A DNA stretch of 49,279 bases, filler included, from Sphacelaria rigidula (GCA_964200075.2; 3 parts of 3 records of this genome joined end to end with filler, not necessarily neighbours in it), one strand, 5' to 3'; positions 1-49,279 are shown, numbered from the whole stretch's first letter. A program made the numbers and translations. The notes: generated by a model not told the origin, from the sequence alone.

Positions 1-386
1 TGGGCCCCGGCTGTTTTCCAATTGTTTTGTGCGTTTCCCCCCCCCCCCCTCCCCCCACTCCCTTGCAATGGTCGTATGACTATGGTATGCATGATCATGA
101 GTACACCCCCCCACTCCCTTGCCCTCTCTCTTGCTTCGTCTCAAAAGGGATGCGTGGTCAATGGTCAAACGACGGAGGCAAGCAACGCCTGTAAGCCGTA
201 GGAAGAGGTCATGATCCATAATTTATTTTCAAATGGTTATTTTCGTTACTTACATTTGATTATTGTTTTGGTTGATTGATCGATTAATTCTCACTCACTG
301 TGATCACTTTTTTTTTTTAATTTTTTGGTCGCTGTGTTTAACCCGGCGCGTACGTGACGTTGTGTGCGCCTGCACCGCAAAAAAAG

Positions 387-490
387 GCCAACCTGTACTC
401 CGACGCAAGCCAGAGGGGACTGCTGCCTGAAGACGAGATTCCCGTGTGTCACTGCAGTGGTCAAACAGGCTGCGACGAGGACTGCATCAA
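387..490 (+). CDS. Exon of AWS (pre-SET) domain protein, likely ASH1/NSD/SETD2-type histone lysine methyltransferase (partial gene)
   Basis: aaaaag|GCC...ATCAA|gtgaga, 104 nt. Translates ANLYSDASQRGLLPEDEIPVCHCSGQTGCDEDCI(N) and splices in frame to 1445-1553. Confidence 0.8.
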
Positions 491-1289
491 GTGAGACGTC
501 GGATAGCTGTGTGTCTTTGTAGCACTGTAGTCTAATGTATTTAATTTGTGCATGTGTTTATTGTGTACAGGTATCGCCGTCTCAAGTGCTCGTTGCTGCC
601 CAGTGCCTCTGAAGGTGAAGGTGCTGCCTGCAATGCGTCGTTTGATATCAAGACCTGGTGCGCTCTCCCTGTACCGGTACTCCTTGGTTGTTATGTGATC
701 TTACCTTATTGATTGATTGATTGTCGCACCTTAGGTGATCCCCCAGAAGTCATGACTCAGCCGTGGTCACATGGTGGGCATACCCGAAGATGAACCACAA
801 CGGAAACACTCGCTAGAGAAAAATGAAGATATCCGCACGCTGGTTATGACAAGACAAACAGGGTAGACTAGGAAAGAAAAGAAGAGAATAAAACGGAATG
901 AAGAAAAAAGAAGAGAAAAAGGAGAAGGAAACAGAGACGGACGGACGTGAGTAGCAGAAAAAAAAAGAGTTTGCTCGACGGAGTTTGTCGGGCGAGAGCT
1001 GACGCGGTGCAGAAGTGTTTGGTCATGATCCAATCCGCCGGACCAAAATGCTAGGCGTGTACCGGGGAGAGATGGGTTGATCTAATGCCCTGAGACCGCA
1101 GACTCGTCCAGAGGGGGGGGGAAGGGTTGAAGGTGTAGGTTAAACAAATTAGCATTGCCGATAGTGTCGTGCACGAAGCGTCGGCTAAACGGAGCAAACC
1201 ACTTTGCATGCACAAAGGTGTTTTTTTTTTATATCGAACGTCTGTGACCACGGGTTTGAGATGTCGAGCTAATGTGCAGAAATAATACA

Positions 1290-1405
1290 ATTATAATTGT
1301 TGTTATAGTAATAGTAAATGATGAATAATAATGATGATGATAATGATGATGACGAACAACAACAATACTACCACCACACTACTACTACTTATTATAATGA
1401 TGCTG
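1290..1405. repeat. Compound trinucleotide microsatellite (ATG/AAT/ACA/ACT)
   Basis: Runs such as atgatgataatgatgatgacgaacaacaacaatactaccaccacactactactact. Confidence 0.8.
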
Positions 1406-1444
1406 ATAACGGTGTCCATGCGCTGTATTTTTGTCATGCTACAG

Positions 1445-1553
1445 TCGGCAACTGCAGATGGAGTGTGCGCCTGGCCGCTGTCCCTCGTTACGAGATGGAT
1501 CAACGCACTGCAGCAACAGCGCCATACAGACGAGATGTTTCCCTGCAACAGAG
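1445..1553 (+). CDS. Second AWS-domain exon of the same putative SET-domain gene
   Basis: ctacag|T CGG...GAG|gtacgt, 109 nt. The joined product CHC...CDEDCINRQLQMECAPGRCPSLRDGSTHCSNSAIQTRCFPATE has the AWS C-x3-C-x-NR...EC...C...C-x-N pattern. SET-domain exons were not seen in this contig. Confidence 0.8.
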
Positions 1554-1904
1554 GTACGTGAGATTACGGTATTAGCTTACCCTTAGCCTGTCTGTAACCA
1601 CGGAAGGCGTCCGCATGATCAGATGACCAGTACGGATGGTGGAAGGTACTGCGCGTGGATCAGAACGGCATCTAATGTGAAGAAAACGAGAACAAGAGCA
1701 ACAACAACACCAATAAACTCGTTTTGGTAGTCACGTACGTCCTTACATTTTTTTACGTCATGATTCAAATACTTTGTGGGAATCACCACATAGAATGGAC
1801 AAATTCCCACAAGTATCTGTCAAAGGAATCACCTTTTCATATTGGCAACAACAGTGAGATAGCTCGTACGCTTCACGAACAGAAGATCCCGGGTTCAAAA
1901 TCCC

Positions 1905-2083
1905 CAGGGGTCTACACGTTACACGTTACGTTCATCACGAAAAAAAAAATCTAACGTTCACGTTACATTACGTATGTCACGTGAAATAAATTCTAACGTT
2001 ACGTTACCGTTTCATTTGGAAATATAAATTAACGGTCATGTTACCTTTCGGCCAAAACGTAACGTGTAACGTGTAGACCCCTG
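1905..2083. mobile_element. hAT-type MITE
   Basis: ~28-bp TIR CAGGGGTCTACACGTTACACGTTACGTT and perfect 8-bp TSD AAAATCCC (1897-1904, 2084-2091). Confidence 0.85.
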
Positions 2084-2112
2084 AAAATCCCGAATCCCAC
2101 CAAAATGATGGG

Positions 2113-2302
2113 TGTAATGCGTGGGAGGACCGCGGGCTTGAGGGACCGCATCGTAGTTCGAAACACCTCAGGATCGACGCTTCTTCAAACCCAATCGGGC
2201 CAGTCCCTGCAGGGACCACGCCCCTGAACCTAACCCCAACACTAACACTAACCCTAACCATAGGGATGTTTAAATTTCGAGGCGGTCCTCTCACGCATCA
2301 CA
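2113..2302 (+). mobile_element. ~200-bp TIR element (TGTAATGCG...CGCATTACA family) with internal CCCTAA-like repeats, copy 1
   Basis: Matches the copies at 8856-9065, 13681-13891 and 17487-17691. Flanks are ATGGG/GTGGG. Confidence 0.75.
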
Positions 2303-2423
2303 GTGGGGGCCAAAACAAAATGGTGGGTACCCTCTGAAGCACACTTCAAAACTCACGGAAAACCTCCTGCGGCGATCGTTGGTTGGGTGGTGACCCAACA
2401 CACGTGGAAGATTTGTTGATTAA

Positions 2424-3861
2424 CCCTTTTGGAACCCTCCCCTACTGTCCCCTGGCCAAACGCCTTATTATGAGGAGCCTTGACGAAGAGGAAAACATGG
2501 AAACAGAATAGGCCGACGGCAACCATTTTTATAATGGAAGCCCGGAGAAGAATGTTCTCCCTGGAGAATTTGGGTAAGGTTTGTCCAATCATACCACGCA
2601 ACGGACGAAGTGTGTCCAATTATATCCATCGACAATGATCAGCAAAACCACTATGAAGCATTCCATTAAAAAAATAGCAATGGGCTCCAGCGTCCAACCT
2701 GGCACGTTTGTATATTAGCATTTGTACATAAGGGAAGCACCGCTTTGACGGGCTGCAGTATCGGGTGGCGAGTTTGCCAAGCCACACCGTACATACAGCA
2801 CGGTATGGCTGAACCCAGCGAAATCCCATCAACACATGTGGGGGGCACAGTAATCGCAGGCGTCCGAGCAGGCGATATACATGTACACGGGAGGGAGCCG
2901 ACGGACACCGCCTACCGTAATCACGCCAAATGAAAAACACTACAGTCAGTAAATACAGCAGGTTACAGTATTGACTTGCGGCTACACTCCGTGCAAGATA
3001 AATATGGGCATGTCGTCGTGAAAAGTCGGCCACGAGCGTAGACGGCACGAGAGGATAGCGGTAGCCGGCGTCATGAATCTCATGCAGCATGAAGTATGTC
3101 TATGCAACGGTCGGGAACGATCAACCCGCGGTATAGATATGGTGGGGTAACCGTGCCTTTCGCTACGCCGTTGTGTAATAGTCAGCCCGAAGTATGATGC
3201 TGTCGGCACGTGCTTGGCAGAGCGCAGTTCTGTGCATGCCCCGCGTTTTGCAGAGATGTTTTCAAAATACAATACAGACATGACACAAAGCAGTAAGGTA
3301 TCACCCCTGGGGCGACGGCACTTGGCACACTCTACACCACAGTGACGGTGCATAACTGCAGGGCACATGGCGTCTGCGTCGCCTTTACCCATTTTTCAAA
3401 GGGCGGGATGATGCTGTCGGAACGTGCATGAGCGCGATGTTGTGCATGACGTGTCTGCAGTCGAGATTACCCCAAACTGCTGTAAACACACCCAGTACTG
3501 TACAGGGCAGTGTCGCAGCACCCCCGGCGGCACGGAAAGGTGACTGCCTGGGATTGCATACCACCAGTTCATACATTTAGCGAATGTGCCATCGGCGTTG
3601 CCTTTGTTTCTATGACACTGCAAAGCGTATAAACTGCCGTGCACTGTGGCCGAGCAAGGACCTCATGACTGTAGAAAGAAAAGCCGACGGATCGCAGCAA
3701 GAAAATAGGAAACCTTCTCTTGTTCCACTTGTCACTCGTACAGGTCTGAAAAATACGCGTTTGGCCAAAATTGTTGCGTCTAAGCTGTTAACTATCAACC
3801 ATATCTTGCTCAAAAACCGTCAATTGCAAATGATCAAATTTCCATTGTGAGTTCCAAAGGG
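2424..3861. mobile_element. piggyBac-like non-autonomous element
   Basis: TTAA|CCCTTTTGGAAC ... GTTCCAAAGGG|TTAA: TTAA on both sides and CCC-starting TIRs. No transposase recognised inside. Confidence 0.65.
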
Positions 3862-3865
3862 TTAA

Positions 3866-4924
3866 AACAGCGTATGTCGTCGTTATGATAGTACGCCGCA
3901 CCACGTGATGTTTGGTCGTGCCCCTCGGACGTCTTTCCCGGTGCTGGCGTCTTCGTCAGCGGGGGAATGGAAGTGTGATGTTTTAAACGGTGTTCAAATT
4001 GAGAGTGCATCTCAAGGAGTCTTGGACTTGCAAGAACGTTTCCACGTTCAAGTGCAGGAACGTGTTGCCGCTGAACCTGCGCGTAGACGTGAGGGGTCCA
4101 GATCGGGGCTGGAATTGCCGATATTTGGGGTAGGCGACTATGTCTTGCATGCACGCGTGCGTCGTCCGGGTGTTACGCCCAAGTTGACGGTGACGTGGAC
4201 TGATCCATGGAGAGTGGTTGGTGCTCACCGTCCGCACGTGTTTGAGATTCAGAATATTGTTCCGGGTCGTGTTCAGACCGCCCATGTAGCTTGTTTGCGC
4301 TTTTATGCAGACTCGTAGCTTAATGTTACGGCTGACGTTAAGGACGTGTTCCAGCCTGCTTCCAGTCAAGGGCAATTTCAGGTAGCTGATATTGTCCGAG
4401 TGGCAGAAGCAGATGATCGTTCGTTGATTATGTTGGTCGACTGGGTCGGTTTCGAAATCGAGGAGCGCACGTGGGAGCCCTTCAAGGATATTCTTGAGGC
4501 CGCTCCGGAATTTCTTACGAAGGGGTTGCGTAAATTGCGCGTGACTCGTGCCGTTGCTGCTCACACTACGAATGAGTTCGGTATTCAGTTGTGACTTACT
4601 CGTCATTTTTGCGGTCGATATGTGTCGAGCTTGTTGATCGCTTTTCGTCCAACGCGCTTTGGGGGTGCAGTGACAAAAATACGCCGTTACGTTGCGTTGG
4701 TAGTGATGAGATGGATAATGACTAGGGGCGTGGAGAGTCTGGAGGGTTCTGGACAATGGCCGGGGACATGGAGATGATATCTGCAGGTCTAGAAAGCTGG
4801 TGCCCTTCCAGGGCACTCCTGAATAATGGATGTTGTCAAGGTTGACAACTGGAACTGAGGCCAGTAAGACTGGGGAGTCCCTCAACAGCAGTGATCCAAC
4901 ATGCTTCCACTGGCTGGCGTCACA
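3866..4924 (+). mobile_element. 3' part of Ty3/Gypsy chromovirus-like LTR retrotransposon (integrase C-terminus, chromodomain, PPT, 3' LTR)
   Basis: ORFs 3905-4318 and 4346-4594 are in the same frame, broken by TAG. Motifs TP..VMFGR, KL..TW..PWRVV and chromodomain LVDWVGFEIEERTWEP. Purine tract ttggggg at ~4659 and LTR-like ~4669-4924 ending GTCACA. Confidence 0.8.
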
Positions 4925-5499
4925 AGGGTTATGCGGTAGGGCGCAGCGGGACAAGAGGAGACCCGGGAGCATTCGTGGTGATTCGTCATGACCGGCCAAA
5001 GTCTTTTTTCGCATGCGCAATACTTGCTTTTTTTTGCAGGAAACGTCCATGACCGAAGGGCGCGTATTTCTGGTAAAAGTCTCAGAACTCTCTCATGTGA
5101 TTGGATAAGATTCACTTTCTAGCTCCAGACTCCGATCACTGACACTATATCCGCTTCCTCGACAACCCCAGCCGCTTCAAGATAATGTTAGAAAAAGCTT
5201 ACTACACTGCGCAATACCAACAACTCATTGGAAAGAACATGAGCCCTGACGCATTTCGTCTCTTTCCCTCCGCAAGGCGTTGCTCGGCTGCCCCCACCTC
5301 GCATGGTACCCCCCTTCCTCCCCTGTGTCTATGAGTACAGTTGTATATGCCGACTCCAACCCAAGTAGAATTGGCCGTTCTGGTTCGGTGGAGGCCGGGT
5401 TGATATGGTTCTGGAATTAACACTGTTTCCGTGATATATAGGGTAGAACGGTGATTGCGCGTGGGTTTTATCATTCACGTGACCAATAATTATGTGAGT

Positions 5500-5690
5500 G
5501 TACTCTTTACCTGCAACACCGGCGTATGCTTCCAGCTAGACGTGTCGATATCCTACTCAAGGATATGAAGGGCTTCGGTGGGAAGCGATTACAGAACGGG
5601 AGTCAGGTCTCGTGGAGTCATTCATGAACTGACTTCTTGTGACTCTCAATCGTATCCTCTACTCTCACTCCTACGGAAGTATTGTTCACT
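5500..5690 (+). repeat. Copy of the MITE family also found at 23531-23828 and ~42840-43040
   Basis: Shares gtcgatatcctac and ctctcaatcgtatcctctactctc with 23531-23828. Confidence 0.55.
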
Positions 5691-7439
5691 GTATTGCATT
5701 TGTTCGGACGACTGCTGTAGGCATTTATTTGTACCCTGATGAAGGGGTCCTACTGCATTGCTACGATCATCCTTCCACCCTAACAGCTGGTTTAACCTAC
5801 CGTCATAGCCCGCCGTGCGGTATTTTGTAAAGACCCCTGACGGAGGCTTCACATTCAATAGCCCACCCAATGTCGGTGCACTGGTGAATTGCTTTGAGTA
5901 TTCTGTGCATGTGTTTATCGAGGGGAGTTATGAACCGCAAACATTCCGCATTTCCCCACCCCCGCCCTCGTTTGATTCGAGATACCTTGATGACAGCGGC
6001 CGTGTTGTGGTTCTCCTTCGTCGTTGTCGTGATCCCTCTTGTGTGGAAGTACCCACTATAGATGCCCTTTGCTAGCTGTGGTTACCTACCTCGGCTACCA
6101 TTTTCTGTTTTTCGTCGTCGTTGGTTTCTTCTCTTTTGTTCCTTCACACGCGGCCATTTGGCTGCCCCTCGAAATGCCTTCGGAGGGATGCACTACCCTT
6201 AGAGGCAAAATAGTTTTGACCGCTCTGAAGAACCTTTGCGCGTAGCCATATGGCCGCGTGTGTGTGTCTCTCCGACATACACACAGCCGACAATCTAGAG
6301 TCGGTTTCAGTGGCCTGATGGACCCGAGAAAGCCCGTCTACTTCCAACCCAACGGTTGCGAAAACATATTACTGATACCCCAAGGGCTTCAAGTGATAGC
6401 TACCTAACGTTACCGGCCATGTGCTCGACATTTGTGCAAACGGAATATCAACTACCAAGGGCTCCCGCAGCGGGTTGGAGTGTGTCGTGGCATCCATATA
6501 TACTTTTTTATCTTCCCTTGTTTTTTTTCATTCGCTTTGTGCTTGCCTTTTATTCCTGCGTCTCTCCGACAATCACGCACGAATGAAGTGCTGGAAACCG
6601 CGACAAACCGATCTCTTCTTTCGACCCAATCTTTGCGAAAACGGATCACCGATACCCCAAGAGCTTTCTACGCAAACGTCACTATACGTCATCGGCCGTG
6701 TGCTCGACATTTGTGCGAACGGATGACCGAATCCTAAGAGCTTCCTCGGCATATTGTCACATGTTTTGGGTTCCACAATCCTCGATGATGGATGCCCCCT
6801 GGTTTCCCCAGTTCGCGTGGTCCTGGAGCATCAATCGGTCACTGTTGTCTGCTCCTCGAGCATTCCTTCGGGCTTTCTCGTCGGCCTATACACCTGTACG
6901 AGCTTTTCGTGTACGACTTCAATGTTGAAGCGGTGTCTTTTGATTGTTATGCCTTAACGGGCTCCTTGAAACTGAATCACGTGAAATCCTATCGCAAGTG
7001 TCGCGCTTCCCCTTTGATGTTTGATCGACCCTTGGTACGCCAGTCTCAACTTTCTGAGGATAAATCGTCAGTTATATGTGGGTTTCGAAATCGGTTAACC
7101 GCGCGACCGTCCGGGCCATGCGCTGATCCTGCACGCGAACCATGATTTGTGTATGCTCGTTTGCCGGTCTACCCTTACTCCGAGTGGCACGTGAGTCCTG
7201 CTGGTGAGCCGTAACTAGGAAAATATTGGCTACTGGTGGGTAGCTCTACAATACATTTGTTCTTCATTTTTGTGATCGCCTTGATCTGATTGGTTCACTT
7301 TCGTGTTGACAGGAACTTCATTTAAGTGAACTGCTAGACGATTTTTATCTGCAGTGAAGTAGTCCATCTTAAGCCTCTGTTTGTGAAAAGACCAAGACAA
7401 AGAAGTGTCCAATGTGGCTTCCCTATACTGCAACAAACT

Positions 7440-7620
7440 CAACATAACATCTCCGTATTTTCTACTGAATCTAATCATCAAAGATCCAGAATCCTTCAGA
7501 CGGTTCCCTTTCTATCTATCGTCGAAACACGTACCCCACCGCGTTCAAAATTGGCAATTCGATACGTATCGGTGCTTCAAATGGAAGAATAACTTTGCAA
7601 AAGTATGGAAGGCTGTCCTC
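7440..7620 (-). pseudogene. Possible degenerate hAT transposase dimerisation-domain remnant
   Basis: Frameshifted minus-strand translation F..FAKLF...LPILNAV..RV.ST...GNRL...SLMIR resembles the hAT C-terminal LPxSNAxxERxFS...RNRL motif. Confidence 0.3.
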
Positions 7621-7947
7621 TCTTGACCTGCTTCCGGGAGTCCGGGTGTGAAGACCCCCGGAATCCGGTGAGTATGACATCAAATTAACAAAAACAAAAA
7701 TTAGCGTCGTGTGTTATCTATTTTTGTTTTATAGAAAGGTTCGCCGCGTAACTCGGAAACCTGATGCTGTGCAGTCGCTTAAAGCTGCACGTACGCGGAA
7801 GGTCGTTTTGATTCTCCTATAAAGGGGATGTGGGCGTGTAAGTTCGTCGTACCAATCATGATTACTTCATCTCACAAAAGGCACAATTGGTCACGTCGAT
7901 TCTTGGTGTTGGACTCTGAAATTTCGCGGGGAACTACGAGACTTTAC

Positions 7948-8393
7948 ACAGCCGATCATCGAAATTGACGATCGAACTTTTCATTGAGGCTCAGACCCCG
8001 GAGGATTAAAATCTTCGTATCCACACCAAATCTTCGGAATACGGTTTCATTTCTTCACCTACTGATAGCTCTTGACAACTACTACACGTCATACAAATTT
8101 GGGTTTCGATAACCTAAATGTTGGGGTTCTAGGTTAAAAAACAAGTTCGTGGAATTTCGGTGATCCGATCGGATCACATACCTATACTTCCCGAAACTGT
8201 TTCTTCATGTAGGACCCCAACTTTTCGGTAAACAAAATTCAAATTGATAGGGCGTGTAGCAGTTGTCAATTGCTACAAGTAGGCGAGAGAATGGAACCAT
8301 ATTTCGAAGATCTGGTGTGGATACGAAGATTTTCATGCTCCGGTTTCTCATCCTCAATGAAAAGCTCTACCCTCCATTTCGATGATCGGCTGT
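7948..8393. repeat. Foldback element with ~200-bp imperfect inverted arms
   Basis: acagccgatcatcgaaat...aatcttcgtatccacacca...ttgacaact is mirrored by agttgtcaa...tggtgtggatacgaagatt...atttcgatgatcggctgt. Confidence 0.75.
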
Positions 8394-8398
8394 TTTTT

Positions 8399-8564
8399 TA
8401 CCCTTTTAGGGCCGGACTCCCAGAAACATGGGGTTCGCACGCAGGGGCCTTTCCGTGAACCGACATCATTTCCCCTTGAAAACGAATGAAAATGGTGCCG
8501 ATTCACAAAAAGACCATTGCGGCCAAACCATTTATTTCTGGGAATCCGGTCCCAAAAGGGTCAA
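8399..8564. mobile_element. Short piggyBac-like MITE; a second copy starts at 8700 and is interrupted by 8856-9065
   Basis: TIRs CCCTTT...GGACTCCCAGAAA / TTTCTGGGAATCCGGTCCCAAAAGGG. The copy at 8700 begins TTAA|CCCTTTGAGGACCGGACTCCCAGAAA. Confidence 0.6.
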
Positions 8565-8855
8565 GAACGCTGTTTCTCGATACTTGTTACCGGGTATCAT
8601 CGGGGGCAAGAAATGCCGCGGTTGGGTTTCATACCCTGAGTGTCTTTGTCGTACTGTAGGAGCCTCTCGATGACAAATATTTGGGCTTACTGTGCAGCCT
8701 TAACCCTTTGAGGACCGGACTCCCAGAAATGTGATGATTGCACACAGGGGCCGTTTTGTGCATCGGCATCATTTTCAGCAAGTTCCACATAAAAACGATG
8801 TCGGTTCATGAAAATGACCCCTGAGTGCGAACACCAGCATGTTTCTGGGAGTCCG

Positions 8856-9065
8856 TGTAATGCGTGAGAGGACCGCGTGCTTAGAGGACCGCATCGGCGT
8901 TTGAATATCCCTAGAGTTAGGGTTGGTGTTAGTGTTAGTGTTGGGGTTAGGATCAGGAATGTGGTCCCTGCGAGGACTGGCGCGATTGGTATTAAAAACG
9001 TCGATCCTGAGGTGTTTCGAGCTACGGCGCGGTCCTCTGAACACGCGGTCCTCTAACGCACTACA
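8856..9065 (-). mobile_element. TGTAATGCG TIR element with TTAGGG-like core, copy 2, nested in a piggyBac-like MITE
   Basis: Reverse orientation. It interrupts the host TIR gggagtccg|...|atccggtccc with flanks GTCCG/ATCCG. Confidence 0.8.
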
Positions 9066-9537
9066 ATCCGGTCCCAGAATACTTGAGACAAGTTTCGGCT
9101 TAACCCTTTAACCGCGATGCGGGTAGTCGTTCTGGATCACGCATACTTTTCCCAGTGAAATTGATGCCGATCCAGCAGGTGACCTACCCTCGCGGTCAAT
9201 GGGTTTGACAGGTCACCCCTACTACCGTGGCATCATTGCGCTCGCAGAAACGCGTATGGGGAGAATGTGACTCTCCAGGACAGGACCTGAGACCTACGGT
9301 AATTGGCAAAAAATAAACATAGCGCACTTAGAATGTCCCGTCATGTTCCGCAGTATTCGTGTGCAATTTCATGTTGTCCATCTCGAAGAGTTTGCGTGAG
9401 AGGTTTCGGATGAATAGATTCTGGCACAAACGCATGAATCCAGCCTGCGTAGGCGGGTTCTAGTCGAGGGGGATGTCCCCCTTTCTGAAAATCCCCTCCT
9501 AAAAGAGGATTGCCCCCACAACGATTTATTTTGGGTC

Positions 9538-9795
9538 TGTAGTCAAATGATACCAAGCCGTAGGTTTTAGTATAATCGCATGCATAATTGGAGCAGTCGC
9601 AGGGGACAGGGGATCCTGGATTAGTGGCCCTGATCTGTGTGGTCCCTTGCTGGTTAGCTCTTGATGTGGTCTGTTGAGGATCACTCCGTGATAATAACAG
9701 ATGAGAATAAAGTACTTGTCGAGCACGAGGTCAGTGCTACTGGAGGAGTCCCACGTGGATAGCCCTGTTGTCCAGATCATCTGGCAGAGGCTATA
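9538..9795 (+). repeat. 5' LTR
   Basis: TGTAGTCAAATGATACCAAGCCGTAGG...TCTGGCAGAGGCTATA, a direct repeat of 14485-14723. Confidence 0.88.
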
Positions 9796-9992
9796 ATATC
9801 CGGATATTCTTCCTGCACTCTGTTAGAGGAGTTTTGACTGAGGAGGAAAATGGGCAGCAGCTGAGAGCCAGTTTAGCCCGCAGACAGGAGGAGACCAGCT
9901 TGAAGCGCACAGCAAGGGGGGGCGCTCCGTGAGCTGGAGGACGCACAAGTCAGGCAAGAGTATCTCCGTGAAGTGTTTGAAGCATACACGAC

Positions 9993-10968
9993 ATGGCTCA
10001 AGCGGCGGCAGCGCCGCTGGTGTTAGGTGAGCCACTACAGCCACCAAAGTATGGCCAAGTATGGGCAGAAGAGGCATCACGAGTTTTTTCCGCAGGATAT
10101 CTTGAACACATACAGCGTTGGAGTCTCGCGTATTCACAAGAAAATATACGGCATGAGAGAGTAAGTATAGGGCAACTCATTCCTGTCAACATTCACCGCT
10201 GCTTCGAAGACATGTACAAGGACGGTCGGGCTATGACCCCCAATGAATTGCTTGATGCTGTGGAGCAGCATGCCGGGTATAATACAACCTGTGGGAAGCA
10301 TGACGCTGCGCGGGCTGCAGCTGACCTGCGTAGGGTACTTAGGGTGAAGCAAAATGGGGGAAATCTATCAGGGATTGTGCTATGATGGCAGTTCAGATTT
10401 GGAACGGTGTTTTGCAGAGAACCTGATGGTGCGAGCCATGTACCGCGCGGAGGACAAGAGTTGATCGCCAGGCCCGACCGAGTCGGTTTCCATGGCTTTG
10501 GTGGACGGGATTTCGCCCCCGGAATTCACGGCGTATGTTAGAAGTGTACTTACGTATGTTGACGGCTGGAAAAAGAACCCGACGGTGGTGGTAAAAAACC
10601 TATTTGAGGCGGCCGACCAGTGGAAGTTCATTAAAGCACATGGCTGGCGCGACTACGCAATTAGTGCAGGTGGTATGTGCCGCAAACACCAACATCAACA
10701 GAAACAGCAGCCGTCTTCGCGAGAGTCATCCACTCGCGCGTGTTACAACTGCGGCGACACCGGACATATGATCAAAGACTGCCCCAAGCCTCGCGCTCAA
10801 GGCGCGGCACAGGGCAATGCACGACATTTATCAGGATCTCGGGGCGGTCGTCACGGTGGACGGGGCCGTGCCAATCAGGGACGCGGGTGCGGCGGCCGCG
10901 GTAGCAAGCAATGGGTTGGCGGATGGTGGCTCCTCCACTGCTGTTTCTCCCACTACGTCGTGAGGTGA
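9993..10968 (+). pseudogene. Gypsy gag, disrupted, with CCHC zinc knuckle
   Basis: ORFs 9993-10385 and 10492-10968. CX2CX4HX4C is followed by an RG-rich stretch. Confidence 0.8.
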
Positions 10969-11014
10969 TGACTCTGGATCTTATGGTTCGTCCGTAGCGG
11001 GGAGGACAGTCTAC

Positions 11015-14000
11015 GTGGGAATTGCAAATACTTCAGTGGGGAGCGCTGGAGCGAATAGCTCGCAACGCCTCGGCCAGGCAGGATCCGTGTCTAGTGCATT
11101 GCCTACTGCTGAGACGGCTGTAAGAGCGCCATCTGCATATTTGGAGACTTGGTCTAGTTGGACCGACTATTCGCAGCTATCGATGCCAAGTGCTGGAGGG
11201 CAGCCCTGGCGTCAGGTGACTCTTGGGACAGAACGGGGTTCTTCGGCAGGCGTGATGTCTTTCGACCGCAAGGCTGAATGCTTACGCGCAGATTTATCCT
11301 TGCCTGGTTCTGTAGATTTGTTCATGGCCCGCGTTATTCTGGATTCAGGGTCCGCGCTCACTTCGATCGGTGTGGGGTTGCTAGAACAGATGTCTTCGCA
11401 GTTTGAAGGTGCTCAGCTTCAGATTCCGTTCAAAACCGGACCGCAAACGGCACAGACCGCCACAGGTGCTTCCGTGACGGTTACACACAAAACGGTGCCG
11501 ATTACTGTTAGCGTGCGTACGCCGTGGGGGGCTGTGCAGTTGCAACCCATTACGTTCGCTGTTATGCCCGGTAGGGACAACGTGGGTTTACGTGGGATGG
11601 CGACAATGAAGGAGCTTGGGATTGATCTATATCCGCTGGCGTCGGAGAAGTCACGTCTGCGTGCTGTGCCGGTGCAAACCGGCGTGGAAAACTCCAGTTA
11701 GCTTGCTGCAAGGCGTGTGGTCGTATCCACACGATCATTCCAGAGCGTCCATGAGTAGGGGGCTCCTGCTGATGAAGCGGTAGAGCGCTTGGTCGATCGA
11801 GGGCTGGCTATGTTTATGGACCCAGCAGAGGTGAGAGGTGCACGAGAACGTGCGCTTGAGTATAGTAGTGTGCGGCAGGCCGAGCAGAAGGGCCTGAACG
11901 CCGATGGCGCACTTTGTCTGCGCTATATTTTAGTTCGTCGCGTGGATACATTTCGCCGTGCGCTGCGTGGTGATCTACCAGCGCGTTGAGCCCATGAAGA
12001 TACAGCTTAAGCCCCAGGCAAACGCGGTGAAGGCCAAGCCCAGAAGGTACGGTTCTGTGAAGACCGGGTGACTTGCCCCATGCATTGCAGCTTTGGTGGC
12101 GTTTGGTTCAGTGGTGAGGAATATCCAGGCTGTGTCGGCGAGTCCGGCGATGGCGGTGCCAAAAAGGGACACATTCCGTTTGGTCAGCGACCATCAGGCG
12201 GTGAACGCGCAAGTGGACTAGTCTCCGGGGGTGAAGCCAAGCCAAGAAGACATGCAGCAGTTGCCGGGAGCCCAATGCTTCGGTAAGTTGAACCTGCTAT
12301 GGGGGTATTGGCAGATGCCTCTGGCGCCGGAGGCTCAGGAAAACTTCACGATCGTCACGCCGGACGGTTTGTTTACGCCGTGTCCCGTAGGGCGTGTTGA
12401 ACGCCACGGCGTATTTTTCAAGGTGTGCTGACTGACATTTTGCGAGGTCTAGATTGTAACGTGTGGGTGGATGACGTTTTCTATTTTGCTGAAACCGGAG
12501 AAGCACTCTTTGCTTTGTTTGACGAAATTCTTGGCCGCTTGGAGAAGGTTGGTCTGTCCGTCGCTGCGCATAAGAGTACGTTTTTCGCACGCAAAGTGGT
12601 TTGATGTGGTAAGGTGTACTCAAAGGGTACTGTTTCGCATGATCCCACCCGTATTCAAGGTCTGAGCAATATGCGACGTCCTCAAAACGCTAGTGAGCTG
12701 ATCCAGTTTCTGCAGGCGGTCAATTGGTTGCGGATTTCGCTCCCACGCATGGCGGAAGTAGTTTCTCCGCCTCGAGTATTTCTGGAACAACTCATGGTCG
12801 GGGTGTCGCGTCGGACCAAGCGGGTGGCGCGTAATCGTACCATTCCGGAGGACGCTTGGACGGAGGATTTGTCCGGACATGGCGTGCTGCGCAAGGTTTG
12901 ATGGCGCAAGCGGTGCCGCTGTATCATCCTCGTCCAGGGTGCGTTGTTCTCACGTTTCCAGATACTTATGATTTTCTCTGGGGTAGGTTTTTTACGCAAG
13001 TGCCTGTCGTAGAGTTCGGTAGTGGCATTGCGTTCGAGAACATGACACACGAGCCGTAGACTTTCCTGAGTGGTAGTTTTGAGGGTTCACAGTTGCGGTG
13101 GGCGACAGTGAGCAAGGAAGGTTTCGCGATAGCCAGTACATTTCGAAGGCTAGAGTACTTGCTCTGGGGTGGTGTTCGCATTTTCATCGATCATCGCAAT
13201 CTTAGATACATATTTATCTCATAAGAGTGTGTCAATCGGTGACGAAGGCCATGGTACAACTGCTTGAAAATTGGAAAGGAGTACAAGGCCAATATCGGTA
13301 TGCCATTGAACACACTCCTGGAGAGCGCAGTTGTTGGGGAGATTTTTTGTATCGCTGGGTGAAGGTTCCTACCGTGCCTGTTCGCTCTGTTGTCGTGTAC
13401 AGCACGTGTGATGCCCGTGATTCGCTGCCCTCGTCAGATGTCATTCGTAGCGCGCGGCGAAAAACAGTCGGCGACTGTGTTCATTATTTTCCTACAACTT
13501 TCGGTCAAGCTTCTTTGGCTGACGATGGTTTGTTTCGCGTGCGTGTTGGCAGTAGTGAAGTTTTGTGGATTCCGTCCGATGATATGGCTCTACAAACTTG
13601 CTTGATGCTGTGTGCTCACATGCGGTCGGCTGGTCACCGCGGTGTGGCGCCGACTCTGTTTTGTTTGAAAGAATACTGTGTGTAATGCGAGAGAGGACCG
13701 CGTGCTCAGAGGACCGCCCCGTAGGTCAAAACACCTCGGGATCGACGCGTTTCAAAACCAATCGGGCCAGTACCTGCAGGCCCCACGCCCCTGACTATAA
13801 CCCCAACACTAACCCTGATCCTAACCCTAACCATAGGGATGTTCAAATTCCGATGCGGTTCTCTAAGCACGCGGTCCTCTCACGCATTGTAGACAAGCAA
13901 GTGCGATTTTGTGACGAAGTGCAAGCTGCTGTCGCGGTGTCTCGCGAAACCAAACCCAAGCTTGCTCAGGGCCAGGCTGTATTGCCCAAGTTTGCAGTTC

Positions 14001-14467
14001 GTGATTTCGTACTATATGCCCGTGTTTGGAGGCAAGGTGTGACGCTAAAGTTGATGTCCACGTGGGAGGTCGGAGCAGATTACGCTCACGTGCAATCGGT
14101 GCAGAACATTGTTTCTGGCGCCGTGCACTCGGCCCATGTCGCTCGTGTACGTTTTTATGCTGACTCGCAGTTGCATATCACTGCGGGACTAAAATATGTG
14201 TTTCAGCATTGGTATGCTCAAGGTGACAATGGTCATGTCATTGTTTTAGTCGACTGGGAAGGGTTCGGTGCTGAAGAACGTACGTGGGAATCTCTGCGCG
14301 GGATTCATTCTTCTGCGCCTGAATTTGTTTCAAAGGAACTGCGTAAATTGCGGTCGACTCAGGCGCTGATCAGTAAATTAGCGTCGGAGTATGGTATTCC
14401 TTCGTGGTCTGGCGCCTGCGATTTCGCCTTGGTTTTGTTGTTTGTCAAGCTCGTTCGTTTGCCTTGA
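11015..14467 (+). pseudogene. Gypsy pol (protease-RT-RNase H-integrase-chromodomain), disrupted, integrase core missing
   Basis: Domain motifs occur in Gypsy order across several frames. The integrase Zn-finger region ends at 13680 and sequence resumes at the C-terminal region after 13891. Confidence 0.85.
13681..13891 (+). mobile_element. TGTAATGCG TIR element copy 3, inside Gypsy integrase
   Basis: TIRs tgtaatgcgagagaggaccgcgtgctcagaggaccgc / gcggttctctaagcacgcggtcctctcacgcattgta. No TSD. Confidence 0.8.
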
Positions 14468-14484
14468 GCTCGCTTTGGGAGTGC

Positions 14485-14723
14485 TGGAGCCAAATGATAC
14501 CAAGCCGTAGGTCTCGGTATAATCGCATGCATGATTGGGATCCTGCATTGATCACCTTTAACTGTGTGCCCCCCCTGCTGTTTAGCTCTTGATGAGGTCT
14601 GTTGAGGACCACTCCGTGAAAGTAACAAGTGAGAAGGAAGGACTTGTCGATCACGAGGCCGGTGCTACTGGAGGAGTCCCTCGTGGATAGTCCTCTTGTC
14701 CACATCGTCTGGCAGAGGCTATA
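14485..14723 (+). repeat. 3' LTR
   Basis: TGGAGCCAAATGATACCAAGCCGTAGG...TCTGGCAGAGGCTATA, preceded by PPT-like ttgggagtgc and followed by TSD GGTC. Confidence 0.88.
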
Positions 14724-14744
14724 GGTCTCATCGAGAAGCAGGAT

Positions 14745-15245
14745 TGATGTGTTCTGTATGGCATACGGTTTTCTATATATACCCCCAAACGTCTCCGGGT
14801 ACTTTCCCGTGCCTGACAGTTCTGTGACTTCCATCAGCATTTCATGCCGGTACCCGACAGTTGGGTTCTGTCAACTCTGTAAGAATTTCATACCCCTTAC
14901 CCGATAGTTCTGTGAGTTTTGTAGGCCTCCCGTACCGTTATCGGAGGGCACCGGTGCCCTCTTGATGAGATACCCAGTTGCGGGTACGGCTTTCTGTGCA
15001 ACCTTCATATCCTACCCGACAGTTTCCGTGAGTTTGGTCAGCCGCAGTTCTGTGAGTTCTGTACAAAACGTACACCCGTACCTGGAGCGTAGTTAAGTAT
15101 GCTCGAAGAAATACCCCATTGCCGGTACGTTTTTCGGTAAGCCTCTTATTTTCTACCCGACAAGCTATATAACTTATTTCTATAAGACCTTGAAACCGGT
15201 ACCCGACAGTTTTGGAATACCTTTTCTTCCTGTAAGACTTTTCAC
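14745..15245 (+). repeat. Dispersed repeat built of GTACCCGACAGTTCTGT subrepeats (same family as 36885-37491 and 38102-38641)
   Basis: Recurrent tacccgacagttctgtgagttctgtaag motifs. Confidence 0.7.
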
Positions 15246-15761
15246 GCGTCAGCCAATCTGGCCAGTCCCTGCAGGTACCACGCCCCTGACCACAACCCCA
15301 ACACTAACCCTAACCCTAACCCTGTCCGTTCGGGTCATAGCCTTTCCTGTGAATCTTTTCATACTGGGAACCCCTCTCCTTTCTCGTGATGAGTATGTGT
15401 TCTAAGGGGATCAACTCATCCCTCACCGGTGCACGCCTCGCAACGCGCCAACTTTCACCAAGCAAACTCAGTGACCTTGTATTTCTTTTCGCGCGACTTC
15501 ACGCCTTCAAAGACGGAAATCAGATTCTTCGGGAAAAAACACAACGCGGGAGTCGGGGGCACGTTGTTCTCTCCCTGTTCGTGTTGCTTGGACGATTAAA
15601 ATATGGCCTATGCATTGCACAAGATGATCAGTGATTACAGTTTGTACATCCCTATGGTTAGGGTTAGGGTTAGTGTTAGTGTTGTGGTCAGGGGCGTGAT
15701 ACCTGCAGGGACTGGCCCGATTGGGTTTGAAAAATGTCGATCCTGAGGTGTTTTTACACCA

Positions 15762-16060
15762 GGACCCAAGGAGGTCGGCCGCCCCCTCAAGCCATGGCAG
15801 GATACCCCAAAGGAGAACCTCCGTGTGCTAGGGGCTGTCCCGCACAAAGGAGCCCGCCGAAAGTGGTTGGTCTACGGTGTAGAGGTTAACGATCCATACG
15901 ATTGGGTCACTGCGGCGAAGAACACGGGCAAATGGTATATTGGCGTCCAAAGGGAGCGGAAGAGTTTGAGGACACGTGGCGACGCGCGGACAAGCGAGAA
16001 TTAGACCGCCGTCACAAGCGAGAGGCTGCTGCGTCGAGGGCTGCCAATCGGAGAATCCTG
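15762..16060 (+). mobile_element. Degenerate 3' end of an RTE-like non-LTR retrotransposon
   Basis: Translates GPKEVGRPLKPWQDTPKENLRVLG...DWVTAAKNTGKWYIGV, resembling the GRP..W.D and W..AA....W motifs of RTE C-termini. A T-rich tail follows. Confidence 0.5.
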
Positions 16061-16362
16061 TCTGCTCATGTCAGTTATTGATTATGTCCTTAGTCGGTGA
16101 CTCTACGGTACCCACTGGCGCGTATCTGTGTCTACTCTGCTGCCTTGAATCCCTGGGGCCTTTCCTTTTTTCCGTCGCTGCATCATATTTCACTCTACTT
16201 GCTCTTTATTTTCCTCTTATTTTCCTTTTTTTGTTCTAGGTCGGCCATTCCTTCCTGTGCTTTGCTTGTGTTGACTTTTTTAATACTTTTTTTGTGACGA
16301 CTTGGTCTGCTATGTCGTTCTGTTCGCCCCCCCCCCCCCCTCCCCTCTTTTTTCTTCTCCTT

Positions 16363-16462
16363 NNNNNNNNNNNNNNNNNNNNNNNNNNNNNNNNNNNNNN
16401 NNNNNNTTAATTAATTAANNNNNNNNNNNNNNNNNNNNNNNNNNNNNNNNNNNNNNNNNNNN
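16363..16462. other. Artificial contig linker (44 N + TTAATTAATTAA + 44 N)
   Basis: Six-frame stop spacer inside Ns, identical to 32822-32921. Confidence 0.95.
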
Positions 16463-17486
16463 CCCTCTTTCCCTCACAGCATATTTCTGTATACAGCCCC
16501 CCCCCCCCCCCCCCCCCGCCGCGGGGGGGTTGTGCCCCCCCCCCCCCCCCCCCTCCGGTCAAAAACTCGAACTTTCGATCTTGGGGTCCACGTGTTCCGA
16601 AATATATTTTTGACAGACCCTTGTCGGCGCAGTAAAATATCGTGACCGTATTGTACTGTGATGAAATAGTATGATCGACGTGAGCCCGTAGATTGCGATG
16701 AAGCACTCCCTGGACTGACCACACCGTCGGAGCGTACAGTATCGACTATTACAGCTCTCAAGGTACGCGGGACAATTTTTGACAGTGAATGTATCTTGTC
16801 CAAATTGTGGAATCAAGACACACTGTAGCCTCAACGTTGAAATATGGCCAGTTTTGGGGCTGGGGGGCGGGGAAGTTGGGGGATTTATTTTAGGGCGTCT
16901 GATATTCAAGTTTTTTTTTTCGTTGGGGAAAGGGGTTTTTAACCAGGATCCAATACTTGACCCGATGATACAGGAAAACAAATTACGGGGGTCTGGTGTA
17001 CATGTATGCGAGTCACTTGAGTCGTGTTCGGACCGACTGACCACTTGGATCAGGTGTGGTCGGTCTTGCAATAGTCGCTTGGATACAAAGTGATCAGTCT
17101 GTGTCCGAGACGAGAGCCAAAACTACTGCGCTGGAGATGGCAATTTGGAACACCAAGTTACTTCTGCTTAGTGTGCCGGGTAATCATATAGATGCATTAT
17201 CGCCAGTCTTGATCGCTCAATTACCTCATGGTCGGTCTATATTCAACACAAGAGCCAAACAAAGCTAGTTGACCTCAGACTACACACACGAGCAAGTTAG
17301 CCGGATCAGCATACTTGTTGAAAATCTTGGGGCACAAAAAATATCAAACTTCTCCCGGGGGGGGGGGGGGGGGGGGCGGCCACACAAGTGTCTGGAATCT
17401 TGACCGACGGGGCCCCTGTATGGTCAATGTTTCTCTAGTTTCAGTACTGTACGGATTAAAAAAGAAGAATGAAATGCCACGAAGAC

Positions 17487-17691
17487 TGTAATGCGTGGGA
17501 GGGCCGCGTGCTTAGAGGACCGCGCCGTAGTTCAAAACATCGCAGGATCGATGTTTTTCAACACCAATCGGGTCAGTCCCTGGAGGTACCACGCCCCTGA
17601 TCATAACCTCAACACTAACCCCAACCCTAACCAAATGGATGTTCAAATTCCGACGCTGTCCTCTAAGCACGCGGTCCTCTCACGCATTACA
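17487..17691 (+). mobile_element. TGTAATGCG TIR element copy 4
   Basis: tgtaatgcgtgggagggccgcgtgcttagaggaccgc ... gcacgcggtcctctcacgcattaca with ctaaccccaaccctaacc core. Confidence 0.8.
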
Positions 17692-20280
17692 AAGGTAATA
17701 GCTTCGCCCAGATTGCCCGCAGTTTTAGGTTGCTCTACTCGTAGAGGGTGCACAGTTCCGAATAAACTCGCTTGCTCTGTACAGAAAAAAACGGTGAAGA
17801 GAAAGTGCGTGATGAACCCCATTCTGAATCAACGCTCTTCTCTCAATCTCACGAACAAAGTTTACTTGCACTTACTTTTGTGCGATGATGTGAGCTTAAA
17901 ACGAACGTACAAAATTGTAACTGGTTGATTCCAGCATTATATCGTGTTTTTCGGGCATGTTCAGCGTTAATGCATGGAAAACTGCATTTAAATCTTCGCA
18001 TTTCGCAACCGAACATGATACAGCTGTTTCTTAGATTTCCCCGGGCCGCATCATTTATTTCGTTCTTTTGCATTTCGAAGTACTCTGCACCGGCTTCTGG
18101 GGGTCTTGTGGCCCCTCACCGCAGACTATTGCGGCCGACAAAATGTATCGATATTTGGTTTTCACAATGTATGCATGGGGGCAATGGCAATCGACAGACC
18201 GCGTGCCAAATAAGTTGATGACGATGGCTATTGACAGATTCTATACCAAAGCTATTGATGACGGTAACCGCCATTGATGAAATGTGTACAAAAGCTATGC
18301 ATGGCGGCAATGAAAACCGATAGATACATGCCAGAATCTGCCGTGGTATACAATGCCTACCGATAGATATTCTGTCATCTATCGCCACACCTACGTTGCA
18401 ACATTGTATGTCATTATAGAGCATATTGTACCCCGTTCAGGTGCGGCAGAGAAGCCACAGTTTGACGTGCAGTGGGTATGTGATGGTCCTATTTGCGAAT
18501 ATATGACGCTACGTTTCTACAATTTTGAAACGCTTGGATTTTGTAGGAATCCGCAACATGTGTGAACCAAAGTTTACAAGTGTTGTTGTGTGATGTTGGT
18601 ACTTCTGGTTGTCCCTCTGATGTACACAAACGCTTACAGTACTATTTTGTGTGTGGGAGATGTGCTTATACCCTGGACAATAGACTACGTAATACAACAA
18701 TTCGCGCTGCAATATCCCCGAAAAATTGACTTTCAATGTTCATTGTCAAGTCACGCGACCGGCATCGGTGGTTATCGATAGCTACGTAGACGACAACAGA
18801 TTCGGGACAAGGGACAAAATGTATCATTGCCGTGACAGTGGAGGGGCCAAGTTGTCTATCGATACGTTCTATTTTTTGCAATGAGCTCTGAATTGCGGCC
18901 AACGATGTCTGTTGCTAATCTCAATAGCATATGCCACGTGGCTACTAGTACATATTTTTGGTTACAATAGAATTTAAATTACGCTCACCGATGTCTATGA
19001 AGGGTCAGAATATCATCTGGATCGCGGCCACCAACGTATATCGATGGTTACAATACAATCTGAATCCGTATATCGATGGTTACAATTCAATCTGAATCGA
19101 GGCCACCAATCACTATCTACTGCTGGCCACAAAAGTAGCTGACGTGGGTCACTAGCTATATTTGCACATTTTCCAGTGGATGTTTCCATCTGCATTCACG
19201 GAAGCTACGCCCCCCCATCGCCTCAGGTAGTTGCGCGTTCATGTGTGAGAGGCACTGCCGTTGGTGTCATGCGACCACTGCAGTGAGCAATGTATTCATC
19301 AAAACCTATCGTTAGCGTCACTGGCTATCGATAGGTGCTCCCGAGAACAACCGATTGTCGACGGCAATGACCGTGTTCATAGATACCCAAAAATGCATTG
19401 TTGGCGGCAGAGGCTGCCGATAGACGACTCATCCAATCTATTGATGACGGAGATTGGAATTATTGATGCATGGTTAACCTCATCCTTTCATGACGATGAT
19501 GACTATCGATGTGGCTCACCAAATCAATCGATAACGGCAATGGCTGTTGATGGAGGGCTCGCCACACCTATTAACTACGGTAGTGACTATCGATACGTAC
19601 ATACCAAAATCTTTTGCGGTACACGATTTCCATCGATGGAGTAACCTTAATCTATTAAAACTGCCGAAGGCTGGCGATTGACTACTGCAACATGTATCAT
19701 CCCTTGCAATACATAACAATAGAGGTGTTTTAACATCTATCGTGTTCGGCAATACACATCGATAGGTTTCCCCCCATGTCTGTTGCTGAAGCATCGGACT
19801 ATTATTGTGCACTCGATTCTTCAAGTACTTGAGCTCATGCTCTTCGCCCTTCATTGTTCTGCCTGAGGACTTTTCCTGATTGCTATGATCTTCTCTGCTT
19901 GGTTACTTCTCAGCTCAACCGCAACGAGTTATTCCGCTGAACCTACGTAAATATTCGTTCGGAACTGCATTTCTCGTACTCTCCAACAAGCCCTTCGAGA
20001 TGCCGTTCCAAATATGTTCTTGAAACAAAAATCAAACTCACTCTTATCTAACACACACATGTATATACTGCACTTCACGTGTACTGCAGTATCATGATTT
20101 TTTTTCGCACTGTCATCAAACATTCCTTCATGATGAAAAACAATCGAGTCCTCGTACCTGTAAGGCTCACGAAGTCCTGATCCAATGACGAGGTCGTGGC
20201 TGCCCTCCTCAGTTCTCGCTCCCCACTGATCAAGTTGATATGTGCTGTTTCTTTATTGCGGTCGGCTCTACACGAAGCAG

Positions 20281-20386
20281 CGTGACAAGTGCAAGCATTT
20301 CTCATGCCCGGGTGACTGGAAGCCAACCGGCGACGACCGCAAGAGATGCCGCGGAAAGTGCGATAAGTACGACTGCTGCTACAAGG
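20281..20386 (+). CDS. Cys-repeat exon R0 (divergent N-terminal repeat)
   Basis: gcag|CGT...AAG G|gtgagt, phase 0-1: RDKCKHFSCPGDWKPTGDDRKRCRGKCDKYDCCYK. Confidence 0.8.
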
Positions 20387-20985
20387 GTGAGTGACATCCG
20401 AATGATTACATCTGACGCTGACGGATAAGGAATCAACGGTTACAGTTGTTTCGGGAAGTGTCACCTATTTTCGAAGTACTGTACACCGGAGTTGTTTGAG
20501 AATACTTTACTGGTCGCCCCGGTGGCTCGGTTGGTAACCTCGAAGCATTCTGACGGTTGAGTCGCGGGTTTGAATATCGGAGCTATCTGGGATTTTTTGG
20601 CACACAGAATCCAACAGTGGAGAGCAAGCATGTCGTGAGTACACAACACTTCCCACGATAGCCCCTCCCCATCTCCCCCCAAAAAACCAGCCCAAAAGCG
20701 TCACGACAAAAATGGCCATACAGCGCCTGATGCTTGGGTCCAGGCTGCATGAAGCGCCTCATATGGGCGACAGTTGCGAGAACGAACCCAAGCGTGGGAA
20801 TTCCGACCTGGTCGTTCAGTTTGGCCTTTCCCATTTCGATTCACGTGAAGATTTCACCTCCCCAAACGAGGCACTTTGGGCGGAGGTGGGGGGGCGTACT
20901 CATTTGTTGCTTGCCTCAGTCGTTTGACGATTGACCACGCATCCATCTGGAGGCGGAGCACCGTTCCTACTACTTACAGCCAAAG

Positions 20986-21017
<32 letters not shown>

Positions 21018-24000
21018 CGCACTCACTTGTTGCTTGCCTCGGTCGTTTGATCATTAACCGTGCATCCCTTTCGAGACGAAGCACCGTTCCTACTCCTGAT
21101 AGTGCCACCTTCAATATCCCGGCGCTCATCACGTCGCCTCCAGACACCACACGAAACCTTCTTCGTACCTCATCCCCGTCCTGTTTCGCCGTCTGTGGCC
21201 ACCATCTATCTCCTGGATGGCCATCGTTCCCTCCCTACCGTTTGATGCATCGAACGATTTCATGCCACCTTCGTCCACGTCCCGCATTTCCCCCTCTAGC
21301 ACGTCCCGTTTCTCCCTGTATGGTTCACATTTGCACACCTCTCGTGGTTGTCAGTTTTGAAGCCCTTGAATCGGTTTTGGATGTTGCAGTATTGGGCCAC
21401 GCCCACGAATTGCACGGCCCTTGAGCCCTTTCGCTGCCGCCGCCGGGCCCCATTTGTATTAGCCACCCCCGATACTTGGAAGCTAGACGCGCTGGATCGA
21501 GCAAACCCATGACTGGCAAATTCATTCCCGTCACTGGTCGTGATATGTCGACGTTACTCGGGCGCCACAGAGGAGACGTGCAAGGACGACTTCACCTGCC
21601 CTGACGGCTACCTCAATCGCGGTGACAAGAAGTGCCACGGAAAGTGCGATCAGGGCGAATGTTGCGAGGAAGGTGATTACCTCTAACAGCAATGCTGCAT
21701 GCATCTACCTGCGGTTGGTTGTAGTCTAAATTACTCGTTTTGGATACGGTAAAAGTCGGCTGGGATATCGTATATGGTCGTGAACGCCCTGCTCCGGAGA
21801 AAGAAGCGCGTGTATTGAGGGTGTGACGGCGTTCCAGCAAGATGAGATCTAGTAATTACCTAGTCATCATTTGTCGGCGCGCCTGTATAGTCAAGCTAGT
21901 AGAACTGAAACAAGCTTGGGCGGGACAGCGCGGGTTCGATTCCCGGCTAATGCATTCGGGATTTTCTTCGAAAAGTAAATGATCCCAGCGGTTGAAGATG
22001 TGAGAAAGCGAGTTGTTGTCAAGAACATTTGACGAGAGTCGCCGCCGTGCGGCAGTGTTGAATCAAGCCGCGATGCCACGGTCTAAAGCGAGTGCCGGAG
22101 GAGTAATGGACACATCTTCACACCACGGATTCGTCACGAGGCAGGACAGAGGTTAAAAATATGGAAAGAAGAACAACTACAGTACATAACATTAGTGTAG
22201 TTTATAATGATGCTCGTCCACCTTACCTCGAAGCGGCCCGCCACACTTCATCGAGAAAGTGCGTCAGCGCTGCTCAATCGTGATGCCGACACGCATGCAT
22301 TGGTTGTCGTGTCCGTGGCAGAAGTGAAGACATGCAAGAACGACTTTGTCTGCCCTAGCGGTTTCCTGAACCTCGGTGACAAGAAGTGCAGCGGCAAGTG
22401 CGACCAGTACGAATGTTGCGAGAAGGGTGAGTGGAGAGAGCAATACCCCCAATCAGCCGTTGTTACTGTGGCACTGATACGTTTGAAGGGTCATATGGTT
22501 CATTCTAAGGGACTTTAGTGTAGTAACGTTTACGGCACAGTAGAGTCTTGCGGTTGACAAAGCGGCGCGGTAGAATAAAAAGACATGACGAGATGAACCT
22601 AATTAGTATATCCGGACAACGCGGAGAGTAGCAGTCCATATCTCACCATTGTAGAATGTGGCATAGCACGTCGTTGCTGTTTGAATGCGAGGGCGACGCT
22701 CGTTCGTTGGTTACCGTGCCCGTGGCAGAGGTGAAGACGTGCAAGGACGATTTCACGTGCCCCCACGGCTTCCTCAACCTCGGTGACAAGAAGTGCCGCG
22801 ACAAGTGCGACCAGGGGGAATGTTGCGAGAAGGGTGAGTGTCTGAAAGGAGCAGTGCCTGCAGCTGTAGTGTTCAATCGCGTTGGATACGGTCCAGGAGT
22901 TTGACTGGTATTTCGAATGCTTTGTCATTCTTTCAGGCGTGCATGGAGCACAGCGCCCATGGTGAGACATGATAACTCTTTTTTTGCCGTTCTGGTTCCT
23001 AGCCGGACACCGAATCAACATTTTGTGTTTTTACTGGAGACACCCCGCATGGTTTCTAAAGAGTGCTATTTCGACGGTGTACTGTCACGCATCGTAGGTC
23101 ACGTGTTTGTGACCATAGCCAGCTAGCACGTTGGCCGTCACAATGCAGCACAGCACGTCGATCTCGTCTTGGTGCACAATAACTATCGATGGAAGAAGTG
23201 TATGCATACTTTCCGGAACACTCGTGTTGATACACCGCAAGACGAACCAGTTACCGCAAAGCGTTGAGAAAGCACGGAAGTTGCTCGAACGCGATAACGA
23301 CGCTCCTTCTTTCGCTGCCGTGTCCGTCGCAGAGGTGAAGACGTGCAAGGACGACTTCACCTGCCCCAGCGGCTTCCTCAACCTCGGTGACAAGAAGTGC
23401 CGCGGCAAGTGCGACCAGGGGGAATGTTGCGAGAAGGGTGAGTGTCTGGAGAAAGCAATACCCCCGATCTGCCGTTGTTGACACTGATACATTCATCTAA
23501 GTAGTTGACTTGACATACTGGCTACATGTCAGAATGTTTTCGTGAGATTGAGAGTAGAGGACACGATTGAGAGGGGTTTTGATCATCCGCTTTAACTCGG
23601 CCATTTTTCTATTCCGCGTGCGCTTTCTTTGCCTCCATCACTGGCGTGTGCTTACAGCTGCATGTCGATATCCTACACGGGATATCGAGGGCCTCAGTGG
23701 CAAGGTACAACATAATCATATCGGGCCTCGTGGAAAATGACATTTCGGAACTGGAACGGTTCATTCACTAATTGAACGCTTTTCACTCTCAATCGTATCC
23801 TCTACTCTCCATCTCACGAAAGCATTGTCATGTCTCGTTTTGTGACGTCAGTGTGACAAAATCTACGGCACCGTAGAGCTCGGTACAGCGCTTGTAGGTC
23901 TTGCATTTGACGATACCGCGTCGTAGAGTACATGACATGAGATGAACCTGGTTAGCGTATCGGTACACCTCGAAGGGAAAGTGATCAACATCATATCCTT

Positions 24001-27000
24001 GAAGGTGTTGCATAGCACGTCATCGCTGCTCGAGTGCGACGGTGACACTCGTTCGTTGGTTAACGTGCTCGTGGCAGAGGTGAAGACGTGCAAGGACGAT
24101 TTCATGTGCCCTCGCGGCTTCCTGAACCGCGGTAACAAGGAGTGCCGCGGCAAGTGCGACCAGTACGAATGTTGCGAGAAGGGTGAGTGCGTGAAGGTTG
24201 CAACTCTAGAAATTCCTCTGTTCATGGGTGTCCCATCCTTCACAGCTCGAGGACGGTTCTAAACTTTGATTCTCGAAACCTCAGCGACGAACCAATCTCC
24301 ACTGCGAGGCCGTGCTGGCTTTGGTCTGCAACGGAAGTCAGAGTATCATCAGAGTGCGTAGGTCTCCACCTTGGCATCGATGTCAATCACCCAAGAATAT
24401 TTCAACGCATGGTGTCACAGTGGAGGTGAAAAGACACTTCCTGGGTGTTTCCCTCAGAAGCAGAAGCACAGTCTGTGAAGCTTTCTCCCGGTTGGCCCCT
24501 TCTTCGATAGCGTACCGTTCTTGCTTGACGCGACGGCGACATTCGTGTTTTACCTTTCGCGTCTTTCGCAGAGGTGAAGATATGCAAGGACGACTATACG
24601 TGCCCCAGCGGCTTCCTGAACCGCGGTAACAAGGAGTGCCGCGACGAGTGTGACAAGCGCGAATGTTGCGAAAAAGGTGAGCGTACGAAGAAACCAGTAC
24701 CTGAAGTCTTGCCAGGGTTCCATTTTGGAAAAGCTCGATACACACTGCGGGTTCTGTAGGTCGTGAAATGACGATCACTATGTGTATGCAACCATCGCAT
24801 ATCGTTGGAAGTTATGCCCGGTATGTTTTTGTCGCTCAAATACGACAGCAACCCTCCTCCATCCTCTGCCGTGTTCTTCTCAGAGGCGAAGACATGCAAG
24901 GACGACTTCGTCTGCCCCCGTGGCTACCTGAACCGCGGTGATGACAAGTGCCGCTGCAAGTGCGACCAGCGAGAGTGTTGCGAGAAGGGTAAGTATCTGG
25001 AGGGTGTTAGCTAGTCGACGCTCGCTTTCAACACGACAGATGGGGTTCGCTGACACACTGATGGCACGATTGGCTCCTGTTTATGCATGGTTTGGCGACC
25101 CTTGCGGCCCAGTCCGCTCGGTGAAACGTGCAGGCGTGACGTGTGAAAGCACGTTGTAAAGAACGTACCATGAGATGGACCGGATGAGCGTATCGCGGTA
25201 CCGCAGAGCGGACAAATCAATATTGTATCCCTGTGCTGCACATCGCGTCAGTATTGCTCGAACGTGATGACGACACGTATTACTTCGGCTGCCGTGTCCG
25301 TCGAAGAGGTCAAGACGTGCAAGGACGACTACACCTGTCCCAGCGGCTTCCTGAACCGCGGATACAAGGAGTGCCGCGGCAAGTGCGACAAGCGCGAATG
25401 CTGCGAGAAAGGTGAGACGCCTGAAGGAAGCAGTACCTCCAATCGGTCGTTGTCGGCACTGATGCGTTCGAAGTACCCGACTGACATACCGGTTACCTTG
25501 CTTTGTGAGGTTACCTTGCTTTGTGAAGTGAGAATGACGACGTTTAAGGCACCGTACAACACGGTACAACGTGCAGATCTTGCATTTGACAAAACTTCGT
25601 GGTAGTGTAAATGAGATGAGATGAATGTGATTGGTGTTTCGGCACACCGTGAAAAGGGAAATCAAGGTAATGTCATTGGCAAGTGTTGCATAGCACGTGA
25701 TTTTCACTCGAGTGCGACGACGGCACTTGTTCGTTGGCTGCCGTGTCCGTCGCAGAGGTGAAGACGTGCAAGGACGATTTCGTCTGCCCCCGCGGATTCC
25801 TGAACCGCGGCGAGAAGGAGTGCCGCGGCAAGTGCGACCAGCGCGAATGTTGCGAGAAGGGTGAGTGTTGAAAGGTCGCAGCATCTGCAGTCACGATTAA
25901 TGTTTTGTTCGAGCGCGTTCGAAGAAGTTGGCTGGAATATTGGTGGTATCGCTTGCTGTCGTGAATATGGCATAGCGACTCGTACATTTCAGTGCAAGCA
26001 CATCGCCCAACCTCGGAACCCATCCACTGAACTTGAAGCGAAATGATCCACGAGTGGAGACGGGACTCGACGATATACTTGTCTTTCAAGTAAAGTCGGT
26101 TGTGGGGTGCACATCACATCTCCGCAACGAGGGTGACTGTACGATGCCATAGCTGGGATCGTTATAGAAATAGAACGAGGAAAATAATGAGAAAATGGTA
26201 AATGTGAATGCGGATGTTTAGGGAGAATTCGCCCAATTTCAAGGAATTTCACCTTCTAGAACGCTTCATCGGACGAAAGGTCCGGGGGAGTCATGTGCCC
26301 TTCTGGGACCCCCAATCGGCGAAGAAGGCGGAAAAAACATGACAAAATACTGTTCTCAGGAACTTTCGTAATGCCCCGTAGCACACGTGGGTGGTCAAAG
26401 TTTCGGAGTCTAAACATCTGCGGATGAAGGAATCTTTGGTTCCTCCATATGAAGGCGACATTGAAACAATATGTATTTCACTCCCACTAAGCATGTTCCT
26501 TCGTAGTATGGTGTACTATTATTCGAGCGCCAAAACGACGTCCATTCATCACCTGCCGTGTCCGTCGCAGAGGTGAAGACATGCAAGGATGACTTCACCT
26601 GCCCAAGCGGATTCCTGAACCTCGGTAACAAGGAGTGCAGTGGCAAGTGCGATAAGCGCGAATGCTGCGAGAAGGGTAAGTGCCTAGAGAAGGCTACTCC
26701 TCCAGCCAGCCGTTGTTGGCACTGATGCATTCGATTGCGCAGCAAGCTCAGAACAAACTTCAGGTTCTACAGTTTGAAATGGCGGGTCATCCTGTGTATG
26801 TATTTGTCCTGAGTGCTCCTGCTGGTACACTAAAGCACGAGCTACCGCACATCAATGAGAACGTGTCAGTGTGCATAACAACTGGTACTCACCAGAAGCA
26901 AACGACTCGCCGTCGGCGGCATCGTGAGAGTTGGTGTCGAAACAACGCAATCAACGATTGCTGAGTCGGAAACATTGTCAGCTTGAACATTCTCACATTG

Positions 27001-27595
27001 GGCGTACTTGTGGTTCCGTCTGGTTGTGGCAGAGGACGAGAAGTGCCGCGACTACCGTTGTCCCAAGGGGTGGAAGTCTGTCGGCGGCGATGTCACATGC
27101 GACGGTGACTGCGACAAGCGCGACTGCTGCAAGAAGAGGAGGGGTGGCAGGAGAAGGAGGGGTGGCAAGGAGAGCAAGGGCCGCAAGAAGAGCAAGGACG
27201 GCAAGAAGAACAAGGACAACAAGAAGAGCGATGACTGTAAGTCTGGCTCTTTTCTGCATGGGGCGTTCTGATTGTTTGCCGCGGCCAATAAAAGCATTTG
27301 TTGATTGAGCTGCCGCCTGGTGTGCGGCTTCTCTCGCACGGGATGACTGGTGCGGACGACTGAAGCAAAACAGAAAATGACGCAAGTCCGCTGTCGGTCT
27401 TCATTGCTCGAGTATTGTTCGTCACGAATCTGCAAAATTAATGTCGATTTTCCCACCGAATCTCCCCGTGGACATGTCCCCATGATTGCCAGTCAGTAAC
27501 TTTTCCCATTGAGTATGCCTCACTCACACAACAAACGCTCCACACGCTTTCGTTCTCTATCCTCTCGTCCCATCATGATATGCCACAAACCAGGA
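20281..27595 (+). CDS. Multi-exon gene for a Cys-rich tandem-repeat protein (12 six-Cys repeats, one per exon) with basic C-terminal tail; 5' end not identified
   Basis: Exons 20281-20386, 21571-21672, 22322-22426, 22729-22833, 23333-23437, 24078-24182, 24572-24676, 24884-24988, 25307-25411, 25756-25860, 26571-26675, 27033-27236, 27594-27595. All have AG/GT boundaries and join into one stop-free frame of 452 aa with 73 Cys. Confidence 0.88.
20513..20652 (+). mobile_element. tRNA-derived SINE fragment (intronic)
   Basis: A-box-like tggctcggttgg and B-box-like gtttgaat; homologous to 36543-36793. Confidence 0.65.
21571..21672 (+). CDS. Cys-repeat exon R1 (102 nt)
   Basis: cacag|AG...G|gtgatt: EETCKDDFTCPDGYLNRGDKKCHGKCDQGECCEE. 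Confidence 0.88.
21878..21970 (+). mobile_element. tRNA(Gly)-derived SINE head or tRNA relic in intron
   Basis: cgggttcgattcccggctaatgca (21931-21954) closely resembles the T-arm and acceptor 3' strand of eukaryotic tRNA-Gly. The 5' half is degenerate. Confidence 0.5.
22322..22426 (+). CDS. Cys-repeat exon R2 (105 nt)
   Basis: gcag|AA...G|gtgagt: EVKTCKNDFVCPSGFLNLGDKKCSGKCDQYECCEK. Confidence 0.9.
22729..22833 (+). CDS. Cys-repeat exon R3 (105 nt)
   Basis: EVKTCKDDFTCPHGFLNLGDKKCRDKCDQGECCEK; gcag/gtgagt. Confidence 0.9.
23333..23437 (+). CDS. Cys-repeat exon R4 (105 nt)
   Basis: EVKTCKDDFTCPSGFLNLGDKKCRGKCDQGECCEK; gcag/gtgagt. Confidence 0.9.
23531..23828. mobile_element. Intronic MITE with ~43-bp TIRs and apparent 6-bp TSD
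   Basis: agaatgttttcgtgagattgagagtagaggacacgattgagag / ctctcaatcgtatcctctactctccatctcacgaaagcattgt, with CATGTC on both flanks (23525-23530, 23829-23834). Confidence 0.75.
24078..24182 (+). CDS. Cys-repeat exon R5 (105 nt)
   Basis: EVKTCKDDFMCPRGFLNRGNKECRGKCDQYECCEK; gcag/gtgagt. Confidence 0.9.
24572..24676 (+). CDS. Cys-repeat exon R6 (105 nt)
   Basis: EVKICKDDYTCPSGFLNRGNKECRDECDKRECCEK; gcag/gtgagc. Confidence 0.9.
24884..24988 (+). CDS. Cys-repeat exon R7 (105 nt, 7 Cys)
   Basis: EAKTCKDDFVCPRGYLNRGDDKCRCKCDQRECCEK; tcag/gtaagt. Confidence 0.9.
25307..25411 (+). CDS. Cys-repeat exon R8 (105 nt, AAG acceptor)
   Basis: EVKTCKDDYTCPSGFLNRGYKECRGKCDKRECCEK; gaag/gtgaga. Confidence 0.85.
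25756..25860 (+). CDS. Cys-repeat exon R9 (105 nt)
   Basis: EVKTCKDDFVCPRGFLNRGEKECRGKCDQRECCEK; gcag/gtgagt. Confidence 0.9.
26571..26675 (+). CDS. Cys-repeat exon R10 (105 nt)
   Basis: EVKTCKDDFTCPSGFLNLGNKECSGKCDKRECCEK; gcag/gtaagt. Confidence 0.9.
27033..27236 (+). CDS. Exon R11: divergent terminal Cys repeat plus Lys/Arg-rich tail (204 nt)
   Basis: gcag|AG GAC...GAC T|gtaagt: EDEKCRDYRCPKGWKSVGGDVTCDGDCDKRDCCKKRRGGRRRRGGKESKGRKKSKDGKKNKDNKKSDD. Confidence 0.85.
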
Positions 27596-30500
27596 ACGAG
27601 AGCTGGCATGGACGAATTGTCGTGAGACGTAGTTCACTGAGCACAGAGACGAAGTAGGGGGCGCAAGAATCAGCGGGGCGGCTGCATGGTACGACATGTG
27701 TGCGGTGGGTGATGCGGTGGTGCGCTGAAAGTCAACCTACACGTTCGTGTTCGGGAAGCAGCACTATCAAGACTGTGTTGTTTTGTATTAGACCTTGTGG
27801 CGTAGTGTCTGTGAACCTCGTTCACGCACCTATGGAATGATTTCGTCTCCGGGTTTAGACGGCTCAAGAGTGGCGTCTGAAACAGGTGTCAGACAAGGCA
27901 TAATCACTGTGTCAACAGCGAAGAGTGTGTTTTGATCTCGTGGCGCTGTGCAGCATTGATTGGATGCTAGTGGCAGGTAGAATAGTGCGGGTTGTGGATG
28001 TATCACGTGGTGCGGCCAAATTGGCAGCACCGCTGTCCTTGTTGCAGAAACGCAATTGCATTGTGAAAGACGTTGGCGACAGTGAGTGCGTCCGTCTCGT
28101 TTCCGTTGTTGGTCAAGCTGCTTGCGCGTGTTACGTTGACGTGCGGAGAGTGCGCTGCGTTCATGTCCAACTAGATTATATTTCCGCTTTCGTGAAAGCC
28201 TCGGTAGTGGTGAGAACCGGTGCGTGCTGACCGTCCCGAGTATCACTTGAGCTCGCTGTCCATGACTGTTCGGTAGACAAGAAGCAATCATGCGAGCGGT
28301 GTGAACGATGTTGATAGCAGTGTAAACGAATCCAGTAACAAATACGTGTCGATAGTAGTGTACATGAATCTTCACCACGGATGATTCTTGATGGGTTATG
28401 CATGCCGTATCACGAAAAGGTGGCACGTCTTGCTTATCGATGGAGGCAATGATTTGCGTGTGTACAATGGCGAGAGCATGGCATGAACCCCTGAGTGAGA
28501 GGTCGTCTTCATGGTGGAATAGATGGCGTTCGCGACGTTTGCGTAAGATTAGTGCATGTATGGCGGCAGGCTACCGTAGTCCGTAGTCATCCCGCAAGAA
28601 CATTACAGGTGACTACTGCGGGGAGGTGGGTTGGATGTGGCGAATAGCTAGCCAGCGCACGATCTTGGTACTCCCCACCTACCTGTGGAGGGATCTTGGT
28701 GATACCAGTAGAGAGTAGATTTAGGATGAGGCTGGGTGAGCGCCCGCTCTCTTTACCCTCCCGAGGGTGTGCCGTAGTGTATCATAGTTAAATGAGGCAA
28801 GTGTCGAAAGTCTACGCATGACTCCCCTAACGACGCTCAACGAACGTGCGTCCCACAACGACGTCGGACACGAGGCGGTTGTGCAGGCCATAACAAGCAG
28901 ATTGTTCTCCATTTTCAATTTTATCATCGGTGCTCTCAGAGACCAAACGTTTACGGACCATCAAAAAAGGGACATCGTGTCAGTTGTCGTATCATGGCAT
29001 CAACTCTCCACTACAGCAATTCCCAGCACTGTTGCTCCGCCGCCCGCCCCCCCCCCCACCCAGTGCGGCGTCCCTCTTGCATCACGGTGCCTCCATGCCC
29101 TTCCATGGAAGTCGGCAAAACATCCCTCGATCCTGTTGTCATATGATGACTGGAGTGGTGGAACGACATATAACTATCCAACCTTGACGAGTGCCGCAAT
29201 AGCTCCCCACCGAAAAGTGCCAATAAATACACCGACTCGAAAGCTACACGTCTTCAGAGAAGAAGACAGTCTTGTCACTCTATCAAGATTTGTCGGTTTC
29301 TGATCCGTCTCATGGCGATGATGGTGTGTTGTGGTGTAAAGAAGTGAAGGCACCTTGTGGATGTTGTAATGGTGTTCACCAAGATTGTTCCAGGTTCAGA
29401 CCTCCGTACGTTGTTTGTTTCCTCAGCTCAACAGTGCGGGCTGACCACAGTCGCTCTCGTGTTGCTTTCACACAAGCAGACAACAAGCAATTACAGACAA
29501 GAGTAGCACTGTTTTTGTTTCACACAATTGATTGTATCCGAGCTTCATCCACAGCTCAGTTATAGAACGTAATTACAACACAAACCGGAACAGGCCTAAG
29601 CTTTAATCAATAAAACACACCAGGCAAAACACCAGCCCGACTACTGCTCTTATCTCTGGGACTCACTTTCTCGCGGTTTGTACTCCAATGGGGAAACTGG
29701 GGAAGCACAAACGATCGTACACTTCCTTCATCAGTAGAACGCGACGGTGTTGAATGCTCAAGCGGGAAAAAAAAATCGCTGAGCGAAAGACACCGGAAAC
29801 CAAAATCAACATGCAGCCGTGAGGCAACATGATGCACCAGCGTGACGATGAAGGGCGGCCTATAGCATTGAAAAGGTGCCTGTATCGTCCCACAGAGCGT
29901 CAACGAATAACACACAACCGCAGGAGATAAATCCAAGGCGGGTAATCCGATGCGCTCGTGGTGAACCACGGCAAGTATACAGAAAGAGGGGCCGATGCGG
30001 TCCGCTCTTAGATACATTCCCGTTCAGGCGAAAAAATCGACAGGGTGGGCATACAAACGGGAGGATAAACTCCCGCCGAGCACATCAACGCGATAATTCG
30101 CCAGCAATAACCCTACAACAAAAACGAACCACCGTACTGATTTCCGAAGCGGCGGACCGTTTGTACAATCTCGAGACAGCGAAAAACAAAACGAATTTTT
30201 CTTTTTGTTTCGGCGGACTGGTGTAGCAGCGGAACTGAAAAGAATCCAAGAGACGAGAAATATCCCCGAACATGGGGCACCTGATACAGCGAGCAATTAC
30301 ACAGAATCTGCGACGGTACTCGAGGAGAGGGCTTGTTGGACACGCAACACATAACCCGGTCATCGAAAGCCGACGTGAGTCCAACGGTATTATGATACAA
30401 ACGGAATAGTGTTGGCCATAGTGGTCGTCCACATGCGTGTCTCTACTGTACAAGTCGAGTACTAGAGCGAACAACAATAGCATTTCGGTCATGCAGGTTA

Positions 30501-30783
30501 CGAGGTTTTTGCTAGCTCATGCAAATATGACTTACTTTTACTATTATATATGGTTACACATTTCACCATTCCATTTGGCACAGTTCGATTTTACCATCAT
30601 GTCAACCTTCTAGCATCTGCTCGCTGCTGGAATCAAACATCTTACTGTCTCACCGTAACTCTTGAAACAATCGTAAGCTCACAGCATGTGGGTAAGTCCA
30701 ACGTAGAATGACACAGGATGAACGGCACGATATGCTCGGTCACAGATCAAGGCCGATTTCTTTTCTCTCTCTCTCATTGGTGG

Positions 30784-32270
30784 TGTTGAGACTTTGCACT
30801 TCCGAAAAGGAGTGGACACCAGGGTGCACCCGATTGGGTCGGTCCTCGGAAAGAACCGGATCCAACCAGATGTAAAGAGGCATGTTTATGTATTCCGTCT
30901 CTCGACGGATTTACATAACGCCTCACCCCTGACTGCGGTACTAGCCAGTCCCGCAATCAGCCCTCCGGGCGCGTAAGCCGTTTTGAATCGACGGCCCATC
31001 ATCGCACTACCCTTATCCACCACGCCACGCCGCGATCCGCAACACCCCCCCTCAGCCCTAGGGTTGAAAAACCCTGGGACTGAACGTGGTTCACACGATG
31101 GATTGCCGCGTTACCATGTCCTTCTTCCCGAGTACTCGGCGTCTTGGTGTAGCCGTCGATCTTGAAAATCGTTCTGCTGGGTTATACCGCGTAGAGCATT
31201 TCAACACCGTGCAGCAACGATTCTGTCCCGCCCAGGGGGTCGTCCTTAATCTTGTTCACCGCTCTGTCGGGTTAGACCACGTAGGGAATTCAAACACCAT
31301 ACAGAAACGATCCCATCCAGTCCGGAGAAGTCCTTGATCTTGTTGATCGCTCTGTCGGGTTAGACCACGTAGGGAATTCAAACACCGTACAGAAACGATC
31401 CCATCCAGTCTGGAGAAATCCTTGATCTTGTTGATCGCTCTGCCGGGTTAGACCGCGTAGAGAATTTAAACACCGTACAGAAAGGATTCTATCCAATCCG
31501 GAGAAGTCCTCGATCGTGTTGACCGCTCTGGGCTGTCCGTAAACCGTCTGCGGATCTTGGTACATCGGGGAATCTACCGCGCAATTGAGCCCCTCTGATG
31601 ATCCTGGGCCCAGCACTGCTTTCTCGTCCGTCAGAGTATATAGTAGAGGTGTGGACGTGATGTCCTCAGCCAACCCTAAATGTGCCCCCCCAAGCTAGCT
31701 AACAGACCTCGCCTGGACTTGAATGCTGCAGCTGTTCTGGGTGCACATGAAATTTCTCCACCTTGGTCGCGAACACCGTGCGCTCTTGTACTTTACGCAC
31801 CTGCATTTTGACCTCAAGATTGAGACCTGGTATCACCCCCTGCTGCACCGTCCCCGGCCCAGTCTACAAGTCATGTACCGATTTGGCCGGTACATCTTCG
31901 TTCAGAAGGGAGCTGTCAGACTCTTTGACTAGCATCAAATCTTATACCTCTTCCCTACGCCGGTGGCGTTGGGTTAACAGCTCATGAAAGTCCTTCAATG
32001 TTTGTCGCTGTTGCTCTACCGTGTTATTCCAGGTGACGGAGTCGACTTGGGTGCGAGGCTCGCGCTCAAAAGCAGCATTAATCGCGTTGGGCTATGCGGC
32101 AGTGACTGGTCGGAAGTTGTCTGATGAATCCATACAGCAGGATACACATACTCGTCCCCCCATTATAGACACGGCTCACATAGCTCGGCTAAAACGAACT
32201 CCCCCCCAGCGTCACTTCAAAGGAAATAGGGCGTTTCGAGCGCCAAGAACAGTTCCAGCAGACCCTTAAC
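30784..32270 (-). mobile_element. Probable degenerate LTR retrotransposon 3' end (LTR ~30784-31680 plus internal remnant)
   Basis: Minus-strand PPT-like cttggggggg at ~31685-31694, a putative LTR ending ...TCAACA at 30784, and a chromodomain-like remnant (L.EDVPA) at ~31885-31960. Confidence 0.35.
31160..31535. repeat. 88-bp tandem repeat, ~4 copies
   Basis: gctctg(t/c)cgggttagacc...aaacaccgtacagaaacgatcccatccagtccggagaagtccttgatcttgttgatc recurs at 31261, 31349 and 31437, truncated at 31525, and degenerate at ~31171. Confidence 0.9.
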
Positions 32271-32821
32271 GTGCTCAGTAACCTTGGGCTGCTAGTGAAA
32301 GAGCAAAGAGATCTTGGTTGCTCGATCCATAACTACCAACAAGTACTTATTACTAGAAGTAGAAGTCTGCTTTATGTCCGATATGTTCATCTACATCATC
32401 TACCAGAACTACAAAAAGCGGGCGGGTCGAACCAATATGGTGCGACTATTAGTACGTTTGGGTCGGTGACATCCTCAAGACAGCACGTGTGTGCGAGTAT
32501 CGGCGAAAAGACCGGGACACTCATAGCGTGCGTTGACCACTACAGTCGTTTTCATCACTCCGGCGTACCCATGGGTAGTGTGCACCAACGCGAGCAGGCC
32601 AGGTACTAGACTGCGTGGAATTGTCATGGATTTATTGGTCATTTTCCAGTCGACTAGGCTTCATGTGTCATACTTTTGTAATGCTTTGTGTCAGATTATC
32701 TACCCATGTTCTCACAGAGCTTTTAGGATTGATCCCAGCACGTACAGCAGCCTGTCGCCGATAATACAAGAAGCATTTACGCCATCCATGGATTGCGATA
32801 TCAGAGGTGTCGCTGGTCTTC

Positions 32822-32921
32822 NNNNNNNNNNNNNNNNNNNNNNNNNNNNNNNNNNNNNNNNNNNNTTAATTAATTAANNNNNNNNNNNNNNNNNNNNNNN
32901 NNNNNNNNNNNNNNNNNNNNN
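32822..32921. other. Artificial contig linker (44 N + TTAATTAATTAA + 44 N)
   Basis: Identical to 16363-16462. Confidence 0.95.
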
Positions 32922-32997
32922 TCAAGAACAACAACACAGGTCCACGACCTCTATTTCATACAGACCCGCGCGCTGAGTACGAGATTCAGCCCTTAAA

Positions 32998-33668
32998 CGA
33001 GTCGTGGGCGGGAAGAAGCGAGCGATGCTCTGTCCGTTTTGATTTTTGGTCGTCGCGAAAAACAAAAAGTGCAGATCGCGTGTTCGCTGCTGTTGCACTT
33101 GGTAACGACAGCGCTTGGCCACAGCTTGTTTGTAGCACAGACGCTAGCTGGGAACGGGAAATGGCTCTAGCGAGCGACAATCTGGCAACCCGTTGCAGTC
33201 GAAAGCATGCTACTGTACACGTTTCATGATGCGTGGGTGTGTGCAATCGCTGATTGCGAAAAGGAAACGAGCCGTGGGTGGGAAGAAGCGCGCGATGCTT
33301 TGTCCGTTTTGATTTTTGGTCGTCACGATGAACGAAAAGTGCAGATCGCGTGTTCGCTGCTGTTGCACTCGGTAACAACAGCGCTTGGCCACAGCTTGTT
33401 TGTAGCACGGACGCTAGCTGACAGAGCTAGTGGCTCTAGCGAGCGATAACCTAGTCACCTGTTGCAGTCGGCAGCATGCTGTACACGATCCATGATGCGT
33501 GGGCGTGTACAAAGGCTGGGTGTAAAAAGGTAACGGGCTGTGAGCGAGAACAAGCGAGCGATGTCTTTTCCCGTTTCGATTTCTTGTCGCGAAAAACGAA
33601 AAGTGCATATCGCGTGTTCGCTGCTGTTGCACTCCGTAACAACAGCGCTTGGCCACAGCTTGTTGGTA
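32998..33668. repeat. ~270-bp tandem repeat, ~2.5 copies
   Basis: gca(g/t)atcgcgtgttcgctgctgttgcact...acagcgcttggccacagcttgtt at 33071, 33341 and 33605. Confidence 0.9.
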
Positions 33669-34907
33669 GAACGGGCGTCAGGGGGTATCGAAAGTATTCC
33701 TCGGGACTGGAACGCATGGAGTGAGGGATAGGGGGCCAGGGGCCGCGAATACCCTCGAGGGCAACCTTAACGAGGCTTCACTTTCAAACGAATTCACCCG
33801 TGTATTCGTGGCTACAAGGTGTTTGATATGCTTGAGACGTGTACCTCTGTGCAGCGTGTGAACCGAACCCTTCTTCGTGGAGTAAAATGCTCGTTACATG
33901 TTCACGGGGCGTGACTGTGGATGTTGTATGAGATCTACGCAGAAAGTCTCCGCAAAAAACGGCAGTCGACAATCGGACTGGATTGGGGTGTCTCTCTCCA
34001 CAAAGTGCCGTTGCGTCGGGATACAGGGGGTTGACAGATCGGGACGCTTATGATCGCCTTTTGCATGACCAGTGCTGCAGAGTGCTTCCGCGAGTACGCT
34101 AATAATTAATGCCCAAAACACTAGCCTCTGACGTTTTCCATTTGACCCATTTGAAATTTCAAAACTCTGTGTACAAACCGATCACTACTCTGATGAGGAA
34201 TAATGATATAAACATAAATGCGCTTGAGACAGAAAGAGAGGGAGAGAGAAATAAGTCATTCCTGATGAGAAGTGACAAACTTATCCGCGTGGTATCGGGT
34301 TTCATCGAAAATGACGTTGTGCGGACGCGCGCTGTATACTGACAGGAATCGCGTCGCGCCCGAGTTTAATTCATCATTCAGCTATCACACCCAAGATCTA
34401 AAGTATGTCGTCGGTAGTAGTGGCTTGGTGTACCGAGTGGAACGTACGCAATCATGTCGGCCATGGAGGCCGTTTTTATCTCTGTGGTACTGGTGATGAT
34501 GCTCACACTGCTGTTTCACGGCTGGAAGACTCCCGAAATAGTGGTAAGTAATGAACTGCTTGGATGCACCTTTTTGCTGTACTTTACATACTGTGGTCAC
34601 TGTACATTTCTGTTCTCAGGGTAAGGTCAATTGCGCCGCTGAGACATGGGAGGGGCAAGCGGCATGCAACATATTACCGAGTACATTGAAAGGAAGTCGC
34701 CCCCACTTCATCGCGTGCATGGGTTAGGGACGCATTAATGTCACCCACACGGGCTGTGCGTACAGCAGAACAAACTAGTACAGCAGGGTATGTCTTCCTC
34801 TGTTGTGGGCACCACTGCAACCGTTGTACTGCAGGCTGTCGATATATCACAGTGGCATTATCTGAGTTATCACAGTGGCATCATCTGAGTTATTCATGCC
34901 CCCTTGA

Positions 34908-35250
34908 CAGGGTTCGGTAGGCAAGCACAGGCACCGTAGGTGAGGTAGGTACCTGGTACCGGTATTCAGGACATCTCATACCCTACCGATACCGGTCCAA
35001 TCGGGTATTTTCAAATGCCATACCTACCTACAATACCCACGATACCACGGTATTTTGAGATTTGAATGTCGAACCTACCGTACCTGCACGATCTGGTATT
35101 TTCAGAACTCATACCTAGGATACCCAGGATACACACGATACCACGGTATTTCGAGCTTTCAATACCTACCGTACCCGCCCAATCGGGTATTTTCGTATGT
35201 CGTACCTATGATACGTACGATACCACGATATTTCTCAGATGCCCTCTGAT
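34908..35250 (+). repeat. Dispersed repeat with TACCG/GGTA-rich subrepeats; second copy ~36130-36375
   Basis: Both contain ggacatctcataccctaccgataccg..ccaatcggg and gataccacggtattttga. Confidence 0.7.
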
Positions 35251-36375
35251 TTGTGTGTTTGGGTCAATTCAAATGAACTCATTATTTTGTAGTCTAAAGT
35301 CCGGTCGTTTTTATTGTCTCGATCTGATAGGTCCGCCGGATTTCAGTTCGTAGAAAGCTTCAACTTGAATTCGATATTAGTGGCGCGCGGAGGAAAACTA
35401 CTAAACCACGAAGCTGCTCGTAAGCCTTTTCGATCGAAAACATGCGGTCGAAAGGCACGAAGCGGCACTTGACTCCTATCTTACAGTCCACGACGCCAGA
35501 TAACACCCGTTCATAGAACCATGCTAAGTCCATCCAACTCATTCTCAGCTACCATCCCAACCCTGCAGCATCGAGCACGAGTTGAGCACAGGGACAGACA
35601 CGCTGCAGTAGTTGAATATGCTTTGTTTATTTTTTGTTGGCGAAAACTTGCGTATCTTCTTCCATGGTAGGGATCAGCGACGGAACTGCGTGCTACGGTG
35701 GGCAACCGAGTTGCGTACACGCTCATGGATAGTGCTGGCAGTACAAAGCTCCACGTTGTTCAAGTCCTATTCATGTCGCATTGTAAGCAGAGAGAACTGA
35801 TAGTCCTGGACTGTCTGCACTGCACGTTGCCCGCTTCTCTTGAAATTCTTGCTGTACGAAACACGTACAGACGCGCTGAAGACACACTGTTGCAAGCAGT
35901 GCAGACTGTGCAGACTGTACTGTACACGAGTGACCATGTACGGTGTCACGAATTTCACCATCCGTTTTCGATCGGAAGCTTGAAAATTCGATTGGACCCA
36001 ACTCGACAAAAATGTGCGATTTTCGGTCAAATCAGTTCCACCGCTACATTTTTTTGATTTTTTTTTTTGCCAAGACACGCCCTGGAACGCTTCTCCGGAC
36101 TGCCGGATGACAGTTTCGAATTCGGTATAGAGGGTAAGGCAGGTACGCAGTACTGGTATTTGGGACATCTCATACCCTACCGATACCGACCCAATCGGGC
36201 CTTTTCAAAGCTCATACCTACGATACCTACGATACCACGGTATTTTGATATATCAGTACCTACCGTACCCGCTGAATCAGGTATTTTCAAAACTCATACT
36301 TACGATACCCACGGTACGGGATATCCCGGTAAACACTGGGGGTACCCTCGGTACGGTACCTTACCTACGCTTCCT

Positions 36376-36850
36376 GTGGTAGGCTTCTACTTACTATGCT
36401 AGCACGGTTTTTAAAGAATTCGTCTATATTGAAAACAATGATGTGTATTGTCGTCTCACCTATTCTGGACGCCGGTCTACACCCTTTCGGTATATGTGGC
36501 GCACCAGCCGGGGTCACACAGGAGGAAGGGGAACACAGGAGCTTCTTCTTTTTTGTTTGTTTTTAATTTCCCGCCTTCCTTCTGCCGTGCTTGCCTTTAT
36601 TATTTTATCGCGAGAGGGGTTCAGTAGTTCCTTTCCCTCGTCGACTGTTGAGTTGAATTTTGTGTACCCACGACACAATCGCTCTCAACTGTTGGGCTTG
36701 GTGTGAGAAAAAATCCCAGATCGCTCCGAGATTCGAACCCACGACCCAACCGTCAGAAGGTTTCGACGTTACCAACTGAGCCACCGGGACGACGGTGATG
36801 GGTCGCTATTTTGTAAAACCGTGCTAGCATAATAAGTAGAAGCTTACTAC
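36376..36850. mobile_element. MITE with ~40-bp TIRs carrying a nested SINE
   Basis: gtaggcttctacttactatgctagcacggtttt / aaaaccgtgctagcataataagtagaagcttac. Confidence 0.7.
36543..36793 (-). mobile_element. tRNA-derived SINE
   Basis: Minus strand has A box TGGCTCAGTTGG, B box GTTCGAATC, a non-tRNA body and an A-rich tail. Homologous copy at 20513. Confidence 0.75.
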
Positions 36851-36884
36851 CCCTTCACAAATGTTAGGAATGTGAATGTGTCTT

Positions 36885-37491
36885 CCAAGGTTGTGTTCTA
36901 GAGGGCACGGTTTTCTGTACATATTTTTCCGGGTATCCACCATACCCGACAGCTCTGTGACTTCTGCAAGACTTTCATACCGGTACCCGACAGTTCTGTA
37001 CTCTCTGGAAGACTTTCATATCCCTACCCTATACTTCTGTAATCTATGTCAGATTCGCGTACCGTTACCGGGGGGCACGGGTACGCTCTCGATAAGGTAT
37101 CCGATTGCGGGTGCGGTCCTTCTGTGCAAGTTTCATACCCTACCCGACGGTTTCTGTGAGTTCTGTAAGCCTCCCATACCCTTACCCGACTGTTATGTGA
37201 GTTCTGTCCAGAATGTTTACCTGTACCCAGAGCGCGGGTATGCTTTTGAAGGGATACCCGATTGCCGGTACGGTTTTCCTGTAAACCTCCCATACCGTAC
37301 CCAATAAGTTCTGTAGTTTCTCTAAGACTTTCATCCAGTACCGGTACCCCACAGTTCTGTATGCTCTGTAAGCCTCCCATACCCCTACCCGAGGTTAGGA
37401 TTTATCATTACAGATATGCCCGATTGCAGGTATGAGCACAGGTATATACCTTGGGGAGGTACGGATATAGGTTCAATCCAAACACAACCTC
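36885..37491 (+). mobile_element. MITE-like element with CAAGGTTGTGTTCT TIR and internal GTACCCGACAGTTCTGT subrepeats
   Basis: Starts ccaaggttgtgttct and ends aacacaacctc. Colinear with 38102-38641. Confidence 0.7.
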
Positions 37492-38101
37492 ATGAGCTGA
37501 ACATGTAACTCCCATCGCGATCAACCCACCCAACACCTTCATTCAAAACCACACACCAACAATAATTCGATGCTAAAAGTTCTTTAGTTTGGGGTCTGAC
37601 GGGATACGAGGTACCGCTGAGTGGAAACACGAAACATGAGCAGCACGGCAGGCCGTCAGGATGGATCACCCTCAGACTCGAGTGGTGGCTCCAGCGGGGA
37701 CGGCTCATCTGCGCCACGAGGGGATCAAGTAGCAAGACGCACGTCATCGACGTTGATGGTGGTTGGGTTGTGGTCATCAACCCCCAGGCCGTTATCGACA
37801 TGTGCAGCACAGACTATGAGCTGCCACAGAAAGTCGTCAAGGCCGTCGACGATGTTGTTGCGTGCCGAAGGGCTTCCAGATAGTGGGCAGCCGTGAGTGC
37901 TCCTTCATGTACTCTCTGAGAGTGTGCGTGAAGCCGATAGATGTTGACGATCCCGTGCACATGTACTAGTGGGATTGTTCGTGCAGTATTTATCTATCAA
38001 CCCCATGAAGCCGTTCAGAGTCTTCGTGAACTGCCATCTGTGTTTCGCCACTGTTGTAGTGGCGTAGATCCAACCACACGGGTGATGATAATAAAATGTA
38101 C

Positions 38102-38641
38102 CGAGGTCGTGTTATGTAGGGTACGGTTTTCTGAATACCCGGGGTATTTTACCGGGTATTTACCGTACCCGACAGTGCTGTAAACTCTGTAAGATATCCA
38201 TATCGGTACCCGACAGTTCTGTACTCTCTGTAAGACCTTCATACCTGTACTCGATAGTTCTGTGAGTTCTGTAAGCCTCCCTTACCGTTACCGGGGCGCA
38301 CGGGTATGCTCTTGATAAGATACCCGGTTGCGGGTACGGTTTTTTGTGCAACCTCCACATCCTACCCGACAGTTTCTGTGAGTTCTCTAAGCCCCCCATA
38401 CCCTTCCCCGGCAGTTGGGTGAGTTCTGTACAAAAACATTATCCTAACCCGAGGGGCGGGTATGCCCCAAAAGAGTTACCCGATTGCCGGTACCGGTTTT
38501 CTGATGAGACTTTCATACCGGTACCCGACAGTTCTGTATGCTGTGTAAGACTTTCATACCGGTACCCGGCACTTCTGTAATTTCTGTAAGAAATCTAATA
38601 CCCTACAGAGCGTACCCGTACCTTACAGAACACAACCTTGG
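38102..38641 (+). mobile_element. Second copy of the CAAGGTTGTGTTCT-TIR element
   Basis: Starts cgaggtcgtgttatgt and ends acagaacacaaccttgg, with the same internal subrepeats. Confidence 0.7.
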
Positions 38642-38685
38642 TATCTTGACCACCTCTGAATGGATTGTTGTACACAGTCTAAGAC

Positions 38686-39148
38686 CATTTAGGGGGGCAA
38701 GCAATCCGTATTTGTGCAAATATGAGGATTTCAGTCCGTCTACAGGCGATTTTCTGCCGTGGATTGATTTTCGGACCCCAGTCCGCTGGGCAATGTTTCT
38801 CGACTAGCTGAGAGAAAACCAGATCAATTCTCCGATTCTCTGAACGTTGACTTTTGGTTCATCGCATTTCTGCTCAGATCGGGACACTCCCGCATCTCCC
38901 CCGAATTGGTTGAGAAAATCATATCACTTCTGCGATTCTCTGGACGTTGGTTCATCACCTTCAAGAGGTGATCAGCCAAAAGTTAACATCAAGCGAATCG
39001 AAGAGTTGACCTGGTGTTCTCACAGCTAGTCGAAAAGCATTGCTCAACGGACTGGGGTCCGAAAAATCAATCCCCGGGAGAAAATCGCCTGTAGACGGGC
39101 TGAAATCCTCATATTTGTACAAAAGCAGATTGCCTGCCATAAAAAATG
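38686..39148. repeat. Foldback element with ~180-bp inverted arms
   Basis: caaatatgaggatttcagtccgtctacaggcgattttct...cggaccccagtccg is mirrored by cggactggggtccg...agaaaatcgcctgtagacgggctgaaatcctcatatttg. Confidence 0.85.
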
Positions 39149-42100
39149 ATCCAAGAGCATCTTTTATGGCAGTCACTAATCTCAATTTTTTCGAGCATCA
39201 GGGGTGAAAATGCGGGGAACGCATTTCATGGACCCCGGTTTGGACCGAATCGAGGAAGAAGAAAACGGGGTGTCATGATCCCAGAACGATTTCCCCCGAT
39301 TTTTCGAAAAAATCGAGAGAAAGCTGAGGTCCCCCCCTATTTTGAGGAGATGACGTACGTGCTTTGACGTACGATGGTAGGGTACGAGACGTTTGATATA
39401 TTTGCAACCGCAGCAGAAGACAGTCTCGCGACAGCGCGGGGCGTGCCTGCCCGCGCCAGCTGCTGAAGCAGCTTCGTACGTGGTGTGACAAGTGGATAAT
39501 TAATGTTGACGCCGTACCCTGCGGCGATTGTAATATTTTATGCTGTACTGCGCTGCCATATGTATCACAACAACGAACTGTACTGTACTACAGGCAAGAT
39601 CCTGCAGTCTGTTGTCGCTGTACTTGCAGGGTGGTGTTAGGCTCTAGCTTCGTATGCGCGCTTCAGGTTCGGGGGTTGGGTTTGAAAGATTATTTTTTTT
39701 AAAGCTTAAAACAAGCTCAATTTTTCCGAAAAGCTTATAACGTGTTTAAAACGCTATAAAGTTGCCTAAAAGTGCCTCCTATGGCCTATCGCGTGACTCG
39801 TCACCAGACAGGCTTCAATACCTCAAACTGCCGTGGTTTCGGGTCTGATCCTAAAAACCTTTCGCTATATATTTCACATGATATTATGTTGGATCGAAAA
39901 ATGTGATCAAGATTTTGTACAGTAGTTGTACATGGGGCCATGGGGCTCACTGTACCACATACAACCTACAGCGTTTTGGAGGGATAATCAGTCAAAGCAG
40001 CGACGAGAAGTGACTACAAGCAAGCTTATAATGGGGGCTTAAAACTAAAAAAAAAAAATACATCTAAAAAATGGAGCTTAATTTGAAAAAAAACGAAGCT
40101 CAATTTGACAAAAAAAAGCGCATACGAAGCTAAAGCCTAGGTGATGTATGCACTGCACTGCTGAACTCTTCTCGCACACTGTTCATCGTTCTCTCAATAC
40201 CGACTGTGCCATCATGTAGTACCTACCACACGGTATTATCATGTTCTGTAATGATGGAGTGTCCTGCACTGTATTGCCCTAGGGTACCACGGTACGACAC
40301 TGTACTCGAAGGATTATCAACCGCCTGCCTGCTCTTCGGCTTCATGCACGAGCACGCGATATCACACTCATGCAGAAAATGATTGTGTACAGAACTGTTT
40401 CGCAAATCTTTGATACCATAAAACGGCCCCCCCCATTTTGAGTTCGCGAGTTTGAGTCCCCCCCGATTTGGAGAAAGTCTGACACCGAAAGAAATATATA
40501 TATATAAATTTCAAAACAGAATCTGACCTGTTTTCGCCCCAGGGTCAGCTGCTGCAACGCGCAAGCCGAGATTAAGCGATATGGGCTTGTTGGCTGTGCT
40601 TCACATAATATGTAGCCGAAGTTTCAGCGCGTGGAAGCGCCCACAGCGCACGTATGGGCGTTCCTCCCCACCGGAGCACCTCTACAGGCAATGTATGCCT
40701 GGATTTCGCGCAGATTACCATTATCCAGCGGATGTCCTAGTACAGATCGATGGTTGTTCGCCATAGCCGCAGCCGCCCAAGTGCTCATGATGTGGGGGTT
40801 ATTGCATCGGTGTATCCACAGATGCATCAAGGTTCGTGTACGAGGTTTCTGCCGCGGGAAGGCCGTGTGTAGGGCATGCGGTCAATATTGCAAAAAATCT
40901 GTGACCACTGTGCTAGTTTCCGTGCAGAAACGAAACGTGCCGCCGCGTCGTGCACATGCTGGCTGCATCATGCCCGGCTCGTGTGCCAACTTTCACGGCC
41001 GGTTAGACACCCCCGGGGGAGAACTTCCCAATCAAGTTTGCAGTAAAAAACGGCATAATAATAGTAGTCGACGAGGGCAAGATACGGCAGGAACGGTTAC
41101 GCCGCATATTCCGCGTAGGAGAATATGAAGTAGTCACATCTTCACCACTCTGGCTCCCCCGTATCAGTGATGTCGATACGTGCATAGGAGCCCGCAAGCG
41201 CTCCCCTGGACAGCGTGCGGAAGATGGAGCTACGGTACTTCATGTTTCATGATATCGACACATCCATCGCGCATCAGCCAAAAACATGTTACATTCACTG
41301 TGAGAGTCTAGCGTTGACTGAGAGAGGGTTGTATTCCAATTTCACGAAGTAAATTGGTTTCTGCCCCGGGTAATAACATCAACTATCCGGTTTTTTACGA
41401 CTCGGTTTTTGCGACTCAATTTTTGCTACATGTTTCCACTCCAAAACCCCTACTGATTTCGGTTTGATGGGGAAAACTTTGTCATCAGAAACCAAACGTA
41501 TCTTGCTCCAAGGGACACCTGGACACACAGCAGTTGCTGCTGCCTACCCAGTATCATGCTCCAAATCGAAGTCTTGAGTGAGAATTTTGACGCCCAGCGT
41601 ACAGCTGCTTGATGCTGCTCCTGCCTGCCCGAGAAACAGCAGTTTGCAACTTTTACTTGGTGCCCATGTACAAGGATGGCAGAGTGAGTTCCGGCTGCCG
41701 ATGTCTACAACGATAATGATCGGCCGCGTGTGCTTCTTGAATCCCCACTGCGGCCGAAAGGGGCACCTGGACACACAGCAGTTGCTGCCGGTAGTGGCAG
41801 TTCCCAAAGGAAATTTCCGTGAGGCGGTACTTGTCTTGTTGTATTCAACATACAGGCAGTGCAGACAGTACAGGACAGCATTGCTGTCCTGTACTGTCTG
41901 CACAGGATGTGTGCCGGGCCGGTTCACTGCCAACAAATTGCGAAGCCATATCTACCAATGATGGTGTTGTACGGGGAAGATCACCCGATTCGCCACCTCG
42001 CTTTTTCGCCACCCCTTGCCTCTGCGGACATGTTCTTCTCTACTTGCTTCGACGTACCTCTACCACCTACCGTTTCGGTATACCCTGCGCAGGCGAACGC

Positions 42101-45100
42101 TGCCGACATGCACGTGTGGTGCAGTACAGCAACTACTATCGCCATCCTCCATCGATCAGGAGGGTACCCTCCCTCCTCAAATAGGATACCCCCCCTCCTA
42201 CGGCCCCAGAATGAGGTTTTGGCGACCAGGGGGGGGGGGCGTACTCATTTGTTGCTTGCCTTCGTCGTTTGACCATTGACAACGCATCCCTTTCGAGACG
42301 ACCTGGGGGGAATGGTGCCGTCATTTCCCGATATGGGGCCCCTCGGCCCAGCGTGCAGCTGCTTGACCCTTGACGCTGTCTCCTGTCTGCCCGAGAAACA
42401 GCAGTTTGCAACTTATAGTCTGTGGCATACCGGGGAGTAAGTCCTGTACGTGTACTTGAAAACAGGCACGGTAGTGGCTGGGACTAATGCGGGACGACCT
42501 AGGGGGAATTTTCCGGAAAACGGCTCGCGTCTCAGCGCCGGCTTGCTGCGGGCCCTTGCGACTGTAGGGTGACGGCGATAACACGAACACGATTTATGCT
42601 TCAATACAACTTTACGCTTTCGTGCAACGACACATCACGATACCCTGGGTGCGTGCGGCAGGCCTCCATTTTAGGGCCACTTCTAACAAGGGCGCAGCCG
42701 AGACCACTCCGGTTTCACCGCCGCAATCCAAGACCAACGTCACAAACACCGAGATAAATCGAAATTGGAAGCGCCGATCTATTCAAGACAAACCACTTGG
42801 CCATTTTGTTATTTTGTGTGTGCTGTTCTGACTGTGTGATGGTGCCGTGCGCTTCCACCTACACACCGATATCCGCCTTCCGGGATGTCGAACGCTCCAG
42901 TGGCAACGTACGACAGAAAGGATGTCGCCGCCTCGTGCAAGACCCGAAGGGACATTCCGAAACTGATATTATCTGAATAATTAAATGACTACTTTTAACT
43001 GTCGATCGGATTCTAGACTCGTAACCTCCCGAAAACGTGTGTCTATATGGTAGGGGAAGAAGTACGGGTACGCTGGAGCCTCTTCGTGCCGCCGTTACAA
43101 CACCGAGGGGCGAGCGTTATCCGAAACAAATTTTAATCACGTTTCGCTAGCGTGCGAGCATTTCGGATGCTTCATTCCGATGTTTCTCCCCCTCAAAAAC
43201 CGAAATGAAGCGGCTCGTAGTTTCCCCCAAGACGACTTCCTGTGTACAAGATCAGTCAAGACACCCGGCCCTTGGGTAGCCACAGGTGCTCGCTAGCGAT
43301 GGAGGTGTCCCAAACACGTGGTGATGTTCCGGCGCAGTTTTAACAATGACCCCCGGAGATTAGCTTCTTGTTATTCGACGGAGGTCCGCCGCGTGGATGG
43401 ATCGCTGCAGAAAACATATTTCAAAGAGACCGCAGAGGCTGGCGCGGCGGGTACAAATGAGATATACACGGGACAGGCGTTTCAGGAGCGGTGTTGCGCA
43501 CAAGAAGTAGGATGAAGATCTTCATTGCAACTCTGCCGTGCCGCCGCCGTGACGCCTTTCATGGCATTTTGCGCCATGTAAATCTTGCCCTGCGACTCAA
43601 CACCCGCTTAGGGATGGGGAACGCGGTCGTGCCTTCGCTTACTTCATTTACAGGCTGCTGCGATCACTGCGGTACTTGCAAGGGGGAATTAGCAGATTTC
43701 CGATCATGGCATGGGATCCCTGTCTTTAATGGTCTCATTAACGCCGTCTCGGTCGCCGCACTGCAATTCTTCTTCCTCAGGTAAAATTCCCCCGAAAAAT
43801 GCCTCACACGGCCGACCGGTGACCCTCGTAGTCCGCCGAAAAGGCTCAACACTTCATACCTCTACTGGAAACTCTTGCGCGACTGTCGAAAGTTCGTAGC
43901 TCTTTCCACGCCACCTCTCCTGCGTTTCACACACGCATCCCGTCTTCCACTTACACAATGAAACAGCATGCGGTGCTGCCAGCACCTATGCATTGGTTTC
44001 GAGTCTCCTCATAGTCGTCAATCATTGCACACTTCGAGAGAGAAGCATCCGATAGGAAATAACGATCGCCGACGCATCAACAAAGAGCCGTGTCGCCAGC
44101 GCAACGGGCGCGCAATGGCATATCGGAACTTATGGCATACATCACCGTCGACGACTTCACCAACGCTGCTCTAAAATCTATAGCAGTAGCCTGTTACTCC
44201 CGCTTTATCACCACCGTGACTGGTAACTCTTCCCGTCCCCCGCCTCGCGAGCGCTTGCCACCACCTGATGTCGAGCAGGGTACGCGCGGTGAACATGCGT
44301 ATTCCAAAGGGGGGAGCTAAGGGTTGCTAGTCGTGCATGTCGCATGTTGGTTAAGATAACATGTTGGCACCGTGCGACCTTGGCGCCGTCCTTAGGATGA
44401 CACAGGATCGCCGCGCGGAGCGTTCTAGTCATTCACCGCCTCGTCTGGTGTGCAAGGGACTTGTGCGATGCCTCGCAAAGGATTCCCCCGCATCTCTAAG
44501 ATCAGCGCGATAGGATTGCTTGCACGCACCCATCCCCCGCACGTGTGCTCCATATCGTTCGTGCATCATCATCACGCACAACGAGTGTCATAGGGAAACA
44601 AAACGTCTCGAAAAAGATACAATACCAGGGTTTTGTGGACGCCGCGTTGCCGGCAGACCCAAGATTTGTGCTGTTGTGTCCCCCATATCTCGGCTTGTGA
44701 TCACGCTTCGACTCTTTCTATCTCGCCGCGTGCTTCGTGGACTGTGTGCGTCCTGATCATTCTGACCTAGTCCCAACATCTCGCGATTGGGTTCCCCCGA
44801 CTACTGAGGGCAAGCAAGGATGAATGCCATTGATAGTCTGACGTCGATTTCGAATGACTTCAGGGTTCGCTCTACCTTCACATTTTTTGTCATCCCGCGT
44901 GTGCCTTTCTTTACCTGTAACACAGTCGCACGCTTGTAGCTGTACGTGAGGATCTTACTGGCAAATATCAAACGCCCCGGTGCCTAGGTTCGACGAGAAG
45001 CATCCCGGTGCTCACTTAAGGGCCGAAGCGGCATGTCGGAACTGAAATTATTTCATTATTTAGACCACCGTTTCTCACTCCATATCGCATCCTACACTGT

Positions 45101-46138
45101 CAATGTAATGAGAGCATTGGTTTAAGGCAGGAGAGCTCCTACAGCCATCCTTGTCCGGGTGACCTCGTGACACAGCATGTCGGGCAGCTGCAACGAGAAC
45201 AAAAGTTGCCACAAGCATGCTCGCCTTCAAAACCCTCCAGTCACCAACAAGGGCGGAGGCCGAAATGTTTCAGCAATGCCGCGGGTGTATACCTCCACGC
45301 GCTGGCCACACGTTAACATTTTGCGGGCGCTGCAAATGTTTGCTAGTTCAATGATTTTCTGAAAGAGACTGTTCGAATAGTGACGTTTACTTTTGATGAG
45401 AGCCCGCGTGAGAGGACTCGAAAAACAAAATACAAATTCGTGGACCGCGACGGGAAGCATCGATCGCTAAACATTTGCCGTGATACAGGACGCCGTACGT
45501 GCAGCTACGATGATGTCTTCAATTTCTGACAACGTGTGCCCAAGACACGGAAAATAATGCGATGCAGACGTGGTGCAGGGCAACAATATCACCGGTGTCC
45601 CCACGGCGTTCGCACCCTGACTGTCTAAGTGAGGGCCTATCCCGCAACGTTCCCCCGGCGGCGTTCATGCTGGCATACCTGCCAATGAGGAACGCAATGA
45701 GCAGTCAGCCCGCGGTTATGTCATGGATTGCTGGTGTCACAGTCACAAATCCGCGCCGAATACGGCTCTACTTGCAACGCCGATGCACACGCCGACGCCG
45801 TCTGCCACCTCAGGCGTCGGCATCACGATCACATACCACACGAGACAGCTAAGCAGAGTGGAGCAGAGTACAGTACAGTAGAGGACGGGACAGATCATCG
45901 ATCGGTGACCACGCAAGGAGCATATTTGCAGTCGAAAAAAATCACCACTACACCATTGTTACTTGGGGAGGAGTGGGAAATGGCACTCCCGTGTGCGCGG
46001 TTGGCACACATGAGACATCTAAAAATCCACATATGTTTTCATCGGATGAGGGGTTCAACGTCTACATTTTCTCATAATATCCTTTTTTTTCCTTTACCCC
46101 GTACACACGAAACGAAAAACCTTTTTCAACACGCGCAG

Positions 46139-46280
46139 GTGTTCTTAGCCCTCGTATTGGTTTGGAACGTGGGCACTATTACGACTGACGAGGCACTCTC
46201 CGGCTTCAACAACCCCGGAGTGCTGGCCGTAGGGTCCCTGTTCGTTGTCATCAAGGGGGTCGAGAGGTCTCGGCTAGCAG
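46139..46280 (+). CDS. Internal exon of an SLC13/DASS (CitMHS-like, SAC1/SLT-type Na+/sulfate) transporter
   Basis: Pyrimidine tract then gcag|GTG...GCA G|gtatgt, 142 nt. VFLALVLVWNVGTITTDEALSGFNNPGVLAVGSLFVVIKGVERSRLA fits the G-I-I-T..EAL-S-GF-S-N..V..V..LFVV N-terminal motif of this family. Confidence 0.8.
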
Positions 46281-48366
46281 GTATGTCCCGTAGGTCAGTT
46301 ACACTACAGTATAGATTGTTTCCCATCGTTGAAGGCGTGAGCACTCGAGTAAGGCAGGGGGGCATGTTCGACGAGAGTCGACGCGGTGTGAGAGTGCTGA
46401 TGATCATGATTCAAACCGCGTCACCAAAAAGTGTCATGTGCCGTGGAAGAGAGGGGGTTGATCCCTAGAGACTGCGGACTTGTCCCTGAGTACGAAGCGG
46501 AAAAAAAAAGGAGAACATCAAACGGGAAGAAATACAGGTCAGGATATGATATCCCGTGGCGTGTATCGATGGACAGAACGATAAAGGAACTGCAGTAGGG
46601 GCTTCCCTCGTGGTCCCCCACCGTAGTGCTGACCTGGCCTGGTGCTGCTTATCAAACAGAACGAAAGAAGAATAGCACCAGGGCTTCCTACGTGATCCCC
46701 CCCCGTAGAACTAGCCTGCCCCGACGCCACTGAACTTCTCAGAGTGCACGGGATGTGGTGCTGTCGACGTGGTACGGCCGTTCCTGTTGCGGGGTAAGGT
46801 TGTACATGAAACATCTTGTTTGAGATATCTCTTATGGGTATGGATAGTATGCTTCTTGCATTCGATGACCACGGGTTCGAGAGATCGAGCTAATGTGGCG
46901 GAAATAATAGTAGTAAAAACAGGAAGAAGAAGAAGAAGAAGACGATGATAAAGAAGAAGAAAAAGGACCAAATAGTGGTAATCCACGGCTGACGCACGTG
47001 ACAGCAGCGCCGCAAGTGCCAACGCCACGGGTCTCGCACCCGTGGTGGTTTTGAACAAAATTGAGAGAAGCAAAAAACGACCCTGACGTCAACCATAATT
47101 TATAAGTAGAAAAGTGTGAGCAAATAAGGGCTTCCAGCCCCATGGCTAGTATGATCGTCAGGGGTGCTAAACTTGGGGGGTGTTAGCCCCCGAAAAGTGT
47201 CCGGGCTGTTTGACGACATGTTACTGTAAATTGCCCACTTTTCTTCGTTTCTTCGGGTACACTTGATTTTAGACGATATCCTTGACATGGAGAAACCGTG
47301 CGTTCAGATGACACCCTCCCGTTTCAGACGCCACATACACTTTTACACCCCTGACACATACTGGGGTTAAACCTTTTCTCCGAATGCCTTTCAAGCTTAC
47401 CCTCAAAACCTGCAGAAATGGGTCGTTTTCCGATTATTTCCGCTGAGCACGGGATGTGCCCCGGAAACCGTTATAACCCGGTGGGTGCATTCGGGTTCGA
47501 AGCACACAACGCAAAGACTAACGAGCAGGCTCCGGCCTTATAGTTAGTGTAAAAATAATATAAACAGTCGTTCGGTTTTTGAATTGTTTTGCTCTAATAA
47601 GGATATTTGGGTCAACATTTCTCTTGTGTGCGTTCGTCAAGCAGGAGCGGTGGGCTTTGTCTTTCTGCTGTATGATCTCTTGGCTTTTGCCGCTACCGGT
47701 GGTTCGTCTGTGTATGAGTGCGCGTGATCTGTGGTGTTGTGGGTGTGCGTGCCATGGCGTGCGCCATCTGCCAGCTCTGTTGTGTGCGTGTGGAATAAAC
47801 AAAGGTGTTGGTTAGACCGGCGGGTCTGCACAAATGTCCTGTGTAACTGGTTCTACTCTGCCGGGAGGTTCTGTTGCTCTTTGTCCATCGGTGCAAAGTG
47901 CTCGCTACGCAAATTGTGCGCTGCCGGGCCTCATTTAGTTAAGAGCGCGTTCTGCGCAAGCTAGGAGCGCAGCCCCCATTAAAGTTCCAGCTTTCAGTGT
48001 CCACACTAAAACCAAGTCGGGACAATGTCACTCTACCAAGCGGTGAACTCTACTATAACGAAGAACCACATAACTGACTCTCCGGAGGAGAAGGTTCAAA
48101 TTCACTTGAAAATATACAGAGAAATGAGCTTTTCAACCCGGGAAGCAGAGCTGGCCTCCGGCAACGTCAAGCGCATAACCTCGCAAATGGCGGAGGAAAA
48201 GGCCAGAGTAGAGCTTGGATTTCCACCATGCAACACCCTGACGCATGGTACTGCTGGTCGACGGTGGGACCAGATGCCCTCACCCTCGACGCCCACACCG
48301 TCGACAGCGTCGAAGCACTCCCCGTCCCCACGAGGTCAAGGCGACGCCATCAACATCATGGCGTCC

Positions 48367-48401
<35 letters not shown>

Positions 48402-48427
48402 ATGGCACACCGAGGCGCAAAGAAGAA

Positions 48428-48437
48428 NNNNNNNNNN
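48428..48437. other. 10-N scaffold gap within low-quality poly-C sequence
   Basis: Ns flanked by near-duplicate ggcgacgccatcaa...catggcg-polyC reads. Confidence 0.85.
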
Positions 48438-49279
48438 CCGTAGACAGGGTCCAAGCACCCCCCCCCCCCCCGAGGGCAAGGCGACGCCATCAAAAACATG
48501 GCGCCCCCCCCCCCCCCCCCGATTCACCGAAAAAAAACTATGGCAAGCGAAGACTAAAAAAATCATGGAAAAAACAACCAACCCCCGGTGATTATTAGAC
48601 ACCACCCTTGACAGCAAAGGAAATCGCTCATCTTGGGACGATGCGGTGCAAACAGTCGGTGAGAAGTTCCGAAGTACTGGATTGACGGCCTGTTGTGCCC
48701 TTTAATTTTATGTACGATCGTGCCCTGTAGGGTGTGATGTTCCGCAGTTCAACTTTCGAATCTTTGAAGAAATTACGGTGGGGGGGATACCTGTACGTTG
48801 TACGCCTCCGGTACTGTGTCTAACCTCCCCCCTCTGGTGACGAATCTTCAACATGTTTGACATTATACCGGTCGATATTCATAGTGCTGTATCGGGGTAC
48901 GTTCTATAGCACTACGGCATTTGCAAGGTAATCGAGATGGAGTACCATGCCCAGGGAGTACCCGTGGTTGTCCGGGTTCTCAGGGTATTGGCAGCGCAGA
49001 GTACTCCTGGGTACCCGGAAACACCGAGCCGCCCACCCGTACCGTACCCCAGCATTACCATCTCCACTATCTTGTATATCACGGGTACTTTGTCGAACCT
49101 CCTCCCGTGATCAAAATTGGGGCTAATTTTTGTACCGCGTCAGTTTCTACCGTACTGTAGCGGAGTGCGTTGTATAATGTTACCCCCGCAATGGACCCCC
49201 CCCCCCCCCCCCCCCCCCCGGTGTTTTCTGCGAGGACCCCCCCGCGACCGGCTGGGGAGCCCCGCGACGCTGGCCGGCC

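Follow-up and report, generated by a model that had tools for sequence, protein, structure and literature searches.

One-repeat-per-exon genes and tandem cysteine-rich proteins

Every LRR of the brown algal ROCO genes is encoded by one 72-nt exon according to excerpts of Zambounis et al. 2012 (PMC3341825), and these LRR exons are phase 2 in an extract of Teng et al. 2024 (PMC11378527). Relic repeat exons, including reversed ones, were described in ROCO introns (excerpts of PMC3341825), and diversifying selection and relic exons are on record for the ROCO-LRR and NB-ARC-TPR genes in excerpts of both papers (PMC3341825; PMC11378527). A genome-wide screen of Ectocarpus in 2012 yielded very few candidates other than LRR and TPR, as stated in an excerpt of the first paper (PMC3341825). 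Among the cell-wall proteins of stramenopiles, the diatom frustulins contain tandem acidic Cys-rich (ACR) domains (excerpts of PMC4712521 and PMC4557024), and the ACR domain is ∼50 residues long and contains two motifs, CQGDCD and VPGCSG (excerpt of PMC4712521).

The gene analyzed here lies in a window of 49,279 nt (the whole stretch of DNA that was analyzed, filler included), on a contig that begins at 16463. One repeat per exon, equal exon lengths, symmetric phase, a repeat number that varies between paralogues and a probable brown algal host are features in common with the ROCO-LRR and NB-ARC-TPR genes, and the precedent of one repeat per exon in ROCO genes, to which a preliminary description of this DNA had referred, is real according to the extracts of both papers (PMC3341825; PMC11378527). 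The repeats themselves are different. The ROCO-LRR and NB-ARC-TPR exons (72 nt, phase 2) encode LRR/TPR solenoid units of intracellular signalling proteins, whereas the 105-nt phase-1 exons of the window gene each encode an autonomous six-Cys module. No LRR or TPR match to Pfam was found among the modules, and no ROC-COR or NB-ARC match was found in the ORFs scanned, although the 5′ part of the gene lies beyond the contig and could encode a further N-terminal domain.

The array of twelve six-cysteine exons

A six-frame motif scan of the window revealed exactly 12 six-Cys modules. All of them are on the + strand but in three different frames, which means that only splicing can join them. Mononucleotide shuffles of the window contained no such motif (0 of 200 shuffles, against 12 motifs observed). 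Ten internal exons, R1 to R10, all of phase 1-1 and with the Cys spacing C-x5-C-x11-C-x3-C-x4-CC, are flanked by two cap exons, R0 (106 nt) and R11 (204 nt), whose modules have C-x4-C and Trp. Each of the 12 exons is preceded by AG and followed by GT. The twelve-module array with one module per exon, as first proposed, was therefore borne out by the motif scan, the exon table and the contig joints given below.

The N-terminal cap is encoded by R0 (20281–20386; phase 0 in, 1 out), in which no in-frame ATG was found; R0 is thus not the first exon and is spliced to an upstream exon absent from the window; the 5′ end of the gene, with any signal peptide, falls beyond the contig. A 20-letter loose end of the contig data on the 5′ side of R0, before 20279, was not found in the window. 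R1 (21571–21672; 102 nt) encodes a module of the ‘ETCKDDF.CPDGY’ subtype, and it is followed by nine 105-nt exons: R2 (22322–22426), R3 (22729–22833; detected by the motif scan and nhmmer), R4 (23333–23437), with 95% identity to R3, R5 (24078–24182), R6 (24572–24676), R7 (24884–24988), which has a seventh Cys, R8 (25307–25411), with the acceptor AAG instead of CAG, R9 (25756–25860) and R10 (26571–26675). R11 (27033–27236) is longer because it encodes a K/R/G-rich basic tail in addition to the C-terminal cap. The preliminary description had placed all 12 modules in symmetric phase-1 exons, which holds for R11 (1-1) but not for R0 (0-1). The spliced frame is open up to a stop codon, T|GA, interrupted by the last intron (27236|27594); hence the end coordinate of 27595 in the preliminary description. 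The last exon (27594 to at least 28400; records 22 and 29) supplies the final two bases of this codon and is otherwise 3′ UTR; record 22 of run X5 extends it by ∼500 letters beyond 28400.

Splicing of the array

Exon joints at the predicted GT..AG borders were found in contigs of three runs (X1, X5 and X7). The joint 20385/21570 (R0 to R1) was found in X1 and X5, the joints 24674/24882 (R6 to R7), 25859/26570 (R9 to R10) and 26674/27032 (R10 to R11) in X1, and the joint 27236/27594 (R11 to the last exon) in X1, X5 and X7, while X5 record 17 joined 21570–21670 (R1) to 22320–22425 (R2). Among the 15 of 243 joints listed, at least six of the 12 introns had splice support. Loose ends of the contigs were consistent with the same borders: the X1 letters behind 21672 are the start of R2, the X7 letters before 23332 are an exon end, and the X1 letters behind 24182 (R5) and 25409 (R8) are the start of some next exon. 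None of these joints was present among the joints listed for the DNA-like run X12, whose contigs (records 11–16) run uninterrupted across the exon–intron borders. Summed contig depth, which mixes in paralogues and is not a measure of expression, and with run kinds that are guesses (‘RNA?’), was 3,660–110,977 for X1 in exon-containing bins and 20.6 and 6.05 in the intron-only bins 21810–22140 and 26113–26443; the corresponding values for X12 were 60–880 versus 80 and 41. The exon table and the contig joints together showed that the gene is real and spliced and that, as had been claimed, each symmetric phase-1 exon carries one six-Cys module; the main transcript seems to contain all twelve exons.

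Any subset of the internal exons preserves the frame because all ten are phase 1-1, and, along the lines of the preliminary description, the symmetric exons might act as cassettes: alternative splicing or rapid genomic shuffling would skip, duplicate or swap them to give many surface or recognition variants, as in the ROCO-LRR and NB-ARC-TPR genes (excerpts of PMC3341825 and PMC11378527). We consider this reading unlikely. In X1, joints from the end of R9 to the start of R11 (25862 to 27035, depth 14,815 in three contigs, and 25860 to 27038) were observed, as were joints that go back in the array (e.g., 22418 to 21571 and 25409 to 21571), and both kinds count in favour of cassettes. These odd joints, however, are supported in the k-mer contigs by 23–31 letters of exon ends that are nearly identical to one another, and several of the joints were assigned to other genes on account of extra or changed letters. 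The R9–R11-like joint was also deeper (14,815) than the single-copy 3′ UTR contigs (3,931–5,701), whereas the canonical R10–R11 joint (5,191) fits the UTR, although the comparison is a weak argument given that depths are per contig. Moreover, the contigs of the second sample, X12, were collinear with the window across R3–I3–R4, R9–I9–R10, R10–I10 and R11–I11–UTR (records 13–16).

Conservation and growth of the array

Pairwise identity among exons R2–R10 averaged 0.848 (range 0.771–0.952). In the intron flanks it was 0.65 at positions −1 to −50, 0.37 at −51 to −100, 0.44 at +1 to +50 and 0.21–0.30 farther away, in agreement with the earlier statement that the exons are far more conserved than their introns. 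For the 36 pairs of R2–R10, pS was 0.385 and pN was 0.103 (pN/pS 0.27). Of the 36 aligned columns, those invariant in all nine copies comprise the six Cys, one P, two G and 15 others, and nine columns vary in more than one copy. The module copies are under purifying selection. Similarity within the repeat families D1 and D2 reaches into the intron flanks, and introns 4 and 8 have 223 nt in common at 74%; tandem duplication has included intron flanks as well as exons. Growth of the array would thus have proceeded by tandem copying of exon–intron units, each duplication being frame-neutral because every unit is phase 1-1, with purifying selection maintaining the modules thereafter.

The low pN/pS and the few variable columns (9 of 36) also argue against cassettes that generate recognition variants, as does the lack of relic, frame-shifted or reversed module exons in the window, where nhmmer returned only the 12 exons below E 1. 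Judged by nhmmer across the window and by the pairwise pN/pS, neither the relic and reversed exons nor the diversifying selection recorded for the ROCO-LRR and NB-ARC-TPR genes was found here. On the other hand, the number and order of modules do vary between family members (P0003 and P0002, see below), a point in favour of exchangeable cassettes. The suggestion of a comparable shuffling system therefore stands insofar as family members have come to differ in how many modules they have and in their order, but not for a diversifying recognition system, since the copies are conserved, relics are lacking and the skip-like joints are indistinguishable from paralogues.

Relatives of the module

None of the 12 modules matched a Pfam family at the gathering score, EGF, TNFR and Sushi included. 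The only Pfam hit was Shisa_N (E 0.017, one of the 12 modules), and a sequence profile search of the PDB with the module gave E 0.046 or worse. Weak partial profile matches of the cEGF/sushi type covered module positions 7–23 only. The 27-row alignment of the module gave an AF2 model with a mean pLDDT of 82.4, with which Foldseek found no match among solved structures. As the preliminary description had supposed, these searches found no named family for the module.

The sole named relatives are two partial proteins of Sphacelaria rigidula, and the gene is probably of brown algal origin, as had been assumed, from an alga close to Sphacelaria. Two proteins, P0034 and the partial P0003 of S. rigidula, share the plan of cap, internal modules, cap and basic tail; P0003 has a single internal module between its caps, compared with ten in the window gene, and in P0002 an R1-type module is placed after an internal-type module. 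Sequence comparison thus supports a difference in module number among family members (3 versus 12), and in module order too.

More distant relatives were detected by hmmsearch, including P0015 (E 2.4e-11, with three stretches) and P0033 (E 1.2e-4). When the window module was aligned with the P0015 group by hhalign (A1 versus A4), a probability of 96.2% and an E of 2.5e-9 were obtained over 31 columns, with the six Cys aligned along the whole module. Judged by these profiles, the module is homologous to modules of unnamed marine type-I membrane proteins. The modules of this group (P0015, P0033, P0041–P0047 and others) read C-x4-C-P-x-G-W/F/Y ... C-x3/4-C-x4-CC and are nearest to the caps R0 and R11. 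Among 20 of these proteins, 16 have 1–4 modules, a hydrophobic 19-mer close to the C-terminus was present in 14, and six have a hydrophobic leader at the start, as judged by eye. Thr/Pro-rich (mucin-like) linkers, a TM segment and a conserved cytoplasmic tail are typical of the group, in contrast to the 12 modules, six-residue linkers, basic tail and lack of a TM segment from R0 onward in the window gene. The proteins of the P0015 group are uncharacterised. The extracellular location suggested in the preliminary description is plausible, given that the distant proteins in which homologous modules occur have a leader and a TM segment.

A comparison with the extracellular modules of animals was also made. 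Class 1-1 modules of this kind (EGF-like, TNFR-like and sushi) reportedly follow the exon-shuffling rule of Patthy (Patthy 1999, a reference of PMC3341825). The likeness lies in six-Cys modules of ∼35–40 residues, one per phase 1-1 exon, in long tandem arrays, and the C-P-x-G-aromatic hairpin is common to the window module, cEGF and sushi. The Cys spacing is different, the Pfam thresholds and Foldseek gave no link to these modules, and the resemblance would be convergent because the lineage is another one. We give a low probability to the broader view that a second complex multicellular lineage independently reached the animal-style phase 1-1 six-Cys exon module and amplified it into a large, abundantly transcribed family whose members have from 3 to 12 or more modules in varying order, owing to exon duplication, exchange and perhaps skipping. 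If this were true, brown algae of the Sphacelaria lineage would possess a combinatorial repertoire of adhesion or recognition proteins at the surface or in the matrix.

With respect to the frustulins, the ACR motif CQGDCD recalls the C-x-G-x-C-D of the module (C-D-G-D-C-D in R11). Compared with the published description of the ACR domain (excerpt of PMC4712521), the module has 35 residues instead of ∼50 and lacks VPGCSG, which sets it apart from the ACR family. No frustulin name was present among the 20 of 37 profile matches whose names were checked. The comparison is best taken as a functional analogy only.

The encoded protein

The product has at least 452 residues, counted from R0 onward, of which 73 are Cys (16.2%). 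Between its two caps are ten six-Cys modules, near-identical and 35 residues long, and the second cap is followed by a polybasic tail of 35 residues. The linker from the CC of one module to the first Cys of the next has six residues. The body is ∼44% charged with a net charge near zero (+1), and the tail contains 19 K+R and 5 D+E (net +14). No N-glycosylation sequon was found in the module, mucin-like linkers were likewise absent, and no hydrophobic segment was present from R0 onward.

The reading we prefer, with about even confidence, is that this brown algal gene, seen here as its 3′ 7.3 kb, encodes a secreted, disulfide-bonded bead-string protein of the extracellular matrix or cell wall, grown by tandem duplication of exon plus intron. 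The bead-string form is suggested by the six-residue linkers and by the ∼44% charged body of near-zero net charge; secretion, disulfide bonding, localisation to the wall or matrix and the function of the tail are what we infer. The cationic tail could anchor the protein on a polyanionic alginate or sulfated fucan matrix.

The K/R-rich tail could equally serve as a nuclear or nucleolar signal, and Cys-rich charged repeats could bind metal intracellularly. A product of this type, in which Cys ligate Zn, Cu or Cd, would account for the Cys content of 16%, the CC and C-x3-C pairs, the polybasic C-terminus and the missing sequon, and no signal peptide was seen in the coding sequence from R0 onward. 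We nevertheless regard it as quite improbable: C-x2-C pairs and His ligands are absent (3 His in 452 residues), a folded disulfide domain fits both the confident model, which is compact, and the positions that are invariant (P, G, D and aromatic), and in distant relatives homologous modules are flanked by a leader and a TM segment. A Cys/His zinc-finger-like motif was reportedly described by Macaisne et al. in 2017 for a protein family; the modules have no conserved His and no Pfam match, and membership in this family was rejected.

The Cys order C-C-C-C-CC, ending in CC, is typical of beta-defensins and big defensins. Based on this order, the gene might encode a polyprotein precursor in which each exon corresponds to one six-Cys defensin-like or cationic peptide, freed by proteolysis and of antimicrobial or antifouling function. 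The transcript is seemingly abundant, the tail is cationic, and the 20-letter loose end on the 5′ side of R0, when translated in the R0 frame, finishes with basic residues that form a dibasic-type site with the first Arg of R0. The six-residue linkers, however, contain no dibasic pair, which instead occurs inside modules (G-D-K-K-C); the modules are charge-neutral rather than cationic, and no window module matched Pfam Defensin_beta, so we hold a polyprotein to be very unlikely. Membership in the beta-defensins or big defensins was likewise rejected, since the spacing 5/11/3/4/0 is unlike the defensin spacings in spite of the same Cys order. A weak match to Defensin_beta (E 0.0079, below the cut-off) was seen only in P0017, an unrelated protein of Bryopsis. 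Within the part of R11 that encodes the tail of the putative bead-string protein, TRF detected periods of 9 and 18 nt at 27129–27229.

Organization of the exon array

A six-frame scan of the window was performed with the cysteine pattern, and 12 matches were found in the 49,279 bases, all on the plus strand at 20290-27130 and spread across three frames; 200 shuffled windows gave none. When exon borders were set from each match by the nearest AG and GT, twelve plus-strand exons were obtained: R0 (20281-20386; 106 nt, a 0-1 exon), R1 (21571-21672; 102 nt, phase 1-1), R2 to R10 (nine exons of exactly 105 nt each, phase 1-1) and R11 (27033-27236; 204 nt). A profile of the nine 105-nt exons, run with nhmmer on both strands of the window, retrieved no further module exon below E 1, and the twelve-module, one-per-exon array of the preliminary description was thus borne out. 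The phase given there holds for the ten internal exons, in which the first two bases complete a codon and the last base opens one, and was corrected to 0-1 for R0. The modules encoded by R1 to R10 share the spacing C-x5-C-x11-C-x3-C-x4-CC, with a seventh Cys in R7, and the two caps, R0 and R11, carry C-x4-C and a Trp. The acceptor of R8 is AAG. From R0, the joined frame stays open for 452 codons and ends at a stop codon split T/GA across the intron at 27237-27593.

Long ORFs on the opposite strand over the array (e.g., 25081-25890) were rejected as an unsupported by-product of repeat composition. TRF resolves the DNA of the basic tail (27129-27229) into a short tandem repeat of 9- and 18-nt periods (scores 53-88), so the length of the tail may vary by slippage.

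No in-frame ATG was found in R0. Since N44-TTAATTAATTAA-N44 linkers stand at both sides, the contig of the array gene is 16463-32821; the gene is incomplete in the window, and its 5' exon or exons may lie outside that contig. In a contig of X1, a sequencing run taken as RNA-like, R0 is preceded at its 5' border by 20 letters foreign to the window, which have no match there with up to three mismatches (best match, five mismatches). No high-depth X1 block was seen upstream of R0 in 18500-20154, and the contig with the 20 loose letters could come from a paralogue. Read in the frame of R0, these letters end in basic residues and, together with the first Arg of R0, form a dibasic-type site, which is taken as a lead only.

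Transcription and splicing of the array gene

Contigs from four sequencing runs were placed on the window; the kinds of the runs were guessed, none being recorded as RNA. Contigs lacking the introns end, with GT..AG, exactly at the predicted exon borders. Such joints were found at 20385/21570 (X1 and X5), 24674/24882, 25859/26570 and 26674/27032 (X1 for all three), and 27236/27594 (X1, X5 and X7), and R1 was joined to R2 in an X5 contig (record 17). Splicing was thereby seen at at least 6 of the 12 introns among the 15 of 243 joints listed. Moreover, contigs with loose ends at 21672, 23332, 24182, 25409 and 25860 carry there the start or end of a neighbouring module exon. Among the rows listed for X12, the DNA-like run, none of the predicted splice joints appeared, and its contigs crossed the exon-intron borders uninterrupted (records 11-16).

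Summed depths, which add up contigs and do not measure expression, were 3,660-110,977 in the exon-containing bins of X1 versus 20.6 and 6.05 in two intron-only bins; in the same bins of X12 they were 60-880 versus 80 and 41, a small contrast. Contigs of the single-copy 3' UTR of the array gene had a depth of 3,931-5,701 in X1 versus 28.5 in X12. The depths are taken as no more than an indication that transcripts of the array-gene family are abundant in X1. The spliced 3' end was also found in runs labelled organisms B and C, differing by 4 letters and 2 gaps over ~870-930 letters. The array gene is transcribed and spliced as predicted.

Duplication and constraint of the modules

Homology between the units extends beyond the exons, by ~25-80 nt on the upstream side and 5-30 nt on the downstream side (repeat families D1 and D2), so exon and intron were duplicated together and the introns decayed afterwards. 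Identity of the intron flanks is 0.65 in the last 50 bases, 0.44 in the first 50 and 0.21-0.37 further out, and introns 4 and 8 can be aligned over 223 nt at 74%. Mean exon identity is 0.848, and the closest pairs are not always adjacent (R3/R4, 95%; R5/R9, 91%; R6/R8, 88%). Between copies, pS is 0.385 and pN 0.103 (ratio 0.27), and the nine 105-nt copies agree in 24 of 36 columns. Judged by these comparisons, the copies are old and constrained, neither recently homogenised nor diversifying as a whole.

The last ~20 intron bases before the acceptor are near-identical in most units (g-c-c-g-t-g-t-c-c-g-t-c-g-c-a-g type; 22300-22321, 22707-22728, 23311-23332, 25285-25306, 25734-25755 and 26549-26570), and the same stretch is conserved in read-through ORFs of other loci, as "..VSVAE" ahead of the module. 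This conservation may stem from a constraint on splicing or be no more than a trace of the duplicated unit.

Intron 4 contains a MITE-like insert (23533-23826), whose 41-nt terminal inverted repeats are 93% complementary and separated by 212 nt. The X12 summed depth of this region is ~220,000 versus ~30 in single-copy parts, and an X12 contig omits 23459-23861. Intron 1 carries a high-copy repeat (20486-21478; X12 summed depth up to 372,125), within which two direct copies of 102 nt (20878-20979 and 21001-21102, 81%) flank a run of 31 G (20987-21017). Stretches at ~20520-20590 in intron 1 and ~21930-21960 in intron 2 resemble, by eye, pieces of tRNA-derived SINEs in which GGTTCGA is similar to a B box; no tRNA was called by ARAGORN.

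Identity and relatives of the module

The six-Cys module family, borne in a brown alga by an array of phase 1-1 exons, is new and unnamed. None of the 12 modules passed any Pfam threshold (sole match Shisa_N, E 0.017, for one module), the best match of a PDB sequence profile search was a complement factor H hairpin at E 0.046, and a Foldseek search of the PDB gave nothing resembling the AF2 model of the module, which is compact (27-row alignment; pLDDT 82.4). The earlier failure to assign the module to a named family was thus upheld. An AF2 model of P0003, a partial Sphacelaria rigidula protein, made with no alignment, was discarded (pLDDT 54.9). In the ESM Atlas, the best feature score was 0.77 for P0003 and for P0042, an unnamed marine-eukaryote type-I membrane protein, with structure TM ≤0.40; these are leads only.

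When 1.84 billion representatives were searched with a profile of the module, 37 matches had E ≤0.001, 15 of them ≤1e-10. The close matches form two groups. One consists of P0002 and P0003, partial entries from Sphacelaria rigidula titled "unnamed protein product", the sole relatives with a named source. The other comprises short ORFs from ENA and Logan, each a single exon read through into the intron flanks. As the latter are single-exon read-through ORFs, gene callers break or mishandle genes of this family, which is present in public protein sets almost only in that form; the identical exon-intron design is present elsewhere, at further loci or in closely related organisms. In P0003, the end of an R0-type module is followed by one internal module, an R11-type cap and the basic tail, and in P0002 an R1-type module is placed after an internal-type module; module number and order therefore differ between family members. 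X1 joints such as 25409 to 21571 contain inserted letters, which is consistent with expressed paralogues resembling P0002.

The array had been proposed to be a cassette system open to skipping, duplication and swapping of exons. Because module number varies between genes, diversification over evolutionary time is possible; as a working mechanism it is only conjectural, the pN/pS ratio and the lack of relic exons giving it no support. A system that generates diversity is accordingly an unlikely description of the locus.

The distant matches are unnamed marine-eukaryote proteins, namely P0015, P0033 and a further 17 that a search with P0015 retrieved. Among 20 distant relatives examined, 16 bear one to four cap-type modules, a hydrophobic segment lies close to the C-terminus in 14, and 6 start with a hydrophobic leader (leader judged by eye). 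Profile-profile comparison established the homology between the array module and the module of these membrane proteins (96.2% probability, E 2.5e-9). Sushi/selectin proteins, bacterial C-P-x-G-Y repeats and a Bryopsis protein were rejected as relatives, as they match only module positions ~7-23, a C-P-x-G-aromatic hairpin.

A search for homologous proteins of 119-2000 aa with the query A2 gave none among 463 scored candidates at E 0.001, which is weak evidence. Among JGI metagenome contigs, 73 matches to a profile-derived peptide pattern were found and none was confirmed; a DNA pattern of exon end plus donor had no match.

Predicted product and comparison with known systems

The product from R0 contains 73 Cys in 452 residues and no N-glycosylation sequon, and six residues separate the CC of one module from the first Cys of the next. 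Its body is balanced in charge (93 K+R, 92 D+E, net +1), and the 35-residue tail has 19 K+R and 5 D+E. Most likely, the product would be a secreted string of disulfide-stabilised beads located in the wall or matrix, whose cationic tail could attach to the anionic wall polysaccharides of brown algae. Two other readings were weighed: a defensin-like polyprotein, which is very improbable, and an intracellular metal-binding or nuclear protein, to which we give just as little credence.

Brown-algal extracellular matrices are described mainly via their polysaccharides. If the secreted bead string does belong to the wall or matrix, it would add a new protein to the known components of these matrices, and its tail suggests a testable route for attaching protein to alginate or fucan. 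Arrays of phase 1-1 exons with one module each are a textbook mark of animal extracellular mosaic proteins; the array gene is nearer in design to these class 1-1 modules and is a member of none of their families. To our knowledge, the exon-per-repeat genes previously known from brown algae all encode intracellular proteins of the LRR and TPR types. To these the array locus adds a disulfide-type module absent by name from family libraries.

The precedent cited in the preliminary description, one repeat per exon in brown algal ROCO LRR genes, is correct according to the available parts of the sources (PMC3341825, PMC11378527). There, each LRR is one 72-nt exon (PMC3341825), and for these exons phase 2, alternative splicing and diversifying selection are described (PMC11378527). 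The exon design is common to both, whereas the array gene has another repeat type, another phase, no relic exons and another selection pattern. In the available part of the 2012 Ectocarpus screen, almost nothing beyond LRR and TPR exon-per-repeat genes is reported (PMC3341825). Diatom frustulins, as far as the accessible text describes them, are a functional analogue only (PMC4712521, PMC4557024). No description of the module or gene was found in literature searches on brown algae and frustulins, and supplementary tables might list the family; in the accessible portions of brown-alga preprints, "cysteine-rich" is used only for EsV-1-7/IMM.

Other features of the window

The N44-TTAATTAATTAA-N44 linkers (16363-16462 and 32822-32921) chain three contigs and form a six-frame stop spacer; the sequences across them are neighbours with no physical linkage. 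An additional N10 lies at 48428-48437. The first contig contains retrotransposon remains (3866-14467), in which 10465-10968 encodes a CCHC zinc knuckle (Pfam E 7.4e-8) and 13583-14467 matches a chromodomain weakly (E 0.0021), and similar ORF pieces recur at 8687-9052 (minus strand), 13583-14467 (plus) and 17473-17928 (plus). In the third contig, an ORF (45701-46468) with a weak CitMHS transporter match below the cut-off (E 0.0024) adjoins a 5S rRNA gene on the minus strand (46667-46785; Rfam RF00001, 55.9 bits, E 4.3e-9).
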